DNA of 63,640 nucleotides from Candidatus Nanoarchaeia archaeon (GTDB taxonomy: Archaea > Nanobdellota > Nanobdellia > Woesearchaeales > UBA583): assembly GCA_050292425.1 (NCBI GenBank), contig JBNKLP010000005.1, positions 1 through 63,640 on the forward strand, given 5' to 3'. Below the pieces are notes generated by a model. That model had not been told where the DNA came from and searched no databases. It saw only the letters and a list, made by a program, of their open reading frames with translations. How positions within the stretch are numbered: the first letter of the stretch is position 1; every line of letters begins with the position of its first letter. This document shows, piece after piece, positions 1 to 63,640 of the stretch. The translations under genes were made by a program, and so were the position numbers.

Positions 1-2
1 AA

Positions 3-548
3 GATGAGTATTATGAATTATATCTAAAAGATAAAACTTCAAAAAAACATTATGAAGAATTATTTGATAAATATTTTGAAGATGAGCAAAGCAAAAACAA
101 CTTCGTTGAAATAGCAAATAACATAAAAGAACAAATTAAAGAAAAAGAATTCAAAACATTCAGAGTTAACAAACTAAAAGATGCACTAAAAGAACTCTCG
201 CAAAGATACACTTTAGGAATAATCTCCGAAGGAATAAAAGAAGATCAAATTGAAAAACTAAAACTTCTAATGATTTCAAGATTCTTCGAAGATGAAAACA
301 TCTGGTTAACTACTTCAAAATCAAAGGAATTTTTTGAAAAACTCTATGAAAACTACATTAATGAAAAAGGTTTTGAAAAAATCTGGATTGTTGGTGATAA
401 GGAAGACAAAGACATTATCCCTGCTAAAGAAGTTGGCTTCAAAACAATTAGAGTAAGCACAGGAAGACACAATTCAGAAATTGAAAAGTCACAAGCTGAT
501 TACCTAGTTCACTCTGTTGCTGATCTTATGAAAATGAGACTTGAGTAA
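3..548 (+). CDS. HAD-superfamily hydrolase, 5'-truncated by window edge
   Basis: Frame 3 is open from nt 3, with no stop before the listed Met at 270. C-terminal IWIVGDKEDKDI...AKEVGFKTI resembles HAD motif IV (GD-x3-D). Confidence 0.55.
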   Translation, partial: DEYYELYLKDKTSKKHYEELFDKYFEDEQSKNNFVEIANNIKEQIKEKEFKTFRVNKLKDALKELSQRYTLGIISEGIKEDQIEKLKLLMISRFFEDENIWLTTSKSKEFFEKLYENYINEKGFEKIWIVGDKEDKDIIPAKEVGFKTIRVSTGRHNSEIEKSQADYLVHSVADLMKMRLE

Positions 549-613
549 TTTACTCTTCAAGAAAAATTACAAAAACTCTTTAAGAAAACAAATATAAATA
601 TTCTAAGATTAAG

Positions 614-1021
614 ATGGCAAGATATATCCGAAACAAAAAAGCAAAAGGAACAGCTGCCGAAAATGAACTAATACATAAATTTTGGGAAACAAACCAATGG
701 GTCTGTGTTAGAGTTGCAGGTTCAGGCTCAACCAAATACCCTGCACCAGACTTGCTTGCATCCAGAGGAGATAAAAAAATTGTAATGGAAGTAAAAGTAG
801 TAAATGATGTTAAAAAATACTTCACTGGTCAGGAAATAAGAGACCTTGAATATTTTGCTGAAAAATTTGGAGCTCAAAGCTGGGTAGGAGTAAGATTTCA
901 GGAAAATCAATGGTTCTTCCTGCCCTCATCAGAACTAGAACAAACAAAATCAGAAAATTATGTAATATCTTTAATTGATATGAAAAGAAAGGGATTTACA
1001 TTTGAAGAAATGATTAATTGA
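614..1021 (+). CDS. hjc: Holliday junction resolvase Hjc (archaeal type)
   Basis: 135 aa. KGTAAENELI...VRVAGSG...PDLLASRGDKKIVMEVK...FGAQSWVGVRF matches the Hjc catalytic core layout (E, D, E-x-K). Confidence 0.85.
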   Translation: MARYIRNKKAKGTAAENELIHKFWETNQWVCVRVAGSGSTKYPAPDLLASRGDKKIVMEVKVVNDVKKYFTGQEIRDLEYFAEKFGAQSWVGVRFQENQWFFLPSSELEQTKSENYVISLIDMKRKGFTFEEMIN

Positions 1022-1028
1022 ATGAAAA

Positions 1029-1457
1029 ATGAGACTCTGGTCAATTCATCCAAAATATCTTGATGTTAAAGGAATAGTGGCCCTATGGAGAGAAACTCTT
1101 CTTGCTAAAAATGTACTTGAAGGAAACACAAAAGGCTACAAAAATCATCCACAATTAAAAAGATTCAAAAAATATGAAAACCCTATTAGTGCAATAAACC
1201 AATATCTTTATGAAATTTATATTGAAGCAAAATCCAAAGGATATAATTTTGATAAAAACAAATGCAAAAATCTTAATTTAAAAAAAGCAATCTATGTAAC
1301 AGACAAGCAAGTTGAATATGAATTTGAACATCTTAAAAGAAAACTCAAAACTAGGAATCCAGAAAAATTTAATGAAATAAAAAACATTAAAAATATAGAA
1401 ATCCATTCATTATTCAAAATAAAAAAAGGAGAAATAGCAACATGGGAAAAGATTTAA
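1029..1457 (+). CDS. Pyrimidine-dimer DNA glycosylase / endonuclease V-like (Pyr_excise family)
   Basis: N-terminus MRLWSIHPKYLDVKGIVALWRETLLAKNVL..GYKNHPQLKRF is the characteristic start of this family, recognised from memory. Confidence 0.65.
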   Translation: MRLWSIHPKYLDVKGIVALWRETLLAKNVLEGNTKGYKNHPQLKRFKKYENPISAINQYLYEIYIEAKSKGYNFDKNKCKNLNLKKAIYVTDKQVEYEFEHLKRKLKTRNPEKFNEIKNIKNIEIHSLFKIKKGEIATWEKI

Positions 1458-1750
1458 ACTTCAATCAAAAATGTTATAAACTACTCAAAAAAGTACCAAA
1501 AGGAAAAGTTACTACATACAAGATAATTGCTGAAAAATTAAACACAAAAGCATACAGAGCAGTCGGAACAGCAATGAGAAAAAATCCTAATGCCCCTCAA
1601 GTTCCTTGCCACAGAGTTGTAAACTCAGATGGAAGAATAGGTCAGTATGCTTTTGGCCAAAAAGAGAAAATTTCAATACTAAAAAAAGAAGGAATTCAAA
1701 TAAAGGACAATAAAATTATTGACTTTGAAAAACATTTATTTTATTTCTAA
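1442..1750 (+). CDS. ogt: Methylated-DNA-protein-cysteine methyltransferase, catalytic domain only (102 aa)
   Basis: Active-site PCHRVV motif and an upstream helix-turn-helix (TYKIIAEKL..AYRAVGTA). Overlaps the preceding gene by 16 nt. Confidence 0.85.
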   Translation: MGKDLNFNQKCYKLLKKVPKGKVTTYKIIAEKLNTKAYRAVGTAMRKNPNAPQVPCHRVVNSDGRIGQYAFGQKEKISILKKEGIQIKDNKIIDFEKHLFYF

Positions 1751-1822
1751 ATGTGTTCGATACTTTGCAGACACTAGAAAATTATTTAAACAAATTCTAG
1801 TTTAAAGTATTTCTAAACTAAA

Positions 1823-2089
1823 ATGAGTACAAGTTTATTAAAAAGAATTGAGGAACAACCTCAAACAAGCGTATGGAAAGGTCCTGAAAATTTTGAAGGA
1901 ACTTTAAGAACATTAATTGAAGGAAAATTTGAAGATATAAATCTAGTAACACCTATAACTACATATCATTTTCCTAAACAAATTGAAGTTTATGGGATAA
2001 ATGAAACACCAACTGATTGTAGAAATCCAAGTTTAGTTAAAAGAAGAACATACGAATATTACGGTTCAAATATTTCAAGTTTTAATTAA
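1823..2089 (+). CDS. Hypothetical protein (88 aa)
   Basis: ORF only. No recognisable motif. Confidence 0.35.
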   Translation: MSTSLLKRIEEQPQTSVWKGPENFEGTLRTLIEGKFEDINLVTPITTYHFPKQIEVYGINETPTDCRNPSLVKRRTYEYYGSNISSFN

Positions 2090-3030
2090 CAATATTTTTT
2101 TGCACAATAATTTCCTAAACCTTTCAGAGAACAATTGTAATCTTTAATAACACTAATTGGAATTCTTCTTAAGAATTTATCAAAAGTCTCATCTTCACAA
2201 AAAACATCAACAAATCTCTTCTTATCAAAAGTCATATTCTTCATCGCAATTCCTCCTGCAATGAAAAGTCCTCCTGCACAAAGTGAATCAATTGCAACTC
2301 CCTTAGCAACCCTTGCATAAAAATCATAAAACCTATCAAAAGTCACAGTAGCATCTTCATCCTTATACCTCAAAAAAGAAACTTCCTCAGCACTCTTTTT
2401 ATTTCCACACAAAAACTCATAAATAAACTCAATTCCACTTCCTGACAACACATCTTCAACTTCAACTCTGTCAACCTTTTTCTTCCACTTAATAAAATTG
2501 CAAAGTCTCATTTCTTCATCATTCTGAAATGGAAAATCAGCATGTGCAATTTCACTATCCAGAATATTTCCATCAGGCAAAACCACAGATTTTCCAAAAC
2601 CAGTTCCAGCTCCAATAACACCAATAGGAGAATTTCTATCTACAACTCCCTTATTTACAACAAGCAAATCATTTTTTGGTAAAACACTAACACTAAGAGA
2701 AATTGCCCTGAAATCATTCATAAAATCAACACTCCTAAGTCTTGTTCTCTCAATCAAATCTCTTTTAGAAACTATTATATTTGAATTTGTAAGATGCACT
2801 TCATTTTCCTGAACTCTTCCTGCACAAGAAAAAACTCCTCTATCACAAAATATTTCAAACTTCTCAAAACAAGCAACACTAAAAATATTGACAACCTCAC
2901 TAAGCGAAGAAAAATCGCTAGTAAAATACTTTTTCTCAAACTTAATCTTGAATTTTTTGTTTAGTACCTCAATCAAAGCAAAATTGATATGTGTTCCTCC
3001 AATATCAGCAACTAAAAAATAACTTTTCAT
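2086..3030 (-). CDS. glk: Glucokinase (Glk family)
   Basis: N-terminal ADIGGTHINFAL ATP-binding motif, GAGTGFG motif, about 314 aa. Confidence 0.7.
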   Translation of the reverse strand: MKSYFLVADIGGTHINFALIEVLNKKFKIKFEKKYFTSDFSSLSEVVNIFSVACFEKFEIFCDRGVFSCAGRVQENEVHLTNSNIIVSKRDLIERTRLRSVDFMNDFRAISLSVSVLPKNDLLVVNKGVVDRNSPIGVIGAGTGFGKSVVLPDGNILDSEIAHADFPFQNDEEMRLCNFIKWKKKVDRVEVEDVLSGSGIEFIYEFLCGNKKSAEEVSFLRYKDEDATVTFDRFYDFYARVAKGVAIDSLCAGGLFIAGGIAMKNMTFDKKRFVDVFCEDETFDKFLRRIPISVIKDYNCSLKGLGNYCAKKYC

Positions 3031-3992
3031 TTTTTTCTCTTAACTACTTTCTTTGCTTTTGAAACTATGTTCTTTGTACTAATTCCATACTTTTCCATAA
3101 GTTCATATCCTTCTCCACTCTCTCCAAAAGTATCTTCAACTCCTACAAACTCTTGAGGCACAGGATATTTTCTAGCTAGAACCTCTGCAACTGCGCTTCC
3201 CATTCCTCCTGCAATCTGATGCTCTTCACAACTCACAACGCATCCACACTTTTTAGCATACTTCAAAACAGTTGTCTCATCAAGTGGCTTAATAGTATGA
3301 ATATTAATTACAGCTGCACTTATCTTCTCTTTGGCCAATATCTCTGCAGCCTCAAGTGCAAACTGAACAGCAAGACCACAGACAATAATTGCAACATCCT
3401 TTCCTTCCTCCAAAACATTTGCAACTCCAACTTCAAACTTTGAATCCTTATTATTAATATTCAAACACTTCTCCCTTGAAACTCTCAAGTAAACTGGCCC
3501 TTTAATCTTTGCAGCCTGAGCAGTTGCACTAATAGCTTCCTGCTCATCACAAGGAACAATAACAGTCAAATTAGGAAGAACTCTGGTAATTGCGATATCT
3601 TCGAGTGCTTGATGAGTAGCACCATCAGGCCCTGTTGTAAGACCAGCATGAGAACCTAGAACTTTCACATTATGATTTGAATAGCATACACTAACTCTAA
3701 GCTGATCCCAGTTTCTTCCTGGGTTAAAAACAGCAAAAGAAGTCACAAAAGGAACTTTTCCATTCAAACACATTCCCGCAGCTGCGCTCATCATATTCTG
3801 CTCGCAAATTCCCATATCAAAAAATCTCTTTGGATATTCTTTCTCAAAATCAGTAAGTTGAACTGAGGGTTTCAAATCGGCAGTAAGTGCTACCACATTC
3901 CTGTCCTTCTTTGCAGCAATCATAATACCTTTTCCAAATCCAACTCTTGTTGAACCCTTTGAATTCTTGTCAAGTTTTGAGTAAAAACTCAT
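3027..3992 (-). CDS. tktC: Transketolase, C-terminal (pyrimidine-binding) subunit
   Basis: FDMGICEQNMMSAAAGM, GSHAGLTTGPDGATHQALEDIA. I chose the start at ATG 3992 (MSFYSKL), 2 nt after the tktN stop, with GGAGGG about 10 nt upstream. The listed 381-aa ORF would overlap tktN. Confidence 0.9.
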   Translation of the reverse strand: MSFYSKLDKNSKGSTRVGFGKGIMIAAKKDRNVVALTADLKPSVQLTDFEKEYPKRFFDMGICEQNMMSAAAGMCLNGKVPFVTSFAVFNPGRNWDQLRVSVCYSNHNVKVLGSHAGLTTGPDGATHQALEDIAITRVLPNLTVIVPCDEQEAISATAQAAKIKGPVYLRVSREKCLNINNKDSKFEVGVANVLEEGKDVAIIVCGLAVQFALEAAEILAKEKISAAVINIHTIKPLDETTVLKYAKKCGCVVSCEEHQIAGGMGSAVAEVLARKYPVPQEFVGVEDTFGESGEGYELMEKYGISTKNIVSKAKKVVKRKK

Positions 3993-3993
3993 T

Positions 3994-4833
3994 TTAAATC
4001 TTCCCTCCTTTAATTCTATCTTCTTGCAAACCAAGCTCAGCAAGTGCTTTTTTAACTTCTTCCGGATTTGGAGCTTTCCCATGCCATCTATAATCATTTT
4101 CCATAAAGCTAACTCCCTTGCCTGGAACAGTCTTTGCAATAATTGCAACTGGTTTGTCAAGTTTTTCTGCATACTCCAAAGCAGACTTTATATGAACAAT
4201 ATTATTTCCATCAATATCAATTGCTGCAAATCCAAAAGCAGTCATTTTTGCATGTAATAAATCTAATTTAAGAACATTATCAGTAGGACCATCAATTTGT
4301 ATATTATTCATATCAATAATCACTCTTAAATTAGAAAGATTCTCTTTTGTAGCAAACAAAAAAGCTTCCCAACATTCTCCTTCCTCAATTTCTCCATCTC
4401 CAACAAAACAGAAAACCTTGTTCTTCTTCTCATCTCTCTTCAAAGAAGCAGCAAGACCAACTGCCTGAGAAATCCCCTGTCCAAGTGGACCACCTGAATT
4501 CTCAATACCTGGCAAAAGACCAACATGAGGATGTCCTTGAAGCCTTGAACCTATTTTCCTTAAACTCATTAACTCTTTCTTAGGAAAATAACCATTATGT
4601 GCAAGTGTTGCATACAAAACAGGACAAACATGACCATTAGACAAAAAAACAAAATCCCTATTTTTATCTTGTGGTTTTTTTGGATTATGTTTTAAATAAT
4701 CAAAATACAAAACAGTAAAAATATCTGCAAGACCAAGTGAACCTCCTGGATGTCCTGTTCCTGCCTCTCCAATCATCTTGACAATATCTTTTCTGATATC
4801 ATTTGCAATCAAAGCTAATTCTTGTGTTCTCAT
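3994..4833 (-). CDS. tktN: Transketolase, N-terminal (TPP-binding) subunit
   Basis: GTGHPGGSLGLADI, GDGEIEEGECWEA (TPP-binding GDG motif). Split-subunit arrangement. Confidence 0.9.
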   Translation of the reverse strand: MRTQELALIANDIRKDIVKMIGEAGTGHPGGSLGLADIFTVLYFDYLKHNPKKPQDKNRDFVFLSNGHVCPVLYATLAHNGYFPKKELMSLRKIGSRLQGHPHVGLLPGIENSGGPLGQGISQAVGLAASLKRDEKKNKVFCFVGDGEIEEGECWEAFLFATKENLSNLRVIIDMNNIQIDGPTDNVLKLDLLHAKMTAFGFAAIDIDGNNIVHIKSALEYAEKLDKPVAIIAKTVPGKGVSFMENDYRWHGKAPNPEEVKKALAELGLQEDRIKGGKI

Positions 4834-4902
4834 AAAAAATTCTCATAAAAATCTTTTAAAAATATTAGTTGTAATCACTAAGTCAAGTAAAAACAAAACA
4901 AA

Positions 4903-5661
4903 TTAATAAAATCCAAATCTGCTCTGACAATAAGAACTTACTTCATAACTCTTTAAACTTGAACATGAAAAATTAGATTCAGCATTTTTCATGATTTCAC
5001 AATCACTTTGTAAATCATCTCCAATTAACTTGGAACAAGCAAAATTATCCAAATCAACAGCAAACTCAGTCTGTAAATAATAAGAATTTACACAATTAAC
5101 TCTCAAATCTTCCTCTAAATTATCACAAAGAGCAACATTCTCATCAATTATGGACATTTGTTGATAAAATGAAACTTCACAATCTTTCTGCAATTCATCA
5201 TCTATTATATCTTTACAAAAAGTAATGTCATTATTTTCTATTGCTCCTTGAAATGCAACAGTTGAAACACAATCATCAATAGAAACTAGTTCATCATCAA
5301 GCTTTTGACAATATGTAATATCCAACTTTTCATAAGCCAAATTTAAAGCTATATTATTCACACACACTTTCTTATATAAATTGTCATCAACCTGACTGCA
5401 ACTTGAAAAATCTTTTGACTTAATCAAAACTGCAACTTGTTGCTGCAATTCAATTTCACCCAGTTCTACATTATCTTCAACAGGAATCACAACCTGATTA
5501 TTAATTTCAACAATTTCAATAAAACTGTCTTGAGATTTGCTTTGCATTGAAAGTTGTATGAAGCTAATCAAAAACAGACCGACAAAAACTATTATTGCAA
5601 CAATAATCACATCTCCTTTATCCCAATTATCATTTGGATTTTTTATATTATCTTTTTCCAT
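4903..5661 (-). CDS. Membrane-anchored protein with six ~31-aa Cys-pair repeats
   Basis: N-terminal TM helix (VIIVAIIVFVGLFLISFIQL), then six repeats of C-x2-[LI]-x-D-[DE]-L-x3-5-C-x16-18. GGTGA lies 9 nt upstream of the ATG. Confidence 0.6.
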   Translation of the reverse strand: MEKDNIKNPNDNWDKGDVIIVAIIVFVGLFLISFIQLSMQSKSQDSFIEIVEINNQVVIPVEDNVELGEIELQQQVAVLIKSKDFSSCSQVDDNLYKKVCVNNIALNLAYEKLDITYCQKLDDELVSIDDCVSTVAFQGAIENNDITFCKDIIDDELQKDCEVSFYQQMSIIDENVALCDNLEEDLRVNCVNSYYLQTEFAVDLDNFACSKLIGDDLQSDCEIMKNAESNFSCSSLKSYEVSSYCQSRFGFY

Positions 5662-5668
5662 TTTTTAT

Positions 5669-7885
5669 TCACCTATAAGGAATCATCACATCATAACCTG
5701 AATAATCTGCATCCTGGCCATAAGCATTCCACCCAACACATTCAGCAAATAAATCACTATGCAAATAACATGTATTGCCAAACGAATTATCAACAGCAAT
5801 GATATCTCCACCAAAATAATCATTTGACTGACCATAAGCATTATAACCTGTACAATCCAGATTTCCATTTGAAAGTAAAATACAAGTTGTATATCCTCCT
5901 GCAGAAATTCCTATTGCATCACCACCAAGATAATTATTGGATTGACCATAATTATTATTTCCCCAGCAATGTACATTACCAGTATCAAATAATATACAAT
6001 TATGAACTCTTCCACTAATTAATGACATTATATTTCCTCCACTGGTATAATCATTAGATTGTCCTAAAGTATTCCACCCCCAGCAATGAACGTTACCAGA
6101 ACTTAATAATGCACAGTTGTGATTTTGACCACTAGATATCGCAACTGCATCACCTCCAAGATAATCATTAGATTGACCATCATAATTCGAACCCCAGCAA
6201 TGAACGTTACCAGAACTTAATAATGCACAGTTGTGTCTACTTCCACTAGATATCGCAATTGCATCACCACCAGTATAATCACTTGATTGACCAGCATCAT
6301 TTGAACCCCAGCAATGTACATTGCCATTTGAACGCAATGCACAATTATGGTTCATTGCTCCTAAAGCAAGTGAGATTACATCTCCACTATTATAATCATT
6401 AGATTGACCCCAATTATTTCTTCCCCAGCAATGTACATTGCCAGAATTAAGCAAAACACAACTATGGTATTGAGCAGACAATATTGGACTCTCCTTTGCC
6501 CAACTAGGTCCAGAAGAAACCCCAAATTTCTTCAAGGATTTTACTCCCGAACTAGTTTGAATTCTAATCTTTGATGCTGCTGAATCTGTTACATCAACCA
6601 AAACAATTCCATACACATCACTTCCTTTGGAAAACCTAAGTGGTGAAGTTAATGTTCCAAGTGGCTCACATGCAATTGCAATATTTGCAGTTCCATCAAA
6701 CACTCTGTAACCACAATCTATATCAGTTGAAGGTCCAACTAACGTATGTTTTTCAATATAACCTATGCCTCCATTTGAGAGTCCAGTATTTCTTCCAAAT
6801 AAATAAAATTCAGTATCAGAAATAGGTTCATAATCTAAGAAATAAACTATTTGTGAAGTACTGTTTAAATCAATCTCTTCATAAGAATTTGATATTGTAT
6901 CATATAATATAAATTTAATATCTCCTAAAGGAAATACTGATGTTAACATCCCAAAAAATATTTTATTTGAACCTGGTGCTGATTTGAGCTCACATCCATA
7001 AAATCCACAAAAATAATTAGGTAAAATTGGAGAATAATCAACAATATTTCCACTAGTTTTGTCAATTTTAAGTAATCTTTTACCTACCCCAAAAAAATCA
7101 TCTCCTAAAACATACATAAAACCATCAGGCATCAAAAGCAAACTACTCTCCATAATATTAGAAGTTGAAAAATTCCAAACATTATTTCCTGTAATTTTAC
7201 TTCTAGCTTGTAAAGAAACATCTGAGTTCATAAAATCATAACCTTTAATATAAACACTATTACTATCTCCCACTATGTCTTCTGCTACATTTTGATTTGA
7301 AGAAAAACTACTGTGTTTTACCCAAAGAATTATTGCAGGATCAACTTTACTTCTTTTTTCAATTCTCCAAGAAGGTACTGAATAAGTATTATCAACTCCC
7401 ACAATATAAATTCCAGTACTATCTAAATATATATTATTAGGTCTATCATTAAAATTAGCTCCAGTATCAATATTCCAACTATTAATGTAATTTCCATCCA
7501 AGTCTCTTTTTTCTAATCTCCAAGAAGTTTGAAAATATATTGCAGTAAGAACTGTCTGAGGACCAACTAAATAAACTCCAGTATTATCAACAGCAATATC
7601 AGTTAAAGAATCAGGATACCCTGTGAAATCTTCTTGCTGGTCCCACAATTCAATTCCAGAAGATGAAAATTTTCTAAAATCCCATTGATCCATAGATAAA
7701 AAACCACCAGAACTAAATCCAAAATATAAATCTCCATTATATCCTCTTAATGAAAAAGGAGCATATGAATTAGCAAAAGTATCTGCACTATTATCAGTTA
7801 CAACCCAATCAATACTATCATTCAAACTATAAACACTAGCAAAACTCCAAAATACCAAAAGTAAAATCAAAATTCTTCTAAACAT
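5669..7885 (-). CDS. Secreted protein: N-terminal beta-propeller-like region plus seven C-terminal RCC1-like repeats
   Basis: I chose the start at ATG 7885 (MFRRILILLLVFWSFASVYS signal peptide), which avoids overlap with the upstream gene. C-terminal repeats read H-N-C-A-L-L-x-x-G-N-V-H-C-W-G-x-N-x-x-G-Q-S. Confidence 0.75.
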   Translation of the reverse strand: MFRRILILLLVFWSFASVYSLNDSIDWVVTDNSADTFANSYAPFSLRGYNGDLYFGFSSGGFLSMDQWDFRKFSSSGIELWDQQEDFTGYPDSLTDIAVDNTGVYLVGPQTVLTAIYFQTSWRLEKRDLDGNYINSWNIDTGANFNDRPNNIYLDSTGIYIVGVDNTYSVPSWRIEKRSKVDPAIILWVKHSSFSSNQNVAEDIVGDSNSVYIKGYDFMNSDVSLQARSKITGNNVWNFSTSNIMESSLLLMPDGFMYVLGDDFFGVGKRLLKIDKTSGNIVDYSPILPNYFCGFYGCELKSAPGSNKIFFGMLTSVFPLGDIKFILYDTISNSYEEIDLNSTSQIVYFLDYEPISDTEFYLFGRNTGLSNGGIGYIEKHTLVGPSTDIDCGYRVFDGTANIAIACEPLGTLTSPLRFSKGSDVYGIVLVDVTDSAASKIRIQTSSGVKSLKKFGVSSGPSWAKESPILSAQYHSCVLLNSGNVHCWGRNNWGQSNDYNSGDVISLALGAMNHNCALRSNGNVHCWGSNDAGQSSDYTGGDAIAISSGSRHNCALLSSGNVHCWGSNYDGQSNDYLGGDAVAISSGQNHNCALLSSGNVHCWGWNTLGQSNDYTSGGNIMSLISGRVHNCILFDTGNVHCWGNNNYGQSNNYLGGDAIGISAGGYTTCILLSNGNLDCTGYNAYGQSNDYFGGDIIAVDNSFGNTCYLHSDLFAECVGWNAYGQDADYSGYDVMIPYR
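5672..6470 (-). repeat. Seven in-frame tandem repeats of about 114 nt (38 aa) encoding RCC1-like blades
   Basis: An exact 44-mer (ccccagcaatgaacgttaccagaacttaataatgcacagttgtg) occurs at 6078-6121 and 6192-6235, an offset of 114 nt. Confidence 0.8.
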
Positions 7886-7895
7886 TTTTAAGATC

Positions 7896-8834
7896 TTAAG
7901 GAATATCAGTCCTAATCCACATCCTTCCAACTGCAGGTGATGCCGGATCAGATGTCCTAGCCTCAATAATAGAGCCTCCAGCAACTGAATCAACATAACC
8001 CTTTGTTGCAACAGTATCAGCAGAGTCCCCTGAAGTTGTCTGAGTTCTCATTCTTATTTTTCCATTAACATCCAATTTCTGAGTAGGATTATTTGTCCCT
8101 ATTCCTACATTTTCATTATTCTTGATCCATACTGCATCCTTATTATCTCCAAAACCTAAAATAATGTCATTTGTGGGACTATCCTGAGCCCTTATTATAA
8201 AATCTCCCACTGTTGCTGAACCCATAAAATGTCCATTACTTAAAGCTAGACCTATCTGTCCATATTCACTTAATACATTCCCTGTTGACCCAAATAATGT
8301 TGGATGTTCTGTTAAAATCAATGCTGGAGAATTTGTTCCTGCTCCAACTGCTGCCATTCCTCCACCTGGAAAAGTAGATTGAACATGAATTGCTGTGATA
8401 GGAGCATTAATTCCAACCCCAACTTTTCCTGAACTTCTATACACATCTCCCCCATTCACACTCCACACTCCACTTCCTGAAACTGCACTTGTTACATAAC
8501 TCTGAGTGGCTACTGGCTGACTATTCATAAGTAAATTCCCAATCACATTCAAATCCCCATTAATAGTATCACCATCAGCATTCACAAAAAGATTATTTAG
8601 CTCTTCTCCTTGATAATAAGTTGAATCATTAAGATGAACGGTTGTATTAAACACAAAATCTCCTCCTCCTTCATCTCCTCCAAAAATACCTGCCCTTATA
8701 TCCTCAGCACTTGTCCAAACTCCATTAGTATCTGCCCACGCAATACTTCCAAAAACTAGGACAAGCAATAAAAAAATATTTGTCCCAAAGTTAAAATTTG
8801 TTTTGAAATTATCAGAAACCATAACAACTTTCAA
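7896..8834 (-). CDS. Secreted tail-fibre-like protein
   Basis: Signal peptide (IFLLLVLVFGSIAWA). Two VAT[QK][SG]YV motifs and NVGIGTNNPTQKLDVNGKI. The listed start is TTG at 8834. The first ATG is at 8822. Confidence 0.55.
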   Translation of the reverse strand: MKVVMVSDNFKTNFNFGTNIFLLLVLVFGSIAWADTNGVWTSAEDIRAGIFGGDEGGGDFVFNTTVHLNDSTYYQGEELNNLFVNADGDTINGDLNVIGNLLMNSQPVATQSYVTSAVSGSGVWSVNGGDVYRSSGKVGVGINAPITAIHVQSTFPGGGMAAVGAGTNSPALILTEHPTLFGSTGNVLSEYGQIGLALSNGHFMGSATVGDFIIRAQDSPTNDIILGFGDNKDAVWIKNNENVGIGTNNPTQKLDVNGKIRMRTQTTSGDSADTVATKGYVDSVAGGSIIEARTSDPASPAVGRMWIRTDIP

Positions 8835-8889
8835 AGTTAATCATTTAAAATAATGTATATTCACCTATAAGTAAACTCAATTAAATAAA

Positions 8890-9591
8890 TTATCTTTTCA
8901 CAAAAACAAATTCTCCAGGAATAAGAAAATTAACATTTGAATGTGGAATAATATAATCTATTTTATTATATTTCAAGGAATCTCTAAAATCTTTATTATT
9001 AATAGAAATAGACAAATCATTAAACTCAAAAAGTTCAAATCCAACTGAATATGCAAGATTAATGAAATCAACAATTTTACTGGCTCTGCATTTCCAGTAA
9101 TACTCCCAATGTTCTCTATTCTTTCTTTGAAATTCATCCTCTTTAGGAAAAACAAACATATCCTTCACATAAAATATACCTCCTTTTTTTAAATTGGCAA
9201 AGACATTCCTAAAAGTTTTCTCAACATTCGAATAACACATACTTTCAAGAGCAAGAAAATGGGTTGCATCTTTGTATTCATAATTTTCCATATTTGCAAT
9301 TTCAAAATTTGAATTAGGATAATTTAACAAACATTGCTTTACACACTCCTTACTTGTTGAAATTCCAACTGAATTACAAAACTCCCTTAAAGAATCAACA
9401 ACATATCCACTTCCACAACCAAGATCAACAACTTTTGAACCTTTTGATATTTTTGCTTTTTTAATAATATATTTCAGAAAATCTTGCTTAGTCTCTCCTA
9501 CAAGTGCAACATGATAAAAAGAATAATTAGAAAATATGTCCTTAGAATGAATATCATAAAATTCCTTTTCATTCTTCCAAGGCAAATTCAT
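8890..9591 (-). CDS. Class I SAM-dependent methyltransferase
   Basis: Motif I VVDLGCGSGYVV, and post-I/II layout (FLALESMCY, LKKGGIFYV). Confidence 0.75.
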   Translation of the reverse strand: MNLPWKNEKEFYDIHSKDIFSNYSFYHVALVGETKQDFLKYIIKKAKISKGSKVVDLGCGSGYVVDSLREFCNSVGISTSKECVKQCLLNYPNSNFEIANMENYEYKDATHFLALESMCYSNVEKTFRNVFANLKKGGIFYVKDMFVFPKEDEFQRKNREHWEYYWKCRASKIVDFINLAYSVGFELFEFNDLSISINNKDFRDSLKYNKIDYIIPHSNVNFLIPGEFVFVKR

Positions 9592-10016
9592 CTTTTTCCA
9601 AAAAACTTTTTCTTTCGTACTCTCTTAACACTATCTATTCCAATTCTTGAAGGCAAAGCACAAAGTGAAGCAAGCACACATTTAATCTCAAAATAACTAA
9701 TATCAACATTAATTTTATCTTTTATAATTGAAAGTTTATCAACATTTTCATCTTCTATAACCTGCATTACATCATTAATTTTATCTTCATCAACAACATC
9801 CTCTACACTAATCAAACTTTTGGCAATAAGTTCAACAATTTGTCTCTCTATACTCTCAACTTTCATTTCTCGGATCTTGGCAATCTTCTCAATAGAATTT
9901 CTTTTCATAAAATAATCATAAGTTTCTTCCAAAGTTTCAGTAAGTGGTTTTCTCTTGAATTCCATAGCCCAATTAGCCCATGAAAATTTTTCAACATCAA
10001 CACTCATAATAAACAA
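9588..10016 (-). CDS. Stand-alone helicase-associated HTH (HTH_40-like) domain protein
   Basis: ETYDYFMKRNSIEKIAKIREMKVESIERQIVELI...ISYFEIKCVL resembles the C-terminal HTH_40 module of UvrD-like helicases, recognised from memory. 4-nt overlap with the methyltransferase gene. Confidence 0.4.
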   Translation of the reverse strand: MFIMSVDVEKFSWANWAMEFKRKPLTETLEETYDYFMKRNSIEKIAKIREMKVESIERQIVELIAKSLISVEDVVDEDKINDVMQVIEDENVDKLSIIKDKINVDISYFEIKCVLASLCALPSRIGIDSVKRVRKKKFFGKR

Positions 10017-10092
10017 ATAATTCTTTAGATTTAAATAACTTTCCTCTCTATAATCAAATTTAAAAATAAATACTTCTATTTAAAAGATAGAG

Positions 10093-10665
10093 ATGAAAAT
10101 AATTTCAAAAAAAAACATCAAAAATCATGAACAATTCTACCTTGATGAAATATTAAATGGAAAAATCTTCATCTATCCAACTGATACAATTTATGGAATA
10201 GGATGTGTGGCAACAAACAAAAATTCAATTCAAAAAATAAAACAAATCAAACAAAGAGACTCATCAAAACCCCTCTCAATTATTGCACCATCAAAGAACT
10301 GGATTCAAACCAACTTTAAAATACTTGAAAAACACAAATCATATTTTAATAAACTTCCAGGACCCTTAACATTAATATTTGAAAAAAAAGAAAACTCAAA
10401 TCTCTCAAAAGAAATATCACCTACAAACTCAATTGGAATAAGAATTCCAGATCATTGGATTTCAAATCTAATTGAAAAAACTAAAAAACCATTCATAACA
10501 ACATCAATTAATATTTCTGGAGAACCAAACATAACTCAAATCACTCAACTATCTCAACAAATTACAAACAAAGTGGACTATATAATAGATGAAGGAGAAT
10601 TAAATAACAAACCATCAACAATTATTGACTTAACAAAAGAAGAACCAATTATATTAAGAAAATAA
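10093..10665 (+). CDS. tsaC: L-threonylcarbamoyladenylate synthase, short TsaC/YrdC/Sua5 form
   Basis: YPTDTIYGIGC, KPLSII, GIRIP, TSINISGEP motifs. 190 aa. Confidence 0.85.
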   Translation: MKIISKKNIKNHEQFYLDEILNGKIFIYPTDTIYGIGCVATNKNSIQKIKQIKQRDSSKPLSIIAPSKNWIQTNFKILEKHKSYFNKLPGPLTLIFEKKENSNLSKEISPTNSIGIRIPDHWISNLIEKTKKPFITTSINISGEPNITQITQLSQQITNKVDYIIDEGELNNKPSTIIDLTKEEPIILRK

Positions 10666-10666
10666 A

Positions 10667-11464
10667 TTACTTTTTCTTCTTTGAATCCACTTCCTTAAAT
10701 CTTCTCATCTCCTTTCTAATCTCTCTGAAAAGCAATACAACAAGTAAGAAGTTAATCAAAATCCAGAACACAACTGAACCTCTTATATCTCCAATCTTTA
10801 TTGGAAGATATGAATACTCAAAAGCAATAGTATTTGGAGTTTCCTTATCAACATTCCAATATGCTGTTTTATCATCTGAATCAATACTCTCAGGTTCCAA
10901 ACTCAAATAAGTATAATGATAACCACTAGGTAACTTCATTTTCAAATTTCCTTTTTCAATGGGAATTGTTGTATACTCTTTTATAGGAACCTCTAAATTC
11001 TTAAAAAACAGTCCTGAAGGATCATAAATTATTTTATACTCCAAATTAATCTGATACTCAAAACCTGGCAAAACTGGAGTAAATATCTCAAGTGCAACAA
11101 TAACATAATCTGCTGTCTCTAAAACTCTATGAGAAATATCTTTTCCATACCTATCAGTAACTTTAATATTCTCAACTTCAATTGCTGAAACACTATTATT
11201 CACAACCTTGTTAATCTTGAATTCCACACTTCCTGGCACTATTCCCACAGTGTGTATATTCTTCAAAGTCATCTCTTTTTTAACTTCAATTGTATTATCC
11301 TTGTTTATAGTAAGTTCTGTATTATAATTTGAAAAAACTTCAACAGCAGCATATGAAGACACACACATCAAAAAAAACAAAAACAAAATCATAACTGGCC
11401 TTAACAAGGATTTCATATAAAAATCTTTAAATCTTAAATATTTAAATCTTTGGCTAACACTCAT
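10667..11464 (-). CDS. Signal-peptide protein with a C-terminal TM anchor and basic tail
   Basis: N-terminal hydrophobic segment (VMILFLFFLMCVSSYAA). C-terminal VVFWILINFLLVVLLF then REIRKEMRRFKEVDSKKKK. Starts 12 nt after the giant gene's stop. Confidence 0.55.
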   Translation of the reverse strand: MSVSQRFKYLRFKDFYMKSLLRPVMILFLFFLMCVSSYAAVEVFSNYNTELTINKDNTIEVKKEMTLKNIHTVGIVPGSVEFKINKVVNNSVSAIEVENIKVTDRYGKDISHRVLETADYVIVALEIFTPVLPGFEYQINLEYKIIYDPSGLFFKNLEVPIKEYTTIPIEKGNLKMKLPSGYHYTYLSLEPESIDSDDKTAYWNVDKETPNTIAFEYSYLPIKIGDIRGSVVFWILINFLLVVLLFREIRKEMRRFKEVDSKKKK

Positions 11465-11476
11465 AGTAACAACCCC

Positions 11477-14400
11477 TCACTTCTTCCTCTCCAAAGGATC
11501 AAATCCAGTTAAAATCATATTATTATAATCAAACTCTCCTAGTGAAGACAAATTAAAATTAACATCCCACATATTTGAAGAGTTCCATTCTCCTGAATAA
11601 TTCAAAAGAACTCCCTCATCCAGAATTAATGAAGAAATATTAAACTGATGCAAAGTTCCATTTACTCCACCAACATCAACCAAATCAATACTCTCATTCA
11701 AAGTAGAATACCTAGAAGAAGTTGAAAAAGTAAAGCCTGATGACAAATTAAACTCATCAGAAACAAATGCATAAACAAACAAACCACTATTAATTGGACT
11801 CTGATACTCACCCAAATTCCTCAAACTCAAACTAACTCCAAACAAGCCTTCTCCAAACTTAACAATACTTCTATCAAATCTCAATTTCCTTGACTCAAAC
11901 AATTCTTCCAAAATCCTAAGTGTCTTATCCAAACTAAGACCATTTACATTTGGATTTAAATTTGAAACTGCATATCCTGCAACCAAATATTCACTATCAA
12001 TTTCACCTGTTCCATTAACTGTAAAAGTTACAACTGTGCTCTCCCCATTATTCAAACTAACCTGTCTCAAATTAGTATTTGTAACCCACATTGGAACTGT
12101 ACTTGAATCATTCACCAAAACCCTTCCAAAATAAGTTAAATTCAAATCATCAACTGCAGCATCTGCGCTCCATCCTGTAACTCCATCATATCTTATTCTA
12201 GTTGCAATGTCCCCAATATAAGAACTCAAATTAATATATGTATTCAAATAAGGATCTGTTTGTAATGTTTGTTGCTGGCCTGTTCTCGACCATACATCAT
12301 TCACCCAACTACTTCCATCAAACACATCCAAATGCAAAGTTCCAACATTAGTTCCAAACATATGATACCAAAAATCAAAACCTGCATTTTCCTTATCATT
12401 TGAAAAAGTAGGTCCTGTTAAAATTGCAGAAGTATCAGCACCTTGACAAGCATTACCAGATGCTTCAACATATCCATACCAACCAAATGCTGTTTTCAAA
12501 GTATTATCAATAGTAGGACCTGTTCCTGTTGAAGGAGTTCCTCCCTGATCACGTATCCAATCACAACTTCCTCCATCAATACTCCACTGACCAAACCCAA
12601 GTTCCAAATCTTCAAAATATGAAATATAATCATACAAATAAAAACTCACATTAACCAATCCACAATCTCCTCCCTCGCAACTCACATTAAAACTCACATT
12701 AACAAGTTGATTTTGATAAACATCAATGGTAGGCTCACTTCCCAAAAAATCAACAACAATATTTGGGAACACAACATCAACACTCCAATTAACTCCATTA
12801 TCTAACCAATAAGAATTCTCAACCATATCTTCCACATAAACATTCCAGCTATAATTACCATTCTTTCTAAAATTATATGTGAAATTAAGAAGTGAAGTTG
12901 AAAGACCACTCAAATCAATAGTCTTTGTTCCATCCAAATTCATATTCTCATCCCAAACATAAAGTTTTGCAAAACCTAACTCATTATTATCCGAAACATT
13001 AGCAACAAAATTAACTTGACTAGTTGAAAAAAATGTTCCACTAATAGGAAAAATCTTGTAACCAGTTGGAGGAACAACCTCGGCAATCGTCAAATTAATC
13101 TGCGATGTGTCAACACCAGAACCAAGACCTGAATTAATATCACTAGAAACAAAGGCCGAAAAACTATCTAAAACATTTCCTGTTGCATTAATATAAAAAG
13201 TCACAACTACGCTCTCATTAATATTCAAATTAACAGTATTCGAATTTGTAGTATTAGTCCAAAAAGGACTATCTGCTGAGTTATTCATAACATAAAAAAT
13301 ATTCTCCCATACAGAGATATTTAAATCATCAACGGCAATATCACTTCCCCAATTAGTTCCTCTCTCTCCGACAATTCTAAATTGACCATTTCCACTAAAA
13401 TCAAAATTAAAACTATTATTATACCAAATATCTCCTTGATCCAAACTCAAATTCCACAAGTTATACCAAGAACTTCCATCATTAAAATCAACATAAATAC
13501 TTCCTAAATCAGGTCCAAACATATGATACCAAAAATAAAAATTAACAGTCCCTGATGATGAAAAAATTGGACTTAAAAAATATGCCTGATCACCATTGGC
13601 AACAGGATTAGATGTCTCAAAATAAGTATACCAACCAGTTGCACTGCCTAAAGTATGATCAACACTTGGACCTGTTCCTGCAGAACCTGTAGGTCCCTGA
13701 TTCAAAGTCCAATCCTGCTGGTCTCCAATAGCAGTATTAGTCCAACTACCTAGAGTTCCAGTCTCAAAATCTTCAAAATAAACATAAGTTTGTGTCAACT
13801 CCTCATAAAGCAAAGTCACATTAACCAATCCACAATTACCAACATGGCAGCTAACATTAACTTGAAGAGGTCTAAAATTATACTGATTAATATAAAAAGG
13901 CGAAGAAACATTCCCTACATAATCAATTGTCAAATAAGGAAAAATTACTGTCAAACTCCAGTTGTTACCCAAAAACACATCATTACCAAAAGTATCATTA
14001 ATTTCAATATTCCACAAATAATCTCCTGCCATACTGAAATTGTAATCAATACTAAATATTGAACTAATATTACCTTGCAAATCCATAACTACACTATCAT
14101 AATATACTCCTTCACTTGTCCAAATCCAAAGCTTTGCACTATCAAGTCCCATATTATCAGTTGCACTTGTACTAAAACTCAGATTATTAAAGTTAAATGA
14201 CGAACCATTAACTGGAGAAATCTTGACTCCACTTGGTACTTGCAAATCTGAAATAGTAAAATTAAAAACAGAACCTGCTGCCCCAGAACCAAGACCTGAA
14301 TTTATATCACTAGAAGCATAAGATCTTATGCTCTCATAAAGACTGCCTGTTGCATTAACATTAAAACTAACAACTATGCTCTCATTTACATTCAAATTAA

Positions 14401-17400
14401 TTGTTTGTGGAATACTTGAATTACTCCAAAAAGGAATACTTGAAGTAGTTGGAAAATCCAAAAACTGATACTCAACAACACTTATATTTAAATCATCAAC
14501 TGCAATATCACTTCCCCAGTTAGTACCTCTCTCACCAATAAACCTAAGTTGCGTATTCCCATTATAATCAAAACTTACAACTCTATTGTACCAAACATCT
14601 CCTTGATCTCCACTAATAGACCAAAGTGTTGACCACACACTTCCATTCAAAAACTCAACCTGTAAAGTTCCCAAATCAGGACCAAGCATATGATACCAAA
14701 AATCAAAAACAACAGTTCCAGATGATGAAAAAACAGGACTTACTAAATATGCCTGATCTCCATTGGCAACAGGATTGGATGTCTCAAAATATGTATACCA
14801 ACCAGTTGCACTGCCCAAAGTATGATCAACACTTGGACCTGTTCCTGCAGAAGGAGTTCCTCCTTGATCCAGAGTCCAATCCTGCTGATCGCCAATAGCA
14901 GTATTAGTCCAACTACCTAAAGTTCCAGTCTCAAAATCTTCAAAATAATTGTAAGTTGTAACAAGTTGCTCAGAAAGCAGACTAACATCAACAGAACCAC
15001 AATTACCAATATGACAACTAATATTCACAAAAATTTGTCCATTTTGAGTTCCATCAACATAAAAAGGATCACTAAATCCATTAACATACTCCAAAGTCAG
15101 ATAAGGAAAAATTACTGTTAAAGTCCAATTACTACCTAAAAAAACACTATTTCCAAAAGTATCATTAACCTCAATATTCCACATATAATCTCCAGCCATG
15201 CTAAAATTATAATCCATATTAAATAAACTACTAATTGCACCACCTAAATCCAAAATCTTAGAATCATAAAAACTTCCATCTAAATTCCAAACCCATAACT
15301 TTGCGCTATCAAGTCCAAAATTATCATTTGCACTTGCACTAAAACTCATATTATTCACAGTAAAAGATGAGCCATTAATTGGAGAATTTTTGCTTCCAGA
15401 AGGAGGCTGCAAATCAGCAATAATAATATGCTTATCATTACTCTTTGATGCAATAGTATAATCACTCTGAGCTTTTGCCATCGAAAAAATTGGGATTGTA
15501 TCTCCAACATTTCCTGTTGCATTAACATTAAAACTCACTAATTGGGATTGTCCTTGATTCAGATTTACACTCAGCATAGCATCTCCCATTATCCACAATG
15601 GAGAACTACTTGAATTAAGAATCTGTTTTCCATTCGCATAAATTCTCAAATCATCAATTGCAGCATCTGCGCTCCACCCAGTAACACCATCATATCTTAT
15701 CCTAACTTGAATATCTCCTGAATATGAACTCAAATCCACTGCAGCCTGCAAATAAGGATCTGTCTGTGTTGCCTGCTGAGCTCCAGTAACTGACCATACA
15801 TCATTAATCCAACTACTGCCGTCAAACACATCAAGATGAAGTGTACCAAGTGCAGTTCCAATCATATGATACCAAAAACTAACATTAGTTGTCTCTACCC
15901 CTGCACTAAATACAGAACTTGTAAGAACTGCTTGAGTATCTGCTCCTTGACAAGCATTACCTGATGCTTCAACATATGCATACCATCCTGTTGCTGTTCC
16001 AAGTGTATTATCAATAGTAGGTCCAGTATTTGCTGAAGGAGTTCCCCCCTGATCACGTACCCATGTACAACTTCCACCATCTGCTGTCCAATTTCCAAAA
16101 CCAACTTCCAAATCTTCCAAATAATCATAAATGAAATTTCTTCCTAAACTCACATCAATAGCACCACAATTTCCAGTATTATCACAACTCACATTAAGCA
16201 AAACTGTATCTGCACTATTCTTCTCAATAAGTAAGTCTGAATAATCATCAAAATCATCATTAAACACATATCCCGGACCAACTCCCATATAAGCACTAAA
16301 ATGAGTTACTTCAAACCAGACATGTGTATCATTCTGCTCAAAACCAAAACCTGAATCCTGCCAGAAAGTAACACAACTTCCATTAACAAAATCAGAACAG
16401 GTCAAAATACTTCCAATTCTCAAATCTGAAGATTTTGACAAAATAATTGCAGTCTTTGAGAAATTTAAAGCTTCAACATTAAGAATTGGCGTTAATATAC
16501 CACTCCCCTCATCACTTGAAATTCCACTATCCAAAACCTCCATCTTTGAAAAGCTTCTAACATCCAAATCATCAAACTTTAATCTTACATTCTCTTTGGC
16601 TACAGTTACATTTACAACATTCAACTTTGATTTGCTCTTTGAAAAACCTTTAATCTCTACTCCAAGATTGTTTTCATAATCACTAACTTCAACAGACTTC
16701 AAAACATTCAAATCAAACTTATTCTCAAAACCAAAAATATCTCTTATTACAATATTTTCATTTGCATCATAAATTATTCCTCTTAATTTAATATTTCTTT
16801 TTTCATTCCTATTATGTTCTTCCTTTTTATCCTCAAACTTATTTTTTTTATCATCAACAAATTCAAAACCTTTTGGTAATATTATATAATTCAAAAAATC
16901 TTCATCAATGACTTCAATTTCAAATTCAAACTCTTCTCCTATAACTATGCTTCTTGGGACTTCCTTAAAACTCACAGTTCTAATATCTTCTACTCTTTTA
17001 GAAATATACAAATTTCCAAACTCACATTTACCTACATCTTCAATTTCAAATTCAGAATCTTCACAAAATTTTCTTGAAAAAAAATAATAGTTTTCTATTC
17101 CTTCAGGAACTTTATTCAAATTACTTCTTTTTTGAAAATAACTTTCAAAATCAAAAACTCCTCCATCATTTCTAATCCTATTCTCCTTAATAATTTCAAA
17201 AAACATATCTTCAAAATCAAAACTACTTTCATAATCCGCAAAATCATTCGAATCAATTTGAGTTCCATCATAAAAAATTGCCTCAAACTCTTTAAATAAA
17301 TCTCCAGACTCTGAATACACTCTTACTTCATAAGTATCAAGCAAAATCTCCCTATCTACAACAAAAGAAAATTGACAGCTCCCTATACAAGTAACATCAA

Positions 17401-17944
17401 ACACACTAATAGATTCAGGAGAAGTCTTTGGTGAAATCTCAAAATAATAAAATTCTGGATCATATGAATCAGTATCAATAAAACCATTTACATTTAAAGT
17501 TCCATTCTTAATATAATACTTATCCTTCAAATGAACATCATAAACTGCTTTTGGTTGTTCCAAACTAAATTCCAACTCCTTCTTATAATAAGTATTCTTG
17601 TTCTTTGCAGTAATTAGAATACTATAATCATCAAAAAATACTTTCTTCAAAGGCACATAAACACTACAACTTTTCTCACAAGAAACTTCCTTTTCAGAAA
17701 CAACCAAACTATCCTGAGCATAAATGATTTCAATATCAAACTCTTGCTCTCCTCCAAAATCATTGTCAATCATAAGATGAACTCCATAATCTGAATTCTC
17801 CTGCACACCTGAACTCACAACATAAGCATCAAAAAATCCTGTTGATGAAGTATATCTTATTGCATCCACATTAACACTAAAAAACAAAATAGCAAAAACT
17901 AAAAACACTCCAAAAACAAACATATTCTTAGTAATTTTTGCCAT
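11477..17944 (-). CDS. Giant secreted surface protein (about 2155 aa) with four MAM-like domains in ~390-aa super-repeats
   Basis: Signal peptide MAKITKNMFVFGVFLVFAILFFSVNVDA from ATG 17944 (the listed TTG at 17965 is less likely). Four copies of FE..G..W......DW......TPS..TGP..DHT.G...GWY.Y.E.S......A.L.SP.F......F.FWYHM.G...G.L.V......W..LW...G.QG..W........SDIA[VI]DDL. Confidence 0.85.
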   Translation of the reverse strand: MAKITKNMFVFGVFLVFAILFFSVNVDAIRYTSSTGFFDAYVVSSGVQENSDYGVHLMIDNDFGGEQEFDIEIIYAQDSLVVSEKEVSCEKSCSVYVPLKKVFFDDYSILITAKNKNTYYKKELEFSLEQPKAVYDVHLKDKYYIKNGTLNVNGFIDTDSYDPEFYYFEISPKTSPESISVFDVTCIGSCQFSFVVDREILLDTYEVRVYSESGDLFKEFEAIFYDGTQIDSNDFADYESSFDFEDMFFEIIKENRIRNDGGVFDFESYFQKRSNLNKVPEGIENYYFFSRKFCEDSEFEIEDVGKCEFGNLYISKRVEDIRTVSFKEVPRSIVIGEEFEFEIEVIDEDFLNYIILPKGFEFVDDKKNKFEDKKEEHNRNEKRNIKLRGIIYDANENIVIRDIFGFENKFDLNVLKSVEVSDYENNLGVEIKGFSKSKSKLNVVNVTVAKENVRLKFDDLDVRSFSKMEVLDSGISSDEGSGILTPILNVEALNFSKTAIILSKSSDLRIGSILTCSDFVNGSCVTFWQDSGFGFEQNDTHVWFEVTHFSAYMGVGPGYVFNDDFDDYSDLLIEKNSADTVLLNVSCDNTGNCGAIDVSLGRNFIYDYLEDLEVGFGNWTADGGSCTWVRDQGGTPSANTGPTIDNTLGTATGWYAYVEASGNACQGADTQAVLTSSVFSAGVETTNVSFWYHMIGTALGTLHLDVFDGSSWINDVWSVTGAQQATQTDPYLQAAVDLSSYSGDIQVRIRYDGVTGWSADAAIDDLRIYANGKQILNSSSSPLWIMGDAMLSVNLNQGQSQLVSFNVNATGNVGDTIPIFSMAKAQSDYTIASKSNDKHIIIADLQPPSGSKNSPINGSSFTVNNMSFSASANDNFGLDSAKLWVWNLDGSFYDSKILDLGGAISSLFNMDYNFSMAGDYMWNIEVNDTFGNSVFLGSNWTLTVIFPYLTLEYVNGFSDPFYVDGTQNGQIFVNISCHIGNCGSVDVSLLSEQLVTTYNYFEDFETGTLGSWTNTAIGDQQDWTLDQGGTPSAGTGPSVDHTLGSATGWYTYFETSNPVANGDQAYLVSPVFSSSGTVVFDFWYHMLGPDLGTLQVEFLNGSVWSTLWSISGDQGDVWYNRVVSFDYNGNTQLRFIGERGTNWGSDIAVDDLNISVVEYQFLDFPTTSSIPFWSNSSIPQTINLNVNESIVVSFNVNATGSLYESIRSYASSDINSGLGSGAAGSVFNFTISDLQVPSGVKISPVNGSSFNFNNLSFSTSATDNMGLDSAKLWIWTSEGVYYDSVVMDLQGNISSIFSIDYNFSMAGDYLWNIEINDTFGNDVFLGNNWSLTVIFPYLTIDYVGNVSSPFYINQYNFRPLQVNVSCHVGNCGLVNVTLLYEELTQTYVYFEDFETGTLGSWTNTAIGDQQDWTLNQGPTGSAGTGPSVDHTLGSATGWYTYFETSNPVANGDQAYFLSPIFSSSGTVNFYFWYHMFGPDLGSIYVDFNDGSSWYNLWNLSLDQGDIWYNNSFNFDFSGNGQFRIVGERGTNWGSDIAVDDLNISVWENIFYVMNNSADSPFWTNTTNSNTVNLNINESVVVTFYINATGNVLDSFSAFVSSDINSGLGSGVDTSQINLTIAEVVPPTGYKIFPISGTFFSTSQVNFVANVSDNNELGFAKLYVWDENMNLDGTKTIDLSGLSTSLLNFTYNFRKNGNYSWNVYVEDMVENSYWLDNGVNWSVDVVFPNIVVDFLGSEPTIDVYQNQLVNVSFNVSCEGGDCGLVNVSFYLYDYISYFEDLELGFGQWSIDGGSCDWIRDQGGTPSTGTGPTIDNTLKTAFGWYGYVEASGNACQGADTSAILTGPTFSNDKENAGFDFWYHMFGTNVGTLHLDVFDGSSWVNDVWSRTGQQQTLQTDPYLNTYINLSSYIGDIATRIRYDGVTGWSADAAVDDLNLTYFGRVLVNDSSTVPMWVTNTNLRQVSLNNGESTVVTFTVNGTGEIDSEYLVAGYAVSNLNPNVNGLSLDKTLRILEELFESRKLRFDRSIVKFGEGLFGVSLSLRNLGEYQSPINSGLFVYAFVSDEFNLSSGFTFSTSSRYSTLNESIDLVDVGGVNGTLHQFNISSLILDEGVLLNYSGEWNSSNMWDVNFNLSSLGEFDYNNMILTGFDPLERKK
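12134..16126 (-). repeat. Four tandem ~1167-1170-nt coding super-repeats (SC-x3-5-C sandwich / MAM / Ig-like / Big-like modules)
   Basis: MAM-like segments lie at about 15638-16126, 14477-14950, 13310-13783 and 12134-12622. The inner two copies are near-identical at nucleotide level with an offset of exactly 1167 nt (cctgctg at 14881 vs 13714). Confidence 0.85.
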
Positions 17945-17971
17945 TTTAAGTTGTATTAAATACAACTTAAA
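17945..17971 (-). promoter_or_regulatory. 27-nt perfect palindrome (13-bp arms, 1-nt centre) abutting the giant gene's ATG
   Basis: tttaagttgtatt-a-aatacaacttaaa, read directly. The ATG occupies 17942-17944. A TATA-like ATTATATAAAT lies about 40 nt upstream. Confidence 0.6.
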
Positions 17972-18048
17972 GGAATCATTTATATAATATTTATCAGTTC
18001 AAAAAAAAAGTGACATCCCAGCCATACAAAATAAAACCTAAAACAAGT

Positions 18049-18405
18049 TTATATCATTTGTGATAATTTATCAATCAGATCATCCATATCTTCATACTCA
18101 ATAAATTCATCTGAAACTACTTTCAAAGAACTTGAAAACTTGCTTACAGTCTTATAAATGAAAATAACTCTCTTTTCAAACATTTCAGCCCAACCAAGTT
18201 CAATTCCTTGTCCAGTCGAACAAAAAGAAACCTCTGCTAAAATCAAATCAGAATCTCTAATTATCTCTTTAGAATTAATAAATTGTCCTTCAATTTCATG
18301 AGGCAAAATTATTTCATTTTCTTCATTTAACTTAGAATTCCTAAGTGGCAAATAAAGCTCATTTTTAAAATCAAAACTACTTGAATGACAAACATAAATT
18401 TTCAT
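18049..18405 (-). CDS. Nucleoside 2-deoxyribosyltransferase-like protein
   Basis: MKIYVCHS..., SDLILAEVSFCSTGQGIELGWAEMFEKRVIFIY resembles the NDT-superfamily core (D..A......G...E.G.A). ATG at 18405. The listed TTG is at 18426. Confidence 0.4.
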   Translation of the reverse strand: MKIYVCHSSSFDFKNELYLPLRNSKLNEENEIILPHEIEGQFINSKEIIRDSDLILAEVSFCSTGQGIELGWAEMFEKRVIFIYKTVSKFSSSLKVVSDEFIEYEDMDDLIDKLSQMI

Positions 18406-18567
18406 AATTATATCTAAAAATAACAATTAATAAACTTTACTATTAAAACCAAATTTGAAGATTTTTCTTTAATTTGAGGCATTTTATTTCGTAGGCGTAG
18501 CAGCGCTATGGTAGAAATGAAATAACAAAAAAGTAAAGAAAAAGAACAAATTTAAAAATTTAGTTCT

Positions 18568-20385
18568 TTAGAAAAGAACTAACAACAAACCAACAGCAGC
18601 AGCAATACCTACCAAGAAGTATTCAACCTTAGCTGAAAGCACACCATAAACTGAATCAACAGTAAGAGCTTTTGTAGCTCCATATTCTCCAACATTCAAA
18701 GGATCGACACCAGTTAGGAATAAGTCTTCAAAATCGAACTCTCCTGATCCTGATACATTATATTCAACAGTCCAAGTATTATTTACATTCTCAGCACCAC
18801 CCCAAGCATCTAAAGATGAATTAAATGGATTACTGTTTCCTATAATTCCAAACTGATGCATTGTACCATTATAAGTAGGATCATTCAAAGCTTGTGATGC
18901 ATTTGTTGTATTATACCAAGTTGAACTTGAAAACACAAAAGGACTTGTCAAACTAAATGTATTAGGTATGAAATTATAAACCATAATTGCCTGATCAGAT
19001 GGTGTTGGTGATGTTCCAAGGTTTGAAACCTTAATGAAAACACTATAATTTCCTTCTGCAAGTCTTGTAATATTTCTTGTAATCTTAATCCAGTAACCAG
19101 TAGCAAGATAAAGCTCTTTCACATAAACTGAATTATTTCCATAAGTAACACTTCTGTTAGTCAACTGAAGCCCATCATTAATAATATAACTATTCATATC
19201 CATCCAAACAATAGGTGATGCACTAAATGTATAATTAAATATCCATTCATTTCCTACATTATCCCAAGTTCCTGTTGATGAATTAATAATCATATTTGCA
19301 GGATATGAAGTATTTAAAGAACTTCCAGAAATTGAATCATTATCAATTGAAGAAGGATTTGTAGATCCTGCATTTCTAACACTCACCCAAAAACTCACCT
19401 GAGTCAAATTAACATCCACATTTGAAGGATTTGAAACATTTCCTGTAATAATCCAAGTTGCATTATCTCCTGTTAAAGTATTATTCATATATTTCTCAAA
19501 ACTAAGCTCCAAATCTAAAAGAGCATCAATGTCTGTTAGTGCAACTCTTGAAACTGTTGTATTAATAGCATAAGTAATTGTTGAATTAATCATCTGATAT
19601 GTATTTGCCACAGTAACTCCTGAAGGCGTATTTACATCGTATGAAATATCTGTAACATTTCCTGAATTAAAACAACTTCCTCCCCACAAATTCCAATTAA
19701 TTGTTCTATTATCAGCAGTAAAAGTTGCATTAGCTGCATCAGCTCCTGCCATAGTTGAATTATCATAAGTAAAATTAAAATATGAACCACTCACATTAAT
19801 TGTCAAAGCATTCTGAACAACATTAATATTGTAAATACAATTCACAGGATATGTAGTGGAGTTCATTGTATTTTGAACATTATCAGTCACAGTAATTGGA
19901 AGTCCTGCAAATATTTTTGTATCACTATACCCTGTTGTGAAATTCAACGGAGGAGCTACGTTTGTAGTATTAACATTATAAGTAAATGTTGTATTCAAAC
20001 CTGCACCCAAATCAGGAATAGTCAAAACTGCATAATCCCCAGTTACATTAACCAAAGTAACATAACCTTGTGCTCCTGCTGAAAAAGCAAGACCATAAAT
20101 ATCAGCAATTGGACTAATTGTCAAAACCAGATTCTCAACTGATTCGCTCGCATGAGTATTATCAACAAAAATTTGTCCACTAACTGTGTACAAAGATCTA
20201 TTCTCATTAGCATCCACATACAAACCTCCTCCAGCAGAAAGAGGGTCATAAGTTACAACTTCATTAACATATTCACTAAACTGAACATCAACAATATTCG
20301 CAGCAGCATTAACACATGCAACTGCAGACATCATAACCAGCATAGCAAGTAATAGTTTTTTTAGTGCACCAAAAACATATACCAT
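18568..20385 (-). CDS. Sequon-dense surface (S-layer-like) glycoprotein candidate with a C-terminal TM anchor
   Basis: Signal peptide (LLLAMLVMMSAVACVNA). About 32 N-x-S/T sequons by eye in 605 aa. The C-terminal VGIAAAVGLLLVLF helix ends the protein. Confidence 0.6.
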   Translation of the reverse strand: MVYVFGALKKLLLAMLVMMSAVACVNAAANIVDVQFSEYVNEVVTYDPLSAGGGLYVDANENRSLYTVSGQIFVDNTHASESVENLVLTISPIADIYGLAFSAGAQGYVTLVNVTGDYAVLTIPDLGAGLNTTFTYNVNTTNVAPPLNFTTGYSDTKIFAGLPITVTDNVQNTMNSTTYPVNCIYNINVVQNALTINVSGSYFNFTYDNSTMAGADAANATFTADNRTINWNLWGGSCFNSGNVTDISYDVNTPSGVTVANTYQMINSTITYAINTTVSRVALTDIDALLDLELSFEKYMNNTLTGDNATWIITGNVSNPSNVDVNLTQVSFWVSVRNAGSTNPSSIDNDSISGSSLNTSYPANMIINSSTGTWDNVGNEWIFNYTFSASPIVWMDMNSYIINDGLQLTNRSVTYGNNSVYVKELYLATGYWIKITRNITRLAEGNYSVFIKVSNLGTSPTPSDQAIMVYNFIPNTFSLTSPFVFSSSTWYNTTNASQALNDPTYNGTMHQFGIIGNSNPFNSSLDAWGGAENVNNTWTVEYNVSGSGEFDFEDLFLTGVDPLNVGEYGATKALTVDSVYGVLSAKVEYFLVGIAAAVGLLLVLF

Positions 20386-20440
20386 AAAGAAATTCGACTT
20401 AAAAGAATATTTAAATTATATTCACCCCTTCAAAGTAGTC

Positions 20441-20884
20441 TCACTCTAATTGGTGAATTTTCTCAATTCTCCTCTGATGTCTTTCAATCCCACTAAATTT
20501 TTCCATCAAAAAAGTACTTACAATATCTTTGTATTTAGAATGATCAAACTCCCTTGCTCTAAGTGTCAAAACATTGGCATCATTATCATACCTTGCCATC
20601 TTTGCAGAATATTCATCATATGCAAAAGCTGCTCTAATTCCCTCAATCTTATTGGCAGCAATTTGCATTCCAGTCCCACTCCCACAAATCAAAATTCCAA
20701 AACTCCCATTATGTTTCATAACCTCATCGCAAACAAGCTTTGCATAAACAGGATAATCTACCTTGTCAGTAGGACTATGTGTTCCTAAATCAACTACCTC
20801 TAAACCTAGTGAAGCAAGTATTCCAGTAACTTCTCCTTTAGCTTCAAAACCTGCCCTGTCTGAACCTATGAAAACTTTTGCCAT
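20441..20884 (-). CDS. rpiB: Ribose-5-phosphate isomerase B
   Basis: IGSDRAGFEAK, ICGSGTGMQIAANK, NDANVLTLRAR motifs. 147 aa. Confidence 0.9.
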   Translation of the reverse strand: MAKVFIGSDRAGFEAKGEVTGILASLGLEVVDLGTHSPTDKVDYPVYAKLVCDEVMKHNGSFGILICGSGTGMQIAANKIEGIRAAFAYDEYSAKMARYDNDANVLTLRAREFDHSKYKDIVSTFLMEKFSGIERHQRRIEKIHQLE

Positions 20885-20933
20885 AACAACAAATCAGAAA
20901 AACTATAAATAAACTTAATTCATCATTTCAAAA

Positions 20934-21521
20934 TTAAGAATTAATATTGGTTGATGAAATAAATAAAACATCATCTTCATCAAAACCCTCTGGAAGAAGA
21001 AACATATTATAACCTCTACTATATGAGGGATATCTTCTCTCAAGTAATCTCATAAGAAGAAGAAACTCATTGGGCTTATTCCTTTCAATTCTTATCTGTT
21101 CATATGCAATATCCACACCATTAAGTTCTTCAGAAATAATTTTTGCAATTCCTCCATTTTGTGAACCTATAACTCTACCCTTCTGAGTTAAAAAACCGTC
21201 CTTTAATAAATTTCCATCTTGATAAGCTTGAAAATAAAGCAAAAGATCTTTTCTAATTCCAGCAACAACAAAAGATTCATTTAATCTCTTAGCACTTTCA
21301 ATTTCATCATAAACTAAATCTTCCCACCTCATATAAAAAATTTCATTCAAAGTTTCATCAGAAGGAACATTAGAAAACAAATTAATATGTGTTCTATAAG
21401 GAGAAAAACCCATTTTTGGCCCCTCAACTGTCATTAAAGGCAAACCATGCTCAACCCTATCATTTTTCACATCAGTTGCAATAAGCATACTTCCTAATCC
21501 TCTTTCACAAACAAAAACCAT
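20934..21521 (-). CDS. Hypothetical protein (195 aa) embedded in the PPP cluster
   Basis: ORF with an ATG start, same strand as neighbours. No motif recognised. Confidence 0.5.
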   Translation of the reverse strand: MVFVCERGLGSMLIATDVKNDRVEHGLPLMTVEGPKMGFSPYRTHINLFSNVPSDETLNEIFYMRWEDLVYDEIESAKRLNESFVVAGIRKDLLLYFQAYQDGNLLKDGFLTQKGRVIGSQNGGIAKIISEELNGVDIAYEQIRIERNKPNEFLLLMRLLERRYPSYSRGYNMFLLPEGFDEDDVLFISSTNINS

Positions 21522-21580
21522 AAATGCAAAAATAATTTCTATTATATAAACCTAAGCAAAAAAGAATTAAGATAAAATCT

Positions 21581-22537
21581 TCACTCAACTATAACCTTCA
21601 AACCTTTCCCGAACTTTGTTGATGAAAGCTCTGCAATGAATTTGCCAATATTTTTCTTGAAATACTGTGGCTTTCCTGCTACAATATTTCCTATCACATA
21701 ATAACCTATTGCCATAATAGTTGCAATTCCAGCATCTTTTGGAAGTGGAACCTTGAACACATCTCCATGAAATATAAAATCTTGACCCTCTCCAAATTGA
21801 ATACAAAGCTCTTTCTCATATGGAACAACTGTAATTGCATGTTTCAATTCCTCAAACGTCTTAACATCTCTTGCAACTCTTCTTGCAAAAAGTTCAATAA
21901 ACTTAACCTCAAACAAAGTATTTCCTCTCTCAAAACTATCAGGAGTCACAAGTAAATATCCATTGTAATTTGCAATAGAATTTGGAATCTTAGGCTTTAC
22001 TTTTGTCTTAATAAACTCTAAAATTTTATCAGGATTTTCTCTAGTATTTGCCAAAATCCAACCCATGTAAGTTGAAGTATTATAAGTGTAAGGTTCTCTA
22101 TTTCTTGCAGTCACGACTGTATTCTTCTCTCCAACAACTTTACCCGCTGACGAATCAGGATTGCAAGTCACAAGTGTTGTTTTAATTTTCTTTGAGAGAA
22201 AATATTTTGCAGCAATAGGTGCATGCTTCTCTCCTGAGGCACTAAAAATAATAGCACCATCAATTCCCTTTCTCTTTACAACTTCTTTGAAATTAGTTTC
22301 ATCAGCAAAAACAGCCTCACTGTTTCCAAACAATATATTTCCTGTAACTTTTGCATTTCCAGAACCAAAAACAATAGGTTTTTTATACTTTGGAATCTTC
22401 ACTTTAGGAAGTCCTTCCTTTGAAAAAAGTTCCAATGCACCAAGAACTGTAGTAGTCAAATCAGGCAAATTCTTTTCAGTAAATGTCTCCATAACCTTAA
22501 GATTTGGATAATTTTTATTTTTATTTTTAATAACCAT
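21581..22537 (-). CDS. SIS-domain sugar-phosphate isomerase-like protein (possibly archaeal PGI/PMI family)
   Basis: FGSGNAKVTGNIL and IIFSASGEKHAPIAAKYFLSKKIKTTLVTCNPDSSAGKV match the SIS pattern (GxGxS ... S-x-SG-x-T ... iT). FEELKHAITVV is reminiscent of the PGI/PMI E..HN motif. Confidence 0.45.
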   Translation of the reverse strand: MVIKNKNKNYPNLKVMETFTEKNLPDLTTTVLGALELFSKEGLPKVKIPKYKKPIVFGSGNAKVTGNILFGNSEAVFADETNFKEVVKRKGIDGAIIFSASGEKHAPIAAKYFLSKKIKTTLVTCNPDSSAGKVVGEKNTVVTARNREPYTYNTSTYMGWILANTRENPDKILEFIKTKVKPKIPNSIANYNGYLLVTPDSFERGNTLFEVKFIELFARRVARDVKTFEELKHAITVVPYEKELCIQFGEGQDFIFHGDVFKVPLPKDAGIATIMAIGYYVIGNIVAGKPQYFKKNIGKFIAELSSTKFGKGLKVIVE

Positions 22538-22539
22538 TT

Positions 22540-22836
22540 TTATTTTTTAAATAATCGAATATATAATTTTTCAATTCCAAAACCAATGAAATAAAAAATT
22601 ATTAAATTAACAATAACCAATATCGCATACCATAAATAAACAACAATTGTAGAACTTGCAAATCTTCCTAAACTTAAACCTATGGCAATCCAGTTTAGAA
22701 TTGGAAGAGCCATAATCATTCCACAATAATCTCCATAACAAGTTAAAGCATCAAAAATAGAATAAAGAACAACTAATAAATAAATAACTCCCATTCCAAT
22801 TCCCGCATTTGAGATACTTAACTTGTATAATTTCAT
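22540..22836 (-). CDS. Small three-TM membrane protein (98 aa)
   Basis: Three hydrophobic segments. The start codon directly abuts the tal stop. Its stop lies 2 nt before the SIS-like gene. Confidence 0.5.
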   Translation of the reverse strand: MKLYKLSISNAGIGMGVIYLLVVLYSIFDALTCYGDYCGMIMALPILNWIAIGLSLGRFASSTIVVYLWYAILVIVNLIIFYFIGFGIEKLYIRLFKK

Positions 22837-23523
22837 TTATCTATTGTGTTTATGCAACTCCTCCTGATATGCATTCCAGTCTTTCTCAAACTGAGCCATC
22901 CCCTTATCTGTTAATGGATTGTAATATAACTTTTGAAAAACCTTGTAAGGCATAGTTGCAATATCTGCTCCTATTTGACTACACTCTGTAACATGAGATG
23001 AGGATCTTATACTTGCTGCCAAAATATTAGTCTTAAAACCATACCTATCAAACAAAGCTCTAATATCTCTTACAAGTTCAAGTCCATCCCAACCTTCATC
23101 ATCAACTCTTCCTACAAAAGGACTCACACACCAAGCACCTGCCTTTGCAGCAAGAAGAGCTTGATTAGGTGAAAAACACAAAGTAACATTACATCTTATA
23201 CTCTCTGATGCCATAATGCTAACTGCTTTCAAACCCTCAACTGTCAAAGGAACCTTCACTAAAATATGCTTGTCCATCTTTGCTAGTTTTCTTCCCTGCT
23301 CAACCATTCTCTCTGCAGAATCTGTACTTGTTACCTCTGCACTCACAGTAAAATTATCATTTCCTGTCTTCTTAAACAAAGAAACAATCTCTTTAATCTC
23401 TGTTTTGAAATCTCTACCCTCCTTAGCAATAAGCGTTGGATTCGTAGTTACTCCATCAAGAAGTCTTGTTGCAATTCCTTCTCGAATTTCTTCAACATTA
23501 CCTGTATCTAAATATATTTTCAT
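22837..23523 (-). CDS. tal: Transaldolase (short TalC/FSA type)
   Basis: MKIYLDTGNVEEI, TTNPTLIAKEG, ILVKVPLT (Schiff-base Lys context). I chose the start at ATG 23523 rather than the listed 23592. Confidence 0.9.
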   Translation of the reverse strand: MKIYLDTGNVEEIREGIATRLLDGVTTNPTLIAKEGRDFKTEIKEIVSLFKKTGNDNFTVSAEVTSTDSAERMVEQGRKLAKMDKHILVKVPLTVEGLKAVSIMASESIRCNVTLCFSPNQALLAAKAGAWCVSPFVGRVDDEGWDGLELVRDIRALFDRYGFKTNILAASIRSSSHVTECSQIGADIATMPYKVFQKLYYNPLTDKGMAQFEKDWNAYQEELHKHNR

Positions 23524-23621
23524 ACCTGTTTTGAAAAAAAATTCTTTATATACATTTGTTATTATAAAACAGAGAAAAAAGAAACCAAACATTTAAAATT
23601 ATAAAAAACCATAAACATATT

Positions 23622-23975
23622 ATGAGATGGTTTCTAAGATCCAAAATTCACAATGCAACCGTAACTGAGGCAAACTTGAAATATATTGGAAGTATTACCA
23701 TTGACAAGAATTTAATGGAAAAATCAGAACTTCTTCCTGGAGAAAAAGTTTTAATTGTTGACAATACAAATGGTGCTAGACTTGAAACTTATGTTATTGA
23801 AGGAAAAGAAAACTCAGGAACAATTTGCATGAATGGAGCTGCTGCCCATTTAATAAAAAAAGGAGATGAAATCATCATAATGGGTTTTGAACTATCAGAC
23901 AAACCCATTAAACCAAAAAGCATACTTGTTGATAAGAAAAACAAATTTGTAAAATATTTAAAAGACAAATATTAA
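23622..23975 (+). CDS. panD: Aspartate 1-decarboxylase (pyruvoyl type)
   Basis: [28 protein letters not shown] contains the G-S self-cleavage site. 117 aa. Confidence 0.9.
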
Positions 23976-23983
23976 ATTCCAAA

Positions 23984-24676
23984 TTACTTCAAGTCTGTAA
24001 AAATATAACTCTCCTTGCAACCCCTAACAGTTTTACAAGGAACTTCACAAACACTCATATTATCATCTCTAAACAAATCATAAGCATTCTGTTTCTCTTC
24101 TCCCATAAAAAACATATAACAACACTTGCATCTCTCAATCATCTTTCTTGACATTGATATTCTTCTAGGAGGAGGTTTTGGTGAATCTTCAACCAAAATA
24201 AAACCTTGACCCGGATTTTTAACAGAATTATGGTCTGGAAACAAAGAACATGTATGCCCATCAGGTCCTGCACCAAAAAGTCCAATATCAACATTTTTAA
24301 CTTTCTTATTATAATCTTCATGAGGTTTTTCACTCGTATAATCAATTGGAATAATCTGCTCTTCCAAAATAAATTCTTTTTCAATCAACTCACCTAAAAA
24401 AGCAACTTTAGCTGCTTTGTAATTTGAATCATTATCGTCAAGAGGAACAACTCTCTCATCTGCAAAGCAAAAAATCATTTTCTCCCAAAACTCTTTGTCA
24501 AGTTTAGCTGCATTTTCTTTTAATGCATAATAAAAACTAAGTATTGAACGTCCTCCAGATAAAGCAACATAAATTTTATCTTTTGTTTTTGCAAGTTCCC
24601 TAACCTTTGTAAAAAAAATATTAACCCCCTCAAGTCCCAACTTATTCTCATTCTTATCATAAAAAACCTGCTCCAT
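23984..24676 (-). CDS. pgl: 6-phosphogluconolactonase
   Basis: ALSGGRS, FADERVVP, GLFGAGPDGHTCSLFP motifs. Confidence 0.85.
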   Translation of the reverse strand: MEQVFYDKNENKLGLEGVNIFFTKVRELAKTKDKIYVALSGGRSILSFYYALKENAAKLDKEFWEKMIFCFADERVVPLDDNDSNYKAAKVAFLGELIEKEFILEEQIIPIDYTSEKPHEDYNKKVKNVDIGLFGAGPDGHTCSLFPDHNSVKNPGQGFILVEDSPKPPPRRISMSRKMIERCKCCYMFFMGEEKQNAYDLFRDDNMSVCEVPCKTVRGCKESYIFTDLK

Positions 24677-24682
24677 TTTTAA

Positions 24683-26140
24683 TCAAAAATTATGCCACTT
24701 TCTTCCATCTTTTTCAAGCAATCTCTCTGCAGCATCAGGACCTCTCCCTCCAGATTCATAGAAATGAATCATAGGACAATTATCTCTGCAATCAACCAGA
24801 TTATCAACTATTTTCCATGACTCCTGAACTCCATCCCACCTTGAAAATAAAGTATGGTCTCCTTTCATAATCTCATTCAACAACACCTCATAACCCTCTG
24901 GAGCATTACTCTTAAAATATTCATCATGATTAAACTTTGCCTGAATAGGATCAATTGTAAAACCATTTCCATTTGAAGGACTTTTAATATTAAACTGCAT
25001 ATCAATTCCCTCATTTGGTTGAACTTCAATAATCAACTTATTAGTTTCTAAATCAGATTGATGATTATACAAAATACTTGGAATTTTCTTAAACTCAATT
25101 ACAACTGTTGTTCCCTTTTTTTTCATTCTCTTTCCAGTCCTCAAATAAAATGGCACTCCTGTCCATCTCCAATTGTCAACTTCAAGTTTCATTGCCACAT
25201 AAGTCTCAGTTTTTGACTCTTCACTAACACCCTCTTCCTGACGATAACCAACTACTTTCTTTCCTTCTATTTCTCCTTCCTTATACTGACCAAAAACAAC
25301 ATTTTCCTGCCAATTTCCATAGAGATTCTTAATTGATGAAAAAACCTTCATCTTTTCATCTCGAATAAAATCAGCATCAAGCTTTACAGGTGGTTCCATT
25401 GCAATTAATGAAACCATCTTAAACAAATGATTTTGAATCATATCTCTAAGTGCACCAGAGCTTTCATAATATCTCCCTCTCTTTTCAACTCCTAGTGACT
25501 CAAAAGCAGTAATCTGAACATTATCAATAAATTTATAGTTCCAAAGAGGCTCTAAAAAATAATTTGCAAACCTCAAAACTAATAAATTCTGAACTGCGTC
25601 CTTTCCCAAATAATGGTCAATTCTGTAAACCTGCTCCTCTTTAAAAGCAGACATTATTTTGTCATTAAGTTCTCTTGCACTTGCCAAATCAGAACCAAAA
25701 GGCTTCTCAAAAACAATCTTCTTCTTAGTATGATTATCTTCATTAAGTCCTACTCTTCTCAAATTGTCAATAACTGGAAAAAACACTTTCTGTGGCAAGG
25801 CAAGATAAAAAACAATTTGAGTTTCAAAACCATCAGAAAGTTCATCAATTCTAGCTCTCAAATAATCATAATCCTCAGCTCCATCAAACTCAACTTTTGA
25901 ATAAATTACTCTATCAACAAATTTTTCTTCAACTTCTCCAACCTTTCCAAACTCAACCAGATGAGATCTTACATCCTCTTTAAACTCTTCATCAGTTTTA
26001 GTTTTCCTTCCAATTCCAAGCACTTCAAACTCCTTTGTAACCTGTCCTTTTTTAAACAAATTGTAAAATGCTGGAACGAGCTTTCTTTTAGTCAAATCTC
26101 CTGTCGCTCCAAACAAAACAAAAATTGTCTTCTTTTCCAT
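24683..26140 (-). CDS. zwf: Glucose-6-phosphate 1-dehydrogenase
   Basis: FGATGDLTKRKL (NADP site), YRIDHYLGKD active-site signature. 485 aa. Confidence 0.95.
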   Translation of the reverse strand: MEKKTIFVLFGATGDLTKRKLVPAFYNLFKKGQVTKEFEVLGIGRKTKTDEEFKEDVRSHLVEFGKVGEVEEKFVDRVIYSKVEFDGAEDYDYLRARIDELSDGFETQIVFYLALPQKVFFPVIDNLRRVGLNEDNHTKKKIVFEKPFGSDLASARELNDKIMSAFKEEQVYRIDHYLGKDAVQNLLVLRFANYFLEPLWNYKFIDNVQITAFESLGVEKRGRYYESSGALRDMIQNHLFKMVSLIAMEPPVKLDADFIRDEKMKVFSSIKNLYGNWQENVVFGQYKEGEIEGKKVVGYRQEEGVSEESKTETYVAMKLEVDNWRWTGVPFYLRTGKRMKKKGTTVVIEFKKIPSILYNHQSDLETNKLIIEVQPNEGIDMQFNIKSPSNGNGFTIDPIQAKFNHDEYFKSNAPEGYEVLLNEIMKGDHTLFSRWDGVQESWKIVDNLVDCRDNCPMIHFYESGGRGPDAAERLLEKDGRKWHNF

Positions 26141-26204
26141 ACTTATTTGGCAACTAAAATACTATATAAAATATTTCTTTAATGTCCCAGTGAAAAAGAG
26201 ATAT

Positions 26205-27344
26205 TCACTTCTTCCCTTTACCAGCAACACGGCATAACTTCTCAAACTTAACCAAAGTCTTCTTCTGATCTGAAGTAATCCCAATTGAAGGTCTTTTACC
26301 TCGAACAAACTCAAAAGCCTCATCGAAACTCATGCCCTTGTAAATGAAATATGCAACAACCAAGGACGGTGAACGAGTATGTCCTAGTTCGCAGTGCACA
26401 TACATCTTAATTTTCTGCTCAACCATATCATCCATTGCCCTAACAGCAACATTTAACTGTTTTATAGTAGGCGCTTGATGATCCTTTGTAGGAAACCAAT
26501 AATAATAATTAACTCCTACTGTTGTAGTAACTTTAAACTCTTCCAGACAAATCTCAGCATCAATTCCAGCTGCAATCAACTCCCTGTCAAAACAAACTCT
26601 CTCATTGCATCTGTTTGGTCCAAGATAAATAAGTGGTGTAATCTTTGAATAAGTTTGAGAAATATGAAAAACATGTTCCTTTTCCTTCTTTCCAAGCTCA
26701 ACTGAAGAAACAAGCAAATCGTAATTCTCATGAGGAAACTCTGCTGTGCTCAAAAAAGAACCAATACTAAAAAGACTAGCTCCATTTCTAACAAGACGTC
26801 TAATTTCTTCAACTTTGATTCCTCCATCAATTTGAATAGTTACCCTAGGATCAAAATCATGCATACGCCTTACTTTTTCATAAGTAATATCCTCAAAATT
26901 CTGTCCCTCTTTTCCAGGTTTCACGCTCATAAACACAACAACATCAACCAAACTCACAAAAGGAATAATGCTATCAAAAGGAGTCATTGGGCTAATTGCA
27001 AGTCCAACTTCAAACTTAGCTTTCTTAAAAACAGAAATCGCATCAGTAACCTTCCCATAACTCTCCAAAGACTCATATTGCAAAATAACTCTATTTGCAC
27101 CAAACTTCCTACAATCCTTCAAATAAGAAACAGGGTCCTCACATAAAAGATTAACATGAAAATCACTCTTTCCTCTAAATTCCTTCAAAGAAGATAAAGA
27201 CACAGTCTTTTCAACTGCATAAACTCCATCTAAAACGTCAATCTGAACTCTCCTGGAAAGTGATTTTACCTTCTCATATTTCTCTGAAAATTCTTTATGC
27301 GTTTTTGCATTAATTGTTGGAATAATTGCTGATTCTTCAACCAT
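26205..27344 (-). CDS. rpe: Fusion protein: ribulose-phosphate 3-epimerase-like domain plus dual-specificity (Cys-based) phosphatase domain
   Basis: aa 1-215: IIPTINA, QIDVLDG, DFHVNLL, VGLAISPMTP, FMSVKPGKEGQNF, IQIDGGI, FSIGSFL. aa about 225-379: VHCELGHTRSPSLVVAYFI (HC-x5-R P-loop) and RGKRPSIGITSDQ. Confidence 0.8.
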   Translation of the reverse strand: MVEESAIIPTINAKTHKEFSEKYEKVKSLSRRVQIDVLDGVYAVEKTVSLSSLKEFRGKSDFHVNLLCEDPVSYLKDCRKFGANRVILQYESLESYGKVTDAISVFKKAKFEVGLAISPMTPFDSIIPFVSLVDVVVFMSVKPGKEGQNFEDITYEKVRRMHDFDPRVTIQIDGGIKVEEIRRLVRNGASLFSIGSFLSTAEFPHENYDLLVSSVELGKKEKEHVFHISQTYSKITPLIYLGPNRCNERVCFDRELIAAGIDAEICLEEFKVTTTVGVNYYYWFPTKDHQAPTIKQLNVAVRAMDDMVEQKIKMYVHCELGHTRSPSLVVAYFIYKGMSFDEAFEFVRGKRPSIGITSDQKKTLVKFEKLCRVAGKGKK

Positions 27345-27354
27345 TCTTCTCTAA

Positions 27355-28266
27355 CTACTTCTTAATTGCATGTCCGCCAAACTCATTTCTCATAGCAGCA
27401 ACCATTCTAAAACCAAATGAGTTTTCATCTCTTGAAATATACCTTGCATTAAGTGCATATGAATTAACAACAAAAGGTACATTGAATTCTAATGCCTCAA
27501 TTGTAGACCATCTTCCTTCTCCATTATCTTCAATATAAGGCTTCAAATAATCTAAAGAAGCTGACTTGTTCAATGCATTCTCAACCATCTCCATCAAAAA
27601 TGAACTCACAATCGTTCCATGATTCCAGATATGTGAAATCTCTTTCAAATCTAATCCTTCAATCCTACCATTATCAAGCAAATCAAATCCTTCAGCAATT
27701 GCCTGCATCATTCCATATTCAATTGCATTATGAATCATCTTAACATAATGTCCTGCTCCTCCTTTTCCAACAAGGCCATATCCCTCAGAAATACCAAAAC
27801 TATCAAAAATAGGCTTAGCAAACTCATAAGTTTCCTTCTTACCTCCAATCATCATTGGATAACCTCTTGAAGCTGCAATAATTCCTCCCGAAACACCCAC
27901 ATCAAGCATCTCAACACCTTTTGCCTCACACTCTTGATGTCTTCTTAAAGTATCATGAAAATTGGAATTTCCACCATCAATCAAAATATCTCCTTCTTTT
28001 AGCAAACTTAAAACTTCCTTAAATGCATTCTCTGTAACTTCTCCTGAAGGAAGCATAAGCCAAACAACTTTCCTATTCTGCCAAAGACCACCCACCAAAT
28101 CCCTAATTGAACTATGCCCGGTTGCTCCATTTTCAACTGCTGTCTCAACTGGTGCAGGCGATCTATTCCAAACATGAACATTAACTCCTCCATTCTCGAG
28201 CATTCTGTTAACCATATTTGCTCCCATTCTTCCAAGTCCTATAAAACCAACTTCAATTTTTTCCAT
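27355..28266 (-). CDS. gnd: 6-phosphogluconate dehydrogenase, decarboxylating (short ~300-aa form)
   Basis: GFIGLGRMGANM Rossmann motif, GGNSNF, GVSGG, HYVKMIHNAIEYG. Confidence 0.9.
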   Translation of the reverse strand: MEKIEVGFIGLGRMGANMVNRMLENGGVNVHVWNRSPAPVETAVENGATGHSSIRDLVGGLWQNRKVVWLMLPSGEVTENAFKEVLSLLKEGDILIDGGNSNFHDTLRRHQECEAKGVEMLDVGVSGGIIAASRGYPMMIGGKKETYEFAKPIFDSFGISEGYGLVGKGGAGHYVKMIHNAIEYGMMQAIAEGFDLLDNGRIEGLDLKEISHIWNHGTIVSSFLMEMVENALNKSASLDYLKPYIEDNGEGRWSTIEALEFNVPFVVNSYALNARYISRDENSFGFRMVAAMRNEFGGHAIKK

Positions 28267-28288
28267 ACCTGAAAACTGAGTTTGAAGA

Positions 28289-28296
28289 TATATAAA
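28289..28296 (-). promoter_or_regulatory. TATA box (TTTATATA on the minus strand) for the gnd-rpe transcription unit
   Basis: The octamer lies 23 nt upstream of the gnd ATG. The identical octamer at the same spacing precedes zwf (26163-26170) and metK (59238-59245). Confidence 0.45.
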
Positions 28297-28440
28297 TATT
28301 TATAACTCCTCAAAAAGTTATAACATCTTGGACATTGTATTAAACAAACAACAAACAAAAACTCAAACCTGTGAATCAATCCATCTTTAATTCTCTTAAA
28401 CCTTACATTTAAATACTTGAGAAACCAGAAAATATGTCCA

Positions 28441-29694
28441 ATGGAAATGTATGAACAACAAGACTTGATATTATGCAAAAACTGTAAAAAACAACTTGAG
28501 ATGGTAAAAAACATTGAGCATCTTGGAGATAAGGAATTATTCATTCTAAAAAACCCTCGAAGAACTCTGACTGTGAACTATCCAGTAAGAATGGACAATG
28601 GACAAGTTAAAATAATCTCAGCTTTCAGGGTTCAATACAATGATGCTCTTGGACCAACAAAAGGAGGCATAAGATTCCACCCTGATGTAGACCCTGATGA
28701 AGTTTCAGAACTTGCCTTTCTTATGACTCTTAAAACCTCTCTTGTAAATCTACCATACGGAGGTGCAAAAGGAGGAATCAGAATCAATCCAAAAAATCTC
28801 TCTAAAGGAGAACTTGAAAGAGTTGCAAGAGGATATGTGAGGGAAATGTACAAAATCATAGGTCCAACACAAGACATACCTGCCCCTGATGTAAACACCA
28901 ACCCTAAAATAATGGGGTGGATGATGGATGAATATGAACAAATTGCAGGAGAAAAAGCCCCAGGATCTTTTACTGGTAAACCTATAGAAATAGGAGGGTC
29001 ATTAGGAAGAGACACTTCAACAGCAAGAGGAACCTTTTACATAATTGAAGAAAAATACAAAAATGTTGACAAATCAAATCTTAAAGTTGCAATACAAGGC
29101 TTTGGAAATGCCGGATCTCACATTGCAAAAATGTTATCTGAATTGGGATTCAAAATTGTTGCAGTATCTGATTCACAAACTGGAATTTACAATAAAGAAG
29201 GATTAGTCATCGACGATTTAATCAAATTCAAGCAATCTAGAAAATCTTTTAAAGAATATAAAAATGCTCAGCACATATCCAACGAAAAAATACTTGAACT
29301 TGATGTTGAAATACTAATTCCAGCAGCTTTAGGAGGAATGATAAAATCAAGAAATGCAGATAAAATAAAAGCAAATACAATTGTTGAACTTGCAAATGCT
29401 CCAATATCAACTTCAGCAGACACTATATTAAAAGAAAAAAATATAGAAATAATCCCAGACATACTTGCAAACTCAGGAGGTGTTATTGTATCTTATTTCG
29501 AATGGGTTCAAAATTTGCAAAACTACTATTGGAGTGAAGATGAAGTAAATAAAAAGCTAAAGGAAAAAATACTTGAATCATATGGAAAAGTACTTGAAAT
29601 TTCAAACAAATTCTCACTTACCCTTAGAACTGCAAGCTACTTCCTTGCAATAAACAGAGTTCTTGATGCAGAAAAAATCAGAGGTTCTCTATAA
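28441..29694 (+). CDS. gdhA: Glutamate dehydrogenase
   Basis: GPTKGGIRFHP, PYGGAKGGI, GFGNAGS Rossmann motif. I chose the start at ATG 28441 (the listed start at 28417 is TTG), with TTTAAATA at 28408-28415 about 29 nt upstream. Confidence 0.93.
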   Translation: MEMYEQQDLILCKNCKKQLEMVKNIEHLGDKELFILKNPRRTLTVNYPVRMDNGQVKIISAFRVQYNDALGPTKGGIRFHPDVDPDEVSELAFLMTLKTSLVNLPYGGAKGGIRINPKNLSKGELERVARGYVREMYKIIGPTQDIPAPDVNTNPKIMGWMMDEYEQIAGEKAPGSFTGKPIEIGGSLGRDTSTARGTFYIIEEKYKNVDKSNLKVAIQGFGNAGSHIAKMLSELGFKIVAVSDSQTGIYNKEGLVIDDLIKFKQSRKSFKEYKNAQHISNEKILELDVEILIPAALGGMIKSRNADKIKANTIVELANAPISTSADTILKEKNIEIIPDILANSGGVIVSYFEWVQNLQNYYWSEDEVNKKLKEKILESYGKVLEISNKFSLTLRTASYFLAINRVLDAEKIRGSL

Positions 29695-30621
29695 AATTCC
29701 TTCCTTAAAATCAGAATATCTCATAACTGCTCTTCTCCTCATTTCACAAGTAGGAATTGAATAACCTAAACCATTATTCGTAAAAAAATCTTCATAAAAA
29801 TCATTCCCTTTTTCAGTGGATTTGATTTTTGAATTTTTTCTAGAACTAATTTTCTCAACAACTCCAAATTCATACAATCTTCTAAGATTATAATTCACTC
29901 CTTCTCTTGTCATACTATTGTCAATTGCATTTAAAATTTCACTTGAACTCAAGAAACACTTACTTCCTACTAAAATATCATACATCTTTTTCATGCCCTC
30001 TTTAGAATTCATCTTGGCAAAAATTCTCTTGCCACCTCTAACAATTTTATAAGAAAGCCTCTCAGTTCTCTCTAAACTCAAAAAACCCTTTTTATCAAGT
30101 CTTCTTAAAACCTCCATCATAAAATAAGAATTTTTCTCACATGCCCTCTCCAAATCTTCAAAACTCATCTCAGTATTTCTATGTAAATTATATATTATGT
30201 ATCCAACAAGTCCCGAACTTCCTCTTACTGAATCATTGTTTGTCTGACCAAACATAAGACTCTGCAAAACTTCCCTTTCCCTATCAAACCATTTCTCACT
30301 TTTACATAAAACATCTCCTGCATAATCTCCCAAATTTCGCAAAGATTTTGGCAAATCAAAAATGGATTTTCTTCTAAAAACTACCCTTGAATCATCATCA
30401 ATAAATTCAGACAAAGATGACAAACTTCCGGAAACATAAGCTCCAATCTTACTCTGTTCAAGAACATCGGTATCTGTCTCATCCAAACCAACTTCATCAT
30501 AAAGCAAATCAGATAAATGACTTGGAGTCATAAACTCCCTCTCGCAATTAAATAAATACTCAACAATCAAAGCTTTGACTTCATTTGAAACATATGAAAA
30601 TTTATTAAAATTCAAATCCAT
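29689..30621 (-). CDS. Hypothetical protein with winged-helix-like segments (310 aa)
   Basis: ORF only. Repeated LRRL..KGF / LRRLYEFGVVEK helix patterns suggest wHTH folds. Confidence 0.45.
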   Translation of the reverse strand: MDLNFNKFSYVSNEVKALIVEYLFNCEREFMTPSHLSDLLYDEVGLDETDTDVLEQSKIGAYVSGSLSSLSEFIDDDSRVVFRRKSIFDLPKSLRNLGDYAGDVLCKSEKWFDREREVLQSLMFGQTNNDSVRGSSGLVGYIIYNLHRNTEMSFEDLERACEKNSYFMMEVLRRLDKKGFLSLERTERLSYKIVRGGKRIFAKMNSKEGMKKMYDILVGSKCFLSSSEILNAIDNSMTREGVNYNLRRLYEFGVVEKISSRKNSKIKSTEKGNDFYEDFFTNNGLGYSIPTCEMRRRAVMRYSDFKEGIL

Positions 30622-30622
30622 T

Positions 30623-31072
30623 TTAATTCTCTTTCAAATATTCTCCAACATTCATCAAATTCTTCAAAGGAAACTTTTTATCATTTTTATTCAACTCAAC
30701 ATAACCCAAAAACTTCTTCTCAAAAACAACTAAATAATAACTTCCCCTTGAAAACCTAACTCCTTCCTTTACACTATCAAAACTAAGACTCTTTCCAAAA
30801 GTAAAATTCAAGGCCTGCTTTTCTGATTTCAACTCGCAAAAATTACCTTCTGTCTCCAAAATAAAATTTAACAAAAAAGTTGATGGCAATAATTTATTCA
30901 ACTTGATAAAAACTAAACCCTCTCCAAAAACTTGATTCTTCTCAAATGATTTTTTACTCAAAAAAACATTCCTATTAACAACAAACAATTTTTTAGAACC
31001 AATAAAATCATCTATTTTCTTAGAATCAAGACCAAACTTCTCTAAAAATAATCTCAAATCAGAAATATCCAT
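30623..31072 (-). CDS. Hypothetical protein (149 aa), possibly with a PUA/Nip7-like C-terminus
   Basis: The C-terminal ...FLGYVELNKND...NLMNVGEYLKE loosely recalls the Nip7-type ending. Weak, recognised from memory only. Confidence 0.35.
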   Translation of the reverse strand: MDISDLRLFLEKFGLDSKKIDDFIGSKKLFVVNRNVFLSKKSFEKNQVFGEGLVFIKLNKLLPSTFLLNFILETEGNFCELKSEKQALNFTFGKSLSFDSVKEGVRFSRGSYYLVVFEKKFLGYVELNKNDKKFPLKNLMNVGEYLKEN

Positions 31073-31108
31073 AATATTAAAAAATAAAAATAATATATAA
31101 GCTTAACC

Positions 31109-31525
31109 TTAATTTAAAGCCAGCATCTCTGATAAAGAACCTAATCTCGGCCTCATTCTTTTTTTTGAATGATCTTCTAGATTATTTTTATCATCAATAT
31201 TTTTCTTCTTTAAATTAACATCATAACCTCTCTCAATAAGCTCAAAAAAAGGAACCTTCAAAGAATATTTTTCTGCATTCACCTTGCATAAAGGATCTCT
31301 TACGGTATCTACTCCAAGTAAAATTTCACTATTATTATTTAATAGATATACATTTGCATTCATACTATTACCATATGGTCTTTTACAAATTATAGTAACC
31401 TTATCTTGATCAACTTCTTCTGACAAATTAAGAGGATCATAATTATTCATTTCATATCCTATCCTACCTAAAATTCCAATCGCTGAACCAATAATCACTG
31501 CTCCAATTATAGTTTTCTTTCTCAT
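31109..31525 (-). CDS. Small membrane-anchored hypothetical protein
   Basis: ATG at 31525 (MRKKTIIGAVIIGSAIGILG). The listed start at 31540 is TTG. TTTTATAAATA lies about 25 nt upstream of the ATG. Confidence 0.45.
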   Translation of the reverse strand: MRKKTIIGAVIIGSAIGILGRIGYEMNNYDPLNLSEEVDQDKVTIICKRPYGNSMNANVYLLNNNSEILLGVDTVRDPLCKVNAEKYSLKVPFFELIERGYDVNLKKKNIDDKNNLEDHSKKRMRPRLGSLSEMLALN

Positions 31526-31714
31526 ACCTATACAGAACAATCACATATTTATAAAATTATCTTAATTGTCACTAAAAGTAACAACAATTGACAAATAAAA
31601 ATCTCTTCTAAAAATCGCTAATTTTGCCCAAAAAAACAAAAAAACAATAATTAACTAACTTCACTAGAAAAAGTAGTAACAAAAAAACTATAAGCGCCAT
31701 CTCTTAATAAAAAT

Positions 31715-34153
31715 ATGGACGAACAGTCATTAAGAACAAAAGAAGTATTTATTGAAAATGAGATGAAAGATGCTTATCTTTCATATGCTATGAGTGTTAT
31801 TGTGGGAAGGGCACTTCCTGATGTAAGAGATGGTCTAAAGCCAGTTCATAGAAGAATTATCTATGCTATGAAAGAACTTGGAAACTATTCTAATAGAGCG
31901 CACAAAAAATCCGCAAGAATTGTGGGAGAAGTAATTGGTAAATACCATCCTCACGGTGATACCGCAGTATATGATGCCATGGTAAGACTTGCTCAAGAAT
32001 GGTCACTAAGATATCCCCTTGTGAATGGACAAGGTAATTTCGGTTCAATTGATGGTGACAATCCAGCTGCTATGAGATATACTGAGGCAAAAATGTCCAA
32101 AATTGTAGAAAAATTTCTGCAAGACATTGAAAAAGAAACTGTAGCATTTAGAGCAAACTTCGATGAAACACTTGAAGAACCAACAGTTCTGCCAACACTT
32201 ATCCCAAATCTTCTTGTAAACGGTTCAGCAGGAATTGCTGTAGGTATGGCAACAAACATTCCTCCTCACAACCTTGGCGAAGTTCTTGATGCAACAATTG
32301 ATGTAATTAACAACCCAGACCAAAGTGTTGAAGAACTTGTAAGAAAAAATCTGATTAAAGCTCCAGATTTTCCAACTGGAGCACTTGGAGTTCTTAATGA
32401 AAATGTTAAAAATATTTACCTAACAGGAGAAGGAGCAATTACAATGAAATCTGTCTGCTCCATTGAAGAACTTAAAAAAGGAAGAGAAGCAATCATTGTA
32501 GAAGAAATTCCATACCAAGTAAACAAGGTAAACATGATAAACCAGATTGTTGATTTGGTTAAAAATGGAAAAATCAAAGACATCTCCGATATTAGAGATG
32601 AATCAAACAAAAAAGGAATAAGAGTTGTGATTGAAGTTAAAAAAGACATTGACCCAAACATTGTCCTAAACCAGCTTTACCAATTCACATCACTTAAAAC
32701 AAACTTCAATGCAAGAATGCTTGCAATCGTAAATGGAGTTCCAACAATTCTTAACTTAAAAGAATACCTAAACAACTTCATTGCATTTAGAAAAGAAGTA
32801 ATAGTAAACAGAACAAAATATGATCTAAGAAAATCAGAAGAAAGACTGCACATCCTGGAAGGTCTCAAAATTGCACTTGACAACATTGATGCAGTAATTG
32901 CCCTGATTAAAGGTTCAGCATCAGCAGTTGAAGCCAAAGAAGGGTTATGTTCCAAATTTTCCTTATCAGAAATTCAGGCTCAGGCAATCCTTGATATGAG
33001 ACTTCAAAAATTAACTGGTCTTGAAATGGACAAAATCAGAGATGAATACAATGAAATTGTAAAACTAATCGAAAGACTAAAATTTATCCTTGAAAACGAT
33101 TCTGAACAATACTCAATCATAAAAGCAGAACTTCAAGAAATAAGAGAAAAATTCGCTGATGAAAGAAGAACAAAACTAATTGCTGACGAAGGTTCAGTAA
33201 ACATTGAAGATTTAATCCAAGATGAAGATTTCGTTGTTATGATAACACAAAATGATTACGTTAAAAAAGTCCCGCTTGATGCATACAGGTCGCAAAAAAG
33301 AGGAGGAAAAGGAATCAATGCTCATCTTAAAGGAGAAGATATAATCAAAACACTTTTCATTGCAAACTCAAAAGACTCTTTGCTTGTATTCACATCAGAC
33401 GGAAACATCAACTGGATGAAAACATATGAAGTTCCAACTATCTCACTTCAAAACAAAGGAAGACCAATTGTAAATTACATCGACCTTAGAGGTAAAAAAA
33501 TTACAAACATCATCAATGTTTCAAACTTGAACGAAGGATTCTTGATATTCCTAACCAAAAAAGGTATCATTAAGAAAACTGAAATGAAAAACTTTGCAAA
33601 ACCAAGAGCAGGTGGAATCAGAGCAATTACACTTGATGAAGGAGACACTGTTCTTTCAGTTCTTTACTCAGATGGAACTGGAGACATACTTTGTGAAAGC
33701 AACGTTGGACTTGCAATTAGATTCAAGCAAACTGACCTTTCAGTTCTTGGAAGAACAGCTAAAGGTGTTAAATCACAAAACCTAAGAGGTGAAGAGGAAG
33801 TAATTGGAATTGAACTGGCTCAAACCGGGAAAACAATGTTCACAATTACAGAATCAGGATTTGGAAAAAGAACTCTACTTAGTGAGTATCCAACAATTAA
33901 AAGAGCTGGAAGAGGAGTAATTGACATTAAAACCGATGATAGAAATGGAAAAGTAATTACAATGAAAGCTGTTGGTGAAGATGATGAAGTTCTAATTGTA
34001 ACAACAAAAGGAAAAATCATCAGAACTCCAATTAGTGATGTAAGAATCATCGGAAGAAATACTAAGGGTGTAAAAATTGTAAACCTTGAATCTGATGACA
34101 AAGTTGAGAGGGTAGAAAGAATTGCCAACGACGAACACGTTGAAGAAGAATAA
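31715..34153 (+). CDS. gyrA: DNA gyrase subunit A
   Basis: [23 protein letters not shown], active-site [10 protein letters not shown], and a GyrA-box-like QKRGGKG in the C-terminal domain. Confidence 0.97.
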
Positions 34154-34159
34154 ACTTTC

Positions 34160-34531
34160 TTACCTCTTAATGTTAATTTCTTTTTTTTCTAATTGAACAT
34201 TTTTAACAAATTTTTTCTTTGCAGGATTTTTCAAAGAATGAAGATACAATCTGCCCTCCAACAATCTATTACTAGAATCAAAAGGATTGTCAACATCAAT
34301 TGTGAATAGTCTTCTACCAAAATCAAAATCCCAAGAATAGACCATGCTTAATCTTTGCAATTGAGCATCATACATATTATAACCTGAGGATTTGGAATCC
34401 TGATATTTTTTCCTAAAAGATAACTCACCAATTGGAAAAGAAGATTGTGAAACCATAATATAAAAACTAATATCAAACCTTCTAAGAGAAATTGATGTCA
34501 ACTCTAAAGCTATATTGTCTTGATTTCCCAT
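34160..34531 (-). CDS. Hypothetical protein (123 aa), paralogue of the next gene
   Basis: Shares RLFTIDVDNPFD / LYLHSLKNPAKKK with RFFLEVENPYE / LFLFYKKNTHKKR of 34602-34976. Confidence 0.45.
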   Translation of the reverse strand: MGNQDNIALELTSISLRRFDISFYIMVSQSSFPIGELSFRKKYQDSKSSGYNMYDAQLQRLSMVYSWDFDFGRRLFTIDVDNPFDSSNRLLEGRLYLHSLKNPAKKKFVKNVQLEKKEINIKR

Positions 34532-34601
34532 CTGTTATCTAGGAGTTTAAAATATATAAATTTAATCTGTCAAATAATAGTTACATAATAATATAAAATA
34601 A

Positions 34602-34976
34602 CTATTCTATATATGTATTTATAACCATTGATTCTAGTTTAATCAATTTAGAAATATTTCTTTTTTTGTGAGTATTCTTCTTATAAAACAAAAACAAATT
34701 AGCTTGAATTGGAGTATTATTCCTCTTTTGTTCATAAGGATTTTCAACTTCTAAAAAAAATCTTTCTCCTTTCGGAGAAACATATGCTATTCGAAGCAAA
34801 TCTAATTCATTAATATATTCATGTCTTGATTTTAATACCCTATCATCAAATCTAGAATCAATTATATATCCTGATTTATTTGAAAAAGGAACAGAAATTG
34901 ACAAAAAATCTTCTCCAGTATTGGAAGTTAAACTCAAATGATATACACTAACTTTCCTATCTTCTAAATCGTCCAT
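34602..34976 (-). CDS. Hypothetical protein (124 aa), paralogue of the previous gene
   Basis: See 34160-34531. Similar length and the same strand. Confidence 0.45.
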   Translation of the reverse strand: MDDLEDRKVSVYHLSLTSNTGEDFLSISVPFSNKSGYIIDSRFDDRVLKSRHEYINELDLLRIAYVSPKGERFFLEVENPYEQKRNNTPIQANLFLFYKKNTHKKRNISKLIKLESMVINTYIE

Positions 34977-35010
34977 TATTCATTATATTAATAAATGAAA
35001 ATATATAAAG

Positions 35011-35598
35011 CTAACTATTCAAAAAATCAAACACTTCTTTCCAATTATTAACTCTAATCAAATTCTCACTTTCTTTAACATCTCTATTCCATGGGCAATC
35101 CATCATTAAAACTTTAACTCCTGCCTTTGAAACTTCCTGGCAATAATGAGGAGCATCTTCAATAAGTACATCAAATTCGTGAATCTTGCAAACTTCAGAC
35201 TTACAGATTGTCTTGCTAATAGCATCTCCTGTAAAAACCATCTCATCAAAAAACCCTTTTCCAAAGGATTTCTCAAGCCATTCAATAGTTCTCTCCTTAA
35301 CCAAATCATCTCTTGAAGTCAAAATAAAAAGTTCATGTCCTAAATTCTTCAAATTACTCAGCACATCAACAATATCAGAACCAATATCATAACTATCCAA
35401 ATCATTTCTTACATATTCCACTAACTTACCAAAAACATAATCTCTATTAAAACCCTCTTTTTCAACCCATAAATAATTATAATCAGTAATGTCTTCTCTT
35501 TTAAATTCAGTTCCATGCTCTTCATTAAACTCTCGGAGAAAATAATCATTAGTTCTTGTCAAAACTTCATCAACATCAATTGCTACTCTCATCTTCAA
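35011..35598 (-). CDS. HAD-family 5'(3')-deoxyribonucleotidase-like phosphatase
   Basis: VAIDVDEVL (D-x-D motif I), ILTSR (motif II), IEDAPHY (motif IV-like). About 195 aa. Confidence 0.6.
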   Translation of the reverse strand: MKMRVAIDVDEVLTRTNDYFLREFNEEHGTEFKREDITDYNYLWVEKEGFNRDYVFGKLVEYVRNDLDSYDIGSDIVDVLSNLKNLGHELFILTSRDDLVKERTIEWLEKSFGKGFFDEMVFTGDAISKTICKSEVCKIHEFDVLIEDAPHYCQEVSKAGVKVLMMDCPWNRDVKESENLIRVNNWKEVFDFLNS

Positions 35599-35600
35599 CT

Positions 35601-35966
35601 TTATTTAACCTTCAAGAATCCTTCAAAATGTATTTCAACATCATCTACATCATAAACTTCAAGTACTTCATACAAACCCCTTGTCCACATCTCTCCTCCA
35701 TCGTTAAAATGAGTTGCTTCCAAAATTCTAATTGCTGCAAGCGGCCTTGACAAATTAGATTTTCCATCAGTCTGCAAAAGTGGAATAGGTTCATCATCAA
35801 GCATGTAATAATTTCTCTGTCCTCTCTTCAAAAAAGGATAAACTCTACCTTCTTCAAGTTCCTCTGGCACACATTCCTCAACTTTTCTTTGTCCTTGTTC
35901 AAAAAAATAAATATTTCTCAAAGCTAAATCTGGATTAAATTCAACTTGTATTCCCATAACAATCAA
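35601..35966 (-). CDS. Hypothetical protein (121 aa)
   Basis: ORF only. Confidence 0.4.
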   Translation of the reverse strand: MIVMGIQVEFNPDLALRNIYFFEQGQRKVEECVPEELEEGRVYPFLKRGQRNYYMLDDEPIPLLQTDGKSNLSRPLAAIRILEATHFNDGGEMWTRGLYEVLEVYDVDDVEIHFEGFLKVK

Positions 35967-36010
35967 TCAAATTTAAACTATATAAATTTTTTGAAAAAAA
36001 AAAGGAAAAA

Positions 36011-36268
36011 TTATTCTATTTTAGGCATTGTATATTTCAATAAATCTATTAATTCTGTCGAAATTCTTTTTAATCTCTCATTAATCATCTTTTGAGTTTC
36101 ACTATCAATAGAATTACCATTAATTAAAACTCTTTTAGTTACTAACTGTGTAACTCCTACATTCAATTGAGTTATAATCCCACTATAATCTTGATTATTT
36201 ATTCCCGTTTCATTTGGAAATATAATATTTACTTTAGTTTTTTTACTAAATACCATGTAATAAAACAT
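36011..36268 (-). CDS. Hypothetical protein (85 aa)
   Basis: ORF only. Confidence 0.3.
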   Translation of the reverse strand: MFYYMVFSKKTKVNIIFPNETGINNQDYSGIITQLNVGVTQLVTKRVLINGNSIDSETQKMINERLKRISTELIDLLKYTMPKIE

Positions 36269-36342
36269 ATAAATTCTTTATTTAAAAAGATTGTTATTCC
36301 CGATAACCAAAATAAATATTCTAGATCAAATTGAAACCAATT

Positions 36343-36600
36343 CTATCTAGCCAGTGTGAAAGTATATCCACGCACATCAACAATTTCAGCTTCAATTGCA
36401 TCAGCAACTTCCTTTGCCATTTCCTTTAAAGCATCCTTATCCTCAGCTACAGATGATTTAATCTTAACAATCCCATGAACTTCCAAATACTTATCAATTG
36501 TCTCAATAAAAGTCTCTGTAACACCATTCTTTCCAACATTAAACTGGGCTTTCAAAGATCCAGCAATTTTCTTCAACTCTTTCTTATCAAAACTCGCCAT
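36343..36600 (-). CDS. YhbY/CRM-domain RNA-binding protein
   Basis: LKAQFNVGKNGVTETFIETIDKYLEVHGIVKIK...DVRGYTFTL fits the CRS1/YhbY pattern. Confidence 0.7.
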   Translation of the reverse strand: MASFDKKELKKIAGSLKAQFNVGKNGVTETFIETIDKYLEVHGIVKIKSSVAEDKDALKEMAKEVADAIEAEIVDVRGYTFTLAR

Positions 36601-36601
36601 T

Positions 36602-38518
36602 TTATTTCAACCTGAAACTCTCAAGATTCTCAGGAGTATAAACTTTAACATCTGGAACTATTCTCTTTACAGTTTCTGCAAATGAATAAATCTTTGAAGG
36701 CTCACCATGATTCAAAATAACCTTTCTAGGTTTAACAGACAAATTTGCCAAAAACTTCTTAGTCATCCCAACATCACTATGTGCTGAAAAAGCTCCATGC
36801 ATTCCAGTAACATTCATTTTAACTGTAACTTTATCATCTTCACTTCCTGTATTTGCTAAAAGAATCTCTTTTTCTCCATCCTTAATTCTTCTTCCCAATG
36901 TTCCATTAGCTTGATAACCTACAAAACAAATTGTATTTTTCTCATTTCCTGCAAAATTCTTAAAATATTCAACAGAACTTCCTCCATTCATCATACCTGA
37001 AGTTGCAAGAACAATGGCACACTCCTGTGAATCAAAGACAGTTTCTCTTTCTGCCCTGCTACCAACCTGAACAAAATTAGAGATGGTAAATGGATTATCT
37101 CCTTTCAATATCCTTGATCTAAGTCCATTGTTCAAAAACTCAGGATAAGCCGTATGAATCGCAGTAACCTCACCAACCATACCATCTATATAAACTTTCA
37201 GATCCTCAGGCAATCTTCTTTCCTTAATCAATGCCTCAATAGTAAGAAGCATCTCTTGTGATCTTCCGATACCAAACACAGGAATCAAAACCTTTCCTTT
37301 CTTAACATAAGCATCAAGAATAATCTTCAAAAACTCTTCTTCGGCTTCTTCCCTTGGAAGAGCATAATCCTTAGGCCCAGTATTTGTATTTTCCATCAAC
37401 ATACTCTCAAGTCTTGGAAATTGAGTATCTGCCCTATTCAATAATCTCTGCTTGAAAGAATAATTAAAATCTCCAGTATACATAAAATTGTGCATCCCAT
37501 TTCCAATATTTACATGACAAAAAGCTGAACCCAAAATATGTCCTGCATTATAAAATGTAAGCCTAATATCTGGAGTAATGTCTGTTACTTCATTATATCC
37601 AATTGTAATAACATGCTTAAGCATTTCCTTCACATCTTCTGGCTTGTAGATTGCATTAACTCCAGGATTTGAATTCATAATCTTAATATAATCCAATTGT
37701 GAAAGTGCCATTAAATCTCTTGAAGGCTCAGTACAATAAATTGGACCTTTATAGCCCATTTTATACAAATAAGGCAAAAGACCACAATGATCCATATGAG
37801 CATGAGACAAAACAATAGCGTCCACATCCTCTAACTTGAACTCTGGTGCATCTAAAAATGGAAATTCATTTGAATCACCAAAAGGAACTGATGGATCAAT
37901 TCCACAATCAAAAAGAATTCTACTCTCTGAAGTTTGAAGATAAACAGCACTTCTTCCTATCTGTGATGCAGCGCCAAGCATTGTAACCTTTGCCCATCCT
38001 TTGATCTTTCCCTTCATCCATCCTCCATAAATTCTTCTTCCTACTTTGTTAAGAAATTTTCTTCTGTATTCAGATTCCTGAAATTCAACAGCTCTCATTG
38101 CATCAACAGTCTTTGATCTAAGTGGAGGAACTCTTCTAACTACAACTGACCACATAGTCTTTTGCTGAATAGCCTTAAGATTAGAGCCTTCTTTTCCAAC
38201 AGCAGCTCCCACATTATCAACCTCTAAAATCAATTTACTCCTTGCATTATCAAAAAGAAAATTCTCAATATTAACTTCAGGCAAAATTTGAGCAACTGCC
38301 TTCTTAGTATCTTCTAAACTCATCAATAAAGTATTATCTGCCCTAAGTTCAATTCTCTTCTTGAACTTGGAAACTATCTCTCTTATCTTTCCTCTTCCAT
38401 TAAAAAGGAAATCCCTGTTTGTCGTATAAATTACAATATTAGCAGCTTCAAACTCAACAGAACTAATCTTTTCTGCTGGAAGCTCCTTCATGATTTCATC
38501 TAAAATTTTTACTGCCAT
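36602..38518 (-). CDS. Archaeal CPSF1-type beta-CASP ribonuclease (aCPSF1/FttA) with N-terminal KH domains
   Basis: KH GxxG (VGKEGSN), metallo-beta-lactamase HAHMDHCG, beta-CASP region. 638 aa. Confidence 0.92.
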   Translation of the reverse strand: MAVKILDEIMKELPAEKISSVEFEAANIVIYTTNRDFLFNGRGKIREIVSKFKKRIELRADNTLLMSLEDTKKAVAQILPEVNIENFLFDNARSKLILEVDNVGAAVGKEGSNLKAIQQKTMWSVVVRRVPPLRSKTVDAMRAVEFQESEYRRKFLNKVGRRIYGGWMKGKIKGWAKVTMLGAASQIGRSAVYLQTSESRILFDCGIDPSVPFGDSNEFPFLDAPEFKLEDVDAIVLSHAHMDHCGLLPYLYKMGYKGPIYCTEPSRDLMALSQLDYIKIMNSNPGVNAIYKPEDVKEMLKHVITIGYNEVTDITPDIRLTFYNAGHILGSAFCHVNIGNGMHNFMYTGDFNYSFKQRLLNRADTQFPRLESMLMENTNTGPKDYALPREEAEEEFLKIILDAYVKKGKVLIPVFGIGRSQEMLLTIEALIKERRLPEDLKVYIDGMVGEVTAIHTAYPEFLNNGLRSRILKGDNPFTISNFVQVGSRAERETVFDSQECAIVLATSGMMNGGSSVEYFKNFAGNEKNTICFVGYQANGTLGRRIKDGEKEILLANTGSEDDKVTVKMNVTGMHGAFSAHSDVGMTKKFLANLSVKPRKVILNHGEPSKIYSFAETVKRIVPDVKVYTPENLESFRLK

Positions 38519-38747
38519 TTTAGTTTTCTAATAAAAATTAATCTCTTAAGTTATTTAATGTAACTTAGAATTAAGTTGAGTCTTTCAACTCTTTACATAA
38601 TATTAGTAATAACTTATTTATAAATGTTTTCAATGCAAATTTAAAACATTTTCATAAATTTTTTCAAATTTATGTTAAACCTTTTCACTTTGTTAAGATG
38701 TTTCTATAAACAAAACAAATATAAATTATTAAAATCACATAAACCAT

Positions 38748-39101
38748 ATGTATAAAGAATTAACTCCTCAGGAAATTTTATTAAGTGGCTCAACATGTTA
38801 CCTAGGACATCAAGAATTCCCTTACACACCAATTGCAATTCAGGAAGGCAAATTAACTGTTGATGAATGTAATAAAATAAGAAAACAAAATTTGGAAACT
38901 AATGTTCTCACTTCATTTTGGGGTTTCTTGGGCTTTGGTTTTGCTTCATTAGAAAATTTGAATTTAAATCCTAATTCCTCAACATATGGTCAAACTATCA
39001 ATGACCCAATCTTAATTAGAATAACAACACTTATTGAAAAAGATAAAGAAGAATTTCCTTTCATGCGTAATAACCCATCTATTCTGATATTATTCGAGTA
39101 A
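38748..39101 (+). CDS. Hypothetical protein (117 aa)
   Basis: ORF only. Confidence 0.35.
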   Translation: MYKELTPQEILLSGSTCYLGHQEFPYTPIAIQEGKLTVDECNKIRKQNLETNVLTSFWGFLGFGFASLENLNLNPNSSTYGQTINDPILIRITTLIEKDKEEFPFMRNNPSILILFE

Positions 39102-39115
39102 TTATTTAATTAATA

Positions 39116-40087
39116 TTAAAAATCTTCAGGCAAATATCTAAAAATCTTCTCTTCATAAAACTTCAACAAATAAGAATCTTTAATCATATAACCAAATTTC
39201 TCCTTTAAATTAGTTATAAAATCTATATAATAATTTTCTGATTTTAAATGCATCTCAATTTCAAGATCACAACCCCCCAAATATTTATCGATATAAATGA
39301 TAAAATTCTTGGATATTAAATAATTATTAAACTCACTAATATCTTTTTTAGAATAATTTCTGAAATTAAGATGAAGTTTATAATAATCATAACCTAATTT
39401 TTTAGTATCAACAAAAATTCTAAATCCAAAAATAACTTTATTTTTAATCAAATTTCGAATCCTTTTATTTATTGTATTGATACTTAAATCCAATTCATTC
39501 TTTAAATCTAAAATACTCATATTTGCATTATTAGAAAGTAATTTTAACAAAAAAACATCTTTATCATCTAAATCAAAAAAACCATCTTCCTTCTCTAATA
39601 ATTTCAACTCAGTTTCCTTTCTCTTCTTATCCAAGATATAATCTTTTGATAAATGATTGATTTGAGTCAAAATAGATATATTGGAATCTTCTAATATAGA
39701 ATTAAATTTTAAAAATAATTCTTCTTTGAATTTATCAAATTCAAAAATGTCTTTTGAAACAAACACTAAATCTAAATCCCACTTTCCTATTACTCTAAAA
39801 TACCAAATTATGCTTTTTTGATTCTCTAAATATTTATTTAACTCTTCAAATTGCTCTTTTGTATAATTTGATAATTTTAAAAACAATCTAAATGACATCA
39901 AACCTAAATTCAAAGTATTTATCTCAGTATAATATCCCCTAATTATTCCAAATTTCTTTAACCTTTCAACTCTGTAAAGAACTACATTTCTATTAACTCT
40001 CAACTTTTTAGCAATTTTATTTAATGATTCCCTTGAATTATTATCTAATTCTGACAATATTCTCTTATCTAATAAATCTAATTCCAT
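39116..40087 (-). CDS. Tandem (double) Lrp/AsnC-family transcriptional regulator
   Basis: Two HTH_AsnC modules: LDKRILSELDNNSRESLNKIAKKLRVNRNVVLYRVERLKKFGII and LDDKDVFLLKLLSNNANMSILDLKNELDLSINTINKRIRNLIKNKVI. Confidence 0.75.
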   Translation of the reverse strand: MELDLLDKRILSELDNNSRESLNKIAKKLRVNRNVVLYRVERLKKFGIIRGYYTEINTLNLGLMSFRLFLKLSNYTKEQFEELNKYLENQKSIIWYFRVIGKWDLDLVFVSKDIFEFDKFKEELFLKFNSILEDSNISILTQINHLSKDYILDKKRKETELKLLEKEDGFFDLDDKDVFLLKLLSNNANMSILDLKNELDLSINTINKRIRNLIKNKVIFGFRIFVDTKKLGYDYYKLHLNFRNYSKKDISEFNNYLISKNFIIYIDKYLGGCDLEIEMHLKSENYYIDFITNLKEKFGYMIKDSYLLKFYEEKIFRYLPEDF

Positions 40088-40089
40088 AA

Positions 40090-40106
40090 ATCAACTAATA
40101 GTTGAT
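40090..40106. promoter_or_regulatory. 7-bp inverted repeat (ATCAACT-AAT-AGTTGAT) between the TATA-like element and the Lrp gene's ATG
   Basis: Read directly. It lies 3-19 nt upstream of the ATG (40085-40087), with TTTATATATATT at 40110-40121. Confidence 0.3.
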
Positions 40107-40184
40107 AATTTATATATATTTTGATATTATGTTCAAATTTAAATGCGAAATATTTATATTTTAATATGAAATAAACATTTCAAA

Positions 40185-40622
40185 ATGAAAAAAACAAACA
40201 AATTAAGTGAAATAATTCTTTTGAGTTTATTAACAACAGTTAATTCCAATGCTCAAAATAACACTTGTGTATCAACAGATAATGACCTTCCTAGATATAC
40301 AATAGAAATTACGGAAAAAATTCAATGCTCTCCTGCAAGACCTCCCATTAAAATTGAAACTGAATACGAATTTTTTGATTGGAATAATGATACTAAACTA
40401 GATTCACTCAGAATTTACTCAAATAGTTGTTACAAACCAAGTCAAATGGAATCAGTAATTCCAACATATATGTATTTAATGCCAACACATGAACATCACA
40501 AAACTCCTCAAGAAAGGTTTAATTTATTAAAAAAATACTGCAACTCGTTGTCAAATGCTGAAAACTCTAACACTCACTGTTTTATAGAAGAGAACATACC
40601 AAAAAAATGTAAATGCAAGTAA
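40185..40622 (+). CDS. Secreted Cys-containing hypothetical protein (145 aa)
   Basis: N-terminal signal-like segment (IILLSLLTTVNSNA). Confidence 0.4.
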   Translation: MKKTNKLSEIILLSLLTTVNSNAQNNTCVSTDNDLPRYTIEITEKIQCSPARPPIKIETEYEFFDWNNDTKLDSLRIYSNSCYKPSQMESVIPTYMYLMPTHEHHKTPQERFNLLKKYCNSLSNAENSNTHCFIEENIPKKCKCK

Positions 40623-40674
40623 TCATCTACTTCTAGTACATAAACTTTATATATTAACAATTGTTAAGTATTTT

Positions 40675-41529
40675 ATGGCATTCAATAGACTAAAAACAAC
40701 ATTTTTCCTTGGACTCCTTGCAGGATTGTTCATGGGCTTTGGATATCTTATTGGCAGTAGAACAGGACTAATAATTGGATTTGTAATAGCAATGACAATC
40801 AACTTTGGGTCATATTGGTTCTCAGACAAGATTGTTCTTAAAATGTACAAGGCAAAAGTAGTCTCAAAAGACCACAAACTATATTCCATTGTGCATGAAC
40901 TAGCACATAAGGCAAAAATTCCAATGCCAAAAGTGTACACAATAACAGCACCATCTCCAAATGCTTTTGCAACAGGAAGATCGCCAAAACATGCATCAGT
41001 TGCAACAACTGAAAGTCTTCTTCACTTACTCTCAGAAGAAGAAATAAAAGGTGTAATGGCACATGAATTATCTCACATAAAACACAGAGATACCTTAATT
41101 CAAACAATAGCAGTAGGAATAGCATCAGCAATAGCAATGGTAGCTGAAATGCTTCAATGGATGGCAATATTTGGATTTGGTGGAGATGATGAAAATCCAA
41201 TGCCATCATTAATTGGAATAATTGCACTTGCAATCCTTACACCAATAATTGCAACAATCATACAACTTGCAATCTCCAGGCAAAGAGAATACATGGCAGA
41301 TGCTGAAGCAACTAAAATAATGAAAACTCCAATGCCCCTAATCAATGCACTTCAAAAACTAGAAGCGAGTGTAAGAGCGCCAAGACATATGCATGTCTCT
41401 GCAGCTCCAACTGAAAGTCTTTTCATTGTAAATCCTTTCAAAGGTTCAGGCATAGCTTCATTATTCTCAACTCATCCTTCGACAAAGGACAGAATTGAAG
41501 CCATGAAAAGAATTAAAATTACAAGATAA
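40675..41529 (+). CDS. htpX: Zinc metalloprotease HtpX (M48 family)
   Basis: HELSHIKHRD zinc motif, four TM segments, EYMADAEA downstream Glu. Confidence 0.92.
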   Translation: MAFNRLKTTFFLGLLAGLFMGFGYLIGSRTGLIIGFVIAMTINFGSYWFSDKIVLKMYKAKVVSKDHKLYSIVHELAHKAKIPMPKVYTITAPSPNAFATGRSPKHASVATTESLLHLLSEEEIKGVMAHELSHIKHRDTLIQTIAVGIASAIAMVAEMLQWMAIFGFGGDDENPMPSLIGIIALAILTPIIATIIQLAISRQREYMADAEATKIMKTPMPLINALQKLEASVRAPRHMHVSAAPTESLFIVNPFKGSGIASLFSTHPSTKDRIEAMKRIKITR

Positions 41530-41601
41530 AAAAATAATAACAAATTAACCCTTATACAGGTAATACTAAAACCTTAAAAAACCTTTTCACAAAACATCCT
41601 T

Positions 41602-42264
41602 ATGAGTCAAAAAACCATAATTCTACTCTCAGGCCTACCTGCATCGGGAAAAGACACAGCTGCCATTTTCTTTCAAAAATACGACTACTTCCTTATGACT
41701 TATTCTTCAATGATCCTAAAACCAATAATTGAAAACCCTTATGAAGAACTTCCAAAATACCTAACACAAACACTTCCCTATGTAAGAGAATCGCAAATAG
41801 AACATGCAATCAAATGCATTGAAAAAGCAAAGCAAAAAGAAACAGGAAGAAATCTCTACATAACAATAGGAGTTAAAATTCTACCTAAAATCATAAAAAG
41901 AATTTCATTCAATGATTACTCCCACTTCAACTTATTCTGTGACATTCACATAAAAGACAAACAAAAAATAGTAATTGCTGGATTCAGAATGAAAGATGAA
42001 CTGCAAACTCTTCAAACAAAATACCCTGATGCAAAAATAATCAAAATACTCCTCATCACCAATGATAGAACTCGTCACAACAGAATAAAACAAAGAGATA
42101 ATTTAGATGAAAAAACAATAACTCAGAATGAAAAATATGAAAAGCAGACAACATACTTAAAATTACTCCAAGATATAAACTTTAACTTCATCATAACAAA
42201 CAACTCTTCAACTGAAGATATGGAAAAACAACTTGAGAAAATTATTAAAAAAATTGAAAATTAA
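41602..42264 (+). CDS. P-loop NTPase / nucleotide kinase-like protein
   Basis: Walker A GLPASGKDT near the N-terminus. 220 aa. Confidence 0.5.
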   Translation: MSQKTIILLSGLPASGKDTAAIFFQKYDYFLMTYSSMILKPIIENPYEELPKYLTQTLPYVRESQIEHAIKCIEKAKQKETGRNLYITIGVKILPKIIKRISFNDYSHFNLFCDIHIKDKQKIVIAGFRMKDELQTLQTKYPDAKIIKILLITNDRTRHNRIKQRDNLDEKTITQNEKYEKQTTYLKLLQDINFNFIITNNSSTEDMEKQLEKIIKKIEN

Positions 42265-42272
42265 TAATTAAA

Positions 42273-42809
42273 TTAGAAATATGAACTTGTAAATTTAGAA
42301 AAATAGTTCTTACCTCCATTCATCCCTATTCTTGTTGCCAGCTTTGCAGAATCAGTCTCAGTATTAATTTCATCATAAAATATTCCATCAAATCCTGACT
42401 TAGTGACTTGTATTTCATTTCTCCCTGAATAAAAACTCACATTATACCTGCTTCCTAGTCTTTCTTGAACATCTTTTAGAATTGGAGCAAAATCTCCATA
42501 CTCCTCAAATTCTGATCCTTTACTTTCTTTCCTTGAAGTAATTTGCTTCTCACCACTAGTTAACCTTTTACCACAAACTTTTTTCTCAAGTTCTCCCAAT
42601 TTTTCAGTTACTAACCTAACAAACACTCTGTTATTTCCATTAAGATTAACTTGCATACTATTTCCATCACAATTTATTTGAACTCCACCTTTTAAAACTC
42701 TAATAGTATATTCAATACCATTATATTGTAAAATTTGTCCTTCTAAATCCCTATATTTTTCTAAAACAGAATTTGTTGCTTGTCTATTAAAATTTCTTCT
42801 CCTACCCAC
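42273..42809 (-). CDS. Hypothetical protein (178 aa)
   Basis: ORF only. Confidence 0.4.
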   Translation of the reverse strand: MGRRRNFNRQATNSVLEKYRDLEGQILQYNGIEYTIRVLKGGVQINCDGNSMQVNLNGNNRVFVRLVTEKLGELEKKVCGKRLTSGEKQITSRKESKGSEFEEYGDFAPILKDVQERLGSRYNVSFYSGRNEIQVTKSGFDGIFYDEINTETDSAKLATRIGMNGGKNYFSKFTSSYF

Positions 42810-42859
42810 TTTAAGTAGTAAAATAACTTAATCTTATTTAAATATTACTAAAAATAAGA

Positions 42860-43504
42860 CTAATACTCCAAAATATTATCCCTATAAATCTTGTTTTTGA
42901 TAGTATGAATTGCTTTTACCATATCGAGTAATCTATCAACACTCATCCTATCTCCTTTCAAAAAGATTTTAAAATGTAAATTATTATGTGAGATAATCAA
43001 AATATCTCCATTATGCCTAATAAGCCACTTCAAATAATCTTCAGTATCCTGATTCTCTAAAATCTCAGTAAGATATCTATTATTTGTAAAAATATTCAAT
43101 CTTGAATAATTCTTCTCAACATTCCCCTCAGATCTAATCTTATTGTGCTTTGGAAAAACTCTCAAACTCATAAGCTCACTAAACTTCAAACCTTCTCTAA
43201 CTAGATGGAAAAAAAACTCCCAGCTAGCATCCTGAGTCTTAAAAGTAACCACATTATAACACTTAGAAAAATGCAATTTCTGTCTATTTGAATATGACTT
43301 GTACTCTTCTTTTGGCACCAATCTATGCGCTGATGCAAAATAAGCTTCACTCACGTAAACTCCCTTCACTTTTGAAACAAAATCATCAATAAAAGATTTC
43401 TTAACCCTTCTTTTATGTAGGAACAGTTGAAATCCATAGCTATTGTAAACAACATAAGCAAGAACTCCAGACAAAAATACTGCACCTATACTAAAGAAAT
43501 TCAT
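42860..43504 (-). CDS. N-terminally membrane-anchored hypothetical protein (214 aa)
   Basis: TM helix FFSIGAVFLSGVLAYVVY. Confidence 0.4.
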   Translation of the reverse strand: MNFFSIGAVFLSGVLAYVVYNSYGFQLFLHKRRVKKSFIDDFVSKVKGVYVSEAYFASAHRLVPKEEYKSYSNRQKLHFSKCYNVVTFKTQDASWEFFFHLVREGLKFSELMSLRVFPKHNKIRSEGNVEKNYSRLNIFTNNRYLTEILENQDTEDYLKWLIRHNGDILIISHNNLHFKIFLKGDRMSVDRLLDMVKAIHTIKNKIYRDNILEY

Positions 43505-43599
43505 AAAAATATACAGGTAACTTGATATTTAAACTTTACGGAAAAATAAATCATTCAAAAATAACCCAAATTTACTCAAAAATAACAAAAAAGTAAGAA

Positions 43600-44484
43600 T
43601 TACTTTTTAGACTGGAAGATTAGAAGATCTTCTGTAGTCAGAACTCCTCCTTTCTTCATCAACTTGTCTTCAAGCTCTTTCTTTCTTTCCTTGATCTGCT
43701 TGTCAACCTGCTTTTTCTTCTGAACAGGACTCTCTCCAAGTTCACTAAGAAGTTCTTCCTCTTTCTTGAAAAGTGTTTTAAGCTCCTTTCCAATAGCTGA
43801 ATAATCCTTCTTATTTAATCTAAACTCTTCAAAAGCCTTCTTCTTAAGATCTCTAAGTTCATCAATTCTCTTGTATTTCTGCTTCTTTTCCTTGCTAACA
43901 AGTCTAATCTGCTTGTAAAGTGATCTAACTCTCTTTTCATAGTTATTAAACTTTCTTCTTAGTGAGTTAAGTTCTCTTTTAGCTTCTCTTAATTCTGGAC
44001 TCTCAACAAAATTGTGACCTGCGCCACCACCTTGTTTATCAACAAGTTCCTTAAGCTCTGAAATTTTTTTAATTAATTCCTGTTCCTTATCAAGAGAAAG
44101 AACTTGTGTCTGCAATTTCAAATCAAGTGCCTTGATTTCTTTCTTTGCCTTATCAACTGAAACAGTTCTAATAACCGGCTTTTTAACAGCTGACTTTGAA
44201 CTCTTTTTAACATCTTCAAATTTCTTCTCTGCTGCTTCAATTTCAAGTTTCAATTTATCAAGTTCTTCCTTTCTTGAGTCAAGATCTTCATTAATCTTGT
44301 CCAGGTGATGTTCCTGCTCTATCTTCTTTACTTCTTCGTACAAATCATTAATTTGATTGGAATAATCCTCTCCTTTAGTAAAAAATCCTTCCTTTTCATC
44401 CTTTTTAGAAAAAAAATCAGACTTCAACTTCTTAATTTCTGACTGTACTTTATTCAATTCATCTCGAATTGCCTCTTTATCCAT
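43600..44484 (-). CDS. Lys/Glu-rich coiled-coil protein
   Basis: Heptad-like charged composition throughout. Resembles the uncharacterised archaeal coiled-coil proteins, recognised from memory. Confidence 0.45.
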   Translation of the reverse strand: MDKEAIRDELNKVQSEIKKLKSDFFSKKDEKEGFFTKGEDYSNQINDLYEEVKKIEQEHHLDKINEDLDSRKEELDKLKLEIEAAEKKFEDVKKSSKSAVKKPVIRTVSVDKAKKEIKALDLKLQTQVLSLDKEQELIKKISELKELVDKQGGGAGHNFVESPELREAKRELNSLRRKFNNYEKRVRSLYKQIRLVSKEKKQKYKRIDELRDLKKKAFEEFRLNKKDYSAIGKELKTLFKKEEELLSELGESPVQKKKQVDKQIKERKKELEDKLMKKGGVLTTEDLLIFQSKK

Positions 44485-44528
44485 TTTTAATACGTATGTG
44501 AATTAATTAAAAAATTAATTAAAAAAAT

Positions 44529-44834
44529 TTAGAAAAGAGATCCTAGACCAGCTGAAGCATCAACTGCAGGAGCCTCTTCTTTCTTCTCCTCCTTTGCAGG
44601 AGCAGCATCAGCAGCAGGTGCACTTCCACCAGCAGCAGGAGCAGCAGCTACAGGAGCTACAGCACTTGAAGCAATAACTTCAGCTACATCTACTCCATCA
44701 AGAGCAGCAATCAAGGATTTAACCTTAGCAGCATCAGCATCAACACCAGCAGCCTTAAGAACTGCTGTCACATTTTTCTCATCTACGTCTTTTCCAGCTT
44801 TGTTTAAAAGCATTACAGCATAAATATATTCCAT
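44529..44834 (-). CDS. rpl12: Ribosomal stalk protein P1 (aP1 / L12e)
   Basis: MEYIYAVMLLNKAGK start, Ala/Pro hinge, C-terminal EE..DASAGLGSLF. Confidence 0.92.
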   Translation of the reverse strand: MEYIYAVMLLNKAGKDVDEKNVTAVLKAAGVDADAAKVKSLIAALDGVDVAEVIASSAVAPVAAAPAAGGSAPAADAAPAKEEKKEEAPAVDASAGLGSLF

Positions 44835-44878
44835 TTTTTATTTAGTTAATTTATTTTCTAAAACCTACATTAGGTTTT

Positions 44879-45883
44879 TTAGAAAAGTCCTCCAAGACCT
44901 GCTGAAGCATCAACTGGCTCTTCCTTCTTTTCCTCTTTTTTAGGCTCTTCATTAGCAGGAGCGCTTTGCGCCTCTGCAACTGGAGCTGCTGCACTAGCAA
45001 CACCAGCAGGCCTGATTTCCTCTGGCAAAGTATTAGCTACACCTGCCATTTGAGCATTTGCCTTTGAAACCAAATTTTTAATAGTTTCAGCAGCAGGGTA
45101 GGCAATACCTACACCAAGCCCAAGGGAATCCCTTGCTCCCTCTGCCAAAAACAATTGTACATTCTCAGCAGTTGGATACTTAAGTCCAATTGAAAGTCTA
45201 AAGCAATCAGATGCTGCACTCTTAAGATCATTAAGGATAGCATCTTCATCAACATCCAGAATATCTCTACCATACATTACTCCCTCTTCATATACAGCTT
45301 TAATATTCAAACCAACTTCCATCGGTTCAATACCAAGTCTTGATAAAATTCCAGCCAAAGGGCCAGAAATAACTTCACCTTCCTTAGCAACAACACAATC
45401 TTCCTTAACTTCAACCTTACCAGCATTAATACCTGCCTTAATCTTAAAAGCACCAAGCTCTCCAATAATTGGACCTGGAGCAAAGCTAGTAGGACCAGCA
45501 GGAACAGTGATGTCAGCAGGAGCCACAGCACCAGCCTTAGCAGGAGCAGATGACTTACTCTTCTTAACTGACTTGTACATTGTAAATGGATTATCATTTG
45601 TAAATACAAGACCTACAACACCACTCATCTTTGAAACTAGTTGAGTAATTCCCTTGTGTGATTTCTCAAGCTCACCTAAAACAAGCTCAATCAAATTTTT
45701 CTTAACAATAAGAACCTTAGCAGTCTTCTGAAGTGAAGCTCTAATTCTTTGGAACTGAGGTGCAGGCAAACCCTCTACATCAACAACACCAATAATCTTA
45801 TGCTCTTTTGCAAGCTTTCTAATCTTGTCCGCAAAAACCTTGTTTCTTGGATTGATTTTTGGTTTGTAACTTGTAGCAGCCAT
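44879..45883 (-). CDS. rpl10: Ribosomal protein uL10 (P0)
   Basis: Length of 334 aa, stalk-base region, and the same C-terminal KKEE..DASAGLGGLF peptide as P1. Confidence 0.92.
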   Translation of the reverse strand: MAATSYKPKINPRNKVFADKIRKLAKEHKIIGVVDVEGLPAPQFQRIRASLQKTAKVLIVKKNLIELVLGELEKSHKGITQLVSKMSGVVGLVFTNDNPFTMYKSVKKSKSSAPAKAGAVAPADITVPAGPTSFAPGPIIGELGAFKIKAGINAGKVEVKEDCVVAKEGEVISGPLAGILSRLGIEPMEVGLNIKAVYEEGVMYGRDILDVDEDAILNDLKSAASDCFRLSIGLKYPTAENVQLFLAEGARDSLGLGVGIAYPAAETIKNLVSKANAQMAGVANTLPEEIRPAGVASAAAPVAEAQSAPANEEPKKEEKKEEPVDASAGLGGLF

Positions 45884-45884
45884 T

Positions 45885-46535
45885 TTATAGCACCACCAAC
45901 TTACTCATAGTAAGTTTAATTCCAACATCCTTAATGTTATGCTCATGATTTGGAAGCGCATGAATCAAAGCATCATGAATTGCCTTGATATTATGAGCCA
46001 CCACATCATCGCTCTCCTTCTCAGAACCAATTGAGGCCTGAAGAACCAAGTTTTTCTTAGTCTGCAGGTGAACTGTCTTCTGAAGCTTATCATAAAGCTC
46101 TTTAAGAGGAGTCTTTGGTGAAATAACCATTCCTAACTTTGGTGAAGGCATCTTACCCATAGGACCTAAGTACCTACCCAGAATCTGTGCAAAAAGAGGC
46201 ATGTGATTAGCTTGAACAACAAACTTGTCAAATTCATGTGTAATCTTTCTGATCTCTTTCATATTACCTTTAAGTGCAGCAAGCTCATCATTATAGATAA
46301 CCTTGTCAAATACTTTCTCAGCATCTGCAACACCATGATCGATAATAGCACAAATCTTTAGTTTTTTGCCTTTAATAGGAGTAGAAATAGTAATTCCAAC
46401 ATCTACTTTGTGCTCAGGCTTCTTCAAATCCATGTTCTGCAGATTAACAACTAAGTCAAAAGTCTGCGCAAACTTTCTGGATTTAGAATTCTCCCTAAGC
46501 TCTTTGATTTTAGCAATAATTGCTTTTTCTTCCAT
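45885..46535 (-). CDS. rpl1: Ribosomal protein uL1
   Basis: FAQTFDLVVNL, GKKLKICAI, LGPMGKMPSPK motifs. 216 aa. Confidence 0.92.
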   Translation of the reverse strand: MEEKAIIAKIKELRENSKSRKFAQTFDLVVNLQNMDLKKPEHKVDVGITISTPIKGKKLKICAIIDHGVADAEKVFDKVIYNDELAALKGNMKEIRKITHEFDKFVVQANHMPLFAQILGRYLGPMGKMPSPKLGMVISPKTPLKELYDKLQKTVHLQTKKNLVLQASIGSEKESDDVVAHNIKAIHDALIHALPNHEHNIKDVGIKLTMSKLVVL

Positions 46536-46617
46536 TTATTTTCTCCTCCTATAACAGATGTTATAGTACATACAGAGTAGAACTGTATAAAAAAGTGAAG
46601 AATGAACTATTTATAAA
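46536..46617 (-). promoter_or_regulatory. uL1 operon promoter plus ~50-nt structured leader with a strong Shine-Dalgarno
   Basis: TTTATAAA at 46610-46617. Hairpins ATACAG-7nt-CTGTAT (46570-46588) and TATAAC-4nt-GTTATA (46550-46565). GGAGGAG (46543-46549) lies 7 nt before the ATG. Confidence 0.4.
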
Positions 46618-46662
46618 CTTTAAGTTTTCTATGCTAGATTAAAACCATAATGACACTCAATT

Positions 46663-47577
46663 TTAATTTCTGGAATCTTTTTCTGGCAAATCAATTGTCT
46701 CTGTAAATTTCAAATTATAATCATACTCAAAAGAACCACTAATAATTGTATTATAAAAACCTAAATTCTCATCTATGCTAACTTCACAAATCACAACAAA
46801 ATCGCCCACATTCTCATTTAAAACATATTCATCAACACTTTGAAATTTATCTCCTATCTCATAATATGGCTTACAACTTGAAGCAATATCATCTCTGGAA
46901 AATTCAAATTTTAAATTACTTAATTTAACACTCCCATCATCACCCATTTGCCTATTACCTTTGTCATCAAAATAAAAATTAAGTTCATAATTCCCTTTAC
47001 TCAAAGTTGGCTCAAGCTTTATCTTTGTAATCTGAACTGGGGCTGCCTGTTTAACATTTCCATCTACCTTAAACAAATCAGTTCCCATCTCATATGTGGT
47101 ATCTATAATTACATTGTTTGTAAATTCTGTTTTATAATTATAATTAATAAGAATTTCCAAATCAATATTTTCCAAATCTGCTTCTCTTAAAAAATCAGGA
47201 TTAATTTCCAAAACCCCTGAAACAATAATCTCTTCTCCATTTCTAATTATTCTTTCATTATTCTCTTCAAAAATCTTTGAATAAAAACTATTTATGGACT
47301 CAGAAGTTATTATCTCTCCACTGCTCCAATCCTGTTTTGTTCTAATCTTAAAATTATCTCCTCTAACCAACTCAACTGGATTTTTTCCAGAATTCTCCAA
47401 AGTCAACTTATAAGCAATTTTTCCTACTGAAATTCTATTATCATCAATTTGAAAATCTACCTCCAACCCCCTACCATTAACAATTTCTGAATCAGACCCT
47501 TGTTTTACATTACTACTCGCACACCCAGAAAAAAACAAAACTCCAATCAGAAACAAAATCGCATAAACTTTTTTCAT
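46663..47577 (-). CDS. Lipoprotein-like secreted protein (304 aa)
   Basis: Signal peptide with a lipobox-like LFFSGC. Confidence 0.5.
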   Translation of the reverse strand: MKKVYAILFLIGVLFFSGCASSNVKQGSDSEIVNGRGLEVDFQIDDNRISVGKIAYKLTLENSGKNPVELVRGDNFKIRTKQDWSSGEIITSESINSFYSKIFEENNERIIRNGEEIIVSGVLEINPDFLREADLENIDLEILINYNYKTEFTNNVIIDTTYEMGTDLFKVDGNVKQAAPVQITKIKLEPTLSKGNYELNFYFDDKGNRQMGDDGSVKLSNLKFEFSRDDIASSCKPYYEIGDKFQSVDEYVLNENVGDFVVICEVSIDENLGFYNTIISGSFEYDYNLKFTETIDLPEKDSRN

Positions 47578-47734
47578 AAACTAAAAATCACGTCCTTCCT
47601 TTATATAATTTACTAATCTCCCAATTATAACAACTTAATGGCTAAAACAAGTATTTATACTTTTTGAATTTATTCAAATTGTCTAATAATTGGTGAAGAC
47701 AATTATTTATAAAAGAGAATAACAAGAAACTTTT

Positions 47735-48352
47735 ATGTTCGAACTAGAGATGATAAATCTTCTAAACAAATTAAAAAATTCTTCTGAAGATAAAATCGAA
47801 GAAATAAAAAAATCATTATCTGAATTAATCTCTAAAAACAAAGAAGAATACGAAAAATTTTTCTCAAAAGAAGCATCAACATTCAATCAGCAAACACTAG
47901 ACATCCTAAAAGAATGTGAAGCTAAATCCTTAGAAAAAACAGAAGAAAAAAATCCTCAAACTCAAGTAAATGAAAATTCCCCAGACTCAGACATAATAAA
48001 AAAACAATACGAAAAATGGCTTGAAATTTATACAAAAAATAACAAACAAATAACTGATGAAAATACAAAAATAATTGATGACATAATCAACTATTACATA
48101 GATAGCAAATTTGAAGTAATAACTCAAATCTTAACAATAAAAAGTACAATGGATTATGAAGATTTCAAATGGCATCTAAAAAATAAAATAAGAGCTCACT
48201 TTGCAACAAAAATTGAAGAATATTTGAACACAACCTATCCTCAACTATCATTTTTTGATAAATTCAAAAAGAAAAAACAAATTGTAAGATTAACAAACAA
48301 AATTGGAAAATATGAATTTGATATAAAAAACATTGAAGAGGTTTTAAAATGA
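47735..48352 (+). CDS. Hypothetical charged/coiled protein (205 aa)
   Basis: ORF. 4-nt overlap (ATGA) with the next gene. Confidence 0.4.
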   Translation: MFELEMINLLNKLKNSSEDKIEEIKKSLSELISKNKEEYEKFFSKEASTFNQQTLDILKECEAKSLEKTEEKNPQTQVNENSPDSDIIKKQYEKWLEIYTKNNKQITDENTKIIDDIINYYIDSKFEVITQILTIKSTMDYEDFKWHLKNKIRAHFATKIEEYLNTTYPQLSFFDKFKKKKQIVRLTNKIGKYEFDIKNIEEVLK

Positions 48353-49923
48353 GTAATGAAGGGAAAAAAATTCTAGGAGCAATTAAAGCTACTAAAATTG
48401 CACTTTCTAAAATGCAAGAAAAAACAACTCAGACTACTCCCTCTAACCAAAAAGTTCACACTTTCCCCATTACTATAATATTCTCAGTCATATATTTTCC
48501 TGCCATTGTTTGGTGGTTTCTCAATTATCCATTTTTTTTATTTGAAGAATTCCTAAAAATCATAACTCTAGGACTATCATTTTTTGAATCAAATGGATTG
48601 GTTTTGTGGTTATTTCCTTCTGCAGCCTACATCGCAGTTATTTCATCCTTAACTGCAATACTAATATATGGCAACATTTTCATTTTACAACCACTATTGT
48701 TCATGTTCAAAGAAAATCTTATGGGAAAAACAATAACTCTGCAATTCAAAATATTAGCTTTATTGTTAATCCCCTTAATAATAACATTTGCTGCTAATGA
48801 AAATGGAAATACATTAAGCGAGGATAGTGAAATATTTATACAAAAATCTAACTCAACATGGAACAACATGATTGAATCAATATCTTGTTCATTCAATCCG
48901 GAATGCGTACTAAAAACAAAAAATCAAGTCACAGCAACAAATACCCAAAGAGAAGAATACTCAATAGCTCTAATTAAACCAGATGACACTTTGTGGAACA
49001 TTGAAGATCTTAAAGAATATGGATTGCCAATAAGATACAAAATTCTCAGTGTTGGAGGAGGAATATACGTAGATAAACTTGAATGTTACAAAGATTCAAC
49101 AACAAAATCATCAAACTTACTTGACACAGTTGAAATTCAAGAAAGAATATACCATGACACTGCAAAAGAAGTCTCATACACATGTAATATGGAAAATCTG
49201 CAAAGTAAGAAAAAAGTTGATGATAATGTAAGAATTATTCCTGTGCTTTATTTAAGTGTTGATACAACATACACTCAAGAAATTCCTATTGTTAACATAG
49301 ACAAATTTCTTGAATCACATCCTGATATGAAAAAAGACCATATTCAGGAAATAAAAAACAAAATCTCAGATGAGTATTATAATTATGACTTTCTTCAATC
49401 AACTGATGCAATGGACACAAAAATATCAACAATTCCTGAATTTCCTGTATTTTATTCTGAGAACTATGAAACTAATCAACAATATAGAATTGCACTGACT
49501 TTTAAAGAAACAAGTAATACATTTGGAGAGTTAAATAAAAGTATAGTGACAGAAATTATTCCTCCTAAATCTTTATCATTCAATGCAAATTTCAATACTC
49601 CTCAGGAACTTAACACCCATAAAGAAATTTCAGTTCTACGATTTACATTAGATTCACAAAATATCCAGATGAATGAACTTGACAAAGAAGAATTTTTAAT
49701 AGTAAAAGCAACATCAACATTCAAAAGAAAATCAAGTTCAATAACATTTACCCTAATTGACGATAATTATCAAGAAAGTGCTCCTTTGACACCAATTAAT
49801 ACAGAACAAACTTCAACAGATTCATCAACTCAGACAACACAAGAGCAAACTACTACAATTCCAGAAGAAACAACTAATGAAGGAAGTTTACTAGATGGAG
49901 AAGGAACTAATTCTGGTCCTTAA
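48349..49923 (+). CDS. Multi-TM protein with a large extracytoplasmic domain and a Thr/Gln/Glu-rich tail (524 aa)
   Basis: About four N-terminal TM segments. The C-terminal tail is NTEQTSTDSSTQTTQEQTTTIPEETTNEG. Confidence 0.5.
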   Translation: MSNEGKKILGAIKATKIALSKMQEKTTQTTPSNQKVHTFPITIIFSVIYFPAIVWWFLNYPFFLFEEFLKIITLGLSFFESNGLVLWLFPSAAYIAVISSLTAILIYGNIFILQPLLFMFKENLMGKTITLQFKILALLLIPLIITFAANENGNTLSEDSEIFIQKSNSTWNNMIESISCSFNPECVLKTKNQVTATNTQREEYSIALIKPDDTLWNIEDLKEYGLPIRYKILSVGGGIYVDKLECYKDSTTKSSNLLDTVEIQERIYHDTAKEVSYTCNMENLQSKKKVDDNVRIIPVLYLSVDTTYTQEIPIVNIDKFLESHPDMKKDHIQEIKNKISDEYYNYDFLQSTDAMDTKISTIPEFPVFYSENYETNQQYRIALTFKETSNTFGELNKSIVTEIIPPKSLSFNANFNTPQELNTHKEISVLRFTLDSQNIQMNELDKEEFLIVKATSTFKRKSSSITFTLIDDNYQESAPLTPINTEQTSTDSSTQTTQEQTTTIPEETTNEGSLLDGEGTNSGP

Positions 49924-51085
49924 GTTTTTCATCGACTCTTCTTTTAAATTCATCAAAATCCTCTGAAGAGATTATGCATCCTGCAGCATACATATGCCCA
50001 CCTCCCCTTCCATTAAGTCCATTCACACTTTCCTGAATCAACTCATTCACATCAAAATTCCTGCCTCTAAAACTACATGAAACAAACGGCTTTCCTGATT
50101 TCTTATATGCACTAAAAACAACTTTGCACTCTTTAACTCTATACATTAATTCCTCAGAGATTTGTCTGTTAAAACTAATTACCGTATCTTCATGAAAAGC
50201 ATAAACATATTCTCCTTTTGCTTTCTTTGAGAGTTCCTTGTAAACTTTCTTATACTCATCCATAACTAAAGAAAACTTTTCAAAATACTTACTCTTCCCT
50301 TCAACAAGTTCTCCTTTAAATTCAGCAGGAGATAACTTCTCAATATTTTTCAAAGCGCCAATTGCAAAATCCTCATCCTTTTCAAATTTGAAAATCAAAT
50401 CAAAATAATACTTAAACAAAATCAAACCTCCCTCATAACTCAAAAAATGTATGTACTCAGCTCTCTTCTGATTCACACTATAATCATCAAAAGTATAATT
50501 ATCTAAAAAAGCAAAAATCTCCTTCCTCTTCTCGTCTGTTATGTTAAACAAAACCCTAAACAAACTCCTATCATATTCATACAACTCTCTCAAAACATCA
50601 AGCAAATAAAAATCTGCAACAGATGCCATTGCTACATAAAAAAGATTTTCTTTTTTATCAGCAATTCTATAAGCCCAGTAAGAAGAACACCTGTTATCAT
50701 TTTCATTAAACCAAAGTGGATTTAATCCTACAAAATTCTCTGAATCACAAAACTCTCTCATCCCAAAATCATTATGATGATCAACCCAAATAACTTTCCT
50801 ATCTCCTATCTTCTCAATTAACTCTTTTTTTACAAAAGGAGTATCAAAAAAAATCACCAAATCTGTCTTCTTCTCAATTTCCTCAGCCCCTCTTGCTTGA
50901 GATTCATCATCTTTACTCAAAGGAAACCCTTTTTTTATATGTGGAAAAGCCTCTCGAAGTTGCAAAAAAGAACAACTTCCATCAGTATCAGTATCAAAAA
51001 ACATTAAAGGTCTCTTAGAATTTGAAATCAACTCCCTTATCTTCAAAATTCTACTCTCAACCTTATTCATAAAAATACTCCTCAA
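49907..51085 (-). CDS. DHH/DHHA1-family phosphoesterase (RecJ-like)
   Basis: DTDTDGS (motif I), VDHHND (DHH motif), GGGHMYAAG (DHHA1). Confidence 0.8.
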   Translation of the reverse strand: MRSIFMNKVESRILKIRELISNSKRPLMFFDTDTDGSCSFLQLREAFPHIKKGFPLSKDDESQARGAEEIEKKTDLVIFFDTPFVKKELIEKIGDRKVIWVDHHNDFGMREFCDSENFVGLNPLWFNENDNRCSSYWAYRIADKKENLFYVAMASVADFYLLDVLRELYEYDRSLFRVLFNITDEKRKEIFAFLDNYTFDDYSVNQKRAEYIHFLSYEGGLILFKYYFDLIFKFEKDEDFAIGALKNIEKLSPAEFKGELVEGKSKYFEKFSLVMDEYKKVYKELSKKAKGEYVYAFHEDTVISFNRQISEELMYRVKECKVVFSAYKKSGKPFVSCSFRGRNFDVNELIQESVNGLNGRGGGHMYAAGCIISSEDFDEFKRRVDEKLKDQN

Positions 51086-51099
51086 TTCTTATTTATAAA

Positions 51100-51978
51100 T
51101 CAAACTATACTTACCTGAAGAGAATAAAACAAAAACAAACCAAAATCAGCAGCAAAATGAAGAGCTACTGCATAAAAAAAATTTCCAGAATATTTCTTGC
51201 CATTAAAAGAATACAAATGAAGTGCAGTAGTCATAAACAAAAACAAAAACACATAATAAAGTACAATGAAAAGCAAATACCAATCACTAAAATACACATA
51301 ATAATGCTCTACCAGAATCTGAAATCTAAGTAAATGAAACATCACAAAAATAATGGAAGTTTGAAAATATGCATCATACTTTGATGTGAGATTCTTATAT
51401 GAATTAAACAAAAAACCACTAAAAATCATCTGCTCAGCAATCGCAATCATAAATGAACTAAAAAACAAAAAATTAAGCAAACCAATCAAATCTCCACTTG
51501 AAAACAGATCAATAATAAATGTTGGAACTGGCTCTTTAATCAAAAAAAACAAAAAACCAAAAAAAATTCCCAAAAGCAGAATTGCCAAAAATAAAAATAA
51601 ATCAAACTTCTTAATTCCACCAAGAAATGTCTTATGATTCCCACTAAACACCAAAAAAACATAAGAAATGAAAATCGTATAAAACAAAATATACAAATAA
51701 CTATCCATTCCAAAAAACTTCGAAAGATAATCTGCAACCACAGGATACATAAAATAAAAGAAAATAAACAAATTTGTAACAATCAACTGCTTTGAAAGAT
51801 TCTTTGATCTTTTAAAAAAAAAATAAGAAACAATAAAAGTAAAAATTATATTAAAATAAAAAAAATAACTAAGTGACCAATCATAAAAAAAAGTTATGAT
51901 TACAAGTAAAACCATAAAAAAGTTAATCAGAAAAACAGATTTTTTTTCAATATCAAAAACCGACTTTACCTTAAACAT
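51100..51978 (-). CDS. CPBP-family intramembrane protease-like protein
   Basis: Polytopic. AEQMIFSGFLF (degenerate EExxxR), FVMFHL (FxxxH), LHFAADF (HxxxD/N). Confidence 0.5.
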   Translation of the reverse strand: MFKVKSVFDIEKKSVFLINFFMVLLVIITFFYDWSLSYFFYFNIIFTFIVSYFFFKRSKNLSKQLIVTNLFIFFYFMYPVVADYLSKFFGMDSYLYILFYTIFISYVFLVFSGNHKTFLGGIKKFDLFLFLAILLLGIFFGFLFFLIKEPVPTFIIDLFSSGDLIGLLNFLFFSSFMIAIAEQMIFSGFLFNSYKNLTSKYDAYFQTSIIFVMFHLLRFQILVEHYYVYFSDWYLLFIVLYYVFLFLFMTTALHLYSFNGKKYSGNFFYAVALHFAADFGLFLFYSLQVSIV

Positions 51979-52030
51979 ACATTTTAGTTACAAAAAAAGT
52001 TTATAAACCTTTTTCATTCTGAAAACATAA

Positions 52031-53968
52031 ATGGATCAGGAACACTTCTACAAAACCGAGCAAATCAGCAAAAAAGTTTTGATTCAGATATATTTCATAT
52101 TCTTCATATTTCTTAACATAATTGATTTTTTGAACATAATAGATGGAGATCTTGATTTTTTCAAAAAACTCCTATCTTGGACAATAATTGGATACATATT
52201 CTATCACGTAAGCTTCACAAAAATCTTCATCAATCAAAAACACAAAATCTATGACCTCTTATACATAATTGCATTCTCCTTGATTGCAATCCCAAAAGCA
52301 CTCATAATATATGCAAAAAATGCTAACATTGAAAAATATTCCATATTTGGTTTTATTCTCGAACAACTCAAAAATCTAGATGCAAATTACTTTGTAATTT
52401 TAACTCTAACTGCAGGAATATTACTTACAATTATAATCTCAATCTCTCTTCTTGCGAACTTCAAAGCATCCCATAACTCATTAATTGGATCACTTGAATT
52501 AAAGGAAGGATACTTTAAATATTTATTTGAACATATTGGTTTAACAATATATTCTTTGTTTTTTGGACTAATAATATTCAACTTTTTTATGGAATGGTTT
52601 GCTCTTGCAGTTGACTCAATAATTTTAGTGATAGGATTAATATATTATATATTCATCTACATTCATGACCATACAAAATCAAAAATCTCCGAATACTTTA
52701 GAGATGTAAGCAATACTGGAAATAATTTTTATCAAAATTTAATAATACTATTTTCACACAAAAAAACAATTTTTATAGGAGCATCATTCATATTGACCCT
52801 TCATCTTTTAGTGGATGCTGGTGTATATATGATTCCATATACAATTGGAACTCAAAACACACTTTATTTTGAAAACTTAAACAATGCAGGCACTGACCAC
52901 ACCCCTCTGATAAATCTTCAAGATGTTTCAAACTCCCAATTATTTCATGACTTTTCAAATGCAAGCACAGATTTTTTTTTGAATTTAGGAATTATGCTCA
53001 TATACTTTACAACAATAACTTTGTTTTTCATGCTTCTAATAAGTCCATTTTATATTTTTTACAAAAACACAAAAAAAGAGAAAATAACCATAAATAAAAC
53101 TTTGGGAGTAATATTTCTAACATCAATTGTTGTATTCTCAGCAGTAACCCTTCTCCCAAACATAAAAACACCAATTCAAATTGGACTGCCTCAGCAAGGC
53201 TCATCAATAAATGGAGTTGATCTATACACTACAAACATAATAACAATTTATTACGATGAAGTTCTTTTCAGTATAATCATATTCCTACTTACAACCTTGA
53301 TTTTAATTACAACATATGACAAGTTCCAACAATTCTATGAAAAAACAATGCTATTTCTTATCTTAATGTTCTTTCTCTTGTACATTTGCATATTCTTCAT
53401 CAGTTCTGTTCAATATGAATATAAAAATCTCAAACAAACAGCAACTCAAAATGAAGTCCAAAACAAACTATATTCAATTCTTGACGAATACAACTATGAT
53501 TCATTAAATTCAATATTTGAAACAACTAATTTAAAATCAAGAAGAACATATTCTGAAAACTTAGATGGAAACATACTAACGTACTCTCTCTTCATAGACA
53601 AACCTAATGAAAACACTCAACTTGCATTCATAAAAGCTCAATTGGAAACAAAAGAAAAATCCCAAATAAACTTCAAAGATGAGCACTATCTATTCCTTGA
53701 AAACATTGAAAACAAAGATTCAGACACAATAACATTCATTTATTTAATTGGAGGCTCAGAAATAAATCAAATCAAACAACTAGACAAACAATTAATAGAG
53801 CAAAGACTCTTCTTAGATAAAAATTCATCTGAAGACAACAACATTCTTAAAAATATAATTCAATCAATCAGACTTATTTACACATCATTATTCTACATAT
53901 TCTCAAGCATTAGTTTCATTGGATTTTATTTTAAAAAAAATTTACTTGGAAACAACCAAAATTTGTGA
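52031..53968 (+). CDS. Large polytopic membrane protein (645 aa), function unknown
   Basis: More than 10 hydrophobic segments, plus a soluble insert at about aa 460-600. Confidence 0.5.
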   Translation: MDQEHFYKTEQISKKVLIQIYFIFFIFLNIIDFLNIIDGDLDFFKKLLSWTIIGYIFYHVSFTKIFINQKHKIYDLLYIIAFSLIAIPKALIIYAKNANIEKYSIFGFILEQLKNLDANYFVILTLTAGILLTIIISISLLANFKASHNSLIGSLELKEGYFKYLFEHIGLTIYSLFFGLIIFNFFMEWFALAVDSIILVIGLIYYIFIYIHDHTKSKISEYFRDVSNTGNNFYQNLIILFSHKKTIFIGASFILTLHLLVDAGVYMIPYTIGTQNTLYFENLNNAGTDHTPLINLQDVSNSQLFHDFSNASTDFFLNLGIMLIYFTTITLFFMLLISPFYIFYKNTKKEKITINKTLGVIFLTSIVVFSAVTLLPNIKTPIQIGLPQQGSSINGVDLYTTNIITIYYDEVLFSIIIFLLTTLILITTYDKFQQFYEKTMLFLILMFFLLYICIFFISSVQYEYKNLKQTATQNEVQNKLYSILDEYNYDSLNSIFETTNLKSRRTYSENLDGNILTYSLFIDKPNENTQLAFIKAQLETKEKSQINFKDEHYLFLENIENKDSDTITFIYLIGGSEINQIKQLDKQLIEQRLFLDKNSSEDNNILKNIIQSIRLIYTSLFYIFSSISFIGFYFKKNLLGNNQNL

Positions 53969-54004
53969 AGCTTTATTAATAAATATAAACTTCCTATATA
54001 TAGA

Positions 54005-54679
54005 ATGAGCGAAAAAAAAGTTGTATTAATGGAATTTGAATCAAACCCAAATATTGGATTGTATATGTTTGCAAACGATAAATTTGCAATAATTGGAAAA
54101 GAGATCGACAAAAAAAAACAAGAAGAAATTCAAAGCGTTCTAAACGTTCCTCTCTACAAAACAACAGTACTTGGAACTGATCTTATAGGTGTATTTGTTG
54201 CTGGAAATAATGAAATGCTTATCATTCCTCAAATGTATGATTATGAACTTGAAGTATTCAAAAAAATTGCAAAAGAAACAGACATGAAATTAATTGAATT
54301 AAACACAATTCAAAATACTCTTGGAAACAACCTATGTATTGGAAAAGATAAAATACTATTCAATCCACAATACGACAAGAAATTTCAAAAACAACTTCAA
54401 ACAAAAACTGGTTGCAACATAATTCCAGTAGGAACAAAAGAGCTTCCATCAACTGGAGCAATCTGTAAATACACAAACTCAAAATTTTATATATCACAAG
54501 AACTATCTGAAGAAGACGTAAAAGATTTTATTGAAGAAATAGGTGGCATTGGAACAGTAAATTCAGGAAGTAATTTCATTGCATCAGGAATAATTTCAAA
54601 TAAAAATGGAATAATTTTAGGTTCAGCATCTTCTACTATAGAAATACAGAACATTGTTGAATCCTTGGATTATTTATAA
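54005..54679 (+). CDS. eif6: Translation initiation factor 6 (aIF6)
   Basis: FESNPNIGLYMFANDKFAIIG, with five-fold pseudo-repeats ending in G[ST] motifs. 224 aa. Confidence 0.88.
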   Translation: MSEKKVVLMEFESNPNIGLYMFANDKFAIIGKEIDKKKQEEIQSVLNVPLYKTTVLGTDLIGVFVAGNNEMLIIPQMYDYELEVFKKIAKETDMKLIELNTIQNTLGNNLCIGKDKILFNPQYDKKFQKQLQTKTGCNIIPVGTKELPSTGAICKYTNSKFYISQELSEEDVKDFIEEIGGIGTVNSGSNFIASGIISNKNGIILGSASSTIEIQNIVESLDYL

Positions 54680-54731
54680 CCATTTTAAAAAAATAACAAA
54701 ATTATTTAAAAGATAAATTTGCAAATCAACT

Positions 54732-55031
54732 ATGATTCCAGCACTATATTTTGGGATAGGATTTGTAATCTACGTTGGATTTTGTCTTTTCACATTCGAC
54801 ATATATTCAAAAAAAAAAGAAATAACAAAATCATTTGTTCTTGGAATGATCTATGCATACTATAGCATTTTAGCAGTGTACACAATAAATTTGGTAGAAA
54901 CAAACAACTCCAACGTTGATGTTATAATTCAGGCATTGATTTATCTAATTGCATGTGCTCTAATTCTTGTACATCACTATAACTCGGTAATCAAGAAAAA
55001 AGATGATGAAATGTATGAGAATAATTTTTAA
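54732..55031 (+). CDS. Small three-TM membrane protein (99 aa)
   Basis: ORF with hydrophobic segments. Confidence 0.4.
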   Translation: MIPALYFGIGFVIYVGFCLFTFDIYSKKKEITKSFVLGMIYAYYSILAVYTINLVETNNSNVDVIIQALIYLIACALILVHHYNSVIKKKDDEMYENNF

Positions 55032-55585
55032 TAATTTTCTTCATATGCAATTCCATCAATTTCTACTAAGAATTCCTTAATTAAATTTCCGTTAACTGTA
55101 TTTGTTGAATAACTGTAATGATTAAGATTTTTTTTCTCAAGAAATTCAATAAAACTCAATCTCTTTTCCTCATCAAAACTCTTCCAAATCTTAAATGTAA
55201 CACACTCTTCATTAACATCACAGTAATCAACTCTCAAATCTTCATCATAGGGAAATTCAAATTCATCTTTTGAAACAATTTCATTAATTCTGGAATGGAG
55301 TGGACACCCATAACAACCTCCTTTGAACTTCACCAGATTAGAACAAATTCCTGAGGGCGTAAGTGCATTGGGATCTTCATTATACCTTTCCATAAAATCT
55401 ATTAGATCTTCCTGTGTAGCATCTCTTTTTATCGTTTCAAACTCTTGAGTGTTTATCTTAATATCAAAATTTACTTTGTCTTTGCCTTGGAACTCTCTTC
55501 CACAACAACCCCAGCATGAAAGCCCAATTATTCTTAGTTGGCAAGGTACAATTTTTGATGTATCTATTTTTTTCATCTCTAGCAA
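55028..55585 (-). CDS. Cys-rich hypothetical protein (185 aa)
   Basis: The CWGCCG and GGCYGCPLH clusters loosely recall the CxxCxxCC (YkgJ-like) metal-binding family. The start overlaps the metG stop by 7 nt. Confidence 0.4.
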   Translation of the reverse strand: MLEMKKIDTSKIVPCQLRIIGLSCWGCCGREFQGKDKVNFDIKINTQEFETIKRDATQEDLIDFMERYNEDPNALTPSGICSNLVKFKGGCYGCPLHSRINEIVSKDEFEFPYDEDLRVDYCDVNEECVTFKIWKSFDEEKRLSFIEFLEKKNLNHYSYSTNTVNGNLIKEFLVEIDGIAYEENY

Positions 55586-57606
55586 ATCTTTCCTTTAATT
55601 CCTCTATCAACACTCAAATTCTTCCCACCAGCACTAACTTCCTTGCCATCAAAGAAAACCTTTTTCCCATCTGATTTGAAATCCATCTCAAAAAATTTCT
55701 CAACCTTAACTCTTGAAGAACTGTTCGCAACTTTCCCTGCACAACTCAAATACTCTCCAACTTTTGCATCACTTCCCAAAAGACCAACATTTGAATCATC
55801 ATCAAGTTCACTAACCAAAACCATCCCTTCTGATTTTACTCCCCTTAGTTTTGCAGGCTTCAAATTACAAACTACAATAACTTTTCTGTTCTTCATCTCA
55901 TCTAAATTATAATAACTTCTCAAACCTGAAACAATTTGTCTTGGCTTCTCTTCTCCTACATCAATTGTCTCAACAAACATCTTCTCAGAATCAGGATGAT
56001 TTTCAACAGAAATAATCTTACCTACTCTCAAATCAAGTGTTGCAAATCCTTGTCTCTCAAGGCTCACTTCTGCTTTACTTCCCTTAATTTTCAACTCTGC
56101 TGTTTTTGCTGAAATTTGAATCTTCTCAAACAAATTATCTTTCTCTCCAAGTTTATGTCCTGCACTAACCTCCTTGTAAGAGTTATGGCTCATTGTAAAA
56201 TTGAACTGCTCTCTCAATCTCTGAGCTTTTGAAGGCATAAATGAATCAATATAAAATGAAAACACTTTAACACTAAAAACCAAAACATTAATTATAGTAG
56301 ACAATCTTTTCATATCCTGCTCCTTCCAAGGAGCAACTCTGTTTATATAAGCATTAGTTTCTCTAATTGCCCCCCAAAGTAACTCAAGTGCCTTATTGAA
56401 TTCAAGTTTTTGCATATGCTCATCAAACCTATCAAAAATATCCAAACTGCTAATTAAATTAATTTCTTCTTCAGTAACTATCTCTTTTGCAGGAACACTT
56501 CCTGCAAAATACTTCCCAGTCATAGCATGAACCCTTGATACCAAATTACCTAAATCATTATTCAACTCATTATTAATTTTCTCAGCAAATTTAGAATATG
56601 AGAAATCCAAATCATCTCCAAATGTTCCTACACTCATAACAAAATATCTGAATTCATCAACTCCATATTTCTGAGCAACTTCAACAGGCTCAATCACATT
56701 ACCCATGGATTTTCCCATTTTCTCTCCATCAACAGTCCACCACCCATGAGCAAATACTTTCTTAGGCAAATCCATTCCAACACTCATCAAAAATGCTGGC
56801 CAGTAAACTTTATGAAACCACATTATATCCTTACCAACCACATGAACATTTGCAGGCCAAAAATCGCTTTTTTTGTTAATTTCAAGTCCAGAAACATAAT
56901 TAAAAAGAGCATCAAACCAAACATAAGTCACATGATCCTTATCAAATGGCAGTTCAATACCCCAATCAAGCGAATTTTTATGTCTGGAAATACTTATGTC
57001 CTGCAAACCTTCTTTCACCCTATTAATTGTCTCCTGAGCCTTTGAAAAAGGAGATAAAAACTCAGGATTCTTCTTATATAAATCAAGTAATTTTTTCTCA
57101 TATTTTGAAAGCCTGAAAAAATAATTTTCTTCTTTCATCTTTGTAACTTCTCTCTTATGATCAGGACAAATTTTGCCTTCAATCAACTCATCCTCTTTGT
57201 AATACCTCTCACAATCAACACAATAAAGTCCCTCATATGTATCCTTGTAAATATCTCCAGCATCATATGATTTTTGTAGCATCTTCTGAACAAATTTTTT
57301 ATGCTTTTCATCTGTTGTTCTAATAAAATAATCATTAGATATATTCATCACTTTAAGCAAATTCTTAAATTCAGGAATCAAATCATCAACAAACTCCTTT
57401 GGAGTAACTTTCTTCTTTGCAGCATTCTTTGCAACTTTTTGTCCATGCTCATCAGTCCCCGTCATAAAAAAAACATCTTTTCCTAAATTTCTATTCCATC
57501 TGGCAAGAACATCACATGCAATGGAAGTATATGCATGCCCAAGATGAGGCAAACCACTTGCATAATAAATTGGAGTTGTAATGTAAAACGTATCTTTTTT
57601 ACTCAT
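55579..57606 (-). CDS. metG: Methionyl-tRNA synthetase with a C-terminal tRNA-binding (Trbp111/EMAPII-like) domain
   Basis: PHLGHAYT (HIGH), KMGKSMGN (KMSKS), zinc knuckle CVDCERY..CPDH, C-terminal LDLRVGKI...VCNLKPAKLRGV. Confidence 0.96.
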   Translation of the reverse strand: MSKKDTFYITTPIYYASGLPHLGHAYTSIACDVLARWNRNLGKDVFFMTGTDEHGQKVAKNAAKKKVTPKEFVDDLIPEFKNLLKVMNISNDYFIRTTDEKHKKFVQKMLQKSYDAGDIYKDTYEGLYCVDCERYYKEDELIEGKICPDHKREVTKMKEENYFFRLSKYEKKLLDLYKKNPEFLSPFSKAQETINRVKEGLQDISISRHKNSLDWGIELPFDKDHVTYVWFDALFNYVSGLEINKKSDFWPANVHVVGKDIMWFHKVYWPAFLMSVGMDLPKKVFAHGWWTVDGEKMGKSMGNVIEPVEVAQKYGVDEFRYFVMSVGTFGDDLDFSYSKFAEKINNELNNDLGNLVSRVHAMTGKYFAGSVPAKEIVTEEEINLISSLDIFDRFDEHMQKLEFNKALELLWGAIRETNAYINRVAPWKEQDMKRLSTIINVLVFSVKVFSFYIDSFMPSKAQRLREQFNFTMSHNSYKEVSAGHKLGEKDNLFEKIQISAKTAELKIKGSKAEVSLERQGFATLDLRVGKIISVENHPDSEKMFVETIDVGEEKPRQIVSGLRSYYNLDEMKNRKVIVVCNLKPAKLRGVKSEGMVLVSELDDDSNVGLLGSDAKVGEYLSCAGKVANSSSRVKVEKFFEMDFKSDGKKVFFDGKEVSAGGKNLSVDRGIKGKIC

Positions 57607-57688
57607 TTTCTAGTAATTCTCATATTAGTTATTTTATAAACTTGAGCATAAACTATATAAATAATCAAAACTAGAATAAAAGCAAATC

Positions 57689-58054
57689 ATGTCAGTAATC
57701 AATAAGAAAGTAAATATTTACGCAGTTGAAATACAAAACCCGATTTCTAGAATTCTAACAAAATATTATGTTGAAGCAATATCTGGAGATTCAGAAGAAG
57801 AATGGACAAAAATTCCATTTTTTTTAGATTTAAACAAAAAATATGTTTGGGAAACAAAACTAAAAACTGACAAATTAGGATTAGTTCAGGCATGTGTTGA
57901 AAGTAAAAGAAAAACCATAGAAACAATTATCTCTCAAACACTTAACAAAATTCCAATTAAACTCAAAAAACTAGAAGGTTCAAAATATTTATATGAAATT
58001 CACACAACAAGACCTTTAAATTCAGAAGAAAAAGAAAAACTAGGAATTAATTAA
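57689..58054 (+). CDS. Hypothetical protein (121 aa)
   Basis: ORF only. Converges on metK with a 4-nt overlap. Confidence 0.35.
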
Positions 58055-59214
58055 AGCAATTTTCTTAACTGCTCAATCTTATCCAATCTCTCCCATGTAA
58101 AATCTGCATCTTCTCTTCCAAAATGCCCATAAGCAGCTGTCTTTGAAAAAATTGGCCTTCTAAGTTGAAGTTCATCAATAATCTTGCCAGGAGTAAGAGG
58201 AAAAATCTGCTTAACAACATCAACAATACTCTCAATTGCAACTTTTTCAGTTCCACTGCAATCAATATGAATTGACGTGGGTTCAGTAACACCAATTGCA
58301 TATGAAAGTTGTACTAAACATTTATCTGCAAGTCCAGCAGCAACAATGTTTTTTGCAATGTATCTTCCTGCATAAGCTGCACTTCTATCAACTTTTGTTG
58401 GATCCTTTCCACTAAAAGCACCTCCTCCATGAGCTCCATGTCCTCCATATGTATCCACAATAATTTTTCTTCCTGTAAGACCAGCATCACCTTGAGGCCC
58501 ACCAATTACAAACTTTCCAGTTGGATTGATATGAAACTTTGTATTTTCATCCAAAAATTCTGCAGGTACAATCGGCTTTACCACATGTTCCAAAATATCC
58601 TCTCTTAATTCAGCTTGTGTAATCGTATCTGCATGCTGAGTTGAAACTACAATTGCATCAACTCTTTTTGCCACACCATTTTCATACTCAACTGTAACCT
58701 GAGTTTTTCCATCTGCTCTCAGATAAGGTAGAACATTATCCTTTCTAACCTGAGTCAACTGATAAGCAAGTCTGTTTGCCAAATCAATTGTAAGCGGCAT
58801 AAAAGATGAAGTCTCATTAGTTGCATATCCAAACATAATTCCCTGATCTCCTGCTCCTATCTCTTTTGCCTCAGCAGCATTATCATCAACACCTTGAGCA
58901 ATGTCTGGAGATTGTTGTTCAATTGCAACCAAAAGATTACAAGTCTTGTAGTCAAATCCTTTATCTGAATCATCATAACCAATCTGCTTAATCTTATCTC
59001 TTACAATTTTCTGATAATCTAATTTTGCCTTTGTTGTAATCTCTCCTAAAAGCATGATCATTCCTGTCTTTGTTGCTGTCTCGCAAGCAACTCTTGACAT
59101 AGGATCCTCTCTAAGACATGCATCCAAAACTGCATCACTAATCTGGTCGCACATTTTGTCGGGGTGCCCTTCAGTAACTGACTCACTAGTAAAAAAATAA
59201 TTATTATTAGTCAT
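58051..59214 (-). CDS. metK: S-adenosylmethionine synthetase, bacterial/eukaryal MetK type
   Basis: [56 protein letters not shown] signatures. Confidence 0.96.
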
Positions 59215-59255
59215 AACAAATAATTTGAAATAAATATTATATAAACAGAAGTGTC

Positions 59256-59281
59256 ATAATTATTCTTTTAAGAATAATTAT
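59256..59281. promoter_or_regulatory. 26-nt palindrome ATAATTATTCTT-TT-AAGAATAATTAT upstream of the metK TATA box, overlapping the regulator gene's stop
   Basis: Perfect 12-bp arms, read directly. The metK TATA (TTTATATA) lies at 59238-59245. Confidence 0.5.
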
Positions 59282-59862
59282 CTCTTAAACAAATCACTCT
59301 TAGTAATCAATCCCAAAATCTTTCCTCTCTCTCCAACAAGAACAAACTTGGTTTTTCTATTCATAAAAATAAAACTCAAATCAATAGCACTGAATTTTGG
59401 AGGAACAATGATTGGGGATGTCTCAATATAATCCTTTACTGTATTCTTGTAAATATCTACTTTCTTTCCTATAACTCCAAGTATTGTCTTCTCATAAATT
59501 ACACCAATAAGCTCACCTCTCATCAAAACAAGCAACTGTGAATAATCATTTTCACTCATTATCTCAATTGCCTTTGAAATCTTTGTCTGAGGCGTAATTG
59601 ATATAATATTTTCAATCATAATATTTTCTGCCTTAAAATTTGAAACATTTTCTTGACTTTCAAGTGCTCTTTCAATCTTCAAAATTGTAGAATAAGTAGG
59701 ATCAATCTTTCCTCTCTCTAATTTATTTATTATGGACTGTGAAAGCCTTGCAATTTTTGCAAGTCTAATTTGAGTAAGACCTAAATAATTTCTTCTTCTC
59801 TTAAACTCTCCTGCAATCTCTAAAATTTCCTTTCTTGTAAAATCATCAGACGGTTTCTTCAT
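59278..59862 (-). CDS. XRE-type HTH regulator with a C-terminal CBS-domain pair
   Basis: LGLTQIRLAKIARLSQSIINKLERGK (HTH_3), then two CBS-like beta-alpha-beta units (ENIMIENIISI..., LGLITKSDLF). Confidence 0.75.
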   Translation of the reverse strand: MKKPSDDFTRKEILEIAGEFKRRRNYLGLTQIRLAKIARLSQSIINKLERGKIDPTYSTILKIERALESQENVSNFKAENIMIENIISITPQTKISKAIEIMSENDYSQLLVLMRGELIGVIYEKTILGVIGKKVDIYKNTVKDYIETSPIIVPPKFSAIDLSFIFMNRKTKFVLVGERGKILGLITKSDLFKR

Positions 59863-59868
59863 ATAAAA

Positions 59869-59888
59869 ATAATTATTCTTAAAAGAAT
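59869..59888. promoter_or_regulatory. Related operator-like site ATAATTATTCTT-AA-AAGAAT between the TATA box and the ATG of the XRE-CBS gene
   Basis: Matches the 59256 site at 18 of 20 positions. The core ATTCTT-AA-AAGAAT is palindromic. TTTTATAA lies at 59888-59895. Confidence 0.45.
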
Positions 59889-59984
59889 TATAAAACTTTT
59901 CTTATTGGAAAAAAATCAAATTGTATTTAATATTATGTATTATTTTAATAAGTACTCAAGTAACTTAACTCTTAATTAATATAA

Positions 59985-62597
59985 TTATTTGGTTGAGGAA
60001 AAAACTCCTCTCTCAATCTGAGCATAAATCAAATACAATATCCAAAATACAAAACCTGCTCCAAAAATAAATCCTACTTCCTCCAGACTAAGTGAGACAA
60101 CTCCAAAAAACTTTGAAAGTGGAGTGTAAATCACTGTTGCCTGTAAAATAAAAGAAACAATTATGGCAAACCAAAGCCACAAATTGGAAAATTGTCTAAT
60201 TCCATATTGTTTCCTGATTATAAATACCAAAACAATCTCATATAAAACAACAAAACAAAAAAGCATTGTTTGTGCAAATTCCAATCTTCCACTATCTCCT
60301 CCAAACATCTCAAACAACAAAAGTCCAATCAAAGAACCTACAAATCCTAAAACTCCAATCAAAGTCATCTTTTGTGCTGGCAGTATTGATTTTTCCCTAT
60401 TAGGATGCCTCTGCATAATTTGTTTGTTATAAGGATCAACAGCAAATGCTAGTGCTGGCGCTCCATCAGTAATAAGATTAATCCAAAGTAAAAGAACTGC
60501 AGTTAAAGGAAGATTAAATCCAAACAAAACTGCCAAAAAAATTATCAAAACTTCACCAACATTTCCTGAAAGCAAAAGCATGATTGACTTTTGAATATTA
60601 TCATAAATTCCTCTACCCTCTTCAATCGCATTAACAATATTTGAAAAACTATCATCAAGCAAAACAAAATCAGCTGCCTCCTTTGCAACCTCAGTTCCAC
60701 TACCAACAGCAACTCCAATATTTGCCTTCTTCAAAGCAGGTGCATCATTAACTCCATCTCCAGTCATTGCAACAGTATGTCCAAGTTCCTGCAAAGCACT
60801 AACAATTCTCTGTTTATGTTCAGGAACAACTCTTGCAAAAACATTAACCTTGTTCTTTAAAATTTTCTTCAACTGTTCATCATCAATTTCATCAATCTCA
60901 GTTCCACTCATAACACCTCCTTCAATTCCTACTTCTCTTCCAATTGCTTTAGCTGTATGCACATAATCTCCAGTAATCATAATAACTCTAATTCCTGCAT
61001 CCTTTGTCTTCTTAATACTTTCAATAACATCTTCTCTTGGTGGATCAATCATTGCCTGCAAACCAACAAACACTAAATCCTTTTCAATGAAATCCTTATT
61101 AGATTTACAATCCTTATAAGCAAAACCTAAAACTCTAAGTGCCTGCTGTGAATACTCAACATTTTTTTCATGAACTTCTTTTCTAAGTTCTTCAGTAAGT
61201 TTCTTCTTTACACCATTAATCATAATATGAGAACAAATCTTAAGCAGATTATCTGGAGCTCCCTTTGTATACATCTCCAATTTTTTTCCATTTAATACCA
61301 AAGTTGACATGAGTTTCCTACTACTATCAAAAGGAATCTCACTCAATCTCTCAACATTATCTTCCTTTAATTGAGCCTTCTTTGCACTAACAATCAAAGC
61401 TCCCTCTGTAGGATCTCCTGAAATTTGCCAAATTCCATCCTCTTTGTACAAGGATGCATTATTACAATAATAACCTATCCTAAAAATCATATGATTGATA
61501 TTTGAAGAAATATGTCCTACTGGATTATATCCTGCCCCCTCAACTTCTGCCTCTCTAACCACAGTCCACACTTTTCTAACAGTCATCTCATTTTTAGTCA
61601 AAGTTCCTGTCTTATCTGTACAAATAATGTCACAGCTTCCCAAAGTCTCAACAGAAGAAAGTTTCCTTACCAGTGCTTTCTTACTAAGCAACCTTTTAAC
61701 ACCTATTGAAAGTGCAACAGTAACAACTGCTGGCAAGGCAGTAGGAACAGCAGCAACTGCAAGTGATACAGCAACAAGTCCAAACACAAGCAAATTATCT
61801 AAAGAATATCCCTTAGTCATAATCAAAGCCAGAAAAATAAAAAGACAAATTATAATAATAACATATCCAAGTTGTTTTCCAAACAAATCCAATCTTTTTT
61901 GCAAAGGAGTCATCTCTTCTTGAGCATCCTCAATCATCGTTGCAATTCTTCCAATTTGAGTTTTCATACCAACACTTGTAACAACTGCTCTTGCAGTTCC
62001 AGAAACAATTGTTGTTGATGAAAAAAGCATGTTTTTCATATCTCCAATCCCTACCTTCTCCAAAATAACATCCTTTATTTTATTTACAGGAAGACTCTCT
62101 CCAGTAAGAGCTGCTTCCTCAACCTTTAACATATTATCATCTATAATCCTACAATCTGCAGGTACTTTATCACCAGCCTCAAGATAAACTATATCTCCGA
62201 CTGTCAAAAACTTTGCATCAATTTCTCTTAAAGAACCATCTCTAAAAACTTTTGCTTTGGATCCTCCAAGATTCTTCAAAGCCTCAAGAGATTTTTGAGC
62301 AGAATATTCCTGAAAAAAACCAATTATAGCATTAGCAAATAAAATAATCAAAATAAGAATTGCATCTGTATAATGCTCTAAAACCAAAGTCAAAACAACT
62401 GCAAACAAAAGTATATAAATAATAAAAGATTTGAATTGCTCAATAAAAATTTTCAAAGGATTAACTCTACTCTCAGACTTAATCTGGTTCAATCCATTTT
62501 TTTCCAACCTATGAGCTGCTTGAGCATTAGTTAACCCATCTTTTGAAGTTTTAATTATCTTCAAAACAGCTTCAACTTTCTGATTGTAAAAATCCAT
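59985..62597 (-). CDS. P-type cation-transporting ATPase (P2A/SERCA-like architecture)
   Basis: TGESLP, ICTDKTGTLT, MITGD, TGDGVNDAPALKKA, TM6 WINLITDGAPALA. 870 aa. Confidence 0.93.
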   Translation of the reverse strand: MDFYNQKVEAVLKIIKTSKDGLTNAQAAHRLEKNGLNQIKSESRVNPLKIFIEQFKSFIIYILLFAVVLTLVLEHYTDAILILIILFANAIIGFFQEYSAQKSLEALKNLGGSKAKVFRDGSLREIDAKFLTVGDIVYLEAGDKVPADCRIIDDNMLKVEEAALTGESLPVNKIKDVILEKVGIGDMKNMLFSSTTIVSGTARAVVTSVGMKTQIGRIATMIEDAQEEMTPLQKRLDLFGKQLGYVIIIICLFIFLALIMTKGYSLDNLLVFGLVAVSLAVAAVPTALPAVVTVALSIGVKRLLSKKALVRKLSSVETLGSCDIICTDKTGTLTKNEMTVRKVWTVVREAEVEGAGYNPVGHISSNINHMIFRIGYYCNNASLYKEDGIWQISGDPTEGALIVSAKKAQLKEDNVERLSEIPFDSSRKLMSTLVLNGKKLEMYTKGAPDNLLKICSHIMINGVKKKLTEELRKEVHEKNVEYSQQALRVLGFAYKDCKSNKDFIEKDLVFVGLQAMIDPPREDVIESIKKTKDAGIRVIMITGDYVHTAKAIGREVGIEGGVMSGTEIDEIDDEQLKKILKNKVNVFARVVPEHKQRIVSALQELGHTVAMTGDGVNDAPALKKANIGVAVGSGTEVAKEAADFVLLDDSFSNIVNAIEEGRGIYDNIQKSIMLLLSGNVGEVLIIFLAVLFGFNLPLTAVLLLWINLITDGAPALAFAVDPYNKQIMQRHPNREKSILPAQKMTLIGVLGFVGSLIGLLLFEMFGGDSGRLEFAQTMLFCFVVLYEIVLVFIIRKQYGIRQFSNLWLWFAIIVSFILQATVIYTPLSKFFGVVSLSLEEVGFIFGAGFVFWILYLIYAQIERGVFSSTK

Positions 62598-62661
62598 ACA
62601 AGTTTTTCATTTAAATAGTATTTAAAGACTTGTCTTGGCTTGCTGGTGAGAACCACAAAAA

Positions 62662-63486
62662 TTATACTTTATTCTCTCCAAAAAACTCAATATTCAAAAC
62701 TTTGCCGTTATTAACATCTATCTCAACTACTGTATTCACCTCACTTCCAAATCCCGCATTAATGCAAACTGTTTTTTTCAAACGAGTCTTCCCAAAACCT
62801 TCATGAATATGGCCTCCAACACAAAGCATTGGTTGATACTCATCAATTAACATTCTAGAGATAATTGAGCCCCAATGTTTTCCATTAAGAAAAGAATTCT
62901 CATCTTGAATTTTGTCCAGTTTAGTATTATAAGGAACATTATGAGAAATTAAAATTATTGGATTTTTTGCAGTTTTCAAATAAGATGAAAGTTTTCTAAA
63001 AACTTTTCTAAAATAACTCTCTTCCAAATCCTCTGGAGCAGAAGTTGAACCATGTCCAACAAAACTCAATTCCTTAAAATTAACTCTTCTATTTTCAACA
63101 TCTACTAAATTCTCAAAGCCTGATTTTAGTTTCTGCCATTTATCATCTCCCTTACTCTTTCCATTTTCATGAGATGTAGGCTCCCAATTTCCTGGAACTA
63201 AGAACACTGGTTTTCCAAGAGAATTCAAAAAATTTAAAACTACTTTTCCCTTTCTCAAAGATTTAACATCATACAACTTTTGTTTCCATTTTGGACATAC
63301 ATCATCAAACTCAACTAATGGATTTTCTTTTCTAAGTTCAAACAATTTCTTGTAATATATTCTAACATCATCTCCACAAAAATCTCCTGGTGCAATAATT
63401 GCATCAATACTATTCAAATCAACATGAATTTTAGGAATAACTCCATGCAAATCGCCAATAACAAGAAACCTTAGAACTTTTGACAT
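62662..63486 (-). CDS. Calcineurin-like metallophosphoesterase
   Basis: IGDLHG, PGDF, PGNWE, SHNVP, GGHIHEG motifs. Confidence 0.75.
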   Translation of the reverse strand: MSKVLRFLVIGDLHGVIPKIHVDLNSIDAIIAPGDFCGDDVRIYYKKLFELRKENPLVEFDDVCPKWKQKLYDVKSLRKGKVVLNFLNSLGKPVFLVPGNWEPTSHENGKSKGDDKWQKLKSGFENLVDVENRRVNFKELSFVGHGSTSAPEDLEESYFRKVFRKLSSYLKTAKNPIILISHNVPYNTKLDKIQDENSFLNGKHWGSIISRMLIDEYQPMLCVGGHIHEGFGKTRLKKTVCINAGFGSEVNTVVEIDVNNGKVLNIEFFGENKV

Positions 63487-63528
63487 AAAAATATCTAATT
63501 ACAATTATTTATAAGTATTTAGAAAAAG

Positions 63529-63611
63529 CGCCACGGCTCGGATTTGAACCGAGAATTCCAAAAGGAACATGATTTCAAGTCATGCGCAATACCGGATTAT
63601 GCGACCGTGGC
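63529..63611 (-). tRNA. tRNA-Ser (anticodon UGA), class II with a long variable arm and no encoded CCA
   Basis: Hand-folded. Acceptor GCCACGG/CCGTGGC. Anticodon stem CATGA/TCATG with loop CTTGAAA. Variable arm TTCC-TTTT-GGAA. T arm CTCGG-TTCAAAT-CCGAG. Discriminator G. Confidence 0.85.
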
Positions 63612-63640
63612 TTTATAGAATAAGTAAAAATAATACAAAT

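Follow-up and report, generated by a model that had tools for sequence, protein, structure and literature searches.

The window analysed here, that is, the whole stretch of 63,640 nucleotides, carries on its reverse strand a gene encoding a protein of 2155 aa (Table 1) with a computed mass of 239 kDa and a pI of 4.1, which is the largest ORF of the window, the runner-up encoding 870 aa. A TTG codon further upstream would extend the ORF to 2162 aa (11477..17965, reverse strand); the ATG start, which produces a protein beginning with MAKITKN, is favored as the probable true start because of the position of a TATA-like element, atattatataaa, about 40-50 nt upstream of this ATG. Residues are numbered from the ATG throughout, including the HMM envelopes of the MAM domains, while the numbers of the original prediction run from the TTG and are higher by 7. 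Immediately downstream, a gene for a 265-aa protein has its ATG 12 nt past the stop codon of the giant gene and is preceded by GAGGGG; based on this short gap and the GAGGGG motif both genes are probably co-transcribed.

Table 1. Position of the giant gene, the encoded modules and the adjacent genes in the window.
Feature	Residues (aa)	Position	Strand	Details
Giant-protein CDS	1-2155	11477..17944	-	Counted from ATG; TGA stop at 11477-11479
Predicted signal peptide	1-28	17861..17944	-	K-rich n-region, hydrophobic core, '...VNVDA|IR'; cleavage site inferred from sequence
Family head	29-562	16259..17860	-	Head HMM, 612 bits
Sandwich module 1	563-604	16133..16258	-	'NVSCDNTGNCG'; directly before MAM1
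MAM1, A-type	605-774	15623..16132	-	PF00629, 55.2 bits; paired Cys in 'GGSCTW' and 'NACQG'
Linker 1	775-996	14957..15622	-	Ig-like + Big_7-like + SC-x4-CG sandwich 2
MAM2, B-type	997-1160	14465..14956	-	PF00629, 96.9 bits; no Cys; AF2 model
Linker 2	1161-1385	13790..14464	-	Ig-like + Big-like + sandwich 3
MAM3, B-type	1386-1549	13298..13789	-	PF00629, 81.0 bits; no Cys
Linker 3	1550-1769	12638..13297	-	Ig-like + diverged Big/PKD-like + sandwich 4; PKD E=0.019
MAM4, A-type	1770-1942	12119..12637	-	PF00629, 48.8 bits; paired Cys
Ig-like module 4 + family tail	1943-2015; ~2016-2152	11480..12118	-	Tail HMM, 84 bits
605-aa neighbor		18568..20385	-	Signal peptide, sequon-rich ectodomain, tail domain (aa 420-561), linker, C-terminal TM
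265-aa downstream protein		10667..11464	-	Signal peptide + C-terminal TM

The contig is archaeal, as it encodes aCPSF1 (TIGR03675, 758 bits) and a P0-type L10 protein. Considering that the giant gene is repetitive and that some of its domains (the B-type MAMs, see below) are as close to metazoan-like MAMs as to bacterial ones (~44% identity), it could be argued that the ORF is a repeat chimera, stems from bacterial or animal contamination or was acquired recently and directly from an animal. However, the identical 2155-aa protein, with the same neighbors, is encoded on a contig of a second NCBI assembly, GCA_050291385.1 (the two assemblies possibly not being independent), the GC content (0.29-0.35) and coding-strand skew of the gene agree with the remainder of the archaeal contig, and the repeat copies are 65-88% identical in DNA and contain no long exact repeats. 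Moreover, homologs that share the head, the tail and the gene neighborhood are present in other archaeal MAGs, and the archaeal MAMs group with prokaryotic sequences. The explanation by artefact or foreign DNA is already largely refuted and is considered very improbable.

The Pfam MAM profile (PF00629) matched four stretches of the whole protein (E=1.3e-75) and, when the copies were scanned singly, each of them exceeded the gathering score of 26.4 bits, confirming the four MAM domains that had been proposed from the sequence. Their predicted A-B-B-A arrangement in super-repeats of ~390 aa was also borne out, as identity reaches 72.7% between MAM1 and MAM4 and 79% between MAM2 and MAM3 vs 41-45% between A- and B-type copies; each subtype was duplicated inside the gene. 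The distances from one MAM to the next are 392, 389, and 384 aa (a period of ~389 aa); at the DNA level the repeats are spaced by 1167 nt, with the outer copies 3504 nt apart. All PDB sequence matches of these regions were MAM domains (MDGA1, SR-C, enteropeptidase, and neuropilin; E 1e-10 to 1e-20). An AF2 model of one repeat, comprising MAM2 (pLDDT 77; 85-96 over most of the MAM core), could be superposed on isolated MAM crystal structures, namely 8yt7 (TMt 0.72, rmsd 2.8 Å) and 5l73 (TMt 0.67, rmsd 2.7 Å), with CBM22, GH101, and xanthanase accessory modules as matches of lower rank. The modeling thus supports the MAM jelly-roll fold for this B-type copy.

The modules anticipated between the MAM domains were likewise found: sandwich modules before the MAMs, in the form SC-x4-5-CG, an Ig-like module ('NLN.GES.VV.F.VNATG') and, in the first three repeats only, a Big-like module ('PPSG..SP.NGS...GLDSAKLW.W'). 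The Big_7 match in the giant protein is sub-threshold (E=0.024) and the homology was established through the relative P0046, in which the homologous Big_7 module scored 65 bits. Linkers 1 and 2 share 55% identity and linker 3 is more distant from both (~39-40%). In the AF2 models, linker 2 and the counterpart of sandwich module 1 ahead of MAM2 (pLDDT ~70-88) are all-beta.

A Kyte-Doolittle scan of the whole protein detected no TM segment beyond the signal peptide, which is its sole hydrophobic segment, and the protein contains 57 N-x-S/T sequons vs 31.2±4.8 in shuffled sequences; its low pI (4.1) is also in line with export. Altogether, the signal-peptide-like segment, the lack of other TM segments and the sequon enrichment indicate that the MAM domains are likely extracellular. 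The N-terminal 570 aa had been described as an acidic region without recognizable domains. It is indeed acidic (D+E 18.6%, K+R 10.4%), and no relatives were found in Pfam, NCBIfam or PDB; nevertheless, far from being featureless, it corresponds to a conserved family head. This head contains two modules of ~97 aa bearing C-x3-C hairpins (C89/C93 and C186/C190), an acidic and variable middle part and the motif C516..C524..W528..QN..F..HFSAY. An alignment of eight members evidenced 26 invariant columns, including the Cys pairs and the HFSAY motif.

At the other end, the protein terminates with the family tail, '...GEFDYNNMILTGFDPLERKK', without a membrane anchor after it. According to the alignment, the tail is a C-terminal beta-sandwich with the ending ...G[LFM][DE], and the giant protein, the 605-aa neighbor and P0086 (long form) continue with 'PLERKK' after it. 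The AF2 model of the tail is a beta-sandwich (pLDDT 75-88) with no significant structural match in PDB, the top hit being CBM3-like (E=2.6e-3).

The original prediction regarded this protein as unusual. It is not a singleton: an exhaustive phmmer search retrieved co-linear relatives sharing the head and modules (P0044, P0036, P0046, P0032, P0107, P0061, P0086, and P0064), of which P0044 aligns over residues 26-1166, and the head and tail HMMs confirmed their membership in the same family. This grouping, defined in the present analysis as the head-tail giant protein family, comprises archaeal proteins of 1800-3100 aa with one to four MAM domains per member, and the Pfam content of the relatives includes MAM together with Laminin_G_3, DUF2341, and Big. 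The head and tail are conserved while the middle cassettes (MAM, LamG/ConA-like, DUF2341, and Big) are swapped, and the giant protein belongs to an undescribed archaeal family of modular surface proteins. The tail is also present in the 605-aa neighbor (tail HMM, 46 bits; TM helix at 582-605), a candidate docking partner or envelope protein. In the archaeal locus L003 the giant homolog adjoins a 603-aa full-length homolog of this neighbor (39% identity), and a homolog of the 265-aa protein (48% identity) is encoded in the same cluster. Thus, the cluster of a giant protein, a ~600-aa tail-plus-TM protein and the 265-aa protein is conserved in another archaeal MAG and occurs in both of the two loci with usable context, which are too few to establish a rule.

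Alternatively, the giant protein could have a structural function in the cell envelope, for example as a sheath or spacer associated with the S-layer, and its MAMs would then make homophilic or lattice contacts instead of binding another cell. In favor of this are the conserved gene cluster and the tail in common with a membrane-anchored and sequon-rich ~600-aa protein, possibly the main protein of the envelope; oligomerization or homophilic contacts are frequent for animal MAMs (PMC9848320). Nevertheless, similarity to solved S-layer proteins was not found, members of the family differ in their number of MAMs (1 to 4), and the free swapping of middle cassettes between a constant head and tail is a trait of variable adhesins rather than of lattice proteins. 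A structural role is considered unlikely.

Within the MAMs, Cys residues occur in the outer copies only (two each), as had been noticed. However, they are not retained metazoan residues, since the column of the first Cys contains Cys in none of 974 non-archaeal MAMs. Among the MAMs compared, the A-type pair is always either complete or absent and is restricted to archaeal sequences, being absent from all bacterial MAMs examined. The classical metazoan MAM, as defined by Beckmann and Bork in 1993, reportedly has two intradomain disulfides made by four conserved cysteines, a pattern found in none of the four copies. Two disulfides have been described for meprin beta (PMC9848320). The Cys pattern separates prokaryotic from metazoan MAMs and leaves Pfam membership intact, because the canonical Cys residues are missing from bacterial MAMs too. 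The closest sequences to MAM1 and MAM4 are A-type MAMs, found in the head-tail family (51-64%) and in two archaeal loci, L029 and L012; MAM2 and MAM3 are closest to the B-type MAM of P0032 (58%). In a neighbor-joining tree, the split between eukaryotic and prokaryotic MAMs (support 70) left all archaeal copies, including those of the giant protein, with the prokaryotes. These data show that the A subtype, with paired Cys, is archaeal-specific, that the B subtype is Cys-free and that both are old.

The notion that MAM is an animal module, and a metazoan oddity in this genome, was overstated. Bacterial MAMs had already been reported in 2007 (PMC1821046), and 31 of the 34 GTDB loci found to contain MAM are bacterial and three archaeal, so that MAM occurs in three further archaeal MAGs. 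The exhaustive search returned 7118 related protein clusters; among its best 149 non-self matches 39 were prokaryotic-looking, with a median of 5 and a maximum of 11 MAMs. Since MAM is common in bacteria and present in other archaea, and the giant protein has a family of modular relatives, we regard it as a good candidate for an adhesin and not as an animal-like curiosity.

We consider it rather likely that the gene encodes a Sec-exported, N-glycosylated and anchorless surface adhesin in which the MAMs serve as ligand-binding modules. The protein would be secreted and heavily N-glycosylated outside a low-GC archaeon, which probably has a DPANN-like lifestyle, as a chain of about 20 beta-sandwich modules with the MAMs between head and tail. 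The MAM domains would bind a protein or glycan ligand, thereby attaching the archaeon to particles or to a cell acting as host or partner, and cassette swapping could tune the specificity of binding. The tail may dock on the membrane-anchored neighboring paralog, as suggested by the domain that both have in common and by the adjacent position of their genes in two loci, or else on the envelope, which would keep the giant protein at the cell surface. In speaking of "adhesion", we extrapolate from animal proteins and from the domain context.

A secreted glycan-binding scaffold for nutrient capture, with CBM-like MAM jelly-rolls tethering polysaccharide or glycoprotein substrates, can also be envisaged, the MAM fold being one of the ConA-like lectin/glucanase class. 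The lower-rank structural matches of MAM2, the weak CBM3 likeness of the tail, the Laminin_G_3 domains of relatives and the many genes of sugar-phosphate metabolism in the window are in line with this idea, but the CBM matches are weak, neither the giant protein nor the six relatives scanned contain a catalytic domain, and glycoside hydrolase or transporter genes were not detected in the scanned ORFs (~10 kb on each side), making a nutritional role quite unlikely. Returning to the adhesin, giant surface proteins and ConA/LamG proteins have been proposed as host-attachment factors in DPANN archaea (PMC10266531; PMC7414124). It is tentatively suggested, as a possibility that we hold with some doubt, that the head-tail proteins constitute an undescribed class of archaeal host-attachment fibers with tail-paired anchoring, rapidly exchanged lectin-fold cassettes and an archaeal disulfide-bearing MAM. 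If true, fibers without an anchor of their own would be held by pairing of the tail with a membrane-anchored paralog from the same cluster, and one of the cassettes would be an archaeal-specific MAM whose separation from bacterial and animal MAMs is ancient.

Compared with the metazoan MAM references, MDGA1 (5oj2), Spodoptera scavenger receptor-C (8yt7), enteropeptidase (8h3s), neuropilin-1 (5l73), RPTPmu (2c9a/2v5y), and meprins (4gwm), the MAMs of the giant protein belong to the same sequence family and display the same jelly-roll and, as in the MAM-Ig of RPTPmu and PTPRK, they are predicted to be extracellular and occur in tandem with Ig-like modules. They differ in the archaeal host, the prokaryotic position in the tree, the lack of the canonical N-terminal 'C.FE' cysteine motif, the Cys-free B-type, the different and archaeal-specific A-type pair, and the flanking head and tail, which are missing in animals. 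Bacterial multi-MAM proteins, mostly from Bacteroidota, such as P0002 (a Bacteroidia MAG; FN3 + MAM + Por_Secre_tail) and those encoded in Hwangdonia, Hyunsoonleella, and Saprospiraceae loci, are likewise secreted proteins of great length with multiple MAM copies and many beta-sandwich modules, and their MAMs are Cys-poor (35-47% identity). However, they differ in head and tail, none of the bacterial MAMs examined has the A-type Cys pair, and, unlike Bacteroidota T9SS cargo, this protein ends in the archaeal family tail, without the Por_Secre_tail/T9SS sorting domain (PF18962) in the Pfam scan. The K2/K3 "cleaved adhesin" domains of the Porphyromonas gingivalis gingipain (3km5, 3m1h) are also repeated modules of a secreted prokaryotic protein and have a similar jelly-roll (TMt 0.61-0.63), but they constitute another sequence family and are bacterial and protease-attached.

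With respect to DPANN archaea, a role in host contact has been proposed for the nanohaloarchaeal "SPEARE" and the Undinarchaeota arCOG07813 LamG proteins (PMC10266531; PMC7414124). SPEARE proteins are defined by a size above 5000 aa, a membrane anchor and the presence of a VirB4/TraG-like ATPase domain (PMC10266531). The giant protein falls outside this type, as it is far smaller (2155 aa vs 6000-9400 aa) and, by Pfam and hydrophobicity scans, has neither a TM anchor nor a VirB4/TraG-like ATPase domain. Its lectin-fold module is MAM and not LamG, Laminin_G_3 being absent by Pfam from the giant protein and present in its relatives P0044 and P0107. Still, like those proteins, it is the product of the largest gene of its neighborhood and combines a Sec signal with strings of Ig-like and lectin-fold modules.

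Of all ORFs in the window, the largest (the runner-up encodes 870 aa) is a minus-strand gene whose product, hereafter the giant, carries four domains (MAM1-MAM4) that belong to Pfam MAM by profile and, as modelled for MAM2, by fold. PF00629 matched the whole protein in four stretches (E=1.3e-75), and each of the four copies scanned singly exceeded the gathering score of 26.4 (55.2, 96.9, 81.0 and 48.8 bits for MAM1 to MAM4, respectively). PDB sequence searches with MAM2 or with a four-copy profile retrieved MAM domains only, from MDGA1, insect scavenger receptor-C, enteropeptidase and neuropilins; every match was an animal protein, with no prokaryotic MAM structure among them. An AlphaFold2 model of residues 946-1345, covering a sandwich module, MAM2, an Ig-like and a Big-like module, was all-beta, with a mean pLDDT of 77 that rose to 85-96 in most of the MAM core. 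Compared with the PDB by Foldseek, its MAM2 part superposed on the isolated MAM domains 8yt7 (TM 0.72, 2.8 Å, 34% identity) and 5l73 (TM 0.67, 2.7 Å), with further matches to enteropeptidase, RPTPmu, PTPRK and meprins. The four MAM domains of the original prediction are thus confirmed; a missing profile hit and a wrong fold had been named as grounds for abandoning them, and given the PF00629 matches and the Foldseek superposition neither refutes the MAM identity.

A start at the ATG appears preferable to the TTG since a TATA-like element, atattatataaa, is placed 40-50 nt upstream of the former; the residue numbers of the original prediction, counted from the TTG, are consequently 7 higher than those used here. 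Read from the ATG, the giant has 2155 aa, 239 kDa and a pI of 4.1; its one hydrophobic segment lies at the N-terminus, no further TM is present, and sequons are enriched (57 vs 31.2±4.8 in shuffles).

Coordinates of the features discussed, in the window unless a locus is named
Feature	Position	Strand	Remarks
Giant ORF from TTG	11477..17965	minus	
Giant ORF from ATG	11477..17944	minus	starts MAKITKN
MAM1 (A-type)	aa 605-774		envelope, ATG numbering
MAM2 (B-type)	aa 997-1160		envelope, ATG numbering
MAM3 (B-type)	aa 1386-1549		envelope, ATG numbering
MAM4 (A-type)	aa 1770-1942		envelope, ATG numbering
605-aa protein	18568-20385	minus	upstream of giant; signal peptide, many sequons
265-aa protein	10667-11464	minus	signal peptide, C-terminal TM
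780-aa protein	5669-8011	minus	six RCC1 repeats (beta-propeller)
Pentose-phosphate set	2086-4833, 20441-20884, 22837-28266	minus	glucokinase, split transketolase, RpiB, transaldolase, 6-phosphogluconolactonase, G6PD, 6PGD
Rpe-DSPc fusion	26205-27344	minus	ribulose-phosphate 3-epimerase with dual-specificity phosphatase domain
MetK	58051-59214	minus	bacterial-type S-adenosylmethionine synthetase, N/M/C domains
GyrA	31715-34153	plus	DNA gyrase A
L003 counterparts of the two orphan membrane proteins	L003 10238-12049, 12114-12524		
L029 ORF	L029 3058-12507	plus	>3150 aa, cut by locus end

The proposed A-B-B-A order of the repeats is correct, as evidenced by the pairwise identities: MAM1 and MAM4 (A-type) share 72.7% and MAM2 and MAM3 (B-type) 79%, vs 41-45% between the two types. 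The accompanying modules were likewise recognized in the sequence, an SC-x4-5-CG module ahead of each MAM, 'NLN.GES.VV.F.VNATG' behind each of them and 'PPSG...GLDSAKLW.W' behind the first three. The last is a Big_7 relative, sub-threshold in the giant (E=0.024) and scoring 65 bits at the equivalent position of P0046, one of its relatives. Tandem duplication of the whole super-repeat was rejected as the origin of this order: the first two linkers between successive MAMs are 55% identical although the MAMs they follow belong to different subtypes, and both subtypes pre-exist in relatives (B then A in P0032, A then B in P0044). Based on these subtypes and on linkers that do not track the MAMs, duplication of two pre-existing subtypes within the gene together with cassette exchange is favoured.

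In BLASTP searches MAM1 and MAM4 were closest to each other, then to A-type MAMs of the family (51-64%), next to the archaeal loci L029 and L012 (43-48%) and after these to a bacterial-like protein (43%). MAM2 and MAM3 were likewise closest to each other, followed by the B-type MAM of P0032 (58%) and then, at similar levels, a flavobacterial MAM (45%) and metazoan-like MAMs (about 44%). In a tree built from 81 domains by neighbour-joining, eukaryote-like MAMs separated from all prokaryotic ones (support 70), and MAM2 grouped with MAM3 (99), these two with the B-type MAM of P0032 (82), and MAM1 with MAM4 (69); the deeper A and B clades were weak (26-30). Neither BLASTP nor the tree gave any sign of a direct animal source for the MAMs of the giant and, prokaryotic MAMs being already known, the accepted view of MAM evolution stands.

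The outer MAMs had been said to keep their Cys residues. These are indeed present, in the A-type motifs 'GGSC.W' and 'N.CQG', but they are not retained metazoan cysteines. In a survey of 1050 MAM domains aligned to one model, the pair was all-or-none in MAMs of the archaeal family and loci, with both residues in 14 (one counted twice, as P0064 is encoded by L003) and neither in 6, while among 974 non-archaeal domains the first Cys occurred in none and the second alone in 25. On these counts the pair is the signature of an archaeal subtype and marks an archaeal MAM lineage; judging from the sequence, the two residues probably form a disulfide.

Residues 1-1200 of the giant were compared exhaustively with 1.84 billion cluster representatives by phmmer, which gave 7118 matches at E≤1e-3 and 941 at E≤1e-30. 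A simple sequence-based heuristic sorted the best 149 non-self matches into 84 metazoan-like proteins (Cys-rich, with a 'C.FE' start), 39 prokaryote-like ones (median of 5 MAMs, up to 11), 16 of unclear class and ten relatives of the giant itself (P0044, P0036, P0046, P0032, P0107, P0061, P0086, P0064, P0038 and P0137). The relatives are 1800-3100 aa long, except for P0137, an 899-aa fragment. Eight of them are co-linear with the N-terminal 560 residues of the giant (the alignment of P0044 spans residues 26-1166), P0038 and P0137 being recognized by the tail HMM only; this HMM matches the last ~150 residues of all but P0086 and P0107. The acidic N-terminal region, previously regarded as devoid of recognizable domains, is in fact the defining head of this family: its alignment contains 26 invariant columns across eight members, including two C-x3-C pairs and the motif C516..C524..W528..QN..HFSAY. 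The tail is a predicted beta-sandwich, for which the fold search with the model gave nothing significant (the best match, CBM3-like, had E=2.6e-3 and a low TM). The stretch between head and tail contains, in the relatives, one or two MAMs together with Laminin_G_3, DUF2341 and Big domains whose order varies; the four of the giant are the highest number seen in the family.

No description of the head-tail family was found in the literature searched, and the head had no match in a PDB sequence search. A metagenome scan with the head alignment produced two short fragments only (L036 and L037). In a word-index homologue search, where N/S-rich sequence floods the candidates, the whole giant retrieved one Bacteroidia MAM protein and the head alignment nothing. 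Of the window proteins, eight were present in the cluster collection, each as a singleton cluster (one further housekeeping ORF is absent from it). A literature search with the assembly accession gave no result.

When GTDB species genomes were scanned with MAM patterns, 34 loci were detected, 31 bacterial (mostly Bacteroidota) and three in archaeal MAGs. Among the latter, L003 encodes P0064, L012, a fragment, contains an A-type MAM, and L029 (uncultured archaeon, 50% GC) contains an ORF with one Cys-pair A-type MAM followed by Ig-like and Big-like modules as in the giant. Since the family head is absent from this ORF, the MAM-A/Ig/Big cassette moves between otherwise different giant proteins. 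Considering these loci, the ten relatives and the fact that MAM domains in bacteria were already reported in 2007 (PMC1821046), the original prediction was right in its observation of four MAMs but overstated the rarity of such a protein.

The giant is flanked by two orphan membrane proteins, of 605 and 265 aa. The former contains the tail domain of the giant at aa 420-561, followed by a linker and a C-terminal TM helix; the ATG of the latter lies 12 nt past the stop of the giant and is preceded by GAGGGG. Neither of them matched Pfam, NCBIfam or PDB sequences, and NCBIfam gave no match for the giant either. Homologs of all three genes are present, in a different order, in L003 (CAYGPK010000006.1, labelled 'uncultured Methanosarcinales archaeon', 29% GC), where modules of the giant are 37-42% identical, the ~600-aa protein 39% and the 265-aa protein 48%. 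The giant and the two membrane proteins thus occur together in both archaeal loci with usable context, and this conserved neighbourhood suggests a docking partner for the giant. The 780-aa RCC1 protein, encoded a few genes further downstream, may also act at the surface or in interactions.

The contig is archaeal: it encodes aCPSF1/FttA (TIGR03675 equivalog, 758 bits vs a cut-off of 580), L1 and an L10 of the P0 type, bearing an acidic tail and the archaeal/eukaryotic insertion, and its GC content and coding-strand skew are uniform. Minus-strand genes coincide with a strongly negative GC skew (-0.3 to -0.5), and stretches with plus-strand genes (1-2000, 32001-34000) with values around zero or above; this is a strong coding-strand G-over-C bias and not a replication signal. 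The reading of the giant as an artefact or contaminant is opposed by the repeat copies, only 65-88% identical at the DNA level and lacking long exact repeats, and by the recurrence of the giant, unchanged and among the same neighbours, on a contig of a second NCBI assembly (GCA_050291385.1), which may not be independent of the source of the window; an assembly chimera is unlikely.

Bacterial-type genes in the window include MetK, GyrA, glucokinase and a full oxidative pentose-phosphate set. The presence of MetK and GyrA on an otherwise archaeal contig suggests a lineage with many bacterial acquisitions. Low GC, bacterial-type genes and many orphan membrane proteins fit DPANN lineages, to which the host may belong. 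The pentose-phosphate set is complete and lies around the giant, with an odd Rpe-DSPc fusion; the oxidative branch is uncommon in archaea. Methanogenesis genes are absent from the window. Given this gene content and the 29% GC of L003, a Methanosarcinales origin, as the label of L003 would imply, was rejected, and either that label or the binning of its contig looks doubtful.

How small host-dependent archaea recognize and hold their partners is little known, and adhesin candidates have mostly been nominated from domain content. Based on its all-beta modules, four lectin-fold MAMs, conserved head and tail, exchangeable middle and cluster with an anchored tail-domain paralogue, we consider it reasonably probable that the giant is an adhesin: it would be exported by Sec, glycosylated and displayed as an extended fibre; its MAM modules may recognize a protein or a glycan carried by another cell or surface, and the tail would keep it on the producer cell, perhaps by pairing with the 605-aa protein. 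Rival readings of the same protein are a structural part of the envelope and a scaffold for glycan capture. The adhesin mode agrees with published work that regards giant surface proteins, along with ConA/LamG proteins, as candidates for host contact in DPANN archaea (PMC10266531; PMC7414124). The locus yields a defined family with conserved head and tail and exchangeable MAM/LamG cassettes, and its value lies in this family, the docking hypothesis and the archaeal MAM signature, all of them directly testable.

With respect to known systems, the MAMs of the giant, like those of bacteria, lack the classical cysteine pattern of metazoan MAMs. T9SS cargo carries a sorting domain, absent from the giant, which rules out its membership in that group. 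SPEARE-type giants are far larger and contain a TM and an ATPase, whereas the giant has no ATPase and no TM beyond its signal segment, and was likewise ruled out as one of them. The giant, a member of the head-tail family, is therefore best regarded as the archaeal variant of a prokaryotic multi-MAM surface protein.
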